DNA of 64,000 bases. It comes from Eubacteriales bacterium. GTDB taxonomy: Bacteria; Bacillota; Clostridia; Oscillospirales; CAG-272. Every line of letters starts with the position of its first letter. Within the stretch, counting starts at the first letter, position 1. The stretch covers positions 1,833 through 65,832 of the forward strand of contig JAZRFH010000015.1 in assembly GCA_045661245.1 (NCBI GenBank), read 5' to 3'. The notes beneath the pieces were generated by a model. That model was not told where the DNA came from. It was given only the letters and a program-made list of their open reading frames with translations, and searched no databases. Positions 1-64,000 of this stretch are shown here, piece after piece. The position numbers and the translations under genes are program-made.

Positions 1-3000
1 ACCCCGGCTTCAGAGTTGCAGATACCGCTGAGGCGGAAATATTGGCTGAGGGTATACTTGACGGACTGATTTCCGAGATTTACGAGGGTAGAGAGCCCGA
101 GGTTGCAACCCCTCTTGATTTTGAGCGCTTAGCCGACTGTATGACCGATACGAGAACGCAGGGCGAGCTTGCGGTTATTATACTTTCTCTTTATAATTCC
201 ACACTCTCCTCATTAGAGGGCGTCGGCTCTATTGCCGAGCTTGTAGAGGAATATAATCCCAATAAATATACCAATCCCGAGAGTACGCGCCTGATAGGCT
301 ACGCAATAGAGAGGGTAAAAGAGGCGGCGGCACACTACAAAAAGCATTTTGATGCTATAGTTTGCGAGATTGACCTTATCGGCAACCCGAAATCACAAAA
401 GCTTAGGGCAGTGCTTCAAGACGATATAGCATACCTTAACAATATAATTACGGCAAAGGGGTATACCGAGCTTCGAGGTGTGCTCTTTGATTACGAGCCT
501 GCAAGAACTCCTGCGTCGGGCGATAGCTCCTTGCCGCCTGTCACCGAGCTGAGAAAGAGCATGAAGGAAGACGTGCTTGGTATGCGCGAGAGATTTTTTT
601 CTTTTTCAAAGGAAGATATAAAGACGGCATACCAAGCTCTTTACAAGGAGCTTTCCGTGCTTTTGCGCGTGCTTTATAAATTTGACAGTCTATTCCGCAG
701 TGAAAAAATCAGGCGCGGAATTTTAGAGTATTCGGATATCGAGCGCTTTACCTATGAGTGCTTATGGCAAAACGGTGAGCTAAGCGAGGTTGCACTTGCA
801 CAAAGGTCACTCTACCGCGCGGTTTATATTGACGAGTACCAGGACGTAAACAGTCTTCAGAATAAAATATTCGAGGCCGTGTCTACGCCGTACAACCGCT
901 TTATGGTTGGTGATATAAAGCAGAGTATTTACGGATTCAGAAGCGCAAATACCGATATTTTTGCCGATATGAAAAAAAACTACGCGCCTATGCGCGAGGG
1001 TAGCGAGCCTGTGCCGAGCACCATATTTATGTCCGAAAATTTCAGGTGCGACAAGGGCGTTGTTGACTTTGTAAACGATATATTTGATAAATTATTTTAT
1101 CACCTGCGCGACAGCATTGGATATTTAGACGGCGACAGGCTTAAGTATGCCAAGCGGCACGAGAGTGAGCCCCAATACAGATACCCCGAAATTTGCGTAT
1201 CGGACAAGTGCGAGTTCCTGCCCGAAAGTGATAAAAAAACGCACACGCCTACCGTGGTAGCGCATAAAATCAAGGAGCTGCTCGCATCAGGTACTCTTGA
1301 TAACGGCCAGCCTGTGCGTCCGTCCGACATAGCTATAATTATGCGTGCCGCTAAGGGGCGCGAGGGCTATTACAAGGCCGCACTTGATGCACTTGGCATA
1401 CCTGCGGCGGTAGCTGACGATACGAGATTTTTCTTAAATTCAGAGGTCCTGCTCGCGCTCTCACTGCTTAACGCTATAGATAACCCAAGGAGAGATATAT
1501 ACCTTGTAGGTCTTATGTGCTCGCCGTTATATTCCTTCACACCCGACGAGCTAACAAAAATTCGTGCTGCCAGCGGCGCTACTGTTTACGAGAGTCTTGT
1601 AAGCTATACCGACGCGCACCCCGAGTTTGAAAAGGGTAAGGACTTTATTTCGGAGCTGAATTACTACCGTATGCTATCTGAGGGAATGCCCACTGACGAG
1701 CTGATTTCAATGCTCTTCAAATCAACGGGCCTTATGGCACTGGGTGCGGCGCGCGGCGGTAAGGATAATCTTTTGCTCCTATACGAGTATGCAAGAAGAT
1801 TTGAGGCTGGCTCATACAAGGGTTTATATAACTTCATCAGCTATATCAACAGTGTTATTGACAGAAAAAACGCCTTTGATAAGCGAGAGGCTCCAACAGA
1901 TACGGACAGTGTGCGTATTATCACGATACATTCGTCAAAGGGGCTTGAATTCCCGATAGTATTTTTCGTAGGTGCAGACGAGAGTCTTAACCGCTCATAC
2001 GGTGCGCCACCGAGATACGTATATAAAGAAAATTTCGGCATAGGTATGTTTGCGCGCACGCCCTCGGGTCTTGGCCTTGTTGAAAACCCCACGAAGGCTA
2101 TAATATCCGATTACGTAAAACGCAATGAGCTTGAAGAGGCGGCAAGAGTTATGTACGTTGCGCTTACAAGAGCGAGAGAGCGCCTGTACGTTGTTGCATC
2201 TTCGGGCAAAAAGCTTGATAGCTTATACGAGGAGATTGATGCTAAGCGAGAGTTTCTTGACGATTACTCGGTTTACTCACTTTCAAGCTATCTTGAATTT
2301 ATACTCTGTATGCGGCAGTTTAAAACGGTTAGCGCAACCGAATTTTTGGGCTTTTCACCTTTAGAGAGTGATACCTTAACCGAGTTGAATATTGTCGGCA
2401 CTGAAGTCAAGAGCGCGGCAAAGAGCATCGGGGACGATAGCCTTTCAGAGCTGCTCATATCAAGGTTTAACTTCAAATATCCCGATAAGTATAAAACCGA
2501 GATACCCGAAAAGGTGTCTGTATCCAAGCTGTATCCCAAAATGCTTGATGCGGTTGTGGGTGAGGTGCTGGACCTTTCGGCAGACGAGGCGGAAGAAAGA
2601 GCGGTGACATTAGGTGTCAAACCTGAATTTATAGGCGGAAGTCACGACGATGCTAAGATGCGCGGTATTGCTACGCACCTGCTTTTGCAGTTCTGCGACC
2701 TTGATTTGTTAAGAGAGAGGGGCGCTCGGGCAGAGCTTGAAAGGCTTGTCAGGGAAAAATTCATATCTGAAAGGGACGCAGCCCTTGTCAGACTTAATGA
2801 GGTGGAGTTGTTTAGAAATTCACGCCTGTGCCGCGATATGCTGGAAGCAGACGAGCTTTACCGAGAATTCAGATTTAACGTCAAGCTGCCCGCGCATCTG
2901 TTTGTAAGCGAAATAGACAGTGCGGCTCTTCTCCAAAACGAAAGTATTTTGGTGCAGGGTGTTATTGACTGCCTGTGGAGTGACAAGGACGGGAACTATC

Positions 3001-3218
3001 ACCTCGTTGATTATAAAACAGACAGGCTGACAGGCAAAGAGCTTGCCAACAGGGAGCTTGCTGAGGAAAAGCTAAGAAGTGCACATTCGGTTCAGCTCGG
3101 GTATTATAAAGAGGCGGTTAAGCTGATATTCGACAAATACCCGAGCACCGTAGAGGTGTATTCGATGCCGCTTGGTGATACTGTAAACGTAGATAAAACT
3201 GAGGAAAATCTATTATGA
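1..3218 (+). CDS. addA: ATP-dependent helicase/nuclease subunit A (AddA), 5'-truncated by window edge
   Basis: Frame 3 is open from nt 3 (..GFRVADTAEAEILAEG..), so the gene runs off the left edge. UvrD/PcrA helicase motifs VYIDEYQDVN, TIHSSKGLEF, YVALTRARERLY. C-terminal RecB-type nuclease motif GVIDCLW..LVDYKTD. Confidence 0.9.
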   Translation, partial: PGFRVADTAEAEILAEGILDGLISEIYEGREPEVATPLDFERLADCMTDTRTQGELAVIILSLYNSTLSSLEGVGSIAELVEEYNPNKYTNPESTRLIGYAIERVKEAAAHYKKHFDAIVCEIDLIGNPKSQKLRAVLQDDIAYLNNIITAKGYTELRGVLFDYEPARTPASGDSSLPPVTELRKSMKEDVLGMRERFFSFSKEDIKTAYQALYKELSVLLRVLYKFDSLFRSEKIRRGILEYSDIERFTYECLWQNGELSEVALAQRSLYRAVYIDEYQDVNSLQNKIFEAVSTPYNRFMVGDIKQSIYGFRSANTDIFADMKKNYAPMREGSEPVPSTIFMSENFRCDKGVVDFVNDIFDKLFYHLRDSIGYLDGDRLKYAKRHESEPQYRYPEICVSDKCEFLPESDKKTHTPTVVAHKIKELLASGTLDNGQPVRPSDIAIIMRAAKGREGYYKAALDALGIPAAVADDTRFFLNSEVLLALSLLNAIDNPRRDIYLVGLMCSPLYSFTPDELTKIRAASGATVYESLVSYTDAHPEFEKGKDFISELNYYRMLSEGMPTDELISMLFKSTGLMALGAARGGKDNLLLLYEYARRFEAGSYKGLYNFISYINSVIDRKNAFDKREAPTDTDSVRIITIHSSKGLEFPIVFFVGADESLNRSYGAPPRYVYKENFGIGMFARTPSGLGLVENPTKAIISDYVKRNELEEAARVMYVALTRARERLYVVASSGKKLDSLYEEIDAKREFLDDYSVYSLSSYLEFILCMRQFKTVSATEFLGFSPLESDTLTELNIVGTEVKSAAKSIGDDSLSELLISRFNFKYPDKYKTEIPEKVSVSKLYPKMLDAVVGEVLDLSADEAEERAVTLGVKPEFIGGSHDDAKMRGIATHLLLQFCDLDLLRERGARAELERLVREKFISERDAALVRLNEVELFRNSRLCRDMLEADELYREFRFNVKLPAHLFVSEIDSAALLQNESILVQGVIDCLWSDKDGNYHLVDYKTDRLTGKELANRELAEEKLRSAHSVQLGYYKEAVKLIFDKYPSTVEVYSMPLGDTVNVDKTEENLL

Positions 3219-4396
3219 GAGAAAGTGCTGTTAACTTCTGCAAAAGGCTCAATATTGAGTTCTTTGACGAGCTTATTCCTTATTACGAAAGAGGATTAAA
3301 GCTGAAGGGAGAGCTGGGGCTATCTATTTTCGATAAAGAAAGACTTATTAAGTTGAATGAAAAGTACAGCTTTTTTAAGCACGGGTTTGGCCCTGTTTTT
3401 GAGGCGCGAGAGCACATCATCAGAAATGAAGATATAGTGCTTTTCAATTACATAATGATTGAAATTATAAAGGACGGAAAAAATACCGACAAAATTCTGC
3501 CCGCACCTCTCGGTACGTCGCCTGAAACCGATTTTTGTAACACGTATGCGGTGCTTTACTTTGTTGAGTCGGCGATAGAGATACTGAAAAAGAGGTCGCT
3601 CTCAGACGAAATTATCGGTGATTCTCTCTCCGGCATAGAATCCGAGATGCTCGCTTATCACGATATGCACTCAAGATACGGCACGCGCGATTATCAGGAT
3701 TGGTACTTATATTTTATAAGGGGTGAAATTATCCGAATAGGACGATTGCAGTACCAGTTTACCACACTGTCTTCGCCAATTCGTATTTTTGAGCGTGACG
3801 GTGACGTTGTAATTATGATGGATAAGGTTGATATGCATAAAAAGGGCATGCTTTTCGGCTCGCTCGGTCAGGACGACGAGGCAGGAAGATATTATGCTGA
3901 GGTTAAGACGGACGGCAACCGTATCACAGGCTATGCAGCTAACAAATACGGTGAGGTTGAGCCTGTGCCTGTAACGATTGAGGGATATTCTGAGCCCCTG
4001 AAGCTCGGTGATAACATCGCAGCCATACATATCACAAACGGTGAGCCCTTCGGCTTTGACAGTGTAAAGGATTCCATAGACAGGGCGCTGGTTATTTTCA
4101 GAGAGCATTACCCCGATATGAATATTAAGGGTCTGTTCGGTCACTCATGGGTATTTGAAAAGCGTCTGCGCGATATAATGGGCAGAGATACAAATCTCAC
4201 CCGTCTTGCAGATTATTTCGTTTGTTATCCTGCTAAAGGAGGTATGCACGGCGTGTTTGAGTACGTTTTTTCAGTGCCGCAGGATACGCCTTACAAGAGC
4301 CTGCCCGAAAACACCTCCATGCAAAGGGGTATAAAAAAGTACCTGCTTGACGGAAATATCTTCTACGAAAAGATGGCAATAAGGTTAATTAAATAA
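3215..4396 (+). CDS. Conserved hypothetical protein, possibly GNAT-like acyltransferase (DUF5596-type)
   Basis: 393-aa ORF. Its ATG overlaps the addA stop (ATGA at 3215-3218). The pattern IGRLQYQ / AIHITNGEPF / GHSWVFEKRL resembles, from memory, the RLGRLQF / HIPxxGPL / SWLL pattern of N-acyltransferase N-terminal + GNAT-like C-terminal domain proteins. Not verified by search. Confidence 0.45.
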   Translation: MRESAVNFCKRLNIEFFDELIPYYERGLKLKGELGLSIFDKERLIKLNEKYSFFKHGFGPVFEAREHIIRNEDIVLFNYIMIEIIKDGKNTDKILPAPLGTSPETDFCNTYAVLYFVESAIEILKKRSLSDEIIGDSLSGIESEMLAYHDMHSRYGTRDYQDWYLYFIRGEIIRIGRLQYQFTTLSSPIRIFERDGDVVIMMDKVDMHKKGMLFGSLGQDDEAGRYYAEVKTDGNRITGYAANKYGEVEPVPVTIEGYSEPLKLGDNIAAIHITNGEPFGFDSVKDSIDRALVIFREHYPDMNIKGLFGHSWVFEKRLRDIMGRDTNLTRLADYFVCYPAKGGMHGVFEYVFSVPQDTPYKSLPENTSMQRGIKKYLLDGNIFYEKMAIRLIK

Positions 4397-4403
4397 AAAA
4401 ATG

Positions 4404-4434
4404 AGAGCTGTAAATAAAACTACAGCTCTTTTTC
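4404..4434. terminator. Bidirectional intrinsic terminator between convergent genes
   Basis: AGAGCTGTA (4404-4412) pairs with TACAGCTCT (4421-4429). T-run at 4429-4433, and an A-run upstream (4391-4400) gives a U-tract on the minus strand. Confidence 0.75.
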
Positions 4435-4445
4435 AATGCTTTGAT

Positions 4446-5228
4446 TTATTTAACACGTACGCTGACTTCTCCCGTAGCAAGCAGCTCCTCGCGGCCGTCG
4501 TCAAGCCTTAAGATAAGCTCGCATTTGTCACTTATGCCAAGCACTGTGGCAGGGTAGCTCTCACTCTTTTTTATAACCGTTACCGCTTTGCCTATAAGCG
4601 ACGAGTGGCGCCTGTATTCCTCAGCGCACTCAGGCGTGCCAAGCATACTGAGATTGCAAAAGAAAAGCTCGGTGACTCTTGCTGCCAGTGAGATGGGTGA
4701 TATGGGTGAGCCAAGCATCTCAAGTGTAGTTGCAATTTCGGCAATCTCGGAGTTGACAGCTTTGCCGAGGGCATTGATTCCGATGCCTACTACAGCATAT
4801 TTTAATCTGCCCGTGTCAGCCGAGAGTATTCCCTCGGTAAGTATACCCGAAAGCTTTTTGCCACCCAGCACAATGTCGTTTACCCACTTTATTTGCGCGG
4901 AAATGCCCGTAAGCTCCTCTATTGCCCGCCTTACTGTAATTGCTGTGTATGCGGTTATCGCAACTGCGTCAGAGAGGTCTGTGTCAAGCTTTAAGAGTAA
5001 GCTCATATAAAGACCGCCGCGCTCTGAGATAAATTTTCTGCCAAGCCTGCCGCGGCCGCCGGTTTGCTCCTCAGCTATAAAAAGAGCACGCTCGGCATCA
5101 TTGTTCTCAATAAAGGCACGTGCCTCGTCGTTTGTTGAACGTGTGGTTTCGTAAATGAATATGGGGAGCCCCGATTTGAGCTCCCCACACCTGAAGCTCT
5201 CGCGAAGCTTTTGTTCGGAAATCTTCAT
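4446..5228 (-). CDS. birA: Biotin--[acetyl-CoA-carboxylase] ligase, class I (no N-terminal HTH)
   Basis: 260 aa. BirA signature GGRGRLGRKF, KWVNDI, GIGIN. AAGGA RBS 7 nt upstream. Length and N-terminus show no winged-helix repressor domain. Confidence 0.9.
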   Translation of the reverse strand: MKISEQKLRESFRCGELKSGLPIFIYETTRSTNDEARAFIENNDAERALFIAEEQTGGRGRLGRKFISERGGLYMSLLLKLDTDLSDAVAITAYTAITVRRAIEELTGISAQIKWVNDIVLGGKKLSGILTEGILSADTGRLKYAVVGIGINALGKAVNSEIAEIATTLEMLGSPISPISLAARVTELFFCNLSMLGTPECAEEYRRHSSLIGKAVTVIKKSESYPATVLGISDKCELILRLDDGREELLATGEVSVRVK

Positions 5229-5261
5229 ACTAAGTCCTTAATGTAAATAAAACTTGTCTAA

Positions 5262-8200
5262 TTACTGCTTTTCAACAGAAATTACAACGTCTTCTCCGTT
5301 AACGTTCCATAGCTTATTGATGTCAAGCTTGGTATCAAACAGAATATCAACAGCAAGCGTTTCGTCCTTTATAACCTCCGCATTGCGCCTTGCAACTTCA
5401 GCTATTTTAGCATTGTCTGCAAATGCAATCTTGATATTGTCCATAACCTCAAAACCGGAATCCTTACGCATAGTCTGCACCTTTGAGATTATCTCGCGCA
5501 CGTTGCCCTCTTCTATAAGCTCGGGGGTAAGGTTTTTATCAATAACTACTGTGACACCGCGGTCTGAAAGGCTCTCAAAGCCCTCTTTTTTTGTCATTTC
5601 AATAAGCAGGTCGTCCTTTGTGAGCACGATTTCTGCATCTCTTGCGGTAAAGGTGATAGCACCCTTCTCGTTAAGCTCGTCCATAGCCGCGTTGCCGTCA
5701 AGAGAAGCAAGAGTATTTCTTATATCACCAAGATACTTGCCGTATTTAGGTCCTACGGTGCGTAGCTGGGGTTTAAACGAGTAGGTTGTAAACTCACGTA
5801 CGTTATCGGTAAAGATAACCTCTTTTACGTTAAGCTCGTCCCTGATAACCTCAATAAAGCTACCGTCGGGCGTCTTGTCTGCCTTAACAAACATTGTCGC
5901 AACAGGCTGGCGGTTCTTTATATTCGCGGCATTACGGCAAGCTCTGCCAAGCACTACAATGTCAACAACCTCGTCCATGTTTTCGATAAGCTTAAGGTCA
6001 ATAAAGCTCTCGTCAGCTACAGGGTAATCGCAAAGATGTACCGATACGGGTGCGGATTTATCAACAGAGCATACGAGATTTCTGTAAATATCCTCGGTAA
6101 TAAAGGGCACCATCGGTGCGGCAATCTTGGAAAGAGTTACAAGGCAGGTATAAAGTGTCATATACGCATTTACCTTATCGCTCGGCATATCCTTTACCCA
6201 GAAGCGCTCACGGCTGCGGCGTACGTACCAGTTGGAAAGACCGTCAACAAAGTCTTCAAGCACTCTCGTTGCTTCGGTAATCTTGTATGCACTGAGATAG
6301 CCGTCGACTGATTTAACGGTAGTATAAAGCTTTGAGAGAATCCATCTGTCCATAACCGAGAGAGAATCCTTGTCAAGCTTATGCTTTGTCGGGTCAAAGC
6401 CGTCAATATTTGCGTAAAGCACGTAGAACGCATAGGTGTTCCAAAGCGTGCCCATAAACTTTCTCTGCCCCTCAACTACCGCGTCGCCGTAGAATCGGTT
6501 AGGCAGCCAGGGTGCTGAATTTGAGTAGAAATACCAGCGTATTGCATCGGCGCCGTATACCTCAAGTGCCTCAAACGGGTCAACCGCGTTGCCCTTGGAC
6601 TTAGACATCTTCTGTCCTTCCTTGTCAAGCCGGTGGCCGAGCACAAGCACGTTTTTGTAGGGAGCCTTGTCAAAAACAAGTGTAGATATAGCCATAAGCG
6701 AGTAGAACCATCCGCGCGTCTGGTCTACACCCTCGCTTATGAAGTCAGCAGGGAACTGACGGCTGAAGAGCTCCCCGTTTTCAAAGGGGTAGTGCCGCTG
6801 TGCAAAGGGCATAGAGCCTGAGTCAAACCAGCAGTCGATAGCCTCTTTAACACGCTTCATTTCGCCGCCGCATTTCGGGCACTTAAGGGTAACGGCATCT
6901 ATAAAGGGACGGTGTAGCTCGATATTATCGGGGCAGTTATCAGACATCGCCTTAAGCTCTGCAATAGAGCCTACAGAGTGGCGGTGGCCGCACTTACATT
7001 CCCATATATTGAGAGGAGTTCCCCAATAGCGGTCGCGTGAAAGACCCCAGTCCTGCACGTTTTCAAGCCAGTCGCCAAAGCGGCCCTTGCCGATGTTTTC
7101 GGGTATCCAGTTAACCGTATTGTTGTTAGCAATAAGTCTGTCGCGCACCTTTGTCATTTCGATAAACCAGGTGTCACGCGCATAGTAAATAAGGGGTGTG
7201 TTACATCTCCAGCAGTGCGGATAGTCGTGCTCAAACTTAGGTGCTGAGAAGAGCTTACCTTCTTTATCAAGGTCTGCAAGAATAAGTGGGTCTGCCTTCT
7301 TTACAAACACTCCGCTGTAAGCGGTTTCTTCGGTTAATTCACCCTTGCCGTTTACAAACTGTACGAATGGGAGCTTGTATTTTCTGCCCACCCTGTTATC
7401 GTCCTCACCGAATGCGGGGGCGATGTGTACGATACCCGTACCGTCAGACATAGTAACGTAGCCGTCGCATACAATGTAGTGTCCCTTAGCACCTTGACGC
7501 TCCGCTTCCTTGCCGGTGCATTCAAAAAGGGGCTCGTACTCGCGGTATTCAAGGGCGGTACCGGGCATTTCTTCAATTATTTCATAGGCAGGCGCATCCT
7601 CGGTCTTAAGAGGACCAAGCACGGTATCAAGCAGTGCCTTTGCCATATAGTAGGTGTATCCGTCTATAGCCTTTACCTTGCAATAGGTGTCGGTCGGGTT
7701 AACGCAAAGCGCAACGTTTGAGGGCAGTGTCCATGGCGTTGTCGTCCAAGCGAGGAAATACGCGTCCTCACTCTTGCACTTAAAACGTGCGATAGCGGAG
7801 CGCTCTTTTACCGCCTTGTAGCCCTGCGCTACCTCGTGGCTTGAGAGAGGGGTGCCGCATCTCGGGCAGTAGGGAACTATCTTAAATCCCTTATACAAAA
7901 GGCCCTTATCCCAGATTTCCTTAAGTGCCCACCATTCACTTTCAATAAAGTCGTTTGTATAGGTAACGTAGGGGTGCTCCATATCAGCCCAGAAGCCGAC
8001 GGTGCCCGAGAAATCCTCCCACATCTCCTTGTATTTCCAAACACTTTCCTTACAGTGAGCGATAAAGGGCTCAAGGCCGTATGCCTCAATCTGGTCCTTG
8101 CCGTCTATGCCGAGCTTCTTTTCAACTTCAAGCTCAACCGGCAATCCGTGAGTATCCCAGCCTGCTTTTCTGTAAACGCACTTGCCCTTCATTGTCTGAT

Positions 8201-8417
8201 ATCTCGGCACCATGTCCTTGATAACTCTTGTAAGCACGTGACCTATATGGGGCTTGCCGTTTGCGGTGGGCGGGCCGTCGTAGAAGGTGTAGAGAGGACT
8301 GCCCTCTCTTGTATCAATGCTTTTTTCAAAGATACCGTTCTCTTCCCAAAATTTACGTACAGCCTTTTCTCTTGCAGAGAAATTCATTCCCGCACTGACC
8401 TTTTCGTAGATTTCCAT
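5262..8417 (-). CDS. ileS: Isoleucine--tRNA ligase (type 2, long form)
   Basis: HIGH motif PPTANGKPHIGH, KMSKS motif KMSKSKGN, Zn-ribbon CPRCGT / CPKCGG. Start moved to the ATG at 8417 (MEIYEKVSAGMNFSAREK..) because GAGAGG lies 7 nt upstream. The track start at 8453 has no RBS. Confidence 0.93.
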   Translation of the reverse strand: MEIYEKVSAGMNFSAREKAVRKFWEENGIFEKSIDTREGSPLYTFYDGPPTANGKPHIGHVLTRVIKDMVPRYQTMKGKCVYRKAGWDTHGLPVELEVEKKLGIDGKDQIEAYGLEPFIAHCKESVWKYKEMWEDFSGTVGFWADMEHPYVTYTNDFIESEWWALKEIWDKGLLYKGFKIVPYCPRCGTPLSSHEVAQGYKAVKERSAIARFKCKSEDAYFLAWTTTPWTLPSNVALCVNPTDTYCKVKAIDGYTYYMAKALLDTVLGPLKTEDAPAYEIIEEMPGTALEYREYEPLFECTGKEAERQGAKGHYIVCDGYVTMSDGTGIVHIAPAFGEDDNRVGRKYKLPFVQFVNGKGELTEETAYSGVFVKKADPLILADLDKEGKLFSAPKFEHDYPHCWRCNTPLIYYARDTWFIEMTKVRDRLIANNNTVNWIPENIGKGRFGDWLENVQDWGLSRDRYWGTPLNIWECKCGHRHSVGSIAELKAMSDNCPDNIELHRPFIDAVTLKCPKCGGEMKRVKEAIDCWFDSGSMPFAQRHYPFENGELFSRQFPADFISEGVDQTRGWFYSLMAISTLVFDKAPYKNVLVLGHRLDKEGQKMSKSKGNAVDPFEALEVYGADAIRWYFYSNSAPWLPNRFYGDAVVEGQRKFMGTLWNTYAFYVLYANIDGFDPTKHKLDKDSLSVMDRWILSKLYTTVKSVDGYLSAYKITEATRVLEDFVDGLSNWYVRRSRERFWVKDMPSDKVNAYMTLYTCLVTLSKIAAPMVPFITEDIYRNLVCSVDKSAPVSVHLCDYPVADESFIDLKLIENMDEVVDIVVLGRACRNAANIKNRQPVATMFVKADKTPDGSFIEVIRDELNVKEVIFTDNVREFTTYSFKPQLRTVGPKYGKYLGDIRNTLASLDGNAAMDELNEKGAITFTARDAEIVLTKDDLLIEMTKKEGFESLSDRGVTVVIDKNLTPELIEEGNVREIISKVQTMRKDSGFEVMDNIKIAFADNAKIAEVARRNAEVIKDETLAVDILFDTKLDINKLWNVNGEDVVISVEKQ

Positions 8418-8451
8418 ATCATACCTCTCATAAAAGAAAACTTTAACAAAC

Positions 8452-8690
8452 AAAAAATCCGTTCCCTATGGAAACGGAAAAAAGACCACCTTTTCACATA
8501 TCAATCAATATGCGCCCGCGTTACGGTGGGCATCCGATGCCCATTACAGTGGATAGCCACACTCACAGGCATAGCTCGGAAGTGATTTTCACATACGCAT
8601 ACTCGGTATTGGCTCACACCGTACGCCAACTCTCTTTGACCATTTTTGCATAGCTACTGTCTTCGTCACAGCTTTTGTTCATTGTCAAAT
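8452..8690 (-). promoter_or_regulatory. T-box leader (tRNA-Ile sensing; specifier AUC) with terminator
   Basis: Read on the minus strand: Stem I elements AGAGAG and GGTGTGAG. Specifier-loop context GAAA-AUC-A (AUC = complement of 8584-8586). GGUGGU T-box core (AAAAGGTGGTC). Terminator hairpin TCCGTTTCC-ATA-GGGAACGGA (8458-8478) followed by TTTTTTG. Directly upstream of ileS. Confidence 0.65.
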
Positions 8691-8693
8691 AGT

Positions 8694-8722
8694 AGTATAC
8701 AGTAATTCATTTGAATTGTCAA
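8694..8722 (-). promoter_or_regulatory. Sigma-A promoter for the ileS leader
   Basis: Minus strand: TTGACA (8717-8722), 17-nt spacer, TATACT (8694-8699). Confidence 0.7.
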
Positions 8723-8787
8723 GAGATTTTTTGCGCGTTGTATATTTTAAACAAAAAGTTAAATTATAGCTTTAATAATTTTTAAGG

Positions 8788-8817
8788 TTGACAATGCTTA
8801 AACTTTTGTGATATTAT
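8788..8817 (+). promoter_or_regulatory. Sigma-A promoter for the P-type ATPase gene
   Basis: TTGACA (8788-8793), 18-nt spacer, TATTAT (8812-8817). Confidence 0.55.
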
Positions 8818-8878
8818 GTTATTATGAAATAGGTGGGTAAAACCGCCGATTTTTGGAAAAAAGGACAGTGACTTAGTA

Positions 8879-11374
8879 ATGAAATTAAAAGAAAGGTCGG
8901 CATTCTCCCGCATAAAAGATTCAAGACGGGAGAGGGAGCTCGACCAAACAGTTATAAACGATATAACCGAATATACAGAGACGTTACCCGAGGGCCTTTC
9001 GAGCGAAGAGGTTGATTTGTGCATAGCCAGGGGCGAGGTAAACGTAGAGCGCGTAAGCAGCGGCAAGAGCTATTTCAAGATTATTGCCGACAACCTTTTT
9101 ACGCCCTTTAACCTTATATGGGCTATTGTTGCGTGTTTTCTTATCGCATTTGAGAGCTATAACAGCCTTACGTTTCTTGCGGTTGTAGCACCAAACACAC
9201 TTATTGCAATATTCCAGCAGATGCGCGCAAAAAGAACGGTGGCAAGGTTATCTGTTACAACCGACCCGAAGGCTACCGTTGTAAGGGACGGGGCACTTTG
9301 GGACATTGATGCGAGCGAGCTTGTGCTGGGTGACGTGGTTAAGCTTGAAATCGGGCGCCAGGTTTTATCCGACGGAATTGTTATATCCGGCGTCTGCGAG
9401 GCTAACGAGAGTATGCTTACAGGTGAGAGTGTACCTATTAAAAAGCAGACCGGCGACCGTGTTTTTGCGGGTAGCTTTATAGTCAGCGGTTCAGCATACG
9501 TAAAGCTTGATAAGGTTGGCTCTGACAATTACGTTCAAACCCTTGAGCGCGCGGCTAAAAAATTTAAGGCAATGACCTCGAACCTTTTCCGCGACCTTAA
9601 CAGACTTACTAAAACGATAGGCGGATTTATAATTCCCATGGCTGTAGCTATGGCGGTATGTAATTACCTTGTTTACAGAAGCGAGTTTGCAGGATTTGAG
9701 CTTGCTAAAACGGTTGTTGAGAAAACCTGCGGCTCAATAGTAGGCATGGTGCCTGCGGGCATATATCTGCTCGTAACACTTACGCTTTCACTCAGCGTTA
9801 TGTCACTTGCCAAGAAAAAAACACTTGTGCAGGATATGTATTCCATAGAGATGCTCGCATCTGCAGACGTTCTGTGTCTTGATAAAACGGGTACGATAAC
9901 AGACGGTACGATGGCCGTTGTTGAAACCGAGATTTTAGACGGTACAGAGCGCGAGGAGCTTGTTAATATTGTTGCTCACATGCAGGGTACGGACAATGCC
10001 TTTAACGCCACCGGCAGGGCATTGATAGCCGAGTTTGGTAAGATTATAGGTACGGTTAACGATTCTGTTCCTTTCTCCTCGGAGCGTAAGTATGCCGCGG
10101 CTGATATTGCCGAGGTCGGAATTTATGCAATAGGTGCTCCGGGATTTGTACCGTGCCCCGTCAGCCGAGAGCTTGAAAAGAAAATAACAGTACACGCCGA
10201 GCGCGGTGAGAGAGTTTTGCTCCTTGCAAGGCTTAGCAAGCTCGTCGATAAAAAAGGTGTGCCGGTAGCGCTTATAGCCATAGCCGACAGAATACGCCCG
10301 AACGCAGCAGAAACTATAGCTAAATTCCAGGAGCAGGGTGTTACTGTTAAGGTAATTTCAGGTGACCACGCGGCTACAGTTTCAACTATTGCGGCTAAGG
10401 TTGGAGTTATCGGTGCTGAAAAGTATATTTCCTGTGAGTATCTTACAAACGAGGAGCTCGTTTCCGTTGCCGAGGAGTTTACTGTTTTCGGCAGAGTAAC
10501 ACCGGAGCAAAAGGTGCTCTTGATAAAAACACTTAAGCAAAAGGGTCATACTGTTGCTATGACGGGTGACGGAGTTAACGATACTTTGGCACTTAAGGAA
10601 GCAAACTGCGCTATCGCAATGGCAGACGGCAGTGAGGTTGCAAGAAAAATTTCGCAGATAGTTCTTATGAACTCGGACTTTGGCACCTTGCCCGACGTTG
10701 TGCGTGAGGGTAGACGCTGCATCAATAACGTACGCCAGTCCTCGACGCTCTTTCTTATGAAAACGATATTTACGATATTCATTTCTCTGTTTTCGATACT
10801 TACCGCTACGGGCTACCCGTTCGCACCCAACAATTTCTTCTTCCTTGAACTCTTTATTATCGGCGCGGCATCGTTTCTTCTGGCTCTTGAGCCAAATGAT
10901 AAGCGAATAGAGGGCTCGTATCTTGACACTGTAATAATAAAGAGCTTCCCGTGTGCGGTGGCTCTGTTTGTACCAACGCTTGTGATACTTATTGTCGGAA
11001 CCTACAGCTCGCTTGTAAATTATGATGTAAGAAACGCAGTTGCTATGTGCGTTGTTATTCTTGTAGGATACCTTAATCTTGTAAACATCTGCCGCCCGTA
11101 TACAAAATGGCGCTTTGCCGTAGTGGTGACGGTAGGTGTGCTGCTTGCGGCCGGCATTACCATAAGCTCGGTGGCTGAGAGCATGCTTGCAGAACAGGGC
11201 ATATTCGGATTTTCACACGCGATAGATAATCCCATATTCTTCATCTGGATGATGCTGCTTGCGGCGGCGATTGCCATACTTATGAACTTCTTCCGCCGTT
11301 ATCTTGAGCTTGCCGCGGAAGCATTCAGTAAAAAGAGAAAAATCATTAAAGATGCTGGCGAGGTTGACGAATAA
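8879..11374 (+). CDS. Cation-translocating P-type ATPase (E1-E2 family)
   Basis: 831 aa. Actuator TGES (MLTGESVPIKK), phosphorylation site DKTGTIT, hinge TGDGVNDTLALKEAN, multiple TM helices at both ends. Confidence 0.9.
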   Translation: MKLKERSAFSRIKDSRRERELDQTVINDITEYTETLPEGLSSEEVDLCIARGEVNVERVSSGKSYFKIIADNLFTPFNLIWAIVACFLIAFESYNSLTFLAVVAPNTLIAIFQQMRAKRTVARLSVTTDPKATVVRDGALWDIDASELVLGDVVKLEIGRQVLSDGIVISGVCEANESMLTGESVPIKKQTGDRVFAGSFIVSGSAYVKLDKVGSDNYVQTLERAAKKFKAMTSNLFRDLNRLTKTIGGFIIPMAVAMAVCNYLVYRSEFAGFELAKTVVEKTCGSIVGMVPAGIYLLVTLTLSLSVMSLAKKKTLVQDMYSIEMLASADVLCLDKTGTITDGTMAVVETEILDGTEREELVNIVAHMQGTDNAFNATGRALIAEFGKIIGTVNDSVPFSSERKYAAADIAEVGIYAIGAPGFVPCPVSRELEKKITVHAERGERVLLLARLSKLVDKKGVPVALIAIADRIRPNAAETIAKFQEQGVTVKVISGDHAATVSTIAAKVGVIGAEKYISCEYLTNEELVSVAEEFTVFGRVTPEQKVLLIKTLKQKGHTVAMTGDGVNDTLALKEANCAIAMADGSEVARKISQIVLMNSDFGTLPDVVREGRRCINNVRQSSTLFLMKTIFTIFISLFSILTATGYPFAPNNFFFLELFIIGAASFLLALEPNDKRIEGSYLDTVIIKSFPCAVALFVPTLVILIVGTYSSLVNYDVRNAVAMCVVILVGYLNLVNICRPYTKWRFAVVVTVGVLLAAGITISSVAESMLAEQGIFGFSHAIDNPIFFIWMMLLAAAIAILMNFFRRYLELAAEAFSKKRKIIKDAGEVDE

Positions 11375-11897
11375 TTTGGACAGTAAGCAAAAACAACCCA
11401 CACCTCGATATATCACTGCGGTTTATGCACGCCCAAGGCTTGCGTATGCACTCGGCTTGCTCTCAAATGTGCTTGTTATATTTTCGGTACTTGGTTTTTT
11501 AGGCGCTGTAGTGTATCTTGCACTTAAGAGTGCTCTTGGCGCAGTAATGTTTGCGGTGCTTTGTGCAGTTCCTTTTTTAGCGGTAACGCTTCTGCGCGTG
11601 TGGATAAATGCAGATAGGCCTTACGAGGTGTATGATTTTGAAAATATTAAATTGCCGAATCAAAAAAGAGGTCGCTCAATGCCAAGCAGGCATGTGTTTT
11701 CCGCTTTTGTAATAGGCACGATGGGGTGCTTTGTGCATCTGCCGCTCGGTATTGCCGTTCTTTCTTTCGGTGTATGCATATCTGCTTTAAGAATATTGCT
11801 TGGTATTCATTTTCTGCGCGACGTCACCGTAGGTGCCTTGATAGGCATTGTGTCGGGATTGTTTGGCGGCATAGCTATAAATTATTTTCTAGGTTAA
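11352..11897 (+). CDS. PAP2-family phosphatase (phosphatidic acid / undecaprenyl-PP phosphatase type)
   Basis: PAP2 motifs RP(YEV), PSRH, and GIHFLRDVTVGA (SRxxxxxHxxxD-like), plus TM helices. Start placed at ATG 11352. The track start at 11304 would overlap the ATPase by 71 nt. Confidence 0.75.
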   Translation: MLARLTNNLDSKQKQPTPRYITAVYARPRLAYALGLLSNVLVIFSVLGFLGAVVYLALKSALGAVMFAVLCAVPFLAVTLLRVWINADRPYEVYDFENIKLPNQKRGRSMPSRHVFSAFVIGTMGCFVHLPLGIAVLSFGVCISALRILLGIHFLRDVTVGALIGIVSGLFGGIAINYFLG

Positions 11898-11907
11898 GGA
11901 GATTATT

Positions 11908-12561
11908 ATGAAGGTTACGTGGCTTGGCGAGAACGGACTGATTTTTGAAAACGACAATATAACTGTATTCGTTGACCCGGTTCTTTTTGGAACTGATGCC
12001 GATAAGCCTATTTTAAAAATGAAGCCGGACGTTATCGTGCTGACCCATAAGCACGAATGTCATTTTGAGCGTTCAACTCTTTTGAACTTTCTTGGATACC
12101 GTAACGGTGTAACAGTTCTTGCAAGCGAGGGTGCTTATTCTGCGGTTGTGCCTCTTTGTAAGGGCGATAATCCTGTTTTGCTCTCGCCTCATTCTGTTTA
12201 CAGTGTAAACGGAGTTACCTTTTATTCGGTAAAAGCAGAGCATACAGACCGCACGGCTATCGGTGTGATAATCGACGACGGAGAGAAAACTTATTACGTA
12301 TCGGGTGATACTCTTTACAACTTTGACGTTATTGACGACGTGCTTGACCTGGCACCCGACGGTGTTGATTTTGCTTTCTTGCCAATAAACGGCACTGACG
12401 GTAATATGAACGCTAAGGACGCTGCTGACTTTGCATACGAGATAAGCGCAGGCAAAGCGATACCGGTGCATTTCAGACCGCGTTACGACATCGACCCGAA
12501 TGAATTTGACTTTGAGGATGCGCTTATCCTTAAGCCGTATACCCCGACAGAGCTTATATAA
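11908..12561 (+). CDS. MBL-fold metallo-hydrolase
   Basis: 217 aa. Variant HxHxDH motif (LTHKHECHF). SGDT and PVHF segments typical of small beta-lactamase-fold hydrolases. AAGGAG RBS. Confidence 0.65.
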   Translation: MKVTWLGENGLIFENDNITVFVDPVLFGTDADKPILKMKPDVIVLTHKHECHFERSTLLNFLGYRNGVTVLASEGAYSAVVPLCKGDNPVLLSPHSVYSVNGVTFYSVKAEHTDRTAIGVIIDDGEKTYYVSGDTLYNFDVIDDVLDLAPDGVDFAFLPINGTDGNMNAKDAADFAYEISAGKAIPVHFRPRYDIDPNEFDFEDALILKPYTPTELI

Positions 12562-12596
12562 TTTAATTTTGTAAACTACAGAGAGGAGAGAACACA

Positions 12597-13925
12597 ATGA
12601 AAAAGCATCATAAGCTTATAGATGCATGTCATATACCGGTACTTGTATTTTGTATAAACAGCTTTCTTCTGATTTATGATAACCCGTGGTGGATTCTGCC
12701 TGTATTTCTCCTTTTTGTTATATCCAACGCGATTATGGGCTTTTTTAGGTCGGACGTTAAGAGCGACAGACTCTTGTTCTCCTACCACGGCTGTGTAGTG
12801 CTTTGCGTAACTGCCGCAACGGTGCCGTTTACGGCTATGTACTATACCGTTCTTCTGTACAGATTCTTACCCGATAATTATTGGCCGCTTATTTTCAGCT
12901 TGATTTATATGGTGTGCATATATACTGTGCTTATTGCTAACGGTATCATTTCAATTTATCTGACGTCGGGTCAGCTTGGCGTAAAGTGGCGCGCCATAGC
13001 GATAGTCTTTTCAATTATACCGCCTATAAATCTATTCGTGCTTGGGCACATGGTGCTTAAGGTTTTGCGCGAGGTAGATTTTGAAACCATGCGTCACAAC
13101 AGAAACAAGGCAAGGCGTAACGATAAGGTTTGTGCTACGAAATATCCGATAGTGCTTATCCACGGCATATTTATGCGAGATTGGGGTCTGTTTAATTATT
13201 GGGGCAGAATTCCCGAGGAGCTCGAAACCAACGGTGCGCGCATTTATTACGGTGAGCATCAGTCGGCACTGCCTGTAGCGGAGAGCGCAAAGGAGCTCGC
13301 GGCAAGGATTAAGCGTATAGTTGCAAAAACGGATTGCGGTAAGGTAAATATAATTGCCCACTCAAAGGGCGGTCTTGACTGCCGTTATGCAATAGAGCAT
13401 TACGGGATAGGTGACCTTGTAGCATCCCTTACAACAGTGAATTCACCGCACAGGGGATGTTTATTTGCTGAAAAGCTGCTTAAGATAGTTCCTAAGTGGA
13501 TTGCAAACAGAGTAGCTGACTCGTATAACAAATCAATGCGTTTTTTGGGTGATAAAACACCCGATTTTATGGCAGGCGTGCGCGACCTTACGGCTACGGC
13601 CTGCGAGCGCAGAGATAGGGAGCTTGGTATACCCGAGGGTATATTCTGCCAGAGCATAGGCTCAAGGCAAAACGGTGCGTTTGGCGGCAGATTTCCTATG
13701 AACGTATCCGAGCCGTACGTTAAAAAGCATGACGGACCCAATGACGGTCTTGTCGGCCTTTCCTCATTCTCATTCGGTGAGCAGTATACTTTGCTTGAGA
13801 TTGACGGCAGGCGCGGTATTACGCATATGGATATGATAGATATGAATCGCGAGGATATTGACGGCTTTGACGTACGTGAGTTTTACGTCGACCTTGTTCG
13901 TGACCTAAAAACACGGGGATTGTAA
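12597..13925 (+). CDS. Membrane-anchored lipase/esterase (alpha/beta hydrolase)
   Basis: N-terminal ~165 aa with several TM helices, followed by a lipase domain: PIVLIHGI (oxyanion region) and nucleophile elbow AHSKGG. Confidence 0.75.
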   Translation: MKKHHKLIDACHIPVLVFCINSFLLIYDNPWWILPVFLLFVISNAIMGFFRSDVKSDRLLFSYHGCVVLCVTAATVPFTAMYYTVLLYRFLPDNYWPLIFSLIYMVCIYTVLIANGIISIYLTSGQLGVKWRAIAIVFSIIPPINLFVLGHMVLKVLREVDFETMRHNRNKARRNDKVCATKYPIVLIHGIFMRDWGLFNYWGRIPEELETNGARIYYGEHQSALPVAESAKELAARIKRIVAKTDCGKVNIIAHSKGGLDCRYAIEHYGIGDLVASLTTVNSPHRGCLFAEKLLKIVPKWIANRVADSYNKSMRFLGDKTPDFMAGVRDLTATACERRDRELGIPEGIFCQSIGSRQNGAFGGRFPMNVSEPYVKKHDGPNDGLVGLSSFSFGEQYTLLEIDGRRGITHMDMIDMNREDIDGFDVREFYVDLVRDLKTRGL

Positions 13926-13980
13926 TTAAATATAGCTGTTAAAATCGGTAAAATTCGCAACATGCAACATAAAAATAAAA

Positions 13981-14015
13981 ACGGACTGAACCATATAACC
14001 GGGCAGTCCGTTTTG
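13981..14015. terminator. Bidirectional intrinsic terminator (lipase / AraC convergent pair)
   Basis: ACGGACTG (13981-13988) pairs with CAGTCCGT (14004-14011). TTTT follows on the plus strand and TTTTTATTTTT on the minus strand. Confidence 0.7.
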
Positions 14016-14030
14016 TCTACATATTTAGTT

Positions 14031-14888
14031 TCAAATATCTCCGCCACGCTTTCTGTACTTTGCGGGAGTACAACCAAACTCGCGCTTGAAGGTTAGATAA
14101 AAATAGTTCTCTGAACGGAAATTGCAGTATCTAGCTATCTCACTTATAGATTTATCCGTTTCCAAGAGATACTGCTTAGCTATAGTCAATCTCTTTTCAA
14201 TGACAAGGTCAGAGAGAGATTTGCCGAAATACTTATGTATAATTCGCGAGGTTTGCTTTGTGCTTAAGTGCAGCAGCTTTGCCACCTCGCTGAGATTAAG
14301 GTCATAGCCCGGCTTGGCGCTGTAGTCGTTTATTGCGCGCTCTATCGTCATAAGATAGCTTGATTTCAGACTATAATCACTGGGTTTTAATTCAGTACTG
14401 TCAAGATACAGTATGTAGAAAATCATCTGCAGGGTTGAAATTGCCGCTTCGTTGGTAAAATCAATGGGCGAGCAGATAAGCTTACCAAGAATTTCCAGTA
14501 GATAGTCAAGCTTTGCCTCGGTGGTAAACGTATATATATCGTCATAGGAAAAAAGTTTTTTTATAAAGGTTGCAAAGCCTGTCTTGCCGGCTGCTTTAAC
14601 ATCGTAAGAAATAAGTAATCTGTTATTTTTGTTCTGCGATGCACGGTGCATTAAAAAAGGTGGAATTAAAACTATGCAGTTGTTATATTCAAAAACCCCG
14701 TTTTCGGTGAAGATTTTGATGGGATCCTCGCCGACAAAAAACAACTCGTGCTTTGCGTGATAGTGCAAGATGGGATATGGGGCATTGATACCCGAAGGTA
14801 TAGAGTTTGTAGAAAAACGTGCACTTACGTCTATGTTGAATTTAACGTTTCCGTATTTAAAGCTGTAGTTAATATTTTCTTTATTCAC
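14031..14888 (-). CDS. AraC-family transcriptional regulator
   Basis: 285 aa. N-terminal cupin-like sensor, C-terminal double HTH (SEVAKLLHLSTKQTSRIIHKYFG .. ISEIARYCNFRSENYFYLTFKREFGCTPAKYR). GTG start with GGAGG 7 nt upstream. Confidence 0.88.
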   Translation of the reverse strand: MNKENINYSFKYGNVKFNIDVSARFSTNSIPSGINAPYPILHYHAKHELFFVGEDPIKIFTENGVFEYNNCIVLIPPFLMHRASQNKNNRLLISYDVKAAGKTGFATFIKKLFSYDDIYTFTTEAKLDYLLEILGKLICSPIDFTNEAAISTLQMIFYILYLDSTELKPSDYSLKSSYLMTIERAINDYSAKPGYDLNLSEVAKLLHLSTKQTSRIIHKYFGKSLSDLVIEKRLTIAKQYLLETDKSISEIARYCNFRSENYFYLTFKREFGCTPAKYRKRGGDI

Positions 14889-15146
14889 GGCGCACCCTCC
14901 ATTTTTCTACATTATAGAATAACACCAATTAAAAGTCAATAACCTAAAAATGGCACATATGCACAAAACGCCCGTTTTCTGTAATAATAGGACATTTCTC
15001 TATAAAAATGTGTCTAAAAATACTTGCTCAGAGGAGCTAAAGGTTATAAAATACGGGTAGCAAATTTAATTGTAGCGCAAAAATGATATATTCTAATACG
15101 AGGGACCTGTACCCTCAATATACTTAAGATTTAATAGTAGGATAAA

Positions 15147-15900
15147 ATGAGCAACTACACACTTGCAATTAAAAACTCCGAGGCTGTCCTTGAGGACAGA
15201 ATACTTTCTGACGCGGTAATTCTTATAGAAGGCGACAAAATAGCAAAGGTCGCTAAGAATGCTGAGATTCCCGATGGCACACCTACAATAGATGCGGGCG
15301 GTAAATACGTTGCCGGGAATTTATAGACCTTTACGTCCACGAAGGAGATAGCAAGAGCACGATTTCTGACCTTACCGGGGCAGCGGAGTTTTTCTTAAAG
15401 CGTGGAACAACGTCAATGCTTGCAACACCCTGGTATACTCTTAATTTCGATACTACCATGGCGGCTCTTAAGCATATCAGGGAAAATATTAAAAACGCCC
15501 CCAACGTAAAGGGTATTTATATGGAAGGCTCGTACACCAATCCCAATCCCGAAAAATACGCGCATATTACCGACATAAACTTCATCCCATTCGGTGAGGT
15601 TGCCGGCAGTAAGCTTACTATGGATATGGCGGTTAAGAACGTTATGAAGCATACGGGCGCTGGCAGGCACGGTGCTTACCGTTTACGGTAAGGTTGCTTA
15701 TATTGACGTTGATAATATAGCTATTTTCCGCAAGAGCATACAGGTTCCATCAAACCGTCCGAATCCGTAGGATATGCCCAGGGCAAAGGAATATAAACGA
15801 CTCCACGACAGCAGCAGAGATGACCTTATTCCCTATACAGCGATGGAGCTTACCACCGCGGTAGCAGAGGCGGCGCGCATGCGCTGCTTGACGATATGAA
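15147..15900 (+). pseudogene. nagA: Decayed N-acetylglucosamine-6-phosphate deacetylase (NagA-like amidohydrolase) remnant
   Basis: Fragment 1 (15147-15326): MSNYTLAIKNSEAVLEDRIL..IDAGGKYVAGNL*. A frameshift leads to fragment 2 (15317-15691): EFIDLYVHEGD..GIYMEGSYTNPNPEKYAH..EVAGSKLTMDMAVKNV. This preserves NagA landmarks, but the first HxH histidine is Tyr and roughly 170 aa of the central barrel are missing. More frame changes follow after 15691. Confidence 0.7.
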
Positions 15901-15928
15901 GAAGTAAGATGCTTTAACCAATATAAAA

Positions 15929-15961
15929 AGAGGTGATGTGTTTTGTTTGCACGTCACCTCT
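15929..15961 (-). terminator. Intrinsic terminator of the flippase-like/GT8 operon
   Basis: AGAGGTGA (15929-15936) pairs with TCACCTCT (15954-15961). On the minus strand the hairpin is followed by TTTTTATAT. Confidence 0.7.
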
Positions 15962-15976
15962 GTTTTGTTATTGATT

Positions 15977-16819
15977 TTAAATTTTGATAAGCTCTTTGTT
16001 TGCGGTCTCTTCTATTATCTTGTCATACAGAGCATAAACCTCGTCAAACTCAAAGATTTTAAGCTTCTCATGGACCTCTTTTCTATGCCACTGCTTCCAG
16101 TTGTAAGAGGGGAAGAGAGGGAAATTCATAGGGAAGCCCTTGCAGAAATGCTTGAATACCGTGTCGGGCTTCATATTTCTCTGCTCGTTAAAGCGGTAGG
16201 GCACAAGCAACTTTTTGGTACAGGACCTATGTATTGCCGACTGGTCGGGCATAAGCATCCATCTTTCGTTTACCATTTTACGTGCCCTTTCAAACAGACC
16301 CGTTTCTCTTATTTTAGGCATATTCAAGAGCATTGTACCCGAGTTGCAGTAGTGGCCGCGAAACCAATGCCTGCCAACTACGTCAAGTGTTGCCGCAAAT
16401 TCATATTCGGATACGTCTATGTTGAAATATTCAAGCACGTCGCCTGCACACATAATATCTGCATCAAGGTATACTATCTTCTCAGGCACGTCAAGCAAAT
16501 CAAGAAACAGACGGATTGATGCGTAAGGGGTGTAGTTGTTCTTGTTGTTTTTTCCGTCACCAAAATATTTTTTGTGCAAATCGGTAACGTCGATAATACG
16601 CACTGAGCTTTGAGGATTCTTTTCACGCAGAATTCTTTCCATAAGCTCTCTTTGCTCCTCTGAGAAGGGCAAGAACAACGGGTTCTCGTCAGATAGGTCC
16701 ATAGACAACAGAATTATATCAAGGGGAGCTTCAGTGTTTTTCATAATAGACAAAACCGATAAAAAGATACCGCCGAATATGCGTCTGTTGCCGCAATAAC
16801 AAATCGGAACTGCCGTCAT
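15977..16819 (-). CDS. Glycosyltransferase family 8
   Basis: 280 aa. GT8-type DxD (YLDADIM), NSG(T)MLLN motif, AAGGAG RBS. Confidence 0.8.
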   Translation of the reverse strand: MTAVPICYCGNRRIFGGIFLSVLSIMKNTEAPLDIILLSMDLSDENPLFLPFSEEQRELMERILREKNPQSSVRIIDVTDLHKKYFGDGKNNKNNYTPYASIRLFLDLLDVPEKIVYLDADIMCAGDVLEYFNIDVSEYEFAATLDVVGRHWFRGHYCNSGTMLLNMPKIRETGLFERARKMVNERWMLMPDQSAIHRSCTKKLLVPYRFNEQRNMKPDTVFKHFCKGFPMNFPLFPSYNWKQWHRKEVHEKLKIFEFDEVYALYDKIIEETANKELIKI

Positions 16820-16822
16820 TGT

Positions 16823-17911
16823 TTAATTCTCCTTTTCGATAGTGTTTTGTACTTGTAATGTTTTTTCTTCTCTTTGAAAAACCGCTTCAAGAGCAATGTA
16901 AAAGCCTAAGGATATCAGCATAGCGAGATAATAGGTAAGCACGCGCCATATAAGCATACCGCCCGTAGCTACCGTATCTATCGCAATTGACGGTGCATAC
17001 AGCGTTACAATGCTTGCAAATACCGATTTAAATGCGAATTCTATTCCGCCGCTTGAGCCGGGGGTTGGTAAAAATACAACCATGGTTATAGCAAACGATG
17101 TTCCCGAAATTATAAAGAACAGCTCGTCGGCAGGTATGTCTACGTACAGGGCGTGTAAAATAAAGAACGTTGTTGAGTAGTATGCTGCCATTGAGGCAAT
17201 CTTAGTGAGCAAAGCCAGCAAAAATGCACCCTTTTTCTTGATTAACGAGCGGAACGCCTCTTGAACGTTTACAAAATACTCGTTAAGATTTTCTTTCTTT
17301 GATGCTACCAGCTTGCGCGTCAGACGCCATTTTGAAAGTGTGTCAACTATCCAGGTAAAAAATGACCTTGCCGTTTTGCTTGTTGCAATGCCAAGGGTTA
17401 CTGCAAGAACAATAAAGTTCATTGTGAATCCGATAATTGCAATAGCAGTCATAGCGCCGTCGGTTACAAAGCGCTTGAAATAAATAAGCGCACACGCCGC
17501 AAAGCCGTTGGTTACAAGCATAAATACGAAAAAGTTCATAAGCAAAAGCGAGGTTGAGCTTGCTATAGTAACGCCCGCACGCTTAAATGCATAGGCCTGA
17601 AAGGGCTGGCCTCCCGTAGCAAACGGTGTTATTCCGTTAAAGAAATGCTCTGTCATTGCAATTCCGTATGTCTTGCGCATTGAAATTTTGTGTCCGTTGG
17701 CTTTGGTAAGTATACAAAGTGAGAGAGGGTAGAGTGCAAGATAAGCAACAAGCGCGCCAACTGCTGCCAGAACGTAGCGATAGTCGGCAGAGCCTATTGT
17801 GTCCATTATGTCACCGACGTCGCCAAGTGATAAAACGAGCGCAAGCACGAATACACCAAGCGCGCCGTAAAGCACGTACATACCGATTTTGCGTCTGTTC
17901 CCAAGTGTCAT
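16823..17911 (-). CDS. Flippase-like / LPG-synthase-TM (UPF0104) membrane protein
   Basis: 362 aa, ~8 TM helices. Pattern FFNGITPFATGGQPFQAY and PTPGSSGGIEFAF is typical of the lysyl-PG-synthase TM-region family. GGAGGG RBS. 3-nt gap to the GT8 gene. Confidence 0.7.
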   Translation of the reverse strand: MTLGNRRKIGMYVLYGALGVFVLALVLSLGDVGDIMDTIGSADYRYVLAAVGALVAYLALYPLSLCILTKANGHKISMRKTYGIAMTEHFFNGITPFATGGQPFQAYAFKRAGVTIASSTSLLLMNFFVFMLVTNGFAACALIYFKRFVTDGAMTAIAIIGFTMNFIVLAVTLGIATSKTARSFFTWIVDTLSKWRLTRKLVASKKENLNEYFVNVQEAFRSLIKKKGAFLLALLTKIASMAAYYSTTFFILHALYVDIPADELFFIISGTSFAITMVVFLPTPGSSGGIEFAFKSVFASIVTLYAPSIAIDTVATGGMLIWRVLTYYLAMLISLGFYIALEAVFQREEKTLQVQNTIEKEN

Positions 17912-18058
17912 ATAACTGCCCTCCGTTTACTTCATGTACTTATTTTAACACTATGTGACTAAAAAAGCAATAATTATTTGTAAATAAACAAACGTTTAGA
18001 ATACTTAAAGCGCACGTGGGTAATACTTTCACAAAAAAAGACTGTTTTGTGGGGTGTT

Positions 18059-19465
18059 ATGGAGAAATTAAGCGGTATTTATACCTGTGATGTTCTTGAA
18101 ATTTCAACACGGCTCGGTGTTTCGCGCAATTTTGATATTATTGAGAAGAAATTGCGTGTTGAGGGCAGAGAAATTACCTTCTTTTACGTAGACGGCTTTG
18201 TCAAGGACGGAGTAATGCAAAGAATTATGCAGTTTCTTATGAGCGAGAAAAAGGTAGAAAACGCCAAAACACTTCTTGCCCGTCTGCCGTACGTAGAGGT
18301 CGACATTACGGAGTCGGTGGAAGCATGCGTTTCTGCAGTGCTTTCAGGCCAATGTCTTATGCTTGCAACCGACTTTAAGCGAGAGGCTCTGCTTATAGAT
18401 GCAAGAACGTATCCCGCAAGAACAACCGGAGAGCCGGATACTGATAGAGTAATGCAGGGTGCGCGCGATGGCTTCGTTGAAACGCTTGTAATGAATACTG
18501 CCTTGATAAGGCGAAGGATACGTGACACCAGGCTTACGATGAAGCACTACTCGGTCGGCACGTCCTCAAAAGCAGACGTAGTCGTTTGCTATATGGACGG
18601 TGTTGCGGACGAAAAGTTACTTTCTGAGCTTGATAAAAAACTAAAAGAAATAAAGCCGAAGACACTTACGCTCGGCTACAGAAGTCTTGAGGAAAGTCTT
18701 TTGCGGCGCGGGTGGCTCAATCCCTTTCCAAAGGTGCGTACAACAGAGCGACCTGATACGGCCTCAGCACAGGTTCTTGAGGGCAATATACTTGTAATTT
18801 GCGACACGACCCCCCAGGTTATGATACTGCCAACCTCAATTTTTGATTATCTCAGCCAGGCTGACGACTATTATTTTCCACCTATCACGGGTAGTTATCT
18901 GAGAGTAATAAGAGTTGCCATACTTTTGCTTTCAATGATTGCAACACCTCTTTGGTATCTGTATCTTGAATATGCTGACGTCTTGCCTGATGCACTTCGG
19001 TTTATGGTTCCCGACGACCCCGGCGCCTTGCCGATAATTTTACAGCTCGTACTCGTTGAAATAGCAATAGACGGCTTGAAGATTGCGTCAATGAATACAC
19101 CCGATATGCTGTCCAATTCATTGTCGATTGTAGGTGCGCTGATACTCGGTGATTTTGCAGTAGCCGTCGGCTGGCTTTGCCCGGACGTAATACTTTATAT
19201 GGCGTTTGTAGCAATAGCTACCTTTGCACAGCAGAATGCAGAGCTTAGCTATGCTATAAAATTTGTAAGAATTGTAACTCTTATAGCAGTATATTTTCTC
19301 GGTATATGGGGTCTGATAGCGGGTGCCGGGTTGTTTATATTCTTGCTTGTCACAAATAAGGGCATAGTGGGCACTCGGTGCTATCTCTATCCTTTAATTC
19401 CGTTTAGGGCAAAAGCTCTCGGTAAGCTATTGTTCAGAACGAAGAAAGAGGATTTTAATCATTGA
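18059..19465 (+). CDS. GerA-family spore germination protein A subunit / SpoVAF-like
   Basis: GerA-family core (RRGWLNPFPKVRTTERPDTASAQVLEGNILVICDTTPQVMILPTSIFDY) plus C-terminal TM bundle. ATG 18059 preferred over the TTG at 18047. No B/C subunit genes are adjacent. Confidence 0.8.
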   Translation: MEKLSGIYTCDVLEISTRLGVSRNFDIIEKKLRVEGREITFFYVDGFVKDGVMQRIMQFLMSEKKVENAKTLLARLPYVEVDITESVEACVSAVLSGQCLMLATDFKREALLIDARTYPARTTGEPDTDRVMQGARDGFVETLVMNTALIRRRIRDTRLTMKHYSVGTSSKADVVVCYMDGVADEKLLSELDKKLKEIKPKTLTLGYRSLEESLLRRGWLNPFPKVRTTERPDTASAQVLEGNILVICDTTPQVMILPTSIFDYLSQADDYYFPPITGSYLRVIRVAILLLSMIATPLWYLYLEYADVLPDALRFMVPDDPGALPIILQLVLVEIAIDGLKIASMNTPDMLSNSLSIVGALILGDFAVAVGWLCPDVILYMAFVAIATFAQQNAELSYAIKFVRIVTLIAVYFLGIWGLIAGAGLFIFLLVTNKGIVGTRCYLYPLIPFRAKALGKLLFRTKKEDFNH

Positions 19466-19470
19466 AGAAA

Positions 19471-19494
19471 GGAGCAGATAAAATCTGCTCCTTT
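19471..19494. terminator. Hairpin terminator between convergent genes
   Basis: GGAGCAGAT (19471-19479) pairs with ATCTGCTCC (19483-19491), loop AAA, short T-run. Confidence 0.55.
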
Positions 19495-19505
19495 AAAGTT
19501 TTATA

Positions 19506-20540
19506 TCAAAACAAAAGCTCGGATATTGCTACAAGCAAAGGCATTGTTGCTATGGAAAGAATAGTTGATATTACAACAAGTCGGCCGGCATACGTAACGT
19601 CGCAATCGTATTTCTCGGCAAACATAGCGGAACTTGATGCGGCGGGTGTTGCGGCCAGTAGGGTTATTACTACGCGTGTTACGTAGCTGATTTCAATACC
19701 GCAAAGCGACAGCAAAAACATGAATAATACGATAATAAGTGGTAGCGCTAAATGACGCATAAATAAGAAAAGGTACATATACGTGTCACGAAAAGCGCCC
19801 TTCAGCTTAATTTCCGGTAGCCTTAAGCCTATAACCACCATTGATAGCGGAGCAACTAATCCCTGAAGCTTTTCAAGCGAGGGTACGATAATATCAAATT
19901 TTGTGTCGGATAGTAAAGAAATATTTACATTACAAACAAGGCATATTACGCCTATTGCCGATGCAATTGTCACTGGGTGCAATATGAGCTTGAGCATTGA
20001 AACCTCTTTTCTCATATTTACTTTTGCCGATATAAGCTCGTCCTTAATGTCGCAGTCACCGTCAAGGTCTTTGCAGTCAGCCTTGGTGCAAATATGAACA
20101 CCTAGAGTCCATAAAAACAGATTGAATGAAATGTTGTATATTGACGCGTAAATTGCTGCCTCAGCTCCGAGTATGTCGTTGATTAGCGGTATTCCCATAA
20201 ACGCGGCGTTTGAAAAGATAGTTACCAGCCTTAATATTTTTTGCCTTGAGTTTTCTACGCGCCTAAACATAACGAGAGATATTGCGGAGAAAACCAGGTG
20301 AGCTATAAATGAGAGTATCAGTGTCATTAAGCAGTTAAACCAAATATCGGCAAATTTACTCTCGCATGATAGATATGCGTAAACAATCAGTGCGGGCTGA
20401 GCGATGTAGAGCACGAGGTTTGATACGCCCTTGCCAAAGCCGTCGCTTACAAACTTGCATTTTTTTAAAATCACACCGGGTACCATCATAATGAACAGCA
20501 CAAGTACGTTTACTATTAAAATTACTATGTCCAATTTCAA
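19506..20540 (-). CDS. AEC-family transporter (auxin efflux carrier / malate permease type)
   Basis: 344 aa, ~10 TM. Two-repeat architecture with a central hydrophilic loop. TTG start. An in-frame TTG at 20534 has better spacing to GAGGAG and may be the true start. Confidence 0.7.
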   Translation of the reverse strand: MKLDIVILIVNVLVLFIMMVPGVILKKCKFVSDGFGKGVSNLVLYIAQPALIVYAYLSCESKFADIWFNCLMTLILSFIAHLVFSAISLVMFRRVENSRQKILRLVTIFSNAAFMGIPLINDILGAEAAIYASIYNISFNLFLWTLGVHICTKADCKDLDGDCDIKDELISAKVNMRKEVSMLKLILHPVTIASAIGVICLVCNVNISLLSDTKFDIIVPSLEKLQGLVAPLSMVVIGLRLPEIKLKGAFRDTYMYLFLFMRHLALPLIIVLFMFLLSLCGIEISYVTRVVITLLAATPAASSSAMFAEKYDCDVTYAGRLVVISTILSIATMPLLVAISELLF

Positions 20541-20644
20541 ACTCCTCTTCTTTCAACTCGCTTATTCTATCACTAATGCGCTTTTTTGTCAAGCGGTATA
20601 AGATAAAACGGGACTTATTTGTATATAAAAGTTACGGTATTTAA

Positions 20645-20673
20645 TTGACTTTTAAATACTAATATTATATAAT
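20645..20673 (+). promoter_or_regulatory. Sigma-A promoter for the dipeptidase operon
   Basis: TTGACT (20645-20650), 17-nt spacer, TATAAT (20668-20673). Confidence 0.7.
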
Positions 20674-20700
20674 GTAAAAAGAGCATACAAAGGAGCTTAT

Positions 20701-21609
20701 ATGTTTGTAGTTGATATGCACTGCGACAGCCTTTTGAGAGTCAGTAGCGGTCGCGGTCTTGTAAATGAATATAACGTGTCGAAAAAGCACGCGTACCTTC
20801 AGTTTTTTGCGGCATTTGTGCCTGCTCGCGCAGGCTCAGCAGAGGAGTCAAGACATATATTGATGCGTTTGGCTGATGCATATATCTCGGAGATACGTAG
20901 ACTTAACCTAGTTTCCGTGCAGTCCCCCTTTGACATTTGCCGTGCAGTTGAATGCGGCTTACCGTCGGCACTGTTTTCGATAGAGGGCGGTGCGGGTCTT
21001 TATGCCGATAGTGAAGAATTGAAAACGCTTCGCAAAATGGGTCTGTCGGTTATGGGTCTTACGTGGGACAGTAATCATTTGGCATCTTCCGCATGGGATA
21101 AAATTGACACGGGTCTTACGGAAGAGGGTAAAAAAATGGTAGAACGACTCTCTGAGTACGGTATTATAGTTGACACCTCGCATATGTCGGATAAAGCGTT
21201 TTACGACACTCTTGAATGTACGTCGTACCCGGTTATCGCAACACATTCCAATTTCAGAGACGTGTGCAATTCTCCGAGAAATCTGACGCTGGATATGGCT
21301 AGGCAAATCAAATCCCGTGGCGGAATAATAGGACTTAATATTTATCCGCCGTTTCTTTCGGATAGCGGTAAGGCTGACGAGAGTGATATTTTGCGCCACG
21401 TTGATTATGCACTGACAAACCTTGGTGAAGATACACTTGCATTCGGCTTTGATATAGACGGTACAGACGGAGAGTATCCCGCAGGTTACGGCGAGTACGA
21501 GAGTATGCACGATAAGGTGTTTCTGCTTCTTTGCCGTGAATACGGCGATGCGGTTGCTGAAAAAATTGCGGGGCTCAATGCCATAAGGTTTTTAAAGGAA
21601 AATTTGTGA
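20701..21609 (+). CDS. Membrane dipeptidase (peptidase family M19)
   Basis: VVDMHCDSL, GLTWDSNH, DTSHMSDKAFYD, ATHSNFR: the M19 metal-ligand pattern. AAAGGAG RBS. Confidence 0.85.
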   Translation: MFVVDMHCDSLLRVSSGRGLVNEYNVSKKHAYLQFFAAFVPARAGSAEESRHILMRLADAYISEIRRLNLVSVQSPFDICRAVECGLPSALFSIEGGAGLYADSEELKTLRKMGLSVMGLTWDSNHLASSAWDKIDTGLTEEGKKMVERLSEYGIIVDTSHMSDKAFYDTLECTSYPVIATHSNFRDVCNSPRNLTLDMARQIKSRGGIIGLNIYPPFLSDSGKADESDILRHVDYALTNLGEDTLAFGFDIDGTDGEYPAGYGEYESMHDKVFLLLCREYGDAVAEKIAGLNAIRFLKENL

Positions 21610-21610
21610 T

Positions 21611-22159
21611 ATGAGTGATATGGACGCCCTGTTTTTCTGTGAGCATTCATATTCGCGTAGGGTTGAGGGAAAAAGAATTTTGGCGCGCATATGTATGATT
21701 GTTGCGTACATTCTTTTTGCAGCAGCGTTTTTTGCGGCGGTCTATTACAGCCGTCTGATACCGCTTTTTGCACTGTGCCCGCTTGTGCTTTGGATAATCG
21801 TTTACTTTACCTGGCCTCTTATAAGCTACGATTTTTATTTTGAATTTCGCTCGGGAACCCTAACATTGGGTAAAGAGGGACGGAAAAGGCACCGGATAAA
21901 GCGAACGCCAAGGCTTGTTTTTCAAGTTAAATATGCAGAGCAAATCAGCCCGGTGCCCGTGGGGCGTGTTAAATTATCTAAGGGTTTGCGATGCTACGAT
22001 TTTTCGGGCACGGTTAAATCCGAGAGGCGTATAGCTATAGTATTTGAGCAAAACGGTGAAAAATGCGTGTGTATTCTTGAATGCACGGCCGCTCTGGCTA
22101 AAATGCTGCGCTCATATTCGCGCTGCGGTGCGGAGCTTGGAGAATTTATAAAATTTTAA
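21611..22159 (+). CDS. Hypothetical membrane protein
   Basis: 182 aa. Two predicted TM helices then a basic soluble domain. The start abuts the dipeptidase stop (TGATATG). Confidence 0.5.
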   Translation: MSDMDALFFCEHSYSRRVEGKRILARICMIVAYILFAAAFFAAVYYSRLIPLFALCPLVLWIIVYFTWPLISYDFYFEFRSGTLTLGKEGRKRHRIKRTPRLVFQVKYAEQISPVPVGRVKLSKGLRCYDFSGTVKSERRIAIVFEQNGEKCVCILECTAALAKMLRSYSRCGAELGEFIKF

Positions 22160-22193
22160 TGACAACTTTAATTTACATAAAAGGAGAGAAACA

Positions 22194-22652
22194 ATGAACG
22201 AAAAGTACTTACCTATTAAGTCAATTTCCGAGGGCGTGTATGAGCTTGCATTGCTTGCAGCGGAGAATAAGCTTGAGCTTGGCACCTACAAGTTTGAGAA
22301 TGACGTTACGGTGAACGTATTCTATACCGACACTCAACCTCCCGAGAAAATAGGATATGAGGCGCATAGAAAGATGCTCGATATTCATATGTGCATAGAG
22401 GGTCAGGAGGGCATCGGTATTTGCTCGCTTGAAACTATGCGTGCCGGAGAGAAGGTATTTGATTATGACGAGTCTAAGGATGCAGAGCTCTATAAGCACA
22501 ACCCGAACGGAACTCTTCACGTGCTTAATCCCGGTGATTTCTTTATTTGCTTGCCCGAGCACGCGCATAAGCCCGGTGCAACACCTCCCGGTGCTGACAG
22601 CAGAATTAAGAAGATGCTTGTAAAGGCACCCGCAGAGCTTGGCAAAAGATAA
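22194..22652 (+). CDS. YhcH/YjgK/YiaL-family (DUF386) protein
   Basis: 152 aa. EAHRKMLDIHMCIEGQEGI and PEHAHKPG match the family's cupin-like His pattern. Confidence 0.75.
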   Translation: MNEKYLPIKSISEGVYELALLAAENKLELGTYKFENDVTVNVFYTDTQPPEKIGYEAHRKMLDIHMCIEGQEGIGICSLETMRAGEKVFDYDESKDAELYKHNPNGTLHVLNPGDFFICLPEHAHKPGATPPGADSRIKKMLVKAPAELGKR

Positions 22653-22672
22653 AAAGATAAAATGTTGTTTTT

Positions 22673-22699
22673 GGGAGCTGAATTATCAGCTCCCTTTTT
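22673..22699 (+). terminator. Intrinsic terminator
   Basis: GGGAGCTGA (22673-22681) pairs with TCAGCTCCC (22686-22694), followed by TTTTTC. Confidence 0.85.
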
Positions 22700-22751
22700 C
22701 TTCAAAATAAGGGCAAGTTGAACTAGTTTATCGCGCGCGCTTTGTATTAAG

Positions 22752-22796
22752 TTAACAAATATGGTTTTAACAAATATTTCTTTAACAAAAGGTGTT
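22752..22796 (+). repeat. Three direct TTAACAAA(T/A) repeats with exact 15-bp period
   Basis: TTAACAAATATGGTT / TTAACAAATATTTCT / TTAACAAAAGGTGTT at 22752, 22767 and 22782. About 100-140 bp upstream of the RDD gene. Confidence 0.8.
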
Positions 22797-22894
22797 GCTT
22801 TTTGTAGATTTTTATGATATCATATTTACGGTTACGTATTTATATATGCGCGGGCATAGCTCGCACTAATTTTGTCTGACAGAAAGGAAAAAGT

Positions 22895-23674
22895 ATGTAC
22901 GATATTCAAAAAGCAAGTGTGCTCAAACGTTTATCAGCCTTTTTGTTTGACTTTATTTTTATCGCTATAATTTCTGTCGGTATTGCCTTTGCGATTTCGG
23001 GAATAACAAATTTCTACGGAACGCTGGACAGTTATCAGGCACATATAGATAATTATGCAGAAGAACATGGAATCAAGCTCGATATAACGGAAGAGGAGTA
23101 TAATGCTCTTTCAGAGGACGAGCGCAAGCTTTATGACGGTATGGGTATGGAGCTCTTTAACAACGAGGACTTTGTGCGCGACTATGAGCTCATTATAAGC
23201 TTGACGCTGGTTATGGTTACTCTCTCGCCGTTCGTTGCATTTTTAATGCTCGAGTTCTTGGTTCCTCTTTTTTTGAAGAACGGACAAACTCTAGGTAAGA
23301 AGATATTCGCTATAGGCGTTGTCAGAATGGACTCTGTGCGTCTTACACCCTTGGTTCTGTTTGCCAGAAATATACTCGGTAAATTCACTATCGGCACTAT
23401 GATACCGCTTTATATGGCGGTGTTCATTTTCATGCAAGCAATATTCGGCATAAGCTTTATGTCACCGCTTGTTTGTATTGTGGTTTTTGCCGGAATTGTG
23501 CTTCTAAACGTAGGATTGTTTATTCTTACACGTACACGCTCGTGCATTCACGACTGCTTTTCAAGCACTGTTGTAGTGGATATGGCTACGCAAATGGTGT
23601 TTGAGTCGGCAGAGGAAAGGCTTGAATATAAAAAGCGTATACATCTTGAGGCCGCAGAGAAGGCCAAATATTAA
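22895..23674 (+). CDS. RDD-family membrane protein
   Basis: 259 aa. N-terminal KRLSAFLFDFIFIAI helix, later TM helices, and a GQTLGKKIF segment typical of the RDD domain. Confidence 0.65.
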   Translation: MYDIQKASVLKRLSAFLFDFIFIAIISVGIAFAISGITNFYGTLDSYQAHIDNYAEEHGIKLDITEEEYNALSEDERKLYDGMGMELFNNEDFVRDYELIISLTLVMVTLSPFVAFLMLEFLVPLFLKNGQTLGKKIFAIGVVRMDSVRLTPLVLFARNILGKFTIGTMIPLYMAVFIFMQAIFGISFMSPLVCIVVFAGIVLLNVGLFILTRTRSCIHDCFSSTVVVDMATQMVFESAEERLEYKKRIHLEAAEKAKY

Positions 23675-23724
23675 ATCTGTAAGCAAAAAAATGAAATATA
23701 TGCACTTTTAGGAGGATATGTTCT

Positions 23725-24912
23725 ATGAAAGTCGAACTGCAAAATCTGACAAAAATATTCCCCAGCCGTAACAAAAAATCCGGTGAAGAGGTGGTAGCGG
23801 TAAATAACTTTACCTTTACTATTCCCGACGGTAAGCTTGTTGGTCTTCTCGGCCCGTCAGGCTGTGGAAAGAGTACGACCCTTTATATGATAAGCGGTCT
23901 GCAAAAGCCCTCTTCGGGTAAAATCTTCTTTGGTGACGAGGACGTTACAGAGCTTTCACCTGAGAACAGAGGTATAGGCCTTGTGTTCCAGAACTACGCG
24001 CTTTATCCCCATATGACTGTAAAGCAGAATATTCTGTTCCCTCTCCAGAATCTTAAGGGCGCTGACAAAATGACAAAGCCCGAAATGATTGAGAGAGCAT
24101 ACCAGGCGGCAAAGCTTGTGCAGATTGACGAGCTTATGGACAGAAAGCCGAGTGAGCTTTCGGGCGGTCAGCAGCAGAGAGTTGCCATCGCGCGTGCGCT
24201 TGTGAAGATGCCCCGCGTTCTTCTCCTTGACGAGCCGCTCTCAAACCTTGATGCAAGACTCCGTCTTCAGACCCGTGAGGAAATCAGAAGAATTCAGAAG
24301 GAAACCGGCATTACCACCGTATTCGTAACACACGACCAGGAAGAGGCTATGTCCATCTCCGACGTTATCGTTGTTATGAAGCTTGGCGTTGTTCAGCAGA
24401 TTGGCAAGCCCCAGCACATCTACGACGACCCTGCAAACCTCTTTGTTGCTAAGTTCCTTGGCACACCGCCCATCAACGTATTCGCAGGCGAGGTTCGCGG
24501 CGGTAAGCTCTATATTGGTGAGGACGAGGTTCTTAAGGTTGATATTGAGGACCGCCCCGTTTACGTAGGTATCCGTCCCGAGGGCTTTATTCCCGTGTCG
24601 GCAAGAAAGAAGATTGCGCTTAACGTTGATATTTCAAACGTTGAGGTTATGGGCCGTGACGTAAGCATAGTTTCCTCTCACCCCGCAATGCTCTCACCCT
24701 CTATCCGCTCTATTGTAGATGCTGATTATAAAATTGACAGAGATGCAGGCTCAATTAAATTTGCCCTTAAGCCCCATAAGGTATTCCTCTTTGATTATGA
24801 AACCGAAGAGAGAATTTACTTTGGCGACCAGCATCCGCTTGAAGCTCCCGAGCTTGTAGAGGAGCCTGTATACGCTGAGGCTATGGAAGAAAACTCTGTT
24901 GAGGAGAACTGA
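23725..24912 (+). CDS. ABC transporter ATP-binding protein (MalK/UgpC/MsmX type)
   Basis: Walker A GPSGCGKST, signature LSGGQQQRVAIARAL, Walker B LLLDEPLSNLD, C-terminal TOBE-like regulatory domain. AGGAGG RBS. Confidence 0.92.
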   Translation: MKVELQNLTKIFPSRNKKSGEEVVAVNNFTFTIPDGKLVGLLGPSGCGKSTTLYMISGLQKPSSGKIFFGDEDVTELSPENRGIGLVFQNYALYPHMTVKQNILFPLQNLKGADKMTKPEMIERAYQAAKLVQIDELMDRKPSELSGGQQQRVAIARALVKMPRVLLLDEPLSNLDARLRLQTREEIRRIQKETGITTVFVTHDQEEAMSISDVIVVMKLGVVQQIGKPQHIYDDPANLFVAKFLGTPPINVFAGEVRGGKLYIGEDEVLKVDIEDRPVYVGIRPEGFIPVSARKKIALNVDISNVEVMGRDVSIVSSHPAMLSPSIRSIVDADYKIDRDAGSIKFALKPHKVFLFDYETEERIYFGDQHPLEAPELVEEPVYAEAMEENSVEEN

Positions 24913-24914
24913 AA

Positions 24915-25850
24915 ATGGTAGAAAGTAAGCAACAGTGGAAGGCTTGGGTGTACCTGGCGCCGGCGATTGCACTGCTGGGAATATTCACCCTGTGGCCTAT
25001 CTTTAATACAATCAGAATAGCGTTCCTCGAGGGTTACAATATAAGCGACCCCGCAGGCACGGTATACAACGTCAACTTTGGTAACTTCCTGTACGTTCTT
25101 AATTACAAGGGATTTATCAACGCCTTGACAAACACGCTTGTACTTTGCGTTATAACGGTGCCGATTTCTACGTTTTTGGCTCTTGTTATAGCGGTTTGCC
25201 TTAACTCTATAAAGGCCTTGCAGAGAATTTATCAGACGATATTCTTCTTGCCTTACGTTACGAACTCCATAGCTATCGGTATGGTATTTATGGCAATGTT
25301 CAATATGATTATAGGCGGCAGTGCCCGCCCCGACTCTGTCGGTATAATCAATAACGTTCTTGAGTTCTTTGGCTTTGATTACATAAACTGGGTAAACGTT
25401 GGCTCTGAAAAATGGGCTAATATGGCAGTTCTCGTTGTGTACATAGTATGGAACGCCCTGCCGTTTAAAATACTAATATTACTCGGCGGCTTACAGAGTG
25501 TAAATAAGCAGTATTACGAGGCGGCAAAGGTTGACGCCACACCCCGTCTTCGCGTATTTACACGTATCACCGTTCCGCTCCTCTCCCCGATGCTCGCGTA
25601 CGTTATTATCACGAGCTTTATCGGCGGATTTAAGGAGTACTCAAGTATTATCGGTATCTTCGGCGAGCAAATGGGCCCTCCCGGTGCTATGACCGATTAT
25701 CCGCTTGATACAATGGTCGGATACGTTTACCGTATGATAGAGGGCGGTAACTACGGTGACGCGAGTGCCGCGGCTCTTATACTCTTTGCAATTATCTTTG
25801 CTGTAACTATGGTTAACCTGTACGTCAGCAAGAAGAAAACACACTATTAA
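24915..25850 (+). CDS. ABC transporter permease (CUT1 family, MalF/UgpA-like)
   Basis: 311 aa, 6 TM, EAA loop (YEAAKVDATPRLRVFTRITVPLL). Confidence 0.9.
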   Translation: MVESKQQWKAWVYLAPAIALLGIFTLWPIFNTIRIAFLEGYNISDPAGTVYNVNFGNFLYVLNYKGFINALTNTLVLCVITVPISTFLALVIAVCLNSIKALQRIYQTIFFLPYVTNSIAIGMVFMAMFNMIIGGSARPDSVGIINNVLEFFGFDYINWVNVGSEKWANMAVLVVYIVWNALPFKILILLGGLQSVNKQYYEAAKVDATPRLRVFTRITVPLLSPMLAYVIITSFIGGFKEYSSIIGIFGEQMGPPGAMTDYPLDTMVGYVYRMIEGGNYGDASAAALILFAIIFAVTMVNLYVSKKKTHY

Positions 25851-25862
25851 AGGAGGTAGACG

Positions 25863-26756
25863 ATGGCTGATATCAAGATTATGACCGAAGAAGATATGAA
25901 AAAGGTCGCCACAAGACAGAAAATTGTAAAAATCATCGTCCAGGTTCTCCTTTATACCTTCCTTTCCGTTATGGCGATTGCCGTGCTTTTCCCCTTCTAC
26001 TGGATGATTATATCCTCTCTTAAGGATATGGCAGAGTACCGCCGCGCTATCCCCACCCTCTTCCCCGAGGTTGTAAAGTGGAGCAACTATATCAAGGTGT
26101 TCCAGAATGAGGACCTGCAGCTTGCACGTCTTTTCGGTAACACCGTTTACGTAGGTATCGTTTCTACGATACTCTCGCTCGTTATCACCGTTATCTCCGC
26201 CTTCGCTTTTGCAAGGCTTGAGTTTAAGGGCAAGAACGCGCTCTTTGCGCTCCTGCTCGCAACGATGATGATACCCGGTGAGCTTTTCACCATCACCAAT
26301 TTCCAGACTATTTCCGCATTCGGATGGAAAAATACGTATACGGTACTTATAGTCCCGTTCCTAGTCAGCGTATTTTACATCTACCTATTGAAACAAAACT
26401 TTATGCAAATACCAAACGAGCTATACCTCGCCGCAAAGGTTGACGGTACCTCGGATATCAAGTATTTGTGGAAGGTTATGATACCCCTGGCACTCCCCAC
26501 CATTATCTCCATCACAATTCTTAAAATGATGGGTGCGTGGAACTCTTATATGTGGCCTAAGCTCGTTGCAAACGACGAGGCGCACAGACTGATTACAAAC
26601 GGTCTTAGAGAGGCGTTCACCACTGAGGCGGGTCAGACCGATATACCCGTACAGATGGCGGCGGTTGCACTCGTATCACTGCCCTTATTCCTTGTATTCG
26701 TATTCCTTCGTAAGTATATTATGAAGGGCGTATCCCGTTCGGGCATCAAGGGTTAA
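25863..26756 (+). CDS. ABC transporter permease (CUT1 family, MalG/UgpE-like)
   Basis: 297 aa, 6 TM, EAA loop (YLAAKVDGTSDIKYLWKVMIPLA). AGGAGG RBS. Confidence 0.9.
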   Translation: MADIKIMTEEDMKKVATRQKIVKIIVQVLLYTFLSVMAIAVLFPFYWMIISSLKDMAEYRRAIPTLFPEVVKWSNYIKVFQNEDLQLARLFGNTVYVGIVSTILSLVITVISAFAFARLEFKGKNALFALLLATMMIPGELFTITNFQTISAFGWKNTYTVLIVPFLVSVFYIYLLKQNFMQIPNELYLAAKVDGTSDIKYLWKVMIPLALPTIISITILKMMGAWNSYMWPKLVANDEAHRLITNGLREAFTTEAGQTDIPVQMAAVALVSLPLFLVFVFLRKYIMKGVSRSGIKG

Positions 26757-26806
26757 GGCACTAAAGCGTTAGCAAAATAAAAAATATATAACGAAAGGTT
26801 TTCACA

Positions 26807-28222
26807 ATGAAAAAGCTTTTATCTCTCACACTTATCCTTGTGATTCTAGGTGTTACTTGTGTATTTTCACTTTCGGGATGCGGCCGCGGCCCTGCTGCAG
26901 ATTTCGTAATGCCCGAGGGTGGCTTTGATACCGAAACACCCGTAGAAATCACCTTCTATCACTCAATGGGTAAGGACCTGCGTGACGTTCTTGACGCATC
27001 TATCGCAGACTTTAACAAGATTTACCCCAACATCACCGTTAAGCACCAGTCCTTCGGTAACTACGACGGCGTTCTCAGCCAGGTAAAGACCGAGCTTGTA
27101 ACCGGTGACCACCCCAACCTCGCATACTGCTATGCAGACCACGTTGCAGTGTACAACGTATCAGGCGCTACTCAGACGCTTGACGTTCTTATGAATGACG
27201 AAACCTACGGTTATACCGAAGAAGAGCGTGCTAACTTTATTGAAGGCGCTCTTGACGAGGGCAGAACCTTCGGTGACGAGTACACCTACCTTATCCCGGT
27301 TGCAAAGTCCACAGAGGTTCTTTACTACAACAAAACCTTCTTTAAGGAGAACAACCTCACCGTTCCCACCACCTGGGACGAGATGGAGGCTCTTTGCCAG
27401 CAGATAAAGGCGCTCAAGCCCAACGATATCCCTCTCGGCTACGACTCCGAGGCTAACTGGTTTATCACCCTTTGCGAGCAGTACGGCTCCGAGTATACCG
27501 ATGCTTCAAAGGACAACCCCTTCACCTTCGATAATGCAACCAACAAAGAGTTCGTAGCCAAGTTCCGCAACTGGTATCAGAACCAGTGGGTTACTACCGA
27601 GGCTCTTTCGGGCGGTTACACCTCATCCCTCTTTACCGGTGAGTCTGAGTCGGGCACCCGTTGCTATATGTGTATCGGTTCTACAGGCGGTGCTACCTAT
27701 CAGCAGCCTAACCAGGTAAACGGTAAGTACGAGTTTGAGGTTGGTATCGCTCCCATTCCTCAGAAGGATGCGGCAAACCCCAAGGTTATCTCTCAGGGTC
27801 CCTCTATCTGTATCTTTAAGGATAACGACCCCCAGAAGGTTCTCGCAACCTGGCTCTTTGCCCGTTACATCACTACTGACGAGGTGTTCCAGGCGGAGTA
27901 TTCTATGTCTAACGGTTACGCTCCCGTTATTAAGTCGGTTCAGGATAACCCTGTATACGCTGACTTCCTTGCAGGCGCAGAAACTGACGGTACTGCAAAC
28001 ATTCAGGCATACGCTGTAAAGGTTGCTCTTGAGCAGTCGAACGCAATGTTTGTATCCGACGCATTCTACGGCTCCAGCGTTGCAAGAGAGCAGGTGGGTA
28101 AGCTTCTCCAGAAGGTTCTTGCATACGGTAAGCTCGACACTACCGCAGCTGACGTTGAGGCTGCCATTAAGAAGGCATTCGAGGATGCTGTAGCTGAGTG
28201 TAAATACCAGACCAGAAGATAA
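26807..28222 (+). CDS. ABC transporter substrate-binding lipoprotein (family 1 solute-binding protein)
   Basis: Signal peptide with lipobox LSGC. The ITFYHSMG .. YYNK .. pattern is typical of CUT1 SBPs. The ligand cannot be inferred from sequence. Confidence 0.85.
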   Translation: MKKLLSLTLILVILGVTCVFSLSGCGRGPAADFVMPEGGFDTETPVEITFYHSMGKDLRDVLDASIADFNKIYPNITVKHQSFGNYDGVLSQVKTELVTGDHPNLAYCYADHVAVYNVSGATQTLDVLMNDETYGYTEEERANFIEGALDEGRTFGDEYTYLIPVAKSTEVLYYNKTFFKENNLTVPTTWDEMEALCQQIKALKPNDIPLGYDSEANWFITLCEQYGSEYTDASKDNPFTFDNATNKEFVAKFRNWYQNQWVTTEALSGGYTSSLFTGESESGTRCYMCIGSTGGATYQQPNQVNGKYEFEVGIAPIPQKDAANPKVISQGPSICIFKDNDPQKVLATWLFARYITTDEVFQAEYSMSNGYAPVIKSVQDNPVYADFLAGAETDGTANIQAYAVKVALEQSNAMFVSDAFYGSSVAREQVGKLLQKVLAYGKLDTTAADVEAAIKKAFEDAVAECKYQTRR

Positions 28223-28294
28223 TTCTGTTTTACTAAAAGCGCGGCCTTGCTTTTAGTGCCAAGGCCGCAAAACCTAAACTTAAGGAGCAAAGCT

Positions 28295-29629
28295 ATGAAA
28301 AAATTAAGCGTTAAGCTTATAGCGGCTCTTCTCATACTCGTTTGTGCGCTCGGATGTGTAGTTGCTTGCGATAATACACCCGAAGAGCCTGTTCACGTAG
28401 ATTACGTTTCACAGGTTAAGCTCGATATGAATTCTCCTACCTTGAAGCAAGAGGTTACCTTGAAGATGCATATCGACGGTGACACTACGCATTTCTACGC
28501 ACCTACCTCTGTTGCTGACGAGGGAGTTATGAAGGCAAGATACCTCGACGTTAATACACCCGAGTCTACGGGAAGTATTGAGGAGTGGGGTAAAGCCGCA
28601 TCTAATTTTACTAAAGAAAAAATAACCGACGCTGTTTCTATTATAGTTGAGTCTAATACCGATAAATGGGAGTTTGACGGTAACGGCCGCCATCTTGTTT
28701 GGGTATGGTAACAGCCTGAAGAGGGTGCAGAGTACCGTAACCTCAATATTGAGATTATTCAGAACGGTCTTGCATTAAACTCGGGCGCAGGTGACTCGCT
28801 TTACGGCTCTTATGCCGTTGCCGCAGTTGCTCAGGCAAAGCGTGAGAAGCTCTACGTTTTCTCAGAGGAGAAGGACCCCACCTATCCTTACGGCGAGGCC
28901 CGCGCGGTTACTCTTAAGGAGCTGCGTACAAACATCGCAGACTACGAGGGTCAGAAGGTAGCCTTTGAGGGTATCGTGGCATATAACAGTGACTGGACCG
29001 CTTACGTTGAGAGCTATGACCCGGAAACCGATATGCACTACGGCATTCAGGTGTTCTACGGCTATAAATCTCAGCTTATCTCAGTGCTTGCACAGGGTAA
29101 TGCGGTACGTATAGTAGGCTCGGTTACACAGTTCTCTGGCACTTATCAGGTATCGGGTCTTACATATCAGGCTATGCGTCCCAATGACCCCGATAACACC
29201 TCAAAGCTCTCGACAGGTAATGAGGTTGCGTTTACCGAGGTAACACCCGAGGTATTCACAGGTGACAAGACGGTTATTATGTCTGACGACTCGACAAAGA
29301 CCTTCCGTTATGAGGAGCTCGCGGTTTCAACGTCCATTTCTATGAAGAATCTCGTTGTTGTTGATATGTATACAACCGCCACAGGCTCGAATAAGGGCGC
29401 AATAACCATCACCTGCCGTGTTGGTAATATAGAGGTTGACGTAAGAACTGCTACTCCGCTTAAGGACGCAAACGGTGATGTTGTTACCGAGGCTTACTTT
29501 GCAGGTAAGACCATTGACGTGCGCGGCGTTGTAGATTACTTTGACCTTAACAATACCGGCAACGGTACTTATCAGGTAAAGGTATACTCGCTTGACGATA
29601 TCTTTATCCACGGCTCGGCTGCCGAATAA
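28295..29629 (+). pseudogene. SNase-type thermonuclease lipoprotein with two C-terminal OB-fold-like domains, interrupted by one in-frame TAA (28709-28711)
   Basis: AAGGAG RBS and lipobox ALGC. SNase pattern HIDGDT .. ARYLDVNTPES .. GNGRHLVWVW*QPEEGAEYRNLNIEIIQNGLA .. AQAKREKLYVFSE aligns with S. aureus nuclease (DGDT / VDTPE / GRGLAYIY..N.ALV.QGLA / A.AKKEKLNIWSE). 28295-28708 and 28712-29629 are in the same frame with no other stop. Confidence 0.8.
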
Positions 29630-29673
29630 TTACTAAGTTCCCCAAAAAATTAAATATATAAGGAGAAACACAA

Positions 29674-32058
29674 ATGAAAAAGCTTTTATGTCTTCTTCTC
29701 ACCGTAGTGCTCTGCTTGGGTATACTTGCAGGCTGCGGCGGAGAAAAATATGACCTTGAAAGCGCAAAGACTGCTCTTGACGAAGCGTATAAGAATCTCT
29801 ACGTTAACGCTTCTAACGACTACGACCTTCCCGGTAAGATAGTAGTTAAAGAGGTTACTTACGCTATTATTTGGACTACAGACAGCTCTTCTGTAACCAT
29901 CAAGGCAAGCACCAGGGAGGGTTACTTTACAGTAGACGTTCCCGAGGCTAACGCAACAGAGGCAACCTATAAGCTTATTGCTACTATCACCGACCCCAAT
30001 GGTGACTCTGTAACTCTTGAGCTTAACAGAACCCTTCCCGTTTACGACAACACAGGCGTTGTTGACCCCAGTGCGCTTAAAGAGAATACTGCATACAAGA
30101 TGTATCTTGAGCAGAAAACTTTTAACCAGACTCTTTTTGCAATTGCTGAGACTGAGAGCGATAACAAGTTTATCAAGACCGTTCTTGATCCCAAGGCTGC
30201 ACCTGATTTCTACGTAGAAATCGTTGAGGGCGGCTACAAGTTCTATACTATGGTTGGTGAGGCTAAGAACTACGTTTATGCTAAGACCGTTGTCGGAACA
30301 GACAATCACGTAAGCAAGTACGTTGGCTACTCTACCACTGAGTCTACCGTTTGGGCTTATGACCCCATCGGTGTATTCTACACTGTAATAGATGCTGAGA
30401 AGTATGGATTTGGAACTTACGGCACCTATAAAACTATGAGCATTTCCGAATACAAGCATTTCACTGCTGATTCGGTTAACGACAGTCAGTTCGTAGTTAA
30501 GTTTATGGAGAAGAGTGTTGCAGAGGCGCTTACTCCTTCACCCGAGCCCACACCCACTCCCAATCCTAATCCCTCTACTGCTCCTACAACAGGTGTAGGA
30601 TATTACGTATCTGCTGCAAACGCTAACGGAACTATTTACTTCAAGGGTACTGTTACGGGCGGTAGATTTGACGCTACTCTTACAAAGAGCGAGGCGGTTC
30701 AGGTTTATCTTGAAAATGCTGCAAACAGCGGTGAATACTATCTCTACTTCAACGTAGGCACAACCAAGACTTACATTGTAATGGGTGACTCCACAACAGA
30801 TGGTAACACTACTACTACTGTTGCCGATGCAACTATATTTGAGTGGAACGCAACTGCTAAAACCATGGTAGTTGCTGATGATACTAACAACCGTGCATTC
30901 GGTGCCGGTGCAACAAGTACTTACAACAACTTCTCTGCATACGATGTAGGCGGAGCTTATAACTGGGCAGCATTTACTGCTGATGGCACAACTCCTACAC
31001 CCACTCCCACTCCCGACCCCGATCCCAATCCTACTCCCGAGCCTACTCCCACACCTACACCCAGCGGCGCACCTGCAGCAGGCATCTATACTGTTTCCGT
31101 TAAAAAGGGTGGCACTACAGTAGTTACTCTTGATGGAAGCAACCACAACGATTATGCATACCGTTGGGCGTTTGGTGATGCAGCAAAGGTTACCTTTGAA
31201 CTCGTTACAGTTAATGGCGGTTATAACATTAAGATAACCACTAACGCTACAGGTGTAACCAAGTACTGGAACATTGTTAAGGTTACAAGCGGCGAAAACA
31301 CCTACTTCAACCTTCTTGCTCAGGATACTGCTACCTCTGTTTGGAAGTGGAATGCAACCGGCAATTACCTCTACGTTACTGTTGACGGTGCTGATTATAC
31401 TGTTATGCAGACAGGCACTTACGAAAACGTTGAGGCAAAAGCTGTTACTACTAACGGCAACATATTCTATCTCACCCCCGCTACTGCTCATACTCACGCT
31501 TACACTATACCTGCTACTTGCACGGTTGCTCAGTCGTGTGTATGCGGTGCTACCACAGGATCTCCCATTGATCACGTTTATGTAAACGGTACTTGCTCTT
31601 GCGGTAAGACTCAGGGCACTACTACCGTTTCCAAGAGCTGGGAAGATATTAAGGACATAGCAGGTGTTACTCCCAGTGCAGGACAGAGCAATACCGGAGT
31701 TATTGATGGTGTTGACATCGCTCTTGATAGCAACATCACAATAGTTTGTGATAAAGCAGGTGCCGGCACAGCTCCCGCTATTTACTCCGGTGGTATCAGA
31801 CTTTACCAGAATGGCGCTACTCTTACGATAACAGCAGGCAACGGTGCTACTATAAATCAGGTTGTTATTACTGTTCAGAATAATAACAGCGGTAAGGGTC
31901 CCATTACAGTAACCGGTGGTACTGCATCTGAGCTTACTAGTGATAAGTACACTATTACTGCTAATGCAGGCGCTACTGAAATCGTTATTACAACCGCAGG
32001 AACTACTTCCTCCACCAGACTTTACGTTGCAAACATTGAAGTTACCTACGCTGAATAA
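29674..32058 (+). CDS. Large secreted lipoprotein with three divergent ligand-binding-like modules, P/T linkers, Cys cluster and beta-rich C-terminal domain
   Basis: AAGGAG RBS and lipobox LAGC. P/T-rich linkers are encoded at 30532-30591 and 30988-31080, and a Cys-rich segment at 31486-31617. No enzymatic motif recognised. Confidence 0.8.
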   Translation: MKKLLCLLLTVVLCLGILAGCGGEKYDLESAKTALDEAYKNLYVNASNDYDLPGKIVVKEVTYAIIWTTDSSSVTIKASTREGYFTVDVPEANATEATYKLIATITDPNGDSVTLELNRTLPVYDNTGVVDPSALKENTAYKMYLEQKTFNQTLFAIAETESDNKFIKTVLDPKAAPDFYVEIVEGGYKFYTMVGEAKNYVYAKTVVGTDNHVSKYVGYSTTESTVWAYDPIGVFYTVIDAEKYGFGTYGTYKTMSISEYKHFTADSVNDSQFVVKFMEKSVAEALTPSPEPTPTPNPNPSTAPTTGVGYYVSAANANGTIYFKGTVTGGRFDATLTKSEAVQVYLENAANSGEYYLYFNVGTTKTYIVMGDSTTDGNTTTTVADATIFEWNATAKTMVVADDTNNRAFGAGATSTYNNFSAYDVGGAYNWAAFTADGTTPTPTPTPDPDPNPTPEPTPTPTPSGAPAAGIYTVSVKKGGTTVVTLDGSNHNDYAYRWAFGDAAKVTFELVTVNGGYNIKITTNATGVTKYWNIVKVTSGENTYFNLLAQDTATSVWKWNATGNYLYVTVDGADYTVMQTGTYENVEAKAVTTNGNIFYLTPATAHTHAYTIPATCTVAQSCVCGATTGSPIDHVYVNGTCSCGKTQGTTTVSKSWEDIKDIAGVTPSAGQSNTGVIDGVDIALDSNITIVCDKAGAGTAPAIYSGGIRLYQNGATLTITAGNGATINQVVITVQNNNSGKGPITVTGGTASELTSDKYTITANAGATEIVITTAGTTSSTRLYVANIEVTYAE

Positions 32059-32094
32059 TTTATTCGGATTTAGATAATTTCTAACCACGCACAA

Positions 32095-32120
32095 AAGCCC
32101 ACCGCGTTTGCGGTGGGCTT
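32095..32120. terminator. Intrinsic terminator hairpin (strong U-tract on the minus strand: rpe/NUDIX operon)
   Basis: AAGCCCACCGC-GTTT-GCGGTGGGCTT. The minus-strand reading is followed by TTTTGT. Confidence 0.8.
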
Positions 32121-32166
32121 AACTTTTATTTAGTAGGTATATTTGCTTTTTAAAGGTATATTTTTA

Positions 32167-32196
32167 GCCGACCGTGTTTTTGCGGTCGGCCTTTTG
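32167..32196 (+). terminator. Intrinsic terminator hairpin (plus strand, end of the lipoprotein locus)
   Basis: GCCGACCG (32167-32174) pairs with CGGTCGGC (32183-32190), followed by CTTTTGG. Confidence 0.7.
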
Positions 32197-32207
32197 GTCT
32201 TTAATTT

Positions 32208-32714
32208 TTATTTAACGTACCCAAGGGTGCGAAAGTATGCGTCAAGCCTTGCGCGTGAGCGGTCAATCATATCTGCGGAATTGATAAATGCTATAAACTC
32301 CTCTTCACTTACCCATTTATATCCCTCGGTTTCGCCGTATTGCAGAGTAACTGAGTCCTTAGGGCAGTCAACACTTGTAAAATAAGAGTGCACTATAATT
32401 CTATGCTCGTCGTCAATGCTTGTACCGATGTGGGTGAGGTCACCTGCGTCAAGCCCGGTTTCTTCCTTCATTTCACGCCTTGCACAGTCAAGCGGCCCTT
32501 CACCGTATTGCATAGCACCGCCTGCGCCTGCCTCGTACATTCCGCCATAGTCGCGCTTTAAGACCGAGCGCTTCATAAGCAGATAGTCGCCGTCCTTGTG
32601 GCGTATAAGTATTTCACAAGCTACGTGGTAAAGCCCTTTTGGAATAGGCTTGCCGCGGTAAAGCACAGTATCTGTTAATCCACCCTCGCGTGTGTAGGCA
32701 TTCCACTTTTCCAT
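32208..32714 (-). CDS. NUDIX hydrolase
   Basis: Nudix box GGAMQYGEGPLDCARREMKEETGL (GX5EX7REUXEEXGU). The start overlaps the rpe stop by 1 nt (TAATG). Confidence 0.88.
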   Translation of the reverse strand: MEKWNAYTREGGLTDTVLYRGKPIPKGLYHVACEILIRHKDGDYLLMKRSVLKRDYGGMYEAGAGGAMQYGEGPLDCARREMKEETGLDAGDLTHIGTSIDDEHRIIVHSYFTSVDCPKDSVTLQYGETEGYKWVSEEEFIAFINSADMIDRSRARLDAYFRTLGYVK

Positions 32715-33364
32715 TATTTCTCAATAGCCGCACGGAATGCAGCCTTATCCTCAGCCTTATAGAATGCAGAGCCTGCAACAAGCACGTCAGCACCGTTTGC
32801 CTTGCAAATCTCACCTGTTACAAGGTCAACACCGCCGTCTACCTCAAGATGGCACTCGGGATTTACTCTGTCAAGCTCGTCGCGTATTTCGCGCAGCTTA
32901 GGCATCATATCCTGCATAAACTTCTGACCGCCAAAGCCGGGCTCAACCGTCATAACAAGCACAAGGGCGCACTTTTTAAGATAAGGCTTAATAGCGTCAA
33001 GGCCCGTCTTAGGCTTTACAACAATGCCGGGCTTTACGCCGAGTGATGCTATTTTGTCAAGCGTTTTGTCAATGTTTTCGGGTGTGTCAGCCTCAATATG
33101 TACGGTAAGGTAGTCTGCACCTGCCTTACAAAACTCGTCTACGTAGCGGATAGGCTTATCAATCATAAGATGCACGTCAAGCACCATCTCGGTTGCCTTG
33201 CGCAGTGCGCCTACTACGGAGTAACCGAAAGACATATTGGGTACAAAGCTACCGTCCATAATATCAACGTGCAGCCACTTAACGCCTGCTGCCTCGGTTG
33301 CCTCAAGGTCCCTTTTTATATTGAGCACGTCTGCGCCGAGCACAGAGGGGGATAAAATTGCCAT
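32714..33364 (-). CDS. rpe: Ribulose-phosphate 3-epimerase
   Basis: MAILSPSVLGAD.., HVDIMDG, DVHLM, MTVEPGFGGQKF, VDGG motifs. Start set at 33364 (GGAGG 6 nt upstream) rather than the track start at 33406. Confidence 0.92.
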   Translation of the reverse strand: MAILSPSVLGADVLNIKRDLEATEAAGVKWLHVDIMDGSFVPNMSFGYSVVGALRKATEMVLDVHLMIDKPIRYVDEFCKAGADYLTVHIEADTPENIDKTLDKIASLGVKPGIVVKPKTGLDAIKPYLKKCALVLVMTVEPGFGGQKFMQDMMPKLREIRDELDRVNPECHLEVDGGVDLVTGEICKANGADVLVAGSAFYKAEDKAAFRAAIEK

Positions 33365-33514
33365 AACAGCCTCCAATAGAGTATATTTACTCTTATATAA
33401 TAACACTTTTTAAAGCTTATTTCAATATTTTTTGCGATAAAATATATCTGTAAAGCATATATCTTTGTTGTATAATAATGTCGAAACTGCATATCTCATT
33501 TTAAAGGGGATTAT

Positions 33515-34267
33515 ATGGAGCAAAAATTAAAGAGTGCTATGGATATAGGTGAACAGATGCTTATATCGGGCGCTGAAATACACAGAGTAGAGGACAGTAT
33601 AAACCGAATACTCAAGGCTCTGGGCGCTGCGCGTGTTGACGTATTTATTATTACATCAAGTATGATTGTCAGCGTCACAACGCCCGATGGCAGAGTAATA
33701 ACTCAAACGCGCCGTATCAACTCTCTCGGCACAGATTTTGATAAGCTGCATAAGCTTAACGCCCTATCGCGGGGTATATGTGAGGGTAAGATTGCACCCG
33801 AGGAGATTGACGCTGAGCTTGAAAAAATAAAGCCGTCAAAGGTGTACCCATTGTGGGTTGAATTTATATGCTATGCACTTATTGCGGGCGCGTTTACATT
33901 GTTCTTCGGCGGTGATTGGATGCAGGCGGTGGCATCGCTTATTATAGGCTTAATTACGAGGGTTGTGCTATTGGTGTCTGATAACACTGTAAAGAACAAG
34001 GTTTTTTCAAAGTTTGCCGCATCGTTTATCGCAACCGCGCTTGCATATTTAGCAGTGCATATAGGTATGGTGGACGGTTACGACGAGATTATAATAGGTA
34101 ACATTATGGTGCTGATACCGGGTATCGGTCTTACAAACTCCCTGCGTGACCTCTTTACAGGTGACAGTATTACGGGCATTCTGCGTTGCCTTGAGGCCTT
34201 GCTTATTGCCTTGGCTATTGCCGCGGGCTTCTTTGTATTCGTGGCACTGTCGGGAGGTGCGGCATGA
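33515..34267 (+). CDS. Threonine/serine exporter family protein (ThrE N-type, DUF1212)
   Basis: 250 aa. GAEIHRVEDSINRI motif followed by a TM bundle. Confidence 0.8.
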   Translation: MEQKLKSAMDIGEQMLISGAEIHRVEDSINRILKALGAARVDVFIITSSMIVSVTTPDGRVITQTRRINSLGTDFDKLHKLNALSRGICEGKIAPEEIDAELEKIKPSKVYPLWVEFICYALIAGAFTLFFGGDWMQAVASLIIGLITRVVLLVSDNTVKNKVFSKFAASFIATALAYLAVHIGMVDGYDEIIIGNIMVLIPGIGLTNSLRDLFTGDSITGILRCLEALLIALAIAAGFFVFVALSGGAA

Positions 34268-34731
34268 CGGATTTTGAGCTTATTCAGATAATAACCGGTA
34301 CGGTAGGCACGCTTTGCTTTTCTATTTTGTTCAACGTGCGCGGCCGCAGGCTTTTGTTTGCAACGCTTGGTGGCTTAATATCCTGGAGTATTTATCTTTT
34401 ATTCAATCACTTGACGCATAGTGAGGTTTTAAGCTACTTTATAAGTGCGGCGCTTATAACCGTTTACTGCGAGGTAATGGCGCGAGTTATAAAGACACCT
34501 ACCTCTACGTTTATATTGCCGTCCTTGATACCCCTGATACCCGGAGCATCGCTTTACAGAACGATGTGTACGGCGTTTATGGGTGACCTCGGCGGTGTTG
34601 CCGATATGGCAGTATATACGCTTAAGCTTGCGGCGGCGCTTGCCCTTGGAATTATTGTTTCCTCAGCGGCGGCAAAAATTATTTTTCCGCTTTATTATAA
34701 GCTGAAGGTTAAAATTTCTAAAGCAAAATAA
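34264..34731 (+). CDS. Threonine/serine exporter family protein (DUF3815 partner)
   Basis: 155 aa, 4-5 TM, ATGA overlap with the upstream partner. This is the usual two-gene ThrE arrangement. Confidence 0.75.
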   Translation: MTDFELIQIITGTVGTLCFSILFNVRGRRLLFATLGGLISWSIYLLFNHLTHSEVLSYFISAALITVYCEVMARVIKTPTSTFILPSLIPLIPGASLYRTMCTAFMGDLGGVADMAVYTLKLAAALALGIIVSSAAAKIIFPLYYKLKVKISKAK

Positions 34732-34736
34732 AAATC

Positions 34737-34776
34737 GGTGAAGCCGAGGGATTACCAAGGCTTCACCTTTTATTTT
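34737..34776. terminator. Bidirectional intrinsic terminator
   Basis: GGTGAAGCC (34737-34745) pairs with GGCTTCACC (34759-34767). TTTTATTTT follows on the plus strand and an A-run upstream serves the minus strand. Confidence 0.8.
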
Positions 34777-34928
34777 CAGTTTTCCTCGCCATTACGGTTA
34801 AGCTTTGCCGTAAAGTGGCTTATAAGATACGTGGCACCCATAATGATACCAACTATCATAAACACGCCGATCATGCCGACGCCCATATACACGAGGTTGT
34901 TTATAAATTCAATAGGCTCAAACTGCAT
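34776..34928 (-). CDS. Small membrane protein, OadG-like (50 aa; not in the ORF track)
   Basis: Translated by hand: MQFEPIEFINNLVYMGVGMIGVFMIVGIIMGATYLISHFTAKLNRNGEEN. GAGGAGG RBS lies immediately after the oadB stop. A single TM with a GxGMxxVF-like pattern as in decarboxylase gamma subunits. Confidence 0.55.
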   Translation of the reverse strand: MQFEPIEFINNLVYMGVGMIGVFMIVGIIMGATYLISHFTAKLNRNGEEN

Positions 34929-34939
34929 ATTCTGCCTCC

Positions 34940-36052
34940 TCAGCTAAAGAAATTGAGTATCAGCGCGCCTGCGATAACCGAGGCTATCTGGCCCGATACG
35001 TTTACACCTATAGACTGCATAAGTATAAAGTTGTTGGGGTCTTCCTTAAGTGCCATCTTATGTACTATTCTGCCCGACATCGGGAATGCGGAAATACCCG
35101 CCGCGCCAATCATGGGGTTAACCTTGTTCTTTGCAAAGAGATTGTAAATCTTAGCAAATATAACGCCGCCTGCGGTGTCAAATATAAACGCGATAAGGCC
35201 AAGACCCATAATCAAGAGGGTTTCACCGCTTAAGAACTGGTCTGCAGTCATATTAAACGCGATGGTAATGCCGAGGAATATTGTAATAAGGTTTGCAAGC
35301 ACCTTTTGCGCAGTTTCTGAAAGAGAGTCAAGCACTCCGCACTCGCGTATAAGGTTACCGAACATAAGAAAACCGATAAGCGAGCCTGCACCGGGCGCAA
35401 ATAAACATGCAATTATTGTTATGATAATCGGGAAAAGTATCTTGGTTGTTTTTGATACGCTTGACTGCTTATATTCCATGCGTATCATTCTTTCCTTTTT
35501 GGTAGTAAGCAGCTTTATTACAGGTGGCTGAATAATGGGCACAAGCGCCATATAAGAGTACGCTGCAACCGTTATCGCACCTACGTAGGTTGAGCCAAGC
35601 TTGTTTGCTACTACTATAGAGGTAGGGCCGTCTGCCGCACCGATAATTGCAATAGATGCATAGTCTTTAGCCTCGGGGAAGAATACGCTTGCCATACAAA
35701 GGGTAAAGAATATACCAAACTGTGCCGCCGCACCGAATATCATAAGCTTTGGGTTGTTAAGCAGTGGGCCGAAATCTATCATAGCACCGATGCCTATAAA
35801 GAGTATGAGAGGGAAGAGCTCGTTTGCAATACCTGCGTTATACAGGGTTTCGAGCGGCTCTGCCGCACCTGAATTCGGGAAGTTCATTATAATGCAACCA
35901 AAGCCTATGGGCAAAAGCAACGTTGGCTCCATTTGCTTTTTGATTGCCAGATAAATAAGCACGCCGCCTATTATCCACATCAGTATCATTTTCCAGTTGC
36001 CGCCCTCGCCAAAAAGACGCAGGGTATCAAAAAGACTTGACAGCTTATCCAT
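34940..36052 (-). CDS. Sodium ion-translocating decarboxylase, beta subunit (OadB/GcdB/MmdB family)
   Basis: 370 aa polytopic protein with family-typical segments LLLPIGFG, GAADGPT, IGAAGISAFPMSGR. GGAG RBS. Confidence 0.85.
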   Translation of the reverse strand: MDKLSSLFDTLRLFGEGGNWKMILMWIIGGVLIYLAIKKQMEPTLLLPIGFGCIIMNFPNSGAAEPLETLYNAGIANELFPLILFIGIGAMIDFGPLLNNPKLMIFGAAAQFGIFFTLCMASVFFPEAKDYASIAIIGAADGPTSIVVANKLGSTYVGAITVAAYSYMALVPIIQPPVIKLLTTKKERMIRMEYKQSSVSKTTKILFPIIITIIACLFAPGAGSLIGFLMFGNLIRECGVLDSLSETAQKVLANLITIFLGITIAFNMTADQFLSGETLLIMGLGLIAFIFDTAGGVIFAKIYNLFAKNKVNPMIGAAGISAFPMSGRIVHKMALKEDPNNFILMQSIGVNVSGQIASVIAGALILNFFS

Positions 36053-36212
36053 TTAAAACTCCTACAAAGGTAAATTTCCTAATAAGTATACACTATTATG
36101 TCCTGTTTTGCAATACTGTTGTTGAAGGTTTTATAAATTTAACAACTAAACACTGAATAAAGTATAAAAATTGTTCTATCCTTATCAAGAGGGATTTTTT
36201 AAGGGGGGCAAT

Positions 36213-37751
36213 ATGCGCAGGATTGGCAAAATACTTACGTCACGGCTTGCCGCATTCGGCTTTGTCGTATTGTGCGAGCTGGGCCTTTTGCTTACTCTTT
36301 TGCTGAGGCTCTCGTCCTTTTCAGTCTACTTTCTCGTATTTTTACTCGCAATTAACCTATTGTCGATGATAGTTGTGGTAAACAGCGATGCCAACCCCGA
36401 ATATAAGCTAACCTGGCTTAGCGTTATCGTGCTTATACCTTATCTTGGAACGGCACTGTATTTCCTTTACGGCAAAAGCACGCCTACCGTTCGTGAGCGC
36501 AGAATTATCCAAGAGGTTAGGGGGAATATACAAAACGCCAGGCGCACTTCCGACGCCTTTTTCTCACTTGCCGAACTTAGCGTAGCGGCAGGGGGTAAGG
36601 CTATGGCTATCGTGAGTGCTGCTGAAAATGCCGAGGTTTATTCGGGCACACAGGCTGAGTATTTTGCCTCGGGCGCACAGATGTATGATAGAATGCTATC
36701 CGACCTTAAGAGTGCTGAAAAATATATTTTCCTTGAGTATTTTATTATAAGCCACGGGCAGATGTGGCAGGGAATACTTGATATACTTAAAGAAAAGGCG
36801 CGCACGGGCATCGAGGTGCGCGTTATGTATGACGACGTCGGGTGCATGACGAGCTTACCCTTGAATTACGATAAGGAGCTTATGGCGGCGGGAATTTCTG
36901 CTATCCGTTTTTCAAAAATTACCCCAAGTCTCAGATATATGCGCCGTAACAACAGCCGCGACCATAGAAAGCTTATGATAATAGACGGCAAAGTTGCGTA
37001 TACGGGCGGTGTGAATATAGGTGACGAGTATATAGGGCTTGATATGCGCTATGGCCTTTGGCGCGACTCGGGTATCCGTCTTTTGGGCAGGGCTGCCGAG
37101 GGCTTTGCCGCGCTCTTTCTTGAGCAGTGGGGCATCAGCGCGGGGCGCATCGAGGCTGTAGGAAATTATTTTGGCACAGGTGACGGCGTGCGCGGTGACG
37201 GTGGGTATTATTTGCCCTTTGGTTCGGGACCGTGTCCGATTTATAAAAGCAGTGTCGGCAAGCGCGCTATTATAGATATTATAAATTCTGCAAAGCGGTA
37301 CGTTTACATTTTTACCCCTTACCTGATAATTGACTTTGACTTAACAGAGGCTCTTCTCGGCGCGGCCTTGCGCGGTGTTGATATAAGGATAATTACACCG
37401 GGCGTGCCTGATAAGCCCATTGTAAGGCTTTTAACCCGCGGCTCATATCCTGCGCTTTTGTCGGGCGGTATAAAAATATACGAGTACACGCCCGGCTTCC
37501 TGCATGCCAAGAGCCTTGTGTCAGACGATACGTATGCTATAGTAGGTACTATAAACTTAGATTACAGGAGCCTTGTGCACCACTATGAAAATGCCGTTTG
37601 GATTTACTCCTCGCCTGTAATTTCGGATATAAAAGACGACTTTCTGTCGGTGATAAAAAGCTCAGAGCGCGTAACACCCGAAAAATCACGCGCGCACGCC
37701 CCGGGTATAATATTCCGTAGTCTTTTGCGCCTGTTTGCACCGTTGTTTTAA
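36213..37751 (+). CDS. cls: Cardiolipin synthase (PLD superfamily)
   Basis: Two N-terminal TM helices. Two HKD motifs (HRKLMIIDGKVAYTGGVNIGDEY and LHAKSLVSDDTYAIVGTINLDYRS). ATG 36213 is preceded by AAGGGGGG, so the track's TTG at 36171 was rejected. Confidence 0.9.
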   Translation: MRRIGKILTSRLAAFGFVVLCELGLLLTLLLRLSSFSVYFLVFLLAINLLSMIVVVNSDANPEYKLTWLSVIVLIPYLGTALYFLYGKSTPTVRERRIIQEVRGNIQNARRTSDAFFSLAELSVAAGGKAMAIVSAAENAEVYSGTQAEYFASGAQMYDRMLSDLKSAEKYIFLEYFIISHGQMWQGILDILKEKARTGIEVRVMYDDVGCMTSLPLNYDKELMAAGISAIRFSKITPSLRYMRRNNSRDHRKLMIIDGKVAYTGGVNIGDEYIGLDMRYGLWRDSGIRLLGRAAEGFAALFLEQWGISAGRIEAVGNYFGTGDGVRGDGGYYLPFGSGPCPIYKSSVGKRAIIDIINSAKRYVYIFTPYLIIDFDLTEALLGAALRGVDIRIITPGVPDKPIVRLLTRGSYPALLSGGIKIYEYTPGFLHAKSLVSDDTYAIVGTINLDYRSLVHHYENAVWIYSSPVISDIKDDFLSVIKSSERVTPEKSRAHAPGIIFRSLLRLFAPLF

Positions 37752-37839
37752 ATTTATGTAGCTATATCTTAGATTTTTTGTATAAAGCATTGTAATGCTA
37801 AGAAAAATAAAAAAGCGAGAAAAAAGTAAACAAAACCCC

Positions 37840-37868
37840 TTGACAAAACACTTTTACTGTGGTAAAAT
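37840..37868 (+). promoter_or_regulatory. Sigma-A promoter (extended -10) for tRNA-Gln
   Basis: TTGACA (37840-37845), 17-nt spacer ending in TGG, TAAAAT (37863-37868). Confidence 0.7.
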
Positions 37869-37886
37869 AAAGACTGTTCGAAATAT

Positions 37887-37960
37887 TGGGGAATTGTGTA
37901 ACGGCAGCACGACAGACTCTGACTCTGTTTGTTGGGGTTCGAATCCCTATTCCCCAGCCA
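37887..37960 (+). tRNA. tRNA-Gln (anticodon CUG), CCA encoded
   Basis: TGGGGAA acceptor pairs with TTCCCCA. Anticodon stem-loop ACAGA-CTCTGAC-TCTGT. T-arm TGGGG-TTCGAAT-CCCTA. Discriminator G plus CCA. Collinear with E. coli tRNA-Gln as I remember it. Confidence 0.9.
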
Positions 37961-38148
37961 ATTAAGAGCCACCCAAAAGGGTGGCTTTTGTTATATAAAA
38001 CATAGGGATTCGAAGGGGAGCGGTAGTGAATGACAGCCTAAACGGCTGTCAGAGCCGCGGAAGACCGAGCGCGTAGTTCGCGCGAGAATCGAATCCCTAT
38101 TCCCCAGCCAATTAAGAGCCACCCAAAAGGGTGGCTTTTGTTATATAA
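37939..38148 (+). repeat. 60-bp perfect direct repeat (tRNA-Gln 3' end + terminator) bracketing a structured insert
   Basis: 37939-37998 is identical to 38089-38148 (offset exactly 150 bp). The copies are 90 bp apart (37999-38088). The 89-bp insert discussed in the findings (38000-38088) starts with TAGGGATTCGA (38003-38013), the inverted complement of TCGAATCCCTA in the repeat. It also contains hairpins at 38032-38050 and 38069-38083. Confidence 0.9.
37967..37990 (+). terminator. Intrinsic terminator after tRNA-Gln
   Basis: AGCCACCC-AAAA-GGGTGGCT followed by TTTTG. An identical second copy lies at 38117-38140. Confidence 0.85.
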
Positions 38149-38291
38149 CGCGCTCACAATCTTTGACTACGGTTCAAATACCAAGGGCAAGCAGAATTTT
38201 TTCGTTTTAGGAAATTTTTTCTTTATATAAGTTTTAAAATTATCTATGATAAGCAATATAAATAAACTTTATGCTTTTCTTGATTAGATAA

Positions 38292-38320
38292 TTGACTTTA
38301 TATTTTAGAGATGGTAAAAT
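38292..38320 (+). promoter_or_regulatory. Sigma-A promoter for the flavin reductase-rubredoxin gene
   Basis: TTGACT (38292-38297), 17-nt spacer ending in TGG, TAAAAT (38315-38320). Confidence 0.65.
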
Positions 38321-38356
38321 AAATTCGGATAGAAAAAATAAAACTTAGGAGAAGAT

Positions 38357-38953
38357 ATGAACGCTTTATTTAATATCGGTTATGGACTCTACGTTGTAAC
38401 TTCAAATGACGGAAAGAAAGATAACGGCCTTATTCTTAATTCGGTTATGCAGGTAACAAGCTCACCCGAGAGGGTTGCCGTCGCAATCAACAAGAGCAAC
38501 TATTCGCATGACGTTATAAAAAACAGCAAAATTATGACGGTAAACTGTTTGTCAGTCGAGGCACCGTTTGCTGTGTTTGAGGCGTTTGGTTTTGTAAGTG
38601 GCAGAGATAAAAACAAGTTTGAGGGCTGTGAGCCCAAAAGAGCGGAGAATGGGCTTGCGGTTTTGCCAAAGTATATTAACGCTTATATTTCTCTTTCCGT
38701 GGCAGAATATATTGACCTTGGCACACACGGGCTCTTTATTGCCGACGTTACCGAGAGCTGCGTTGTGTCGGATAAGGAAACTATGACCTATACCTATTAT
38801 CAAAAGCACGTAAAGCCAAAGCCCAAGCCCGAGAAAAAGCGCGGATATATCTGTACGGTTTGCGGCTTTATTCACGACGAGGACGAGTTGCCGGACGATT
38901 TTATTTGCCCGATTTGCGGTCACGGCGCGGCTGATTTTGAGGAGCTCGTTTGA
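38357..38953 (+). CDS. Flavin reductase domain fused to rubredoxin (high-molecular-weight rubredoxin, Hrb type)
   Basis: N-terminal flavin-reductase-like fold (GLYVVTS..NGLILNSVMQVTS). C-terminal rubredoxin with two CxxC knuckles (YICTVCGFIHDEDELPDDFICPICGHG). Confidence 0.85.
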   Translation: MNALFNIGYGLYVVTSNDGKKDNGLILNSVMQVTSSPERVAVAINKSNYSHDVIKNSKIMTVNCLSVEAPFAVFEAFGFVSGRDKNKFEGCEPKRAENGLAVLPKYINAYISLSVAEYIDLGTHGLFIADVTESCVVSDKETMTYTYYQKHVKPKPKPEKKRGYICTVCGFIHDEDELPDDFICPICGHGAADFEELV

Positions 38954-39027
38954 TTTGTCATAAAGGCTTGGCTGAAATTAACAAAATTGTTTAGGTTCAT
39001 TGTGATGTTATAGAGCTTTAATTTTAA

Positions 39028-39050
39028 GGGGCACTTCGTGCCCCTTTTTT
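39028..39050 (+). terminator. Intrinsic terminator
   Basis: GGGGCAC-TTC-GTGCCCC followed by TTTTTT. Confidence 0.88.
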
Positions 39051-39126
39051 GTATAACTGCCTTTACTTTCTGCTTTCTTCGTGCTATACTTTAAATACAC
39101 TTTAAATGAAAACGGAGATAATTTAT

Positions 39127-41283
39127 ATGTTTTCATATGCCAGCTTGATTTACTGCCCTAAAAACGAGGGTGACGCGGTATTTAAGCGAGAGTTTTCTGC
39201 TAAGGCAGGCTCGTCTTTGACACTTACAGTTTCCGCACTCGGTGTATTTGACGTTCGCTTTAACGGCGAGAAGGTAAGCGGTGATATACTTGCCCCGGGT
39301 TGGCAGTGCTACAAAAAAAGAATCGGTGCTTTTGAGTATAAGATAGATAACGTGCGCTCAGATAACGTGATTGAGATTTACGCATCGCGCGGCTGGTTTT
39401 CGGGTAGAATAAATATTGGATATAAGGAAGGTGCTGCGCCTAAGCATCCGACGGCAATAATATGCGAGGTTGATTACGTTGACTCCTTTGGACAAAAGTG
39501 CAAGCTTGTGTCAGACGACTCGTTTATGGCAAGCGCGTATGAGGTAGTATCGTCCGATATATACGACGGTATAATATACGACGCGAGGGTCAAGAGAGAT
39601 TGGAGCCCCGCCACGGTTTACGACTACACCAAGGATAAGTTTACTCTTATTGACAGCGTGCGTGTAAAGGAGCACGAAAGTGTACAGCCGATAGAGGTAA
39701 TTGTTACACCGCGCGGTGAAATTGTACTTGACTTTGGCGTTAATATGGTCGGGTACCCTGTGCTTAATATAGATGCTCACGAGGGTGAGAGGGTAAGTCT
39801 GTCATTTGCCGAAATACTTGACTCTGACGGCAATTTTTATAACGAGAACTACCGTCTTGCAAAATGTAAGTACGAATATATCTGCCGTGAGGGCAAGCAG
39901 ACCTTCAAGCCTTTCGGCACCTTTTACGGCTACAGATACGTGCGCCTCGACGAATATCCCCACGAGTACCGAGATGGAGAAATTACCTCGGTATGGGTAC
40001 ACTCGGATATTGAGAGAACCGGTAATATTGAGAGCTCGAACGAGCTTTTAAACCGCCTTTATGAGAATATTATAAGAGGCCAGCGCGCTAATTATTTAGA
40101 TATACCCACCGACTGCCCCCAGCGAGATGAAAGGCTCGGGTGGCTCGGTGACGCGCAGGCGTTTGTCAAGGCGGCATCGTATAACTTTGACTGCCTTGAA
40201 TTCTTCCGCAAATGGCTTTGTGACGTTGTGCTTTCGATAAACGAGAAGGGGGTTGTACCTCAAATAGCACCGGTGCCCGACCGTTATGCCAATTGGCAGC
40301 TTGCAGAGGCCAAGGCCGCGTGGAGTGACGCAATAACGATATGCCCTTGGCAGATGTATCTGACGTACGGTGATAAGGCGATACTTGAGCTTACCTATGA
40401 CGCCATGGTCAGTCACGTTGAGTCGATGCGCCGCCGTGCGGGTGCGGACGGGCTTTGGCGAGGTGACGAGCAGTTTGGCGATTGGCTGGGTCTTGATGCA
40501 CCTGAGGGCTCTTACAAGGGTAGCTCAAGCGACGACGTTATTGCAAGCGCATTCTATGTCCATTCGGTCAATATCTTAACACGTGTGGGGGCTGTTTTAG
40601 GCAAGGATAACGCAGATTATAAGCAGCTATACTCCAATATCAGACGCGCTTTTGTAGAGCAATTCGAGCCAATTCTCGAAACACAAACCGAGTGTGCTGT
40701 GGCTTTGTATTTTGGTCTTGTCGATAATCGGGACGTTGTTACAGATAAACTTAAGGCGAAGATTCATTCGGCAGGCGACAGGCTGCAAACAGGCTTTGTC
40801 GGCACGCCGTATATTCTTCACGCACTATCCGAAAACGGAGAGAGCGAGCTCGCTTATAAGCTCATTTTACGTGAGGAATATCCCTCGTGGCTATATCCAG
40901 TAACAATGGGAGCTACTACGATATGGGAGCACTGGGACGGTCTTAGACCCGATGGCAAGCTTTGGAGTGCGGATATGAATTCTTATAACCACTATGCCTA
41001 CGGCGCGTGTGCAGACTGGATGTTCTCGGTTATGGGCGGTATACAGCCAGACGAACTTTATCCCGGCTACGAAAGATGTATTATAGCGCCCGTGCCGAAC
41101 CCCTCTCTTTTTCATTTCAAGGCAAGCTATAAGTCAAAGCACGGTGAAATTGTAAGTTCTTGGAGATATGACGAAAATACGTTGACCTATAATATAACCA
41201 CCCCTGTAAGGTCTAAAATTATTCTTAACGGCACAGTGCACGAGGTTGATGCAGGCTCATACGAATTCACAAGCGAGGTGTAA
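39127..41283 (+). CDS. Alpha-L-rhamnosidase (glycoside hydrolase family 78)
   Basis: GH78 catalytic-domain signature IPTDCPQRDERLGWLGDAQAF, (alpha/alpha)6 region, C-terminal beta domain. Start at ATG 39127 (ACGGAG upstream) preferred over 39106. Confidence 0.88.
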   Translation: MFSYASLIYCPKNEGDAVFKREFSAKAGSSLTLTVSALGVFDVRFNGEKVSGDILAPGWQCYKKRIGAFEYKIDNVRSDNVIEIYASRGWFSGRINIGYKEGAAPKHPTAIICEVDYVDSFGQKCKLVSDDSFMASAYEVVSSDIYDGIIYDARVKRDWSPATVYDYTKDKFTLIDSVRVKEHESVQPIEVIVTPRGEIVLDFGVNMVGYPVLNIDAHEGERVSLSFAEILDSDGNFYNENYRLAKCKYEYICREGKQTFKPFGTFYGYRYVRLDEYPHEYRDGEITSVWVHSDIERTGNIESSNELLNRLYENIIRGQRANYLDIPTDCPQRDERLGWLGDAQAFVKAASYNFDCLEFFRKWLCDVVLSINEKGVVPQIAPVPDRYANWQLAEAKAAWSDAITICPWQMYLTYGDKAILELTYDAMVSHVESMRRRAGADGLWRGDEQFGDWLGLDAPEGSYKGSSSDDVIASAFYVHSVNILTRVGAVLGKDNADYKQLYSNIRRAFVEQFEPILETQTECAVALYFGLVDNRDVVTDKLKAKIHSAGDRLQTGFVGTPYILHALSENGESELAYKLILREEYPSWLYPVTMGATTIWEHWDGLRPDGKLWSADMNSYNHYAYGACADWMFSVMGGIQPDELYPGYERCIIAPVPNPSLFHFKASYKSKHGEIVSSWRYDENTLTYNITTPVRSKIILNGTVHEVDAGSYEFTSEV

Positions 41284-41287
41284 ACAA

Positions 41288-41749
41288 ATGCTTACATATA
41301 AAGAACTGTGTCGAGACGACGAACAGATTATAAACACCTTTTTTGATAATATGGGTGGAGAGTCGCGTGCTATGTTTAACAGGCGCGATTATAACAGGCG
41401 CCGCGCACTGAAATATTGCAGTAAGCCCGACCCGTCAAGATTGTATTTTGGCGTATTTCAAGACGGGAATCTTATAGGAATAGTATTCTTTCTTGATTTT
41501 GATACTGCAGTCCCCGAGCTTGGGCTTGCTATTCTTGACAGTCTGTCAGGGCAGGGGCTCGGTACGGAAATTGCCGAGTTTGCTATACAAACGGCTGAGA
41601 AATCGGGGTGCGGCGGAATTTTTCTTACCACGCATACCGCAAACGTTCGTGCGCAGGCGTTGTATGAAAAGCTGGGCTTTAAGCTTATAGGCCCGTGCAA
41701 GGACGGGGCAGAGCTTGCATATATATTAAGATTTGCAAGAGAGACATAA
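41288..41749 (+). CDS. GNAT-family N-acetyltransferase
   Basis: Acetyl-CoA binding motif LSGQGLGTEIAEFAI (Q/RxxGxG/A) and a C-terminal beta-bulge region. ATG 41288 lies 4 nt after the rhamnosidase stop. Confidence 0.8.
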   Translation: MLTYKELCRDDEQIINTFFDNMGGESRAMFNRRDYNRRRALKYCSKPDPSRLYFGVFQDGNLIGIVFFLDFDTAVPELGLAILDSLSGQGLGTEIAEFAIQTAEKSGCGGIFLTTHTANVRAQALYEKLGFKLIGPCKDGAELAYILRFARET

Positions 41750-41757
41750 TACAAAAA

Positions 41758-41782
41758 AGCGGAGCCGAAAGCTCCGCTTTTA
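41758..41782. terminator. Bidirectional intrinsic terminator
   Basis: AGCGGAGC pairs with GCTCCGCT. TTTT is downstream and AAAAAA upstream (a U-tract for the surE operon on the minus strand). Confidence 0.85.
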
Positions 41783-41841
41783 ACTTACTTAATATAATAC
41801 TTAACTGTCGGCACGTCAACACCGCTGTATCTGTACGTTGA

Positions 41842-42570
41842 TTATTGTGCTTTTTCTTTAAAAAGCTTGTTGAATGCCGCGGTGTTAGTACGCTCAAGCG
41901 TCATAGGCGTAACCGATACAAACCCGTGCTCAAAGGCAATAGTGTCGTAGGTTTCGTCGTCCTTATTCGTTTCGGGTATCGCGTGGCCGCGTTGCATATA
42001 AAAGTCACCGTCGAGCTTAAAAAACTCGTCCTTAAAATAAGCATCTCCCTGGCGTGTTATTTTAATGCCGCGCGGTGCTGTAGGGATATTTACGTTATAA
42101 AGATTTGAGTAGTCTAAAAGCTTATTATCTCTCACGTATTCAAAAATACTGTCAAGCACAGGCTCGGGCGGCAGGGGAGTTTCCTTTGCTATAGACAGGG
42201 CAATTGCCTTGTGCGAAAGATGCTCGGCCTCGAATATAGCGCCAACAGTGCCCGAGTAAACGATATCTCCGCTCATATTAACACCCCAATTTATACCGGA
42301 GAGCACGATGTCGTACTGTCTGTTGAGGCCTATAATGCCAAAGCGTGTGCAATCGGCAGGGGTTGAGTCAACCGAATACGCCTCTATTCCGTCGGCCAAA
42401 TCCACGCGCTTGATTTCAAAGGGCTCTATAAAATTTATAGCATGGCTTTTACCGCTCTGCTCGTATTTCGGCGCGCAGACTGTAACCTCTCCGTGCTTTT
42501 TTGCCCAAAGCGCAAGATGCAAAAGACCTTGTGCTAAAATCCCGTCGTCATTAACTATAAGTATTTTCAT
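41842..42570 (-). CDS. surE: 5'/3'-nucleotidase SurE
   Basis: MKILIVNDDGI.. N-terminus, CAPKYEQSGKSHAI, GINWG(V)N: the SurE family pattern. Confidence 0.9.
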   Translation of the reverse strand: MKILIVNDDGILAQGLLHLALWAKKHGEVTVCAPKYEQSGKSHAINFIEPFEIKRVDLADGIEAYSVDSTPADCTRFGIIGLNRQYDIVLSGINWGVNMSGDIVYSGTVGAIFEAEHLSHKAIALSIAKETPLPPEPVLDSIFEYVRDNKLLDYSNLYNVNIPTAPRGIKITRQGDAYFKDEFFKLDGDFYMQRGHAIPETNKDDETYDTIAFEHGFVSVTPMTLERTNTAAFNKLFKEKAQ

Positions 42571-43550
42571 AGCCAGCCCTCGTGGGTTTGCTTGTATTCC
42601 TTAAGCATTAAATCAGCCTTTCTCACAAGCTCTGCCATCTCGCGCTTTGAACGTACGGTAGCACCCGCGGCACAGGCATGACCTCCGCCGCCATACTGCT
42701 CGGCAAGGCTGTTTACGGTGATAAATCTTGAGCGCAGGCGCACTCTTATCGTGCCGTCACTGTTTTCAATAAACGCAAGCCAGATAAGCGAGCCCTTTAT
42801 ACTGTCCATAAGCGAAACAGACGCGCTTGCATCCTCGCTCGAAAGGTTGAACTTCTTCTGCATTTTTTTTGATACAAAGAGGGTTGCAACACCGTTTTCG
42901 GTAATCTTCATTTTGCCGTGCGCGTAGGCCTCAAACTTGAAGCTCTCAAATTTCTTGAGATAGAGGTTGGCAAAAAGCACGTCGGTATCCACACCCGTGT
43001 CAAGAATAATGCCCGCAAGGCGCATGGTTTCGCCTGACACGTCGCGAAAGCGGAAACGGCCCGAGTCTGTTACCATACCCGTGTATATATAGGTGGCTGC
43101 CTCTTTATCAATTTTTAATTCGTCACGGAAGGCATCGTAAAATGCCGCTATCATTTCAGAGCAGGACGAGCGCTCCTCCTCTACCCATTCGGTGGGGGCA
43201 TAGCTCTCGATAGGAATATGGTGGTCTATTTTTACAAGCTCGCGGCAAAGCGAATATTTCTTGTTTGATATGCGTGAGGCAGTACCCGTGTCAAGCACAA
43301 GACCGAGCGCATCGGCATAAAGCGCGTCGTCAATAGGCTCGTCCTCACCGCCCATAAATGAAAGATAATCCGAATAATCCGAATTTTGAAGATATATTTC
43401 CTTTTCAGGGTAGGAGAGCTTTAAAATTCTAGCAAGACCCTTGGTTGAGCCCATAGCGTCACCGTCAGGCCTTGTGTGTCTGAAAATTATTATTCTGTTA
43501 TATTCCTTTATTTTGTCAAGCACGGCTTGCATCTGATTTATATTTTTCAT
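42567..43550 (-). CDS. DHH-family phosphoesterase, NrnA-like (paralogue 2)
   Basis: DHH motifs I-IV (RHTRPDGDAMGS, VLDTGT, IDHH, TDSGRFRF) and DHHA1 GGGGHACAAG. 4-nt overlaps with both neighbours. Confidence 0.85.
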   Translation of the reverse strand: MKNINQMQAVLDKIKEYNRIIIFRHTRPDGDAMGSTKGLARILKLSYPEKEIYLQNSDYSDYLSFMGGEDEPIDDALYADALGLVLDTGTASRISNKKYSLCRELVKIDHHIPIESYAPTEWVEEERSSCSEMIAAFYDAFRDELKIDKEAATYIYTGMVTDSGRFRFRDVSGETMRLAGIILDTGVDTDVLFANLYLKKFESFKFEAYAHGKMKITENGVATLFVSKKMQKKFNLSSEDASASVSLMDSIKGSLIWLAFIENSDGTIRVRLRSRFITVNSLAEQYGGGGHACAAGATVRSKREMAELVRKADLMLKEYKQTHEGWL

Positions 43551-44488
43551 TGTTCCTCCTTAGTTAAGGCGCAAAGGTCAGAGAGCATATTCATAGCCTC
43601 AGCCTTATTCTTTACCGTAGCGCCGCTTGCTTTCATGTGACCGCCGCCGCCGTACTTTACGGCAATCTTGTTTATATTGTATTTTGAAGAGCGCAGTTCG
43701 CAAAGCACGCCCTCGTCGCTTTCCGTAAAGTTAACCCAGATGTCAACCCCGCGTATGTCACCCATCGTATTAACCATTCCGCGGGAAATCGTAAAGTTGT
43801 CAGCACCGTAGCTTGCGGCTTCCTCTTTTGTAGTATAAATATACGCAACGGGGCAGTCGGTGAGATTAATTTTTAAGGTAAACTGTGCACGCAGCTTGAT
43901 AAACTTAAGGTCGTCTGAGTAAAGATTTTTAAAAATATCCGCAGTGTCAAAGGGTACGGTCATAAGGAAAGAGGCAAGCCTGTGGGTATCCGACGTTGTT
44001 GAGTCGTATCTGAAACGGCCGGAGTCGGTTATCATACCTGTGTAAAGAGTCTTTGCGGCCTTTGACGAGAGCTTTAAGCCTGTTTTGTAGGCAAGCTCGG
44101 CAACAAGACCCGCACAGCTCTCGTAGCTTGTGTCGGTAAGCTCGGTGTCACAGATTTTCTCAACGAATATGTGGTGGTCGATACGCACGCTTTCCTTTGC
44201 GCTTTCATAACGGCTGTCCGAAATCAGAGCCTTTGCCGAGGTGTCAAGCACGATAGCCAAGGCGTCATTGTATTTAGAGTCGGGCACCTCGTCCATAATA
44301 CTGTCTGCAATAAAGGCATATCTGCCTGCCGCGTCACCTACCGCATAGACCTCCTTGTCGGGAAAATTATCCTTTAGCAACGCCTTAAGTCCGAGCTGAG
44401 CGCCAAGGGCATCACCGTCGGGATTTGAGTGCCTATGTATTATGATGCAGTCGTACTGCTTGATTTTATCAAGTATCTTAAAAAACAT
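43547..44488 (-). CDS. DHH-family phosphoesterase, NrnA-like (paralogue 1)
   Basis: DHH motifs (RHSNPDGDALGA, VLDTSA, IDHH, TDSGRFRY) and DHHA1 GGGGHMKASG. AGGAG RBS. Confidence 0.85.
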   Translation of the reverse strand: MFFKILDKIKQYDCIIIHRHSNPDGDALGAQLGLKALLKDNFPDKEVYAVGDAAGRYAFIADSIMDEVPDSKYNDALAIVLDTSAKALISDSRYESAKESVRIDHHIFVEKICDTELTDTSYESCAGLVAELAYKTGLKLSSKAAKTLYTGMITDSGRFRYDSTTSDTHRLASFLMTVPFDTADIFKNLYSDDLKFIKLRAQFTLKINLTDCPVAYIYTTKEEAASYGADNFTISRGMVNTMGDIRGVDIWVNFTESDEGVLCELRSSKYNINKIAVKYGGGGHMKASGATVKNKAEAMNMLSDLCALTKEEQ

Positions 44489-44558
44489 ATTTTCTCCTGA
44501 ATGGCTTTTGATTATATTTTACCATAAAGCGCGCGGTTTTGCAACATATAAATATATC

Positions 44559-44587
44559 TTTACAAATAGAGTAGAATATGTTAGAAT
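44559..44587 (+). promoter_or_regulatory. Sigma-A promoter for the HAD hydrolase gene
   Basis: TTTACA (44559-44564), 17-nt spacer, TAGAAT (44582-44587). Confidence 0.6.
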
Positions 44588-44619
44588 TAAAATGTGAGAT
44601 GCTAATTTTTGGAGGAAAT

Positions 44620-45615
44620 ATGAAAAACGTTAAAGAAAACGATATAAACACCCAGGCAAAGCCTAAGATGGCGATATGCTATGATTTTGACCATACTTTA
44701 TCTCCTGACGATATGCAGACGTTCAGTCTTATTCCGTCCTTTGACATTGACCCCGGCGATTTTTGGCAAGGCTCGGATAATCTTGCAAAAGAGAACCTTA
44801 TGGATAAAAACCTCGCCTGGATGTATGAGCTTATCAAGTACTCCAAGTTCAAGGGCAGGTCGCTCTCGCGTGATTATTTTAGAAGTGTAGGTAAAGAGGT
44901 GCCGCTTTACAAGGGTGTTGAGGAGTGGTTTACCTTCGTTAACGAGTATGCGGCGGCACAGGGCATTGAGGTAGAGCATTATATAATTTCTTCGGGTCTT
45001 AAGGAAATCATTGAGGGCAACCCCATTGCAAAATATATTAAGCGCATTTATGCGTCGACCTTCCTTTATTCGCCCGACGGTATTGCCGAGTGGCCCGCAC
45101 AGTCGGTAAACTATACAAATAAAACTCAGTTCATATTCAGAATAGCAAAGGGCTTGCTTGAAGAGCATGACGAGAGGGTTAATGACAATATGCCGCACTC
45201 CAAGTACCCGATACCCTATGAGAATATCGTTTATATAGGTGACAGCTCAACCGACATTCCCTGTATGACTCTCGTTAAGAGTAAGGGTGGCTATTCCATC
45301 GGTGTGTTCGACCCCGTGTCGAAAAATAAGAAGAAGGTTTACCAGCTTTTCAACGACGAGCGCATAAATTATTATGCTCCTGCCAGATATTCAAAGGATG
45401 CGCCCATAGCAACCTACATCCGTCAGATAATTGACGAGGTGGCAATGCGTGAGCGCCACAGAGCAAAGGTAAACGAGCTTAAGGCACCTGCAGAGGCATA
45501 TAAGCGCCGCATCACCGTTGGCCGCGCCTTTACAGACCTTGATATAGAAATGACAGACGAGGAGCGAGAAACAGCACAAAAGCTTTTTGGATATTTTGAG
45601 GAGCTTGTCGACTGA
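44620..45615 (+). CDS. HAD-superfamily hydrolase (subfamily IB-like) with C-terminal helical extension
   Basis: Motif I variant CYDFDHTL, motif IV YIGDSSTDIPCM. GGAGG RBS before ATG 44620. Track start 44578 rejected. Confidence 0.6.
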   Translation: MKNVKENDINTQAKPKMAICYDFDHTLSPDDMQTFSLIPSFDIDPGDFWQGSDNLAKENLMDKNLAWMYELIKYSKFKGRSLSRDYFRSVGKEVPLYKGVEEWFTFVNEYAAAQGIEVEHYIISSGLKEIIEGNPIAKYIKRIYASTFLYSPDGIAEWPAQSVNYTNKTQFIFRIAKGLLEEHDERVNDNMPHSKYPIPYENIVYIGDSSTDIPCMTLVKSKGGYSIGVFDPVSKNKKKVYQLFNDERINYYAPARYSKDAPIATYIRQIIDEVAMRERHRAKVNELKAPAEAYKRRITVGRAFTDLDIEMTDEERETAQKLFGYFEELVD

Positions 45616-45637
45616 TATCGCCCCGTGTAAAAATAAA

Positions 45638-45679
45638 AGAGTGGGTTTACAGCCAAAAACTGTTTACTCACTCTTTTTC
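45638..45679. terminator. Imperfect bidirectional terminator hairpin
   Basis: AGAGTGGGTTTACAG / CTGTTTACTCACTCT arms with a T.T bubble. TTTTTCT is downstream and an A-rich run upstream. Confidence 0.55.
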
Positions 45680-45685
45680 TATGCT

Positions 45686-46852
45686 TTAAATATTCTTTAA
45701 CGTTTCCATAACGTAGCTTGCAAACTCCTCGCAGGTAGCACCCGTATCTCTGCCTGTTATGGCAAGGCGCTTTTCCTCAAACGAGCAGATGTCGAGTGCG
45801 CGCTCGAGTCTGTCGGCCTCGGCCTGATAACCGATGTGCGAGAGAAGCATTACCGATGCACGGAGCATAGAGCAGGGGTCTGCATATTTTGCGCGTCCCT
45901 CAGCCACCATTCTCGGTGCCGAGCCGTGAATAGCCTCGAACATAGCGTATTTTTTACCGATGTTAGCACAACCGGCAGTGCCTACACCGCCCTGGAACTC
46001 AGCTGCCTCGTCGGAGATAATGTCACCGTAAAGATTGGGTAAAAGCAACACCTGAAAATCGCGGCGGCGCTTTGTATCAACAAGCTTTGCGGTCATAATA
46101 TCCGCATACCACTCGTCTGTTGTAATCTCGGGGTAAAGGTCTGCAACCTTGTGGCAATCCTCAAGGAAGTTGCCGTCGGTGGTTTTGATAATATTTGCCT
46201 TTGTTACAAGAGAAACGCGCTTAAGTCCGTTCTTTCTTGCATAATCGTATGCAAGGCGTGCTATCCTGTCAGAGCCCTGCTTGGTCGTAATCGTAAAGTC
46301 AACCGCAAGGTCCTCTGTAACGTTAAATCCTTGCGAGCCTACCGCATATCCACCCTCTGTGTTTTCACGGAAGATGGTCCAGTTTATGCCCTCTTGCGGT
46401 ACCTTAACGGGTCTGATGTTTGCAAAAAGGTCAAGGGCCTTACGCATAGCAACGTTTGCAGACTCTATATTGGGCATACCCGAGCCCTTTTGCGGCGTAG
46501 TTGTCGGTCCCTTTAAAATAATGTGGCAGCTCTTAAGCTGTGCCATAACGTCGTCGGGAATTGCCTTGCCTACGGCAATTCTGTTTTCAATGGTAAGACC
46601 GTCTATATCAACAAACTCAATCTTACCCTTTGCTACCTCGCCTGCAAGTAAGAACTCAAGCACGCGGCGCGCTTCCTTAGTAATTGTCGGGCCTATGCCG
46701 TCACCGCCGCAAACGCCTATTTTGATTGTCTTGAGTGCTGAATAATCAACAAAATCTCCCTGCGCCTTCATATCCTCAACGCGGGCAAGCTGACCCTCCA
46801 AAACCTTTTTGAATTTTTCAAGGGCAAGCTCCATAAAATCCTTTTCTGCCAT
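45686..46852 (-). CDS. icd: Isocitrate dehydrogenase (isocitrate/isopropylmalate dehydrogenase family)
   Basis: Beta-decarboxylating dehydrogenase motifs (GDGIGPTIT, NLYGDIISDEAA, GSAPRM). Context with aconitase and Re-citrate synthase. The second ATG (46852) has better RBS spacing than 46858. Confidence 0.8.
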   Translation of the reverse strand: MAEKDFMELALEKFKKVLEGQLARVEDMKAQGDFVDYSALKTIKIGVCGGDGIGPTITKEARRVLEFLLAGEVAKGKIEFVDIDGLTIENRIAVGKAIPDDVMAQLKSCHIILKGPTTTPQKGSGMPNIESANVAMRKALDLFANIRPVKVPQEGINWTIFRENTEGGYAVGSQGFNVTEDLAVDFTITTKQGSDRIARLAYDYARKNGLKRVSLVTKANIIKTTDGNFLEDCHKVADLYPEITTDEWYADIMTAKLVDTKRRRDFQVLLLPNLYGDIISDEAAEFQGGVGTAGCANIGKKYAMFEAIHGSAPRMVAEGRAKYADPCSMLRASVMLLSHIGYQAEADRLERALDICSFEEKRLAITGRDTGATCEEFASYVMETLKNI

Positions 46853-46866
46853 TTTCATATCCTCTT

Positions 46867-48789
46867 TTAATTTTCTTTCGTGTAATTTAACAGACCGCCT
46901 GCGAGCAGTATTTTTCTCTGTCTTTCGGTAAGCGAGAGCACAAGCTCTATCTTATCGTTTCCGACCTCAAGTGTTACGGTGTCACCGCCTGCGATGGCTG
47001 CTTTGAAATCGGGCAGGCAAACCTTGTCAAGCAGGGCAAGCTTATCGTAATCCTCGGGGTTTTTGAAAGTCATAGGTACAATTCCGAAATTGATAAGGTT
47101 TGCAAGATGTATACGCGCAAAGCTCTTAGCGACAACCGCCTTAACACCGAGATAAAGGGGTACAAGCGCCGCATGCTCACGTGAAGAGCCCTGGCCGTAG
47201 TTTGAGCCGCCGATTATTATTCCGCCGCTCATTTTCTTTGCTCTTTCTGGGAACTCGGGGTCTGATACGGTAAAGCAGAACTCGGAGAGCTTCGGTACGT
47301 TGGAGCGGTAGGGAAGTATCTTTGCTCCTGCAGGCATTATATGGTCGGTTGTAATGTTGTCGCCAACCTTTAGTATGATAGAAGTGCTAAGGCTTTCCAC
47401 AGGCGCTTCACCCTTGGGAATGGGCTTGATGTTAGGTCCGCGCTCAACCGAAAGAGCCTTTGCGTCCTCTGCATCAGCGGGCAATTCAATCATATTATCG
47501 TTAATCTTAAACGAGTCGGGAAGTGAAATTTTTGGGGCATTGCCAAGCGTTGTCGGGTCGGTAAGCACGCCGGTTATTGCACTTGCCGCCGCGAGCTCGG
47601 GAGATACGAGGTAAACCTCTGCGTCCTTGGTGCCCGAGCGACCGAGGAAATTACGGTTAAAGGTTCTGAGGCTCACACCCTCGGATTTAGGAGAAAATCC
47701 CATGCCGATACAGGGACCGCACGCACATTCAAGAATTCTTGCACCTGCAGAAATCAGGTCTGCCATAGCTCCGCACTCTGCAAGCATCGTGTAAACCTGC
47801 TTTGAGCCGGGGGAGATTGAGAGAGATACGTCGGGGTGCACGGTCTTGCCCTTAAGTATTGCGGCAACCGAGAGAAGGTCGCGCAGGGAGGAGTTTGTGC
47901 ATGAGCCTATACAAACCTGGCTAACCTTCATTCCTGCAAGCTCGGCAGCACTCTTTACGTTGTCAGGGCTGTGAGGACAAGCCACACGCGGAGTGAGAAG
48001 AGAAAGGTCTATCTCGTACACCTCGTCGAATACTGCATCGTCGTCCGAGTATAGGGGCGTGTAATATTCTTCGCGTCCCTCAGCGCGTAAAAACGCACGG
48101 GTAATCTCGTCAGAGGGGAACACTGACGTCGTAGCTCCAAGCTCCGCGCCCATGTTTGTAATGGTTGCTCGCTCAGGTACGGAAAGTGTTTTTACACCCT
48201 CGCCGCCGTACTCAACTATAGCACCGACGCCGCCCTTAACTCCGAGTATACGCAATACTTCAAGTATTACGTCCTTTGACGATACGTAGTCGGAGAGCTT
48301 GCCTGTAAGGTTAACTCTAATCATTCTCGGCATTGTTAGGTAATAGGTTCCGCCGCCCATAGCTACCGCAACGTCAAGACCGCCGGCTCCCATTCCGAGC
48401 ATACCTATACCGCCCGCTGTAGGTGTATGGCTGTCGGAGCCGATAAGTGTTTTTCCGGGAATACCGAAGCGTTCAAGGTGCACCTGGTGGCATATACCGT
48501 TGCCCGGGCGAGAGTAGCGCAGGCCGTGCTTTTTAGCTACCGTCTGTATGTATCTGTGGTCGTCGGCATTTTCAAAGCCGCACTGCAGGGTATTGTGGTC
48601 GATATAAGCTACAGAGAGCTCGGTTTTTACTCTTTCAATGCCCATAGCTTCAAGCTGCAGGTAAGCCATCGTTCCCGTAGCGTCCTGTGTCAGGGTCTGG
48701 TCAATTCGAATGCCAATCTCCTGTCCTCTTACAAGCTCACCCTCAACAAGGTGGGCTTTTATAATTTTTTCTGCTATTGTGTAACCCAT
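46867..48789 (-). CDS. Aconitate hydratase (single-chain, ~640 aa clostridial type)
   Basis: Fe-S ligand regions IGSDSHTPTAGG, CIGSCTN, CGPCIGMG. Fused swivel domain GGSNYGQGSSREHAA. Confidence 0.88.
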   Translation of the reverse strand: MGYTIAEKIIKAHLVEGELVRGQEIGIRIDQTLTQDATGTMAYLQLEAMGIERVKTELSVAYIDHNTLQCGFENADDHRYIQTVAKKHGLRYSRPGNGICHQVHLERFGIPGKTLIGSDSHTPTAGGIGMLGMGAGGLDVAVAMGGGTYYLTMPRMIRVNLTGKLSDYVSSKDVILEVLRILGVKGGVGAIVEYGGEGVKTLSVPERATITNMGAELGATTSVFPSDEITRAFLRAEGREEYYTPLYSDDDAVFDEVYEIDLSLLTPRVACPHSPDNVKSAAELAGMKVSQVCIGSCTNSSLRDLLSVAAILKGKTVHPDVSLSISPGSKQVYTMLAECGAMADLISAGARILECACGPCIGMGFSPKSEGVSLRTFNRNFLGRSGTKDAEVYLVSPELAAASAITGVLTDPTTLGNAPKISLPDSFKINDNMIELPADAEDAKALSVERGPNIKPIPKGEAPVESLSTSIILKVGDNITTDHIMPAGAKILPYRSNVPKLSEFCFTVSDPEFPERAKKMSGGIIIGGSNYGQGSSREHAALVPLYLGVKAVVAKSFARIHLANLINFGIVPMTFKNPEDYDKLALLDKVCLPDFKAAIAGGDTVTLEVGNDKIELVLSLTERQRKILLAGGLLNYTKEN

Positions 48790-48792
48790 AGT

Positions 48793-49449
48793 TTACATTT
48801 CCTTTATTGTTTTTGCTAAGTTTTCAAGTGCGCGCTCTATGTGGCGCGACGTGAGCTCGTCTGCAAGCTTTCCGTTGCCTTCAAGTATTGCACTCAGTAT
48901 TTCACGGTGCTCAGCAACAGAGCTCTCAAGCCTGCCCGGAACACCCAGCGAGATTTTTCTGTATCTCGTAATATTTCTGTGCAGCTCCGAAAGTATACGG
49001 CAGAGCATTCTGTTGCCCGATGCCTTGTATATCATACTGTGAAACTGTGTATCAATTTCACGCAGACGGTCGGTGTCTTTTTTACTGAGATAATACTCGG
49101 ATAGTTCAACAAATTCCTTAAGTCTTTCCTTTTCTTCGTCACTCATTCTTTCGGTGGCGAGCAGAGAGGATAGGCCTTCGAGCCGAGTTCTGATTTTGTA
49201 CGTATCAATAAGGTCTTGGGTGCTTATACCGATAATGGTTGCGCCCTTGTTAGTCGTAATCTCAACAAGCCCCTCTTCTGCGAGTCTGCGCAGTGCTGAG
49301 CGCACGGGTGTACGGCTGACACCGAGCATACCTGCCAGCTCACATTCGGTAACTACGCGCCCTTTTGGCAGGCTGCTTGAAAGTATGTCCTCTTCAAGCC
49401 TTGCATACACCTGCTCCTCAAGTGACAGAGCTTTACCCTCAACTATCAT
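48793..49449 (-). CDS. GntR-family transcriptional regulator (FadR/FCD subfamily)
   Basis: N-terminal wHTH (ECELAGMLGVSRTPVRSALRRLAEEGLV) and all-helical FCD-like C-terminal domain. ATGA overlap with the upstream synthase gene. Confidence 0.88.
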   Translation of the reverse strand: MIVEGKALSLEEQVYARLEEDILSSSLPKGRVVTECELAGMLGVSRTPVRSALRRLAEEGLVEITTNKGATIIGISTQDLIDTYKIRTRLEGLSSLLATERMSDEEKERLKEFVELSEYYLSKKDTDRLREIDTQFHSMIYKASGNRMLCRILSELHRNITRYRKISLGVPGRLESSVAEHREILSAILEGNGKLADELTSRHIERALENLAKTIKEM

Positions 49450-50825
49450 TTTGCTGCTCCTATGTCACCGCCCGAAAGCGAGTCTATTATCTCAAAGAGC
49501 TCGTCGTCGCCCATAAGCGTCGTTCTTCCGTCGGCATAAAGCTTATCGATAGCTTCCTTGACCTTGATTACTATCGCATCGGCCTTTGTTACGGCTCTGA
49601 ATTCGGGTAAATTGTAATGCTTGTTTATCCAGTATGCAATACCCGCAAGTCCCGAGGTGTTCGAAATAGCTACCTCGGCAGGGCGGTTGAGTATAGTGTC
49701 CGTGTCAAAAATATTGTATATCTCCGCATCCTCCATAAGTCCGTCGGCGTGTATGCCTGCACGGGTAACGTTAAAGTTATCACCTACAAAGGGTGTCATG
49801 GGCGGTATGGTGTAACCAAGCTCGCGCTTAAAGTAGTCGGCAATTTCAGAAATAACCGTCGGGTCCATTCCGTCAAAGGTGCCGCGCATTGACGCGTATT
49901 CAATTACCATTGCCTCAAGCGGAATATTTCCCGTTCTCTCGCCTATGCCAAGCAGTGAGCAGTTTACTGCAGATGCACCGTACAGCCAAGCGTTTACCGC
50001 ATTGTCAACACCCTTGTAGAAGTCGTTGTGACCGTGCCATTCAAGCATTTCCGAGGGCACGTCTGCATAGTGGTGCAGGCCGTAAACAATACCGGGTACA
50101 CTACGCGGCAGAGCAACACCCGGGTATGAAACACCGTAGCCCATAGTATCACACATACGAATTTTTACAGGTATTCCCGCCTCGTGAGAGAGCTCGTTTA
50201 TCTCGTTTACAAACGGAACGACAAAGCCGTAAAAATCGGCACGGGTTATATCTTCAAGGTGGCAGCGAGGCCGGATTCCGGCTTCAATAGCAGTTTTAAT
50301 GACGCCCAGATAATGGTCAAGCGCCTCTTTTCTCGATATTCCAAGCTTTTTAAAAATATGGTAATCGGAGCAGGATACGAGAATACCGGTTTCCTTAATT
50401 CCTATACTGCGAACAAGCTCGAAATCCTCTTTCTTTGCACGTATCCAAGTAGTTACCTCGGGAAATTCAAGGCCAAGGTCCATACACCTCTCGCAAGCCT
50501 CGCGGTCCTTCTTGGTGTATACGAAAAACTCACTCTGTCTGATAAGACCCTTAGGTCCGCCAAGACGGTTAAGCATTTTGTACATATCCACAATCTGGTC
50601 GGCGGTGTAGGGTGCGCGTGATTGTTGTCCGTCGCGGAAGGTGGTATCGGTTATCCATATCTCATCGGGCATATCCAGAGGCACGCGGCGGTGGTTAAAC
50701 GCAATCTTCGGTATTTCGGTATAAGGATAAATATCACGGTAAAGATTAGGCTCGTCAACGTCCTGCAGTGAGTATCTGTACTGATGCTGCTCAAGCAGAT
50801 TGGAATGCTTGTTTTTGATAATCAT
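49446..50825 (-). CDS. Re-citrate synthase (homocitrate/2-isopropylmalate synthase family, DRE-TIM)
   Basis: WITDTTFRDGQQS, HGHNDF, and an extended N-terminus as in clostridial Re-face citrate synthases. Clustered with aconitase and IDH rather than leu or nif genes. Confidence 0.75.
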   Translation of the reverse strand: MIIKNKHSNLLEQHQYRYSLQDVDEPNLYRDIYPYTEIPKIAFNHRRVPLDMPDEIWITDTTFRDGQQSRAPYTADQIVDMYKMLNRLGGPKGLIRQSEFFVYTKKDREACERCMDLGLEFPEVTTWIRAKKEDFELVRSIGIKETGILVSCSDYHIFKKLGISRKEALDHYLGVIKTAIEAGIRPRCHLEDITRADFYGFVVPFVNEINELSHEAGIPVKIRMCDTMGYGVSYPGVALPRSVPGIVYGLHHYADVPSEMLEWHGHNDFYKGVDNAVNAWLYGASAVNCSLLGIGERTGNIPLEAMVIEYASMRGTFDGMDPTVISEIADYFKRELGYTIPPMTPFVGDNFNVTRAGIHADGLMEDAEIYNIFDTDTILNRPAEVAISNTSGLAGIAYWINKHYNLPEFRAVTKADAIVIKVKEAIDKLYADGRTTLMGDDELFEIIDSLSGGDIGAAK

Positions 50826-50871
50826 ACGTAGTCCTTTCTGTTTCCAAAAGGGCTTTTAGCTCCCTGAAACA

Positions 50872-50889
50872 TTGTATACAAGTATACAA
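50872..50889. promoter_or_regulatory. Candidate GntR operator palindrome
   Basis: TTGTATAC-AA-GTATACAA (8+2+8 inverted repeat). Contains the self-complementary TTGTATACAA, which fits the GntR-type TnGT..ACnA pattern. It sits ~18-35 nt downstream of the -10 box of the operon promoter. Confidence 0.6.
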
Positions 50890-50906
50890 TTTAAATTTAT
50901 GACAGA

Positions 50907-50935
50907 ATTATAGCATAGAGCCCGTGGGTTGTCAA
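50907..50935 (-). promoter_or_regulatory. Consensus sigma-A promoter of the citrate synthase-gntR-acn-icd operon
   Basis: Minus strand: TTGACA (50930-50935), 17-nt spacer, TATAAT (50907-50912). Confidence 0.8.
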
Positions 50936-51003
50936 GAGAAAAAACGGCAAAAATAAACACATTTTCTGATTATGTCTATTTTGAATAAAAAATAAATTAA
51001 AAC

Positions 51004-51032
51004 TTGACTTTTTTACATTAAAGTTATATAAT
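51004..51032 (+). promoter_or_regulatory. Sigma-A promoter of the polysaccharide locus
   Basis: TTGACT (51004-51009), 17-nt spacer, TATAAT (51027-51032). About a 100-nt leader before the first gene. Confidence 0.75.
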
Positions 51033-51136
51033 AAGTAAAGTATGTATTTTAAATATATGGCGCGTATATTTATATAGAGCAGAATAGGGTAGCGATTAAG
51101 GCTCTAAGCTGTTAGTAAGTTTTTAAGAGGTGACTT

Positions 51137-51835
51137 ATGTATTCAAAAATATTCAAAAGATTTTTTGACATAGTGCTTTCATTTTCAGCGCTGTGCGCAC
51201 TCTCGCCGTTGCTTATTATTCTGACCTTGATTGGTTGGATAGTAATGCGCGGTAATCCGTTCTTTTGCCAGCTGCGCCCCGGTAAGGTAGACAGTAGGAC
51301 AGGCAGAGAAAAAATATTCAAGCTGATTAAATTCAGAACTATGACAAACGCCAAGGACAAAGAGGGCAACCTTCTGCCGGACGAAAAAAGACTTGTTAAG
51401 TACGGCAAAATTCTCAGGAGCACATCACTTGACGAGCTACCGGAGCTTATAAACATACTGAAGGGTGATATGTCAATAGTAGGTCCTCGTCCGCAGCTGG
51501 TGCGCGACATGGTGTTTATGAGTGACGGACAGCGCCGTCGTCACAGTGTGCGTCCAGGCCTTACAGGCCTTGCTCAGGTAAGTGGCAGAAACAATATCAC
51601 CTGGGAGCAAAAGTTTACATACGACCTTGAATACATAGACAAGGGCATTACGCTTTTTAGCGACATAAAAATCATATTTATGACAGCACTTAAGGTGCTC
51701 CGCCGCTCGGATACGGTACGCGAGGGAACGGTTTCGGATTTGGATTTTGGAGATTGGCTAGTTGAGCAAGGAAAAATTGACAAAGCTGAGTACGAAGAAA
51801 AACGCAAACAAGAGCGTGAACTTATAAATGTGTAA
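51137..51835 (+). CDS. Initiating sugar-phosphate transferase (small monotopic PglC/WbaP-C-terminal type)
   Basis: 232 aa. One N-terminal re-entrant helix, then the bacterial sugar transferase core (KFRTM .. DELPQL-like DELPELINILKGDMSIVGPRP .. RPGLTGLAQV). AAGAGG RBS. Confidence 0.88.
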   Translation: MYSKIFKRFFDIVLSFSALCALSPLLIILTLIGWIVMRGNPFFCQLRPGKVDSRTGREKIFKLIKFRTMTNAKDKEGNLLPDEKRLVKYGKILRSTSLDELPELINILKGDMSIVGPRPQLVRDMVFMSDGQRRRHSVRPGLTGLAQVSGRNNITWEQKFTYDLEYIDKGITLFSDIKIIFMTALKVLRRSDTVREGTVSDLDFGDWLVEQGKIDKAEYEEKRKQERELINV

Positions 51836-51962
51836 TTTCATTAGTGCAAGGTCTTTGTAAAGCATCAGCTGAATTAGCAAAAAGCGGCCTGATAATTCTA
51901 TCTGACTAAAACAAATTGAGCAATAACATTACAAAAAATAAAGGAATGGGTAAGTACAAAGA

Positions 51963-53228
51963 ATGAACATTTGGTATTTTCATCATTACGGAACTCCATA
52001 TGAAATTCCTGGAATGCACAGACCCTTTGAGTTTTCCGGAGAGTTCAATAAGAAAGGCAATAAAACTGCTGTTTTTGCATCTTCATATTTGCATTACGGC
52101 GGATGGAATATGATAAATGACAAAACCAAAATATTAAAAACAGAATATGACGGTGTTGATACGGTATTCATTAAGACATGCGGATACGAAAATAAGTTAA
52201 AGCGTGTTATGAATATGGTACAGTATTGGAGAAAACTGTTTGGGGTGTCCAAGTGGTTTGCAAAAAAATACTGGAAGCCTGATATCATAATTGCATCAAG
52301 TCCCCATCCGTTAACTATGTTAGCGGGAATAAAGATTGCCAAAAAGCTTAAAGTGCCTTGTGTATGTGAGGTTCGCGATTTTTGGCCTGAGGTATTCTTT
52401 TACGGAAATCTGATAAAAGAAAAAGGTTTGATAGGACGTATTCTTTTGTGGGGAGAGCGCCGCATATACGAAAAAGCTGACAGATTGCTTTTCCTTAAAG
52501 AGGGCGACCATACATATATTACTGAACGTAAATGGGACATTGATAACGGCGGTAAGGTTGATATGTCCAAGTGTTCGTACGTTAACAACGGTGTTGATAT
52601 AGAGCTGTTTGATAAGCGTATTCTGGAATCCGATTATGAAGATGAGGATTTAAATTCAGGCAAATTTAATGTAGTATATTGTGGAACTATAAGACCGGTA
52701 AACAATATCGGCATGCTCCTAGACGTTGCAAAGCTAGTTCCTGACGTTAACTTTTTGATTTACGGTACCGGCAACTGTGTTGACGATTTGAAGGCCAGAA
52801 TACAAAATGAGAAAATAAAAAATGTTACGTTAAAGGGATATGTAGATAACAAATACGTTCCTGCTGTTCTCTCAAAGTCTTCGTTGAACATACTGAATTA
52901 TTCGGGTACAGCATATAACTGGTCCAGAGGAAACAGCTCTAACAAGCTGTTTGAGTATTTAGCTAGCGGAAAGCCTGTTTTATCAACTGTAAAAATGGGA
53001 TATGATATCATCGAAAAATATTCTTGCGGATATTCGGTCGAGGAGTGTACGCCTGAAAATATAGCTGATGCAATAAAGCGAATTAAAACACTTCCTGAAG
53101 CTGATTATAAGCAAATGTGTGAAAATGCACGTATTGCTGCGGCTGATTTTGATATACCGATTTTGGCGAATGAATATATGAAAATACTTGAAGATACAAA
53201 AAACAATTATAGAGGTGAAAAGAAATGA
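51963..53228 (+). CDS. Glycosyltransferase family 4 (WbuB-like)
   Basis: 421 aa GT-B. The N-terminus NIWYFHHYGTPYEIPGMHRPFEF is typical of WbuB-like enzymes. C-terminal sugar-nucleotide binding region (NKLFEYLASGKPVL). Confidence 0.75.
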   Translation: MNIWYFHHYGTPYEIPGMHRPFEFSGEFNKKGNKTAVFASSYLHYGGWNMINDKTKILKTEYDGVDTVFIKTCGYENKLKRVMNMVQYWRKLFGVSKWFAKKYWKPDIIIASSPHPLTMLAGIKIAKKLKVPCVCEVRDFWPEVFFYGNLIKEKGLIGRILLWGERRIYEKADRLLFLKEGDHTYITERKWDIDNGGKVDMSKCSYVNNGVDIELFDKRILESDYEDEDLNSGKFNVVYCGTIRPVNNIGMLLDVAKLVPDVNFLIYGTGNCVDDLKARIQNEKIKNVTLKGYVDNKYVPAVLSKSSLNILNYSGTAYNWSRGNSSNKLFEYLASGKPVLSTVKMGYDIIEKYSCGYSVEECTPENIADAIKRIKTLPEADYKQMCENARIAAADFDIPILANEYMKILEDTKNNYRGEKK

Positions 53229-54445
53229 TTAACGTTATTGGACTTGGATATATTGGACTTCCTACAGCGCTTATGCTTGCATCTCACGGAGTTGATGTTG
53301 TAGGTACTGATTATAACGCAGAATTGGTTTCTACGTTGAATGCTGGTAAAACTACTTTTGAAGAAAAAGGTCTTGACGAGCTGTTTGCTGATGCGCTCAA
53401 GGGGGGCATCAAATTTACAACCGAGTATCAGGTAACCGACATGTATATAGTATCCGTGCCAACTCCTTACGATAAGTTCTCGAAAAAAATAGATGCCTGC
53501 TACGTTAATGCCGCAATTAAGCAGGTAATGTCGGTTTGCCCAAAGGGTGCTACCGTTGTAATCGAATCTACAGTTTCACCCGGAACTATAGATAAGTTTG
53601 TTCGCCCTGTTATTGAGCAAAACGGATTTGTTATTGGTGAGGATATCAACCTTGTTCATGCTCCCGAAAGAATTATTCCTGGCAATATGGTATACGAATT
53701 ACTCCATAACAACCGTACAATAGGAGCAGACAATAAAGAGATAGGCGAAAAGGTAAAGAGTATATACGCTTCATTTTGCCAGGGAGAGATAGTTATTACA
53801 GACATAAAAACGGCAGAGATGACCAAGGTTGTAGAAAATACGTTCAGAGCGGTTAACATAGCATTTGCAAACGAGCTTGCAAAAATCTGCCGTCATGACG
53901 ATATGGACGTATATGAAATAATCAAGATTTGCAATATGCATCCAAGAGTTAATATTCTTCAGCCCGGCCCCGGTGTCGGCGGTCACTGCATATCTGTCGA
54001 CCCTTGGTTTCTTGTAGGTGATTATCCTGCCCTTACCAAGGTGATTTGGGATTCAATGAAGGTTAATGACTCTATGCCCGAATTTGTTCTTGAGAGAATT
54101 CACACTATAATGAAAGAAAAGGGTATGACAGATATCGGACGTGTAGGCTTGTACGGGCTTACGTATAAAGAAAACGTTGACGACTATAGAGAGTCGCCGA
54201 CTCTGCAGCTTCTTGAAAACCAGGAACGCCACTTGGCAGAGCCGCTTAAGGTGTATGACCCATATATCACAAAGGATATAGTTTCCAACCAATACCACAG
54301 CCTTGAAGATTTCCTTAGAGATGTAGACTTGGTTGTAATCATGGTAAAGCATGACGAAATTAAAGAAAACATGAACAAATTGGCAGACAAAGTGATTTTG
54401 GATTGCCACAATATATGTAATATTCCCGGCGCCTATCACATTTAA
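53225..54445 (+). CDS. wecC: UDP-N-acetyl-D-mannosamine dehydrogenase
   Basis: N-terminal Rossmann INVIGLGYIGLPTALMLA, catalytic GGHCISVDP, UDP-sugar dehydrogenase C-terminal domain. Adjacent to the 2-epimerase gene. Confidence 0.88.
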   Translation: MINVIGLGYIGLPTALMLASHGVDVVGTDYNAELVSTLNAGKTTFEEKGLDELFADALKGGIKFTTEYQVTDMYIVSVPTPYDKFSKKIDACYVNAAIKQVMSVCPKGATVVIESTVSPGTIDKFVRPVIEQNGFVIGEDINLVHAPERIIPGNMVYELLHNNRTIGADNKEIGEKVKSIYASFCQGEIVITDIKTAEMTKVVENTFRAVNIAFANELAKICRHDDMDVYEIIKICNMHPRVNILQPGPGVGGHCISVDPWFLVGDYPALTKVIWDSMKVNDSMPEFVLERIHTIMKEKGMTDIGRVGLYGLTYKENVDDYRESPTLQLLENQERHLAEPLKVYDPYITKDIVSNQYHSLEDFLRDVDLVVIMVKHDEIKENMNKLADKVILDCHNICNIPGAYHI

Positions 54446-54460
54446 TGGAGGCTTGATTAA

Positions 54461-55552
54461 ATGAAAACCATAATGCTTGTATTTGGCACGCGCCCCGAAG
54501 CGATAAAAATGTGCCCTTTGGTTAACGAGCTCAAAACCAGAGAGGGCATAAAAACGGTAGTGTGTGTTACAGGTCAGCACCGCCAGATGTTAGATATGGT
54601 CCTTGATACTTTTGAGGTAGTTCCGGACTATGATTTATCTATAATGAAAGCAGGTCAAACTCTGTTTGATATTACCACAAATATATTAACTAAAATCGGT
54701 GAGGTGCTTGACGAGGTAAAGCCGGACGTGGTTTTGGTTCACGGTGATACGTCTACCACGTTTGTCACGGCTCTTGCATGCTTTTACAAGCAGATTGCAA
54801 TAGGTCACGTTGAGGCAGGATTGCGTACATACAACATTTACAGTCCGTATCCTGAAGAGTTTAACCGACAGGCAGTTTCAATCATTTCTAAATATAATTT
54901 TGCTCCCACTGAGCTTTCCCGTGCGAATCTTGTTAAGGAAGGTAAGGACGAAAGCAGCATTTACGTTACGGGTAATACTGCCATTGACGCTTTAAAAACT
55001 ACGGTACGCGAGGGTTACACTCACCCTGAGTTGGATTGGGCTAAGGATAGCCGTCTAATTATGATAACTGCGCATAGGCGCGAGAATCTCGGTGAGCCAA
55101 TGCATAACATGTTTCGCGCAATACGCAGAGTTATGGACGAGCATCCCGATGTGAAAGCAATTTATCCCATTCATATGAATCCGGTGGTTCGCAAGGCGGC
55201 AGACGAAGAGCTTGGCGACTGTGACAGAATCCGTATTATAGAGCCGCTTGAGGTACTTGATTTTCACAATTTCCTTGCGCGCAGTTATATGATTCTTACC
55301 GATAGCGGTGGGATTCAGGAAGAGGCGCCCTCGCTTGGTAAGCCTGTGCTCGTTATGCGTGATACAACCGAGCGCCCCGAGGGTATTAAGGCGGGCACCT
55401 TGAAGCTTGTAGGTACGGACGAAGACGTAATCTATGAGAATTTCAAGCTACTGCTTGAAGATAAAAATGCATACGATAAAATGTCAAAGGCAAGCAACCC
55501 ATACGGTGATGGATTTGCTTGTAAGCGCATAGCTGATATTTTGGAGCAGTAA
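54461..55552 (+). CDS. wecB: UDP-N-acetylglucosamine 2-epimerase (non-hydrolysing)
   Basis: MLVFGTRPEAIKMCPL, HVEAGLRT, TDSGGIQEEAPSLGKPVLVMRDTTERPEG. Confidence 0.92.
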   Translation: MKTIMLVFGTRPEAIKMCPLVNELKTREGIKTVVCVTGQHRQMLDMVLDTFEVVPDYDLSIMKAGQTLFDITTNILTKIGEVLDEVKPDVVLVHGDTSTTFVTALACFYKQIAIGHVEAGLRTYNIYSPYPEEFNRQAVSIISKYNFAPTELSRANLVKEGKDESSIYVTGNTAIDALKTTVREGYTHPELDWAKDSRLIMITAHRRENLGEPMHNMFRAIRRVMDEHPDVKAIYPIHMNPVVRKAADEELGDCDRIRIIEPLEVLDFHNFLARSYMILTDSGGIQEEAPSLGKPVLVMRDTTERPEGIKAGTLKLVGTDEDVIYENFKLLLEDKNAYDKMSKASNPYGDGFACKRIADILEQ

Positions 55553-56163
55553 TGAAAAAAATGACGGTATTAAAAAAAGCATTCAGAAGAATTATCAGAA
55601 CTGTTACAGGATATAAAGGCGTGTATTGTGACCTTGGCAAGAGCAACAAAATTTGCCGCCCCGCTTTTCTCCATGAGTTGACTACGATTGGTAATTATAA
55701 TTACATTGGACGTTATACAATGACACTGAATGCGGATATAGGTAGTTATTGTTCAATAGCATCGGGTGTTAAGATAGGTCAGGGTGACCATGACTTAAGC
55801 TGTGTTTCTACCAGCACACATATTTATGGACCTAAGCATGGCATAACAAATCACAATGATTGTGCTAATAAAACTATTATTGGTAATGACGTATGGATAG
55901 CTGCAAATGCAGTTGTTAAGCAGGGAGTTGTGGTTGGCACAGGCGCTGTTATCGGTGCCGGTGCTGTAGTTACTAAGGACGTACCACCGTATGCAATTGT
56001 TGGCGGTGTTCCGGCTAAGATTATCAGATACCGTTTTGATCACGAAACGATTAAAATGCTACTTAATAGTAAGTGGTGGGAGTTATCGCCGAAAGAAGCT
56101 GTAAAGCTCTGTAAAGAGTTACAAAGTATTGCACAGGCAAGTAGTGGTATGACAATACAGTAA
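55552..56163 (+). CDS. Hexapeptide-repeat O-acetyltransferase (CatB/Vat-related)
   Basis: Left-handed beta-helix repeats (IGNDVWIAANAVVKQGVVVGTGAVIGAGAVVTKDVPPYAIVGGVPAKIIRYRF) and a C-terminal WW-containing tail. Confidence 0.85.
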   Translation: MKKMTVLKKAFRRIIRTVTGYKGVYCDLGKSNKICRPAFLHELTTIGNYNYIGRYTMTLNADIGSYCSIASGVKIGQGDHDLSCVSTSTHIYGPKHGITNHNDCANKTIIGNDVWIAANAVVKQGVVVGTGAVIGAGAVVTKDVPPYAIVGGVPAKIIRYRFDHETIKMLLNSKWWELSPKEAVKLCKELQSIAQASSGMTIQ

Positions 56164-56201
56164 TGTATGTTTATTAATAATTGTATTTTTGGAGGTAAAC
56201 A

Positions 56202-57935
56202 ATGGCTTTGGTGATTCACTATAGAAATGGAAAATTGATCGATTCTGAATTAACATATCCTAAGGCTACACCGGCTCCTTTGTATAAATCGGGAAATAGT
56301 AACACATTTGTTATGGGAGAGGTTTTTGGTGCCTCGTTTGACGATGTTGTTAATAGTGATTGGATCAATAATCCCAGTGTTTTAAACGACTTTAACGGTG
56401 CAATTTCGATAGTTAACGCTGAGGATGCTGGGTGCGTTTTTGCGACAGACCTTAACGGAATTGAAAGCTGGTATATTTACCACAAAGAAGACGTATTCAT
56501 TTTATCTGATAATTTTTGGGATATAGTAAAAATCGTCAGGCCTGAGCAATCGGATTTGAACATAGATTATATCAAAACCTTTACGCTTATGTCCGCAAAC
56601 GGAGATACAGTGGTAGATGGGTTAAAGGTTGTATCCCCAACTACAATCGGCAGGTATGATGCTAAAAAAAACGTTTTGACACTTGAAAAGTATTCGGTTT
56701 TTCGTTACACCGGTGAAATTAAGGATGTAGAAGAGGCTGTCGATCGAATGGATAAAATCCTGGATCAGGCTATGAAAAACATTAAGCAAACATGCGGTGA
56801 TGTTAAATATGGAATTGGTGTTTCGGGCGGACTGGATTCCAGGGTAATTCCACATTACGCAAAGAAAAACGGAATGGATATTGTGGGATTTAACGTATGC
56901 GTTCCAAGACCTCATGGATTTTTTCTTTCTCAAAGCTGTAAAAATGCAAAAAAAATTGCTAAGGCCTTTGATATGCCTTACGAAAATACAAAGTGGGATG
57001 CCGATACGATAGAAGAAAAAATAAAATTAAAGGTTATGCATTATCCTCTTGGCAGTGGACGTAATTCCTTTAAATTCGAACCTAATATGCCAAGGTTTGA
57101 AGTTTTACTTACCGGTGGTTCGGGGCTTATTGTAGGTAGTATGTTACCTGTAAAAATTAACGACTGGTCTCGTGATGAGCTGGTGGATTTCATGAGTTCA
57201 TTTTTTAACGGAGTAAATAACTGCAGAACTTTTTCTTCAAGGGCTAAACGAGGGCTTAACTATATCTTTGGATTGAAATTAGATGCAAATTCAAAATCCA
57301 ACTCTTTCTATTCTGCAGAAAATATAGATTTTATTGAGAAAAACAATTCAATAGCAGCTTTTGTTGATAAAGGATTGGAAATAGGACAAACAAATCTTGA
57401 AATATATGAGGACTATTTTGCCAATGTGATAGGCTTCCGCAATAGATATGGCGCGTATGAATCCATTTTGGGTCAGAAACGCAGCTTTTCGATTTATGTT
57501 CCTTTTATGCTTAAGGAAACCTTAAAATGGGATCCAAAGCTATTGTTTGACCGTGCGGTGCTCAAAAGATTGATAGTGAAGTATATTCCCGAGGTAAAGG
57601 ATGTTCAATCCGAGCAATTTGAAGCAGCGCCCGGAAAAAAAGTTGTTTTATGGCGTAAATTCTGTAATATGGTTGAATTTCTTGTTCGAGGAAATGGAGC
57701 CGCGACTGACGAGTTTTGGATGAAAAAACGAAGCATGAAGAAGAAATTGAAACAAAGATTAAACAATAATTGCACGTGGTTTAAAGGCAGCTTTGGCGAA
57801 GAATCTAATGGAATGGACAACCGCGTCTTGAAAAGCAAGAATTGTGAATTTATGATCAACGTCTGGGAATTTAAAGCGTTTATAGATACTTTGGAGACCA
57901 AAGAATATTTGGATTTCAATTTTTCTACTACATAA
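56202..57935 (+). CDS. Asparagine synthase-like PP-loop ATPase lacking the N-terminal Cys nucleophile
   Basis: PP-loop GVSGGLDSRV. The N-terminal region retains an AsnB-like fold pattern (FNGAISIV..DLNGIESWYIY..FILSD), but the protein starts MALV rather than MCG. GGAGG RBS. Confidence 0.7.
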   Translation: MALVIHYRNGKLIDSELTYPKATPAPLYKSGNSNTFVMGEVFGASFDDVVNSDWINNPSVLNDFNGAISIVNAEDAGCVFATDLNGIESWYIYHKEDVFILSDNFWDIVKIVRPEQSDLNIDYIKTFTLMSANGDTVVDGLKVVSPTTIGRYDAKKNVLTLEKYSVFRYTGEIKDVEEAVDRMDKILDQAMKNIKQTCGDVKYGIGVSGGLDSRVIPHYAKKNGMDIVGFNVCVPRPHGFFLSQSCKNAKKIAKAFDMPYENTKWDADTIEEKIKLKVMHYPLGSGRNSFKFEPNMPRFEVLLTGGSGLIVGSMLPVKINDWSRDELVDFMSSFFNGVNNCRTFSSRAKRGLNYIFGLKLDANSKSNSFYSAENIDFIEKNNSIAAFVDKGLEIGQTNLEIYEDYFANVIGFRNRYGAYESILGQKRSFSIYVPFMLKETLKWDPKLLFDRAVLKRLIVKYIPEVKDVQSEQFEAAPGKKVVLWRKFCNMVEFLVRGNGAATDEFWMKKRSMKKKLKQRLNNNCTWFKGSFGEESNGMDNRVLKSKNCEFMINVWEFKAFIDTLETKEYLDFNFSTT

Positions 57936-57964
57936 AACCGTTATGTCTTTTGTGACGTTTTAAT

Positions 57965-59128
57965 ATGGAGGTAAATGTGTTGATTTCTTTGCTGCGTAAA
58001 ATGGCAGGAAAATTTAGCGGAAAATCATTATTTGATTATCCTGTTGAAAAACAGAAAGAATATTTGTCGAGATTTCGCGAGCCGCGTTCTCTGATAGAGC
58101 GTTCGTTCTTTCAGTACAAAGCTCAAATGAAGTTAAAGGGATTTTGGATTTCGTTGTTGCTTAACACAGCCTCCGTACCGCTGTTTTTTATCTATTTTTT
58201 AATGCCGGGTAATAGGTTAAATGAATGTTTAGCGTGTGATGCGGTTTTTGTAAAGGACGGTGGAGTGAACGATAACGTTTTGCCTGATTCGTTGAGAGAA
58301 GAATATGGCCGCCTTGAAACCAAAGCAGTTGAGGGGCGAAAGCTTAATTTAAAAGATAGATTTTATATACTTAAATTTCTATTCAAGTACCCGCTTTCGT
58401 GGCATTTTGCACTTAAGGCGGAGATTAAAATTGCAAGATACAGATGGCTTATATCTCTTTACTCGCCAAAGGCGTTGATAGTACATAATGAGTATTCCTT
58501 TACCAGCTCGCTGCTTACAGATTTTTGCAACAGAAACGGTGTTGAGCTGATTAACGTTATGCATGGTGAGAAGCTTTTCTTTATGCGTGACAGCTTCTTT
58601 CAGTTTAACCGTTGCTATATTTGGGATGCATTTTATAAAGATTTGTTTACGGAATTGCGCGCCGATTCTGAGCAGTTTATAGTCGAAGTTCCGCCGTCGC
58701 TTTTGTTTGAAAAGCAAAGTAGCTATAAAACCGTGGATTATACATACTATCTTCAAGCGCAAGGCGGTGCACGGCTTGAACTCATCGCCAATATAATGAA
58801 GGATCTTAAACAAAAAGGTTATACGGTTGCTATAAGACCGCATCCGAGATACACGAATATGGAAATGCTGAAGGGTTATCTTGGTGATAGCAATATTGAG
58901 GTTGAAAAGTGCGGCGAGTTTTCAATTGAAGACTCTATACTCAGAACTAAAAACGCAATATCCATATATTCTACCGTTCTGCAACAGGCTTATTATAATG
59001 GCACAAAAGTGATTATAGATGATGTTTCAGATCCTAAAATGGTATCCAAACTGCAAGAGTTGCAATATATTATGGCAAGGACAGATAACACGCTTATTTC
59101 TGCGGCGCTTGCCGTAGTGGAAAAGTGA
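57965..59128 (+). CDS. Hypothetical protein, possible GT-B-like transferase (HP motif)
   Basis: 387 aa. One TM helix (GFWISLLLNTASVPLFFIYFLM). VAIRPHPRY and ISIYSTVLQQAYYNG are reminiscent of capsule/teichoic-type transferases. The true start may be GTG 57977 or TTG 57980, given GGAGG at 57967-57971. Confidence 0.35.
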   Translation: MEVNVLISLLRKMAGKFSGKSLFDYPVEKQKEYLSRFREPRSLIERSFFQYKAQMKLKGFWISLLLNTASVPLFFIYFLMPGNRLNECLACDAVFVKDGGVNDNVLPDSLREEYGRLETKAVEGRKLNLKDRFYILKFLFKYPLSWHFALKAEIKIARYRWLISLYSPKALIVHNEYSFTSSLLTDFCNRNGVELINVMHGEKLFFMRDSFFQFNRCYIWDAFYKDLFTELRADSEQFIVEVPPSLLFEKQSSYKTVDYTYYLQAQGGARLELIANIMKDLKQKGYTVAIRPHPRYTNMEMLKGYLGDSNIEVEKCGEFSIEDSILRTKNAISIYSTVLQQAYYNGTKVIIDDVSDPKMVSKLQELQYIMARTDNTLISAALAVVEK

Positions 59129-59157
59129 AATAATACATTTTTGAATTAGGAGTTTTT

Positions 59158-60402
59158 ATGAAAATTTTGATGCTAGCACCTTACGTATATGCACCTGCTT
59201 TTGAAGAGCATTGTAAAAACAAAACCGGCTTTGGATTTATGGTTTATGATATTGCAAAATCGGTCGGCGAAGCAGGCAACGATGTGGTGGCGGCAGTACA
59301 TGCATTTGGACCGGAGAGGGAATGCGAGAATTTTAAAATTCTTAAAAACAATACCTTAAGTAATATAATTTTCGGTAATTTTAAGAGCCTGTCAAGCTTT
59401 TATCGCAAGATGAGGAAAAACGACATTTCCTTTAAAAGCGTTTTGCGTTATTTATACTATTACTTAAATATCGGGTACTTAAAGCATCTGATAAAGAAAG
59501 AAAAACCAGATATAGTACACATACACGGATGTTCGGTTTTTATTGACAATATTATGGATATGCTAAACGAGCTTAATGTCCCTTATGTTATAACACTTCA
59601 CGGACTTTTACAGTATGACGTCGCGGGCGGTTCCAAGTTCAACCAATTGTGTGAGAAAAGCTTTGTTCAAAAAAGTGCTGAGGAGCAAATACCTATGACT
59701 GTCATAAGCTCAGGAATGAAGGATGATTTTCTGTCGAATTATTATGGAGCAAAAAACAACAGCCAAGTCCATGTTGTAACTAATGGAATAGATGTTACCC
59801 GCTTGGAAAAATCGTATAGTATTCACGAGAAGCATAACATTCCGAGTGATAAGAAAATAATTCTTTGTGTAGGCAGTATTTGCCCTACCAAAAACCAACA
59901 GCAACTGATAAGATCGTTTTACTTAATGTCAGAGGATATTAAAAAAGACAGCGTTTTGTTGTTGGTTGGTTCTATGAATGGCACGTACTCTGTATCAGAA
60001 GAAATAGAGAAGCTGAGCTTGCAGGACAAGGTTTTTTGCACCGGCTTTGTTCCAAGGGAAGAGCTTAAAAATTATTATTCAACAGCACATGTTACAGCTT
60101 GTGCAAGCATTGTAGAAGGTTTTGGCATCTCCATGGTTGAGAGTTTTGTATACGGCACTCCAACCGTTGCATTCTCGGACATACAGGCAATTCCCGATAT
60201 ATACAATGAAGATGCTATGCTTCTTTGCCACGAAAGAAGCGATACAGCTTTTGCAAGTGCACTGGAAAAAGCTCTTATGATGGAATGGAATAAGACAAAA
60301 ATCCAAGAACACAGCCGTAAGTTTTCGTTACAGACCATGGCACAGAAATATATATCGGTTTATAACACGGTAATAAACAATTCACCGATAAAAGGAAGAT
60401 AA
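59158..60402 (+). CDS. Glycosyltransferase family 4
   Basis: GT-B with EX7E motif (EGFGISMVESFVYGTPTVAF). AGGAG RBS. Confidence 0.85.
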   Translation: MKILMLAPYVYAPAFEEHCKNKTGFGFMVYDIAKSVGEAGNDVVAAVHAFGPERECENFKILKNNTLSNIIFGNFKSLSSFYRKMRKNDISFKSVLRYLYYYLNIGYLKHLIKKEKPDIVHIHGCSVFIDNIMDMLNELNVPYVITLHGLLQYDVAGGSKFNQLCEKSFVQKSAEEQIPMTVISSGMKDDFLSNYYGAKNNSQVHVVTNGIDVTRLEKSYSIHEKHNIPSDKKIILCVGSICPTKNQQQLIRSFYLMSEDIKKDSVLLLVGSMNGTYSVSEEIEKLSLQDKVFCTGFVPREELKNYYSTAHVTACASIVEGFGISMVESFVYGTPTVAFSDIQAIPDIYNEDAMLLCHERSDTAFASALEKALMMEWNKTKIQEHSRKFSLQTMAQKYISVYNTVINNSPIKGR

Positions 60403-60403
60403 T

Positions 60404-61612
60404 ATGAAAATAGATATCGGGCGAAAAAATCGCAATCATGTATTAGAAATGCTAATACCGTTTTTTGGAGTATTTGAACCATACCGGATTTCGATAATTC
60501 CTGTAATAGCCATGCTTCTTATTGCTGTTATAATATCCCGCGGGAAAATAAATTTTAAAATTACAAAGAGCACTATGCCGTATGTACTGTTCGTAGCATA
60601 TATATCCTTACGTGACGTATTGCATATGTTTTTGTCTGTTTCCGATCCAATGGAAGTGCAATTTAACCGTCTATTGGAAAGCGTTGTACTTTACACATTG
60701 GTTTTTGTAGCCTGTAACAATGATTTCGACGAAGATGCATTGTTTAAATGGTGGAAGGTTGCGGGTATTATTTTTGGTGCCGGTATGCTGTACCATGTTT
60801 TTCAGATTTTGGTATTAGACCAAAACATATATCCTCTGAGCCTTATTCCGGGGTATGATATTGCTCACGATACGGAAGCGTTGTACTCCAGGCCTTCTTC
60901 ATTCTTTTCGGAGCCTGCCGCATACGTTGGTTCTATGTTACCCTTACTGTTTTTATCATTGAAAAAAAAGAACTTTAAATGGGCTGCGATTTCTACATTT
61001 TTGATTACAGTATCTACGTCTACCGTTGGAGTAATACTGGTTGCTGTGCTTTGGCTTATGTTTATACTGTTTGAAAAAAAGAGCTTTAAGGTTGCGATTA
61101 TTTATTCAACATTCGTAGTGTGTTTTGTAATTATGTTTCAGTATTTGCCCATCTTTTCAGACACATTGCAAAAGCTGCAGGATGTTTCAGCAGGCGAAAG
61201 CACGTGGGGTACCCGTGTAAAGGGCCCTTTTCAAATGATATCAGCTATGGATTGGTATGAGTTTCCGTTTGGAACGAATATTTTGGATGCTCGGGAATTT
61301 ATATCAAAGCATTTTGAGAAATTCATGAAAGATTTCTCGCCGATTATATATGTTGGTGAAGGAGACGGCTTTTTCTTAAACACAATTTGTTTAATCATTT
61401 ACAGATACGGTATTCTTGGTTTGTTCTTTTATCTCAGAATATTCAGTGATAAGATATTTAAGTCAACGTATGAAGCTAGAATGTATGTAATCATGCTGAT
61501 AGTTGCTTCATTTGGGCAAGGCTCTGTCGCATCTCCGGGTATACCGCTTGCATTGACTTTGCTGTATGCAAATAGGATGAAAAAAGTGAATGATATTGTA
61601 ATGGATAATTGA
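60404..61612 (+). CDS. Polysaccharide polymerase (Wzy / O-antigen ligase-like)
   Basis: 402 aa, ~10-11 TM with a large loop, low sequence complexity. Position inside a Wzx/Wzy-type locus. Confidence 0.65.
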   Translation: MKIDIGRKNRNHVLEMLIPFFGVFEPYRISIIPVIAMLLIAVIISRGKINFKITKSTMPYVLFVAYISLRDVLHMFLSVSDPMEVQFNRLLESVVLYTLVFVACNNDFDEDALFKWWKVAGIIFGAGMLYHVFQILVLDQNIYPLSLIPGYDIAHDTEALYSRPSSFFSEPAAYVGSMLPLLFLSLKKKNFKWAAISTFLITVSTSTVGVILVAVLWLMFILFEKKSFKVAIIYSTFVVCFVIMFQYLPIFSDTLQKLQDVSAGESTWGTRVKGPFQMISAMDWYEFPFGTNILDAREFISKHFEKFMKDFSPIIYVGEGDGFFLNTICLIIYRYGILGLFFYLRIFSDKIFKSTYEARMYVIMLIVASFGQGSVASPGIPLALTLLYANRMKKVNDIVMDN

Positions 61613-61628
61613 TGGACGGGTTTAAATA

Positions 61629-62876
61629 ATGAAAAAGATACTAATAATGTTAGGCGCTTATTATCCCAATACCTCTGCCAATGGAATTTGTGTTGGGCGC
61701 ATAGTAGACGAGCTTTTGTTAAAAGGAAACGAGGTTTTTTGTTTATGCAATTCACAGCCTAACGTCTCCGATACAGAGCATATAGGAAATCTGCATATCT
61801 ATAGAATTAAGTCATTATCTACAAACAAATACTGGCAGCTTAAAAACAGCAGTTCAAACTCGTTTGCCAAGATTTATTATTCATTGGCTTATAAAATCAG
61901 TGTGTTTGGGGTAATGATAAGATCTTTGATAAATTTTCCTGTATCTTCAGCAGCACGTGCACGTAAGTATTACCGTACAGCAGAAAAAATTATCAGTAAA
62001 AACTGTATAGATACAGTGATCGGTGTTAATATGCCGATTGAGGCATTGTACGGTGCGTATTTGGTAAAAAGGAAGCATCAGAATATTGATTTTGTTCCGT
62101 ATTGCTTGGACCCTGTGTACGGAGGCGCAGATAATAAGTTTTTATCCGATAAGACCGTTAATAAGCGTAATTATAAATTCGAACAAAGGATGCTGGAGGA
62201 ATGCACGCTGTTTATTGCACAGAATGAACATTTGGAGCATTTTGAAAAAGCACATAGCCAGCACATCGGCAAATTAAGATTTGTGGGCGTGCCTCTTCTT
62301 GTGAGACGGGATAATTTCGAGAAAGAAGCAGAGGAGGGAAAGAAGGTTCTTTTGTATGCCGGTGCTCTTTCCCCAAAAACAAGGAATCCTGCATATATAT
62401 TTAATGTTTTTAAGCACGTTAAAAACGTCAGATTAAAAATGTATGTTTCGAATATTGAGGACTGGGTAAGGGAAGCGGCAAGAGGAATAGACAGTATTGA
62501 AATAAACGGCAGAATATCTCATGAAGAAATTCTCAAAGAAATGTCGCTAGCGGATGCATTTTTAAATATAGGCAATACTCAATCCATGTTTTGCCCCAGT
62601 AAAATAGTTGAGTACATTAGCTATGGTAAACCCATTGTTTCCTTATATAGGACGGATAATGATACATGCCGTGATTATATGTTGAAATATCCGCTTGGGT
62701 TGTATATTGATGAGCGGGCGGTGGATTTTGTCACCGCGGCAGAAAAAATCGAGTCTTTCATAAATACAAACAGCGATATTGTTCATTATAATACCTTGAA
62801 GGAAATATATTATGACAATACTCCGGAATATATCGCAAATATAGTTTGTAACTTATCGAACAACAATGGAGAATAA
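61629..62876 (+). CDS. Glycosyltransferase (GT-B, GT4-like)
   Basis: N-terminus KILIMLGAYYPNTSANGI, and C-terminal nucleotide-sugar motif (FCPSKIVEYISYGKPIV). Confidence 0.7.
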   Translation: MKKILIMLGAYYPNTSANGICVGRIVDELLLKGNEVFCLCNSQPNVSDTEHIGNLHIYRIKSLSTNKYWQLKNSSSNSFAKIYYSLAYKISVFGVMIRSLINFPVSSAARARKYYRTAEKIISKNCIDTVIGVNMPIEALYGAYLVKRKHQNIDFVPYCLDPVYGGADNKFLSDKTVNKRNYKFEQRMLEECTLFIAQNEHLEHFEKAHSQHIGKLRFVGVPLLVRRDNFEKEAEEGKKVLLYAGALSPKTRNPAYIFNVFKHVKNVRLKMYVSNIEDWVREAARGIDSIEINGRISHEEILKEMSLADAFLNIGNTQSMFCPSKIVEYISYGKPIVSLYRTDNDTCRDYMLKYPLGLYIDERAVDFVTAAEKIESFINTNSDIVHYNTLKEIYYDNTPEYIANIVCNLSNNNGE

Positions 62877-62879
62877 GTA

Positions 62880-64000
62880 GATGAACAAATCGCAAAAAAG
62901 CATGCTGAATGCAAGCACAGCGTTGCTGAATATGCTGGTCACAAGCGTTGTGGGGCTGGTTCTCGGTAAGAGCATTTTAAATAATTATGGCTCGGAATAT
63001 AATGGAATAAATGCTACTGCCTCTCAAATAATCAGCACTATTATGGTTTTAGAGGGTGGATTTACGCTTGCCAGTAATATAGCGTTGTTTGCTCCGTTAG
63101 CAAAAAATGATTACAATTCTGTAAATGGGATTTTATCGGCAAGCAAAAGAAAGTTTTTCGTAATAGGCAGTATTGCTTTTGCTATAGGGTGCTTAATTTC
63201 ATTTGTATATCCGCTGATGGTTTCGAGTTCGATGCCATATTTTGAATTTGTGCTGTTGATGTTTACTATTTTGCTTCCGTCATGCTTTAATCTTGGATTT
63301 AATATGAAGCATAGAGTGCTTCTTTTGACCGAGCAAAAGGAATATATTATATCGCTTTTCTCTACGATAACCTACGCACTTGGAAATATCATAGCAATTG
63401 CAGCTATTTATTGGGGTGTTTCTCTTGTAATTGCCCGAGTAATAATTATGATTTCCTTGTTTGTTAATTACATAATGATTGCGTTGTACTGTCGATATAA
63501 ATATCCATTCATTAATTATAACGCACAGCCGATGTTTGAAAAAATAAAGGGTACAAAAAGCGTTATTGCGTTAAAGCTTACCTCTATAGCATACTCCACC
63601 CTTCCCATCATAGCTATTTCCGCCATTCCCGAACAAGGGGCTCTGTTAGCTAGTGTTTATGCAGTTTATAAAAGCGTTGTTTCAATGATAAAAAACTGCT
63701 TGTCTTCTATAACTAATGCGCCACGCCTGGGATTTGGCGCACTGTTCGCAGAAGGAAGAACAGAGGAAGCTAAGAAAAAATTTGTTCAGTATGAAATGAT
63801 CACATGCATCGGAATCAGTGTGGTGCTGGGAACTACATGTTTGTTGCTTATGTCGTTTATTGATATTTACACAAGAGGAGTTAATGATACAAATTATCAT
63901 AACAATTTACTTGCTATTATGATGCTGTTAACTGTATTTTTTGAGACGCTACACATTCCCAGTGGACAAATGATTCAAATGTCAGGAAGATTCAGGGCAT
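62880..64000 (+). CDS. Oligosaccharide flippase (Wzx, MOP superfamily), 3'-truncated by window edge
   Basis: Not in the ORF track because it has no stop. Hand translation of frame 3 from ATG 62880 shows no stop through 64000 (MNKSQKSMLNASTALLNMLVTSVVGLVLGKSIL..). Polytopic and hydrophobic, with a typical Wzx N-terminus. Confidence 0.75.

Follow-up and report, generated by a model that had tools for sequence, protein, structure and literature searches.

Gene content and limits of the operon

In the window, which is the whole stretch of 64,000 nucleotides analysed in this study, a check of the open reading frames identified six co-oriented genes on the plus strand at positions 23725-32058, each with a ribosome-binding site (Table 1). 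They code for an ATPase, two permeases, a substrate-binding protein (SBP), a nuclease and a 794-aa lipoprotein (LP794), and are separated by gaps of 2, 12, 50, 72 and 44 bp, exactly as claimed in an earlier note on this DNA. That note left the gene for an RDD-family membrane protein, located 50 bp ahead of the ATPase gene, outside the unit. Because it is upstream and co-oriented in all 64 testable relatives, we include it, as the probable first gene of the operon. As judged from the sequence, the unit probably consists of seven co-transcribed genes in the order RDD-ATPase-permease-permease-SBP-nuclease-surface protein, six of which end with TAA.

Table 1. Features of the operon and of the linked salvage genes in the window. 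Synteny is given as the number of relatives in which the gene is linked to the nuclease gene per testable relatives.
Feature	Position	Strand	Details
Terminator-like hairpin and T-run	22673-22694	+	Closes DUF386 gene; upstream limit of unit
Leader/promoter region	22700-22894	+	Sigma-70-like sites at 22782-22810 and 22876-22903
RDD-family membrane protein	22895-23674	+	259 aa; Pfam RDD, 45 bits; synteny 64/64
ABC ATPase, UgpC/MalK type (CUT1)	23725-24912	+	Pfam ABC_tran; synteny 66/66
Permease 1, MalF/UgpA-like	24915-25850	+	Pfam BPD_transp_1; synteny 72/72
Permease 2, MalG/UgpE-like	25863-26756	+	Pfam BPD_transp_1; synteny 78/78
SBP lipoprotein	26807-28222	+	471 aa; lipobox LSGC; Pfam SBP_bac_8/SBP_bac_1; synteny 80/80
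GC-rich hairpin, SBP-nuclease spacer	28241-28268	+	Stem of ~10 pairs, then AAAACC; without U-tract
SNase-OB-OB lipoprotein nuclease	28295-29629	+	444 codons; interrupted: pseudogene or assembly error
SNase catalytic domain	28415-28855	+	Residues ~41-187
In-frame TAA at codon of Tyr139	28709-28711	+	TAT in closest relative
Two C-terminal OB-like beta-barrel domains	28907-29614	+	Residues ~205-300 and ~345-440
Modular surface lipoprotein LP794	29674-32058	+	794 aa; lipobox LAGC
LP794 Ig-like N-domain			Residues 50-125
LP794 M-modules (three)			Residues 131-292, 300-440 and 463-612; Pro/Thr linkers between
LP794 Cys-rich stretch			Residues ~612-650
LP794 C-terminal beta domain			Residues 650-794
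Two strong terminator-like hairpins	32095-32120, 32167-32190	+	End of unit
SurE 5'/3'-nucleotidase	41842-42570	-	TIGR00087, 158 bits (cutoff 135)
NrnA-like DHH/DHHA1 oligonucleotidase/pAp phosphatase, paralogue 1	42567-43550	-	B. subtilis NrnA 5j21, E = 2e-57
NrnA-like DHH/DHHA1 oligonucleotidase/pAp phosphatase, paralogue 2	43547-44488	-

The terminator that had been noted ahead of the RDD gene was recovered, with a 9-bp stem containing six GC pairs and the tail TTTTTCTTCA. Strong terminators had been claimed only downstream of the six genes, and this agrees with the two plus-strand sites found there, the remaining terminator-like matches within the unit being weak and located inside coding sequences. 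The hairpin in the spacer between the SBP and nuclease genes lacks a U-tract, as noted earlier, and is not a terminator. It is possibly an mRNA-stability or processing element; the whole 72-nt spacer folds no better than shuffled sequences (z = -1.1). The leader contains three direct copies of TTAACAAA at about 22752-22797, a repeat kept only in a relative with 97% identity (L001), and it had no match to any Rfam family. No known regulator or riboswitch linking expression to nucleotide status was found for the operon.

The nuclease family is present in 511 species-level genomes, and the 80 genomes of the family that were examined all represent uncultured gut MAGs of the Oscillospirales type. 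Synteny was scored in 84 distinct loci from such MAGs. The SBP and nuclease genes are linked in 80 of 80 testable relatives, as the check on the gene neighbourhood suggested in the earlier note revealed, and the linkage persists among nucleases with as little as about 48% identity. An operon that pairs a surface nuclease with a "sugar-type" ABC importer is kept in hundreds of uncultured gut Clostridia.

The surface nuclease and its partner lipoprotein

The identification of three products as lipoproteins was borne out by a direct reading of the N-termini, which contain the lipobox-type motifs LSGC (SBP), VVAC (nuclease) and LAGC (LP794), with a cysteine that is invariant throughout the nuclease and LP794 families. 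The nuclease scored 37.1 bits against the Pfam SNase model (gathering score 21), and its SNase residues are IDGDT (D61/D63), R82, N87, T88, E90 and R132, which we mapped by hand to the S. aureus nuclease sequence, N87 presumably replacing D40 of SNase. The family has over 6000 homologues, about 440 aa in length, in which the SNase motif residues are invariant. Weak matches to the Pfam models tRNA_anti-codon and tRNA_anti-like were obtained for five and four, respectively, of 12 family members, and a Foldseek search with the C-terminal half of an AF2 model recovered tandem-OB DNA binders (Teb1 AB, two-OB SSBs, HIN-200) with E-values of 2e-7 to 1e-4. Since the model is of low confidence (mean pLDDT 51; 65-79 in the OB-like parts), we assign the tandem OB-like domains with moderate confidence.

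Of the earlier description of an SNase protein with two OB domains, the catalytic domain thus stands, the OB domains stand moderately well, but the gene is not intact. The in-frame TAA represents a T to A change relative to the TAT (Tyr) codon in the 97%-identical relative, at a tyrosine that is near-invariant across the family and in a position where none of the 84 relatives has a stop. It cuts the protein short at residue 139, within the SNase fold and just past the Arg87-equivalent strand. Either the nuclease is inactivated here by the Tyr139-to-stop change or the assembly carries an error; barring the latter, the locus as encoded cannot perform the cleavage because the protein is truncated within the fold. 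With a genuine stop, the cell would have to rely on fragments produced by its neighbours or by other nucleases.

LP794 is the most variable member of the locus, with a mosaic structure and a recognisable form in 44 of 63 relatives. Its M-modules represent an unannotated domain family, possibly with a beta-trefoil fold. Where Pfam recognises an enzymatic or nucleic-acid-binding domain in the relatives of LP794, the match is to a nuclease or to an OB fold, and a glycosidase or protease was never seen among their Pfam enzymatic domains. DNA binding by LP794, as proposed earlier, was not supported by any result; the evidence for beta-trefoil-like repeats is itself weak.

The lectin-like (beta-trefoil) look of the modules would suit binding to a matrix or to cells, and the nuclease could have a non-nutritional role in remodelling of extracellular DNA in biofilms or matrices, in protection from foreign DNA or from extracellular traps of the host, or in antagonism of competitors, next to an unrelated sugar importer. 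SNase-type surface nucleases in staphylococci and mycoplasmas act in this manner (PMC9740415). However, the linkage of nuclease and SBP in every testable relative, at such low identities, is beyond coincidence, and salvage enzymes recur nearby. We therefore regard this explanation as most improbable, while a dual role for the nuclease, nutritional and other, is possible.

Ligand class of the substrate-binding protein

The ATPase scored 344 bits against the UgpC model NF008653, which is under the cutoff of 432, and ends with a weak MalK-OB/CysA domain followed by a 30-aa acidic tail. For the SBP, searches with family models confirmed a CUT1-type protein. Among solved structures, the Thermus proteins of the 7C0x series rank first (E = 2.5e-15), followed by UgpB (4e-11); overall similarity is low, with a weak match of 59.5 bits that covers residues 57-390 only. 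We take the PDB entries 7C0F-7C1B to be, probably, the UpG (U3G) dinucleotide-binding SBP of Thermus thermophilus, a CUT1 protein reportedly described by Chandravanshi et al. in FEBS J in 2021. Close relatives with an oligosaccharide ligand, which the earlier note had named as evidence to the contrary, were absent, the nearest solved ones being binders of phospho-ligands.

Alignment with the solved relatives predicts a phosphate-coordinating tetrad (Y86, S168, S292 and Y371) together with R427. This Tyr/Ser/Ser/Tyr set and the C-terminal Arg are common to the SBP, the Thermus protein and UgpB from E. coli (4AQ4), a marine bacterium (9LFF) and M. tuberculosis (6R1B). Among the 81 members of the SBP family, S168, S292, Y371 and R427 are each invariant (81/81), and position 86 is Tyr in 52 and Trp in 29. 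Gln330 is common to the family and the Thermus protein, as compared to Gly in the UgpBs. In contrast to these proteins, the SBP is longer, is a lipoprotein and lacks the glycerol-binding features of UgpB: the Trp clamp and Glu66 are not retained in the family, W169 being replaced by Tyr and Glu66 by Pro or Ala. The SBP also gave a weak match to the model for the mycoplasma P68 lipoprotein (24 bits, far under the cutoff). In a published comparison, the Thermus UpG-binding protein is set beside UgpB within CUT1, and the two Tyr and two Ser that coordinate phosphate are conserved in UgpB and in the proteins that bind GPC and UpG, but are not kept by glucose-binding proteins (PMC12718374). The SBP family would thus be placed in the UgpB/phospho-ligand branch of CUT1.

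The similarity to UgpB also raises the possibility of phosphorus scavenging, with import of glycerophosphodiesters or organophosphates and the nuclease as one of several phosphodiesterases under phosphorus limitation. UgpC, UgpA, UgpE and UgpB are indeed the best-scoring models for the ATPase, permeases and SBP, and UgpB is among the top solved relatives, with the same phosphate tetrad. We nevertheless consider such a function very unlikely, since every NCBIfam Ugp score is far under its cutoff (59 bits against 411 for the SBP), the glycerol clamp is lost, and the neighbouring genes are for nucleotide salvage (kinases, NT5C, NrnA) rather than of the Pho type. Phosphate is also rarely limiting in the gut.

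Linked salvage genes and a proposed route for nucleic-acid fragments

The genes for SurE and two NrnA-like proteins are located 10 kb from the operon on the opposite strand in the window, and adjacent to it in relatives. Both DHH proteins are most similar to NrnA of B. subtilis (E about 1e-57). None of the three proteins has a signal peptide, and they are predicted to be cytoplasmic. SurE and DHH genes occur within 10 kb of the operon in 22 of 24 relatives, and the triad (41842-44488) is a conserved satellite of the operon. The six genes that the earlier note considered to be the full functional unit are thus joined by both the RDD gene and this triad. Among the 84 loci, an NT5C-guanylate kinase fusion is found beside the core in 30 and thymidine kinase in 11, while 5'-nucleotidases of the Metallophos/5_nucleotid_C type, with signal peptides and Cys N-termini, are encoded near the core in 24.

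We consider it likely that the operon scavenges nucleic acids and imports phosphorylated mono- or oligonucleotides. The membrane-anchored nuclease would hold extracellular DNA or RNA by its two OB-like domains and cut it into short products, which by SNase chemistry would be 3'-phosphorylated mono-, di- and oligonucleotides. The SBP would capture a phosphorylated product and hand it over to the transporter, made up of the two permeases and the UgpC/MalK-type ATPase, after which the two NrnA-like DHH/DHHA1 enzymes and SurE may break the fragments down to mononucleotides and nucleosides in the cytoplasm. In relatives, the NT5C-guanylate kinase fusion and thymidine kinase could feed these back to the nucleotide pool. 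LP794 would be a variable surface accessory, probably for binding or scaffolding. For the harvest of extracellular nucleic acid suggested in the earlier note, each of the computational checks proposed there spoke for the central idea, namely the SNase and OB models, the nuclease-SBP linkage and the relatives of the SBP; the parts not supported are cleavage in this genome and DNA binding by LP794. Additional support, beyond that note, comes from SurE, the two NrnA-like genes, the kinase genes and the surface 5'-nucleotidases.

The presence of surface 5'-nucleotidase lipoproteins in 24 of 84 relatives makes extracellular dephosphorylation feasible and favours uptake of nucleosides. The CUT1 importer could then carry nucleosides, deoxyribose or ribose, with SurE and NrnA as housekeeping enzymes; neutral sugars are the usual CUT1 load, and nucleoside kinases are encoded nearby. 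We find an unphosphorylated cargo unlikely, however. The SBP family keeps the phosphate-coordinating tetrad and Arg, a phosphodiester or phosphate is the ligand of its nearest solved relatives, and no surface nucleotidase was found near the operon in 60 of the 84 loci or in this window. The tight linkage of SurE and two NrnA paralogues is also hard to reconcile with entry of nucleosides only. Moreover, known ABC importers of nucleosides have BMP-type SBPs, as in mycoplasma P48 (PMC12892991). These BMP-family (CUT2) systems, including the NupABC/BmpA type, similarly use a lipoprotein SBP for uptake of nucleic-acid building blocks, but differ in SBP fold and permease families and take up unphosphorylated nucleosides, whereas the system in the window is predicted to be CUT1 with a phosphate-binding signature.

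The operon has parallels in two other systems. In Hujiaoplasma nucleasis (Izemoplasmatales), a locus for nucleic acid degradation is induced by DNA/RNA and likewise groups ABC transporters and NrnA with an extracellular nuclease (PMC10470597). As far as its published outline goes, this nuclease is a ribonuclease, in place of the SNase-OB lipoprotein, and an RDD or M-module protein is not reported. The mycoplasma precedent named in the earlier note is real (PMC3585158): P80-SNase-ABC operons are co-transcribed and have been proposed to import nucleic-acid precursors (PMC3585158; PMC9740415). Examples are P80/MAG_5030-MAG_5040-MAG_5050/5060/5070 in M. agalactiae, mhp379 in M. hyopneumoniae, MHO_0730 in M. 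hominis and Mpn133 in M. pneumoniae. By gene content, these operons are similar to the one described here, in that an SNase surface lipoprotein gene adjoins those for an SBP lipoprotein, an ATPase and two CUT1-like "sugar" permeases, but the order is SBP-nuclease-ATPase-permeases as compared to ATPase-permeases-SBP-nuclease in the window. The latter system additionally has the conserved RDD gene, the tandem-OB extension of the nuclease, the variable M-module lipoprotein and the linked SurE and two NrnA genes, and it occurs in gut Clostridia that have walls and form spores, whereas the mycoplasmas are wall-less parasites.

Organization, boundaries and conservation of the predicted operon

All six genes that the earlier note had grouped into one locus, from the ATPase to the 794-aa modular surface lipoprotein (LP794), were found where it had placed them (see the table below). 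The substrate-binding protein (SBP), the nuclease and LP794 carry lipobox-like N-termini (LSGC, VVAC and LAGC, respectively), in agreement with the claim that three of the products are lipoproteins. A Shine-Dalgarno sequence is present at every operon gene, and the gaps from the ATPase gene to LP794 are 2, 12, 50, 72 and 44 bp. Terminator-like hairpins with T-runs bracket the block at both ends, as had been proposed, and no internal terminator was seen between the operon ends; the internal hairpin reported previously exists and does lack a U-tract. The short gaps, together with this placing of the terminators, are indirect evidence that the nuclease and transporter genes may be co-transcribed.

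Features of the operon and of other genes in the window.
Feature	Coordinates	Strand	Remark
AddA-type helicase-nuclease	42-3218		UvrD helicase + PD-(D/E)XK
Upstream hairpin	22673-22694	+	T-run
Three direct copies of TTAACAAA	22752-22797		leader
RDD-family membrane protein	22895-23674	+	50 bp upstream of ATPase gene
ATPase	23725-24912	+	ABC_tran, UgpC/MalK-like
Permease 1	24915-25850	+	BPD_transp_1
Permease 2	25863-26756	+	BPD_transp_1
SBP lipoprotein	26807-28222	+	SBP_bac_8 / SBP_bac_1
Internal hairpin	28241-28268		no U-tract
Nuclease lipoprotein	28295-29629	+	SNase
In-frame TAA of nuclease	28709-28711	+	codon 139
LP794, 794-aa lipoprotein	29674-32058	+	without Pfam match
M-module repeat region	30064-31509	+	LP794 residues 131-612 (alignment A4)
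Downstream hairpins	32095-32120; 32167-32190	+	T-runs
Intervening genes	32208-41749		unrelated to operon
SurE + two NrnA-like DHH/DHHA1 genes	41842-44488	-	cytoplasmic processing triad
Surface-polysaccharide genes	51137-62876		ten co-oriented genes

We compared the window proteins by tblastn to 84 distinct loci from relatives, with each gene counted where the contig reached far enough. The order RDD-ATPase-permease-permease-SBP-nuclease was invariant, with counts of 64/64, 66/66, 72/72, 78/78 and 80/80 from RDD to SBP, at nuclease identities down to about 48%. Linkage of the nuclease to the importer in relatives, which the earlier note had named as its key test, was thus seen in every testable locus. 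The proposed limit of six genes was too narrow: the RDD gene, located 3' of the upstream terminator and behind promoter-like sites, was present and co-oriented in all 64 testable relatives and appears to belong to the operon unit. RDD proteins are not known to have a function connected with ABC importers or with nucleases.

The nuclease family has more than 6,000 database matches, mostly of about 440 aa, and a scan with one genome per species identified relatives in 511 genomes. The best 80 of these 511 are all MAGs, labelled Oscillospiraceae, Acutalibacteraceae, Faecousia, Eubacteriales or Clostridia, and derive from gut samples of ruminants, deer and humans. A locus labelled “Mollicutes bacterium Phil14” (MSHB01000016.1) contains the complete operon, with proteins that are 50-76% identical to those of the window; this identity suggests that the label may be a taxonomic misassignment, and the locus may represent either a misassigned Oscillospirales-like MAG or a hint of a link to the Mollicutes. 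Literature searches for the operon in Clostridia, Oscillospirales or Oscillospiraceae turned up no published account, as the earlier note had surmised for Clostridia-type genomes, and a paper on the segmented filamentous bacterium mentions extracellular nucleases only in general terms. Among uncultured gut Clostridia the operon is thus fixed and widespread, and it has so far gone undescribed. Its fixation in a large Oscillospirales block (511 species-level genomes) may point to nucleotide cross-feeding or to a reliance on nucleic acid of dietary, host or microbial origin, and could suggest culture supplements for these organisms.

The leader contains three direct copies of TTAACAAA, spaced by about 16-17 nt and located just upstream of a promoter-like site. 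The triplet is common only to the window and its 97%-identical relative, and for this reason it may be a lineage-specific operator. No k-mer was enriched among 65 leaders upstream of RDD. An Rfam search of the whole window at gathering score recovered one tRNA only, and a scan of 22500-23800 at E <= 1 gave no match; neither a riboswitch nor any other known RNA element was thus identified.

The importer has the composition of the CUT1 family (TC 3.A.1.1), with a MalK/UgpC-type ATPase that includes a C-terminal regulatory domain (ABC_tran, 130 bits), two MalF/MalG-type permeases (BPD_transp_1, 64 and 68 bits) and an SBP (SBP_bac_8, 128 bits; SBP_bac_1, 91 bits). The ATPase scored 344 bits with the UgpC model and 287 bits with the MalK model, both under the equivalog/subfamily cutoffs, and its C-terminus gave weak matches to OB_MalK and CysA_C_terminal. 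The best NCBIfam models for the permeases were MalF/UgpA and UgpE/GlcU. The ATPase is 395 aa long, as compared to 365-367 aa in relatives of 76-84% identity; the extra ~30 residues form an acidic, Glu-rich tail (24823-24912) that is common to the 97-99% relative.

The nuclease and its partner lipoprotein

The SNase assignment in the earlier note held when the nuclease was checked against the Pfam model (PF00565, 37.1 bits, as compared to a gathering score of 21), which matched all 12 aligned family members, and the family profile reached S. aureus nuclease structures (E = 7e-9). The motif IDGDT and residues D63, R82, T88, E90 and R132 are invariant in the 12-member alignment, and the position of SNase D40 is occupied by Asn87 in nearly all members. 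The correspondence with the catalytic and Ca2+ residues D21, R35, D40, T41, E43 and R87 of S. aureus nuclease was assigned by manual alignment and is tentative.

The reading frame of the window nuclease is continuous with an in-frame TAA at a codon that is a nearly invariant Tyr in the 12 aligned family members, and the C-terminal third of the SNase domain is thereby removed. Since the 97%-identical relative has TAT at this site, a single T->A change accounts for the stop; none of the 84 relatives has a stop inside the nuclease gene. A frameshift was rejected as the source of the split reading frame, which is continuous and can be explained by the one substitution, and recoding or an alternative genetic code was rejected as unlikely because TAA is the ordinary stop of 6/7 operon genes. 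When the sequence is aligned manually with S. aureus nuclease, the stop lies directly past the Arg87-equivalent strand, with loss of the C-terminal helices. SNase fragments truncated in this manner are unfolded. The nuclease is 97% identical to that of the 97% relative, as compared to 94-100% for the neighbouring genes, and the part 3' of the stop is equally conserved, which suggests a recent event, a variant within the population or an error of assembly. The window copy represents either a natural loss of function or an assembly error, and unless it is the latter, the cleavage step envisaged in the earlier note would be lost in this genome. If real, the nonsense mutation provides a natural knockout for comparative work.

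The C-terminal 240 residues of the nuclease form two beta-rich domains. The AF2 model is poor overall (mean pLDDT 51), with values below 50 in the SNase part and of 65-79 in the C-terminal domains. An alignment of no more than 12 sequences and the X at residue 139 are the probable reasons, and the model was used for the OB question only. Foldseek matched the C-terminus to Teb1 AB, two-OB SSBs and HIN-200 (probability 1.0, E = 2e-7 to 1e-4, low TM-scores), all of which bind DNA. Pfam OB models matched 5/12 and 4/12 family members, all below gathering score. Taken together, the structural matches and the recurrent weak Pfam hits make the proposed architecture of an SNase plus two OB-like domains reasonable, and we assign it with moderate confidence.

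LP794 starts with a signal/lipobox and an Ig-like domain (about 50-125), followed by three repeats of ~140 aa, here called M-modules (131-292, 300-440 and 463-612), with Pro/Thr linkers between them; a stretch rich in Cys and then a beta domain make up its C-terminal part. The M-module motif is AYK..Q..TLYA.G..FYVE.V.GGYKFYT..G.K.YV..W.Y..GTY..Y.T.S.SE..QFP. Neither the whole protein nor its individual modules had a significant match in Pfam, NCBIfam or PDB sequences. A word-indexed search with the M-module profile returned 5 proteins, and an exhaustive HMMER profile search recovered 1,987 cluster representatives, proteins of 400-2,500 aa in which the module occurs 2-7 times. Among 47 M-module proteins, aBig_2 was a companion in 14 cases, OB folds in 3 and nuclease domains in 2, and no other companion recurred; one of the 47 matched Inhibitor_I66, a beta-trefoil family, and several direct relatives of LP794 carry Endonuclease_NS, Endonuclease I or OB folds. 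These companion domains associate the M-module with nucleic-acid-degrading surface proteins.

The model of module 1 (pLDDT 82-95, 12 strands) gave weak Foldseek matches, all of them to beta-trefoil proteins, and the fold is possibly a beta-trefoil of the ricin-B/Kunitz-like type. If so, binding of glycans or of ligands in general would be a more natural function than binding of DNA, and the capture of DNA by LP794 that had been proposed is unsupported. The gene located 3' of the nuclease always encodes a large but variable lipoprotein, with a recognisable LP794-like segment in 44/63 loci. The M-module represents an unannotated domain family of ~2,000 cluster representatives, found in large surface proteins that sometimes carry nucleases.

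Ligand signature of the SBP and the mycoplasma precedent

The nearest solved relatives of the SBP were a Thermus series (PDB 7C0F-7C1B; E = 2.5e-15), which is probably the dinucleotide (UpG) binder of FEBS J 2021; UgpB proteins came next (E about 4e-11). The earlier note had listed a close orthologue that binds an oligosaccharide as evidence against its reading, and none was found among them. A Thermus uridylyl-3'-5'-guanosine-binding CUT1 protein groups with UgpB and with a mycobacterial glycerophosphocholine binder, and two Tyr and two Ser with a role in phosphate coordination show strict conservation among the three, which does not extend to glucose binders (PMC12718374). We adopted this definition of the phosphate tetrad (E. 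coli UgpB Y42, S121, S247 and Y323; PMC12718374) and aligned the UgpB and Thermus sequences, taken from the PDB search output, with 80 SBP orthologues.

Ligand-site residues of UgpB and the aligned residues of the SBP (family columns, n = 81).
UgpB	Window SBP	Family
Y42	Y86	Y 52, W 29
S121	S168	S 81
S247	S292	S 81
Y323	Y371	Y 81
R374	R427	R 81
G283	Q330	Q 81; Thermus protein likewise Q
W169 (glycerol clamp)	Y212	Y 81
E66 (glycerol contact)	A110	P 74, A 7

The SBP has the phosphate tetrad of the UgpB/phospho-ligand branch, with the first Tyr replaced by Trp in 29/81 family members, and UgpB W172 is kept as W218. The glycerol-specific features of UgpB are not conserved, since W169 is Tyr in all 81 sequences and Glu66 is Pro or Ala. 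These replacements (Tyr212 and Ala/Pro) and the score with the NCBIfam UgpB equivalog (NF008211, 59 bits, as compared to a cutoff of 411) speak against a G3P-binding UgpB sensu stricto. At the low similarity to the solved relatives, the residue pattern is suggestive, not proof, of a phosphate- or phosphodiester-containing ligand other than G3P.

The mycoplasma precedent named in the earlier note is accurate: in M. agalactiae, a contiguous and co-transcribed set of genes encodes P80, predicted to be a sugar-type SBP, together with the SNase MAG_5040, an ATPase and two permeases (PMC3585158), and the arrangement is kept in the M. hominis group (PMC3585158; review PMC9740415). The window likewise has an SNase lipoprotein gene contiguous with the genes for an SBP, an ATPase and two permeases, but it is set apart by its gene order, its RDD gene, the OB-like extension of its nuclease, the M-module protein and the linked set of NrnA-like and SurE genes. 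The SBP matched the mycoplasma P68-lipoprotein model weakly (24 bits, as compared to a cutoff of 200). By analogy, the window system would work like the mycoplasma one. The nucleoside-binding lipoprotein P48 of mycoplasmas was rejected as an analogue, since it is part of another transporter. In an Izemoplasmatales isolate, a locus that is induced by DNA/RNA contains a nuclease, NrnA and ABC transporters (PMC10470597). What the SNase-linked ABC transporters of mycoplasmas carry has been a matter of conjecture since 2007; the window family makes the question directly testable and offers hundreds of diverse, walled and non-pathogenic orthologues, a clear SBP and residue predictions (Y86, S168, S292, Y371, R427 and Q330).

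Linked nucleotide-processing genes and the proposed route

SurE was identified by its equivalog model (TIGR00087, 158 bits, as compared to a cutoff of 135) and by Pfam SurE (155 bits). Both NrnA-like proteins contain DHH and DHHA1 domains above the Pfam gathering scores, with B. subtilis NrnA as the best PDB match (E about 1e-57), and scored 232 and 245 bits with NF053633, for which the cutoff is 350. The triad was located within 3-10 kb of the nuclease in 22/24 loci with enough flank and is a conserved satellite of the operon. Although operon and triad are adjacent in relatives, a stretch of about 10 kb with unrelated genes (NUDIX, ribulose-phosphate 3-epimerase, two small membrane proteins, OAD beta subunit, a PLD-type (cardiolipin synthase-like) protein, a tRNA, a flavin reductase-rubredoxin fusion and alpha-L-rhamnosidase) lies between them in the window, which suggests that this lineage has undergone an insertion or a rearrangement.

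Other genes of nucleotide metabolism were identified in subsets of the 84 loci. A cytoplasmic fusion of NT5C (5'(3')-deoxyribonucleotidase) and guanylate kinase is encoded directly upstream of RDD in 30 loci (e.g., L003 of one relative, 2633-3754) and is absent from the window; this unusual phosphatase-kinase fusion fits with 3'-nucleotide processing. A thymidine kinase was found in 11 loci, with no signal peptide in the example from the relative's locus L002. Metallophos/5_nucleotid_C nucleotidases were found in 24 loci (e.g., L007 of another relative, 13492-15024), and none was found in the window. They have a signal peptide plus a Cys N-terminus and are for this reason predicted to be surface-exposed lipoproteins; a Cys-rich “DDDxNGVCDxC” stretch is conserved after the lipobox.

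Cleavage by SNases leaves products with a 3'-phosphate, from mono- and dinucleotides to short oligonucleotides. The nuclease product would be captured by the SBP through its phosphate-binding signature, moved into the cell by the UgpC/MalK-type importer and processed by the two cytoplasmic NrnA-like enzymes. NrnA degrades 2-5-mers and takes the 3'-phosphate off pAp. SurE, a 5'/3'-nucleotidase, would act on the mononucleotides left by the NrnA-like enzymes, and in relatives the NT5C-guanylate kinase fusion and thymidine kinase would finish the route to the nucleotide pool. The components plausibly form a coherent route by which nucleic acid outside the cell would feed the nucleotide pool; gene content, synteny and residue conservation were observed directly, and we infer the identity of the substrate and the flow. 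The main rival is that nucleosides are imported after dephosphorylation at the surface, as favoured by the surface nucleotidases in the 24 loci that encode them, but import of nucleosides is a poorer fit to the phosphate signature of the SBP and to the NrnA/SurE linkage. The core of the nucleic-acid harvest reading in the earlier note is supported, with three corrections: the window nuclease is broken, the role of LP794 is unproven and the unit has more than six genes.

Bacterial uptake of phosphorylated nucleotides or oligonucleotides is poorly documented. A broader reading, which we consider possible rather than probable, is that the operon represents a widespread CUT1 family that imports intact phosphorylated fragments (3'-NMPs, dinucleotides and short oligonucleotides), is fed by an OB-tethered surface nuclease and drained by paired NrnA plus SurE, and serves as the main nucleotide supply of many uncultured gut Oscillospirales. 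Such a family would also provide the missing substrate assignment for the mycoplasma SNase-linked transporters, with the RDD and M-module proteins as new accessory components.

Elsewhere in the window, the AddA-type protein is an ordinary recombination gene unrelated to the operon. The block at 51137-62876 may be of horizontal origin, with a markedly lower GC content of about 37%, as compared to 45%. Its products make up a pathway for surface polysaccharide, with a Bac_transf priming transferase, GT1/GT4 glycosyltransferases, UDP-glucose dehydrogenase, UDP-GlcNAc 2-epimerase, a hexapeptide acyltransferase and a Wzy-like polymerase.
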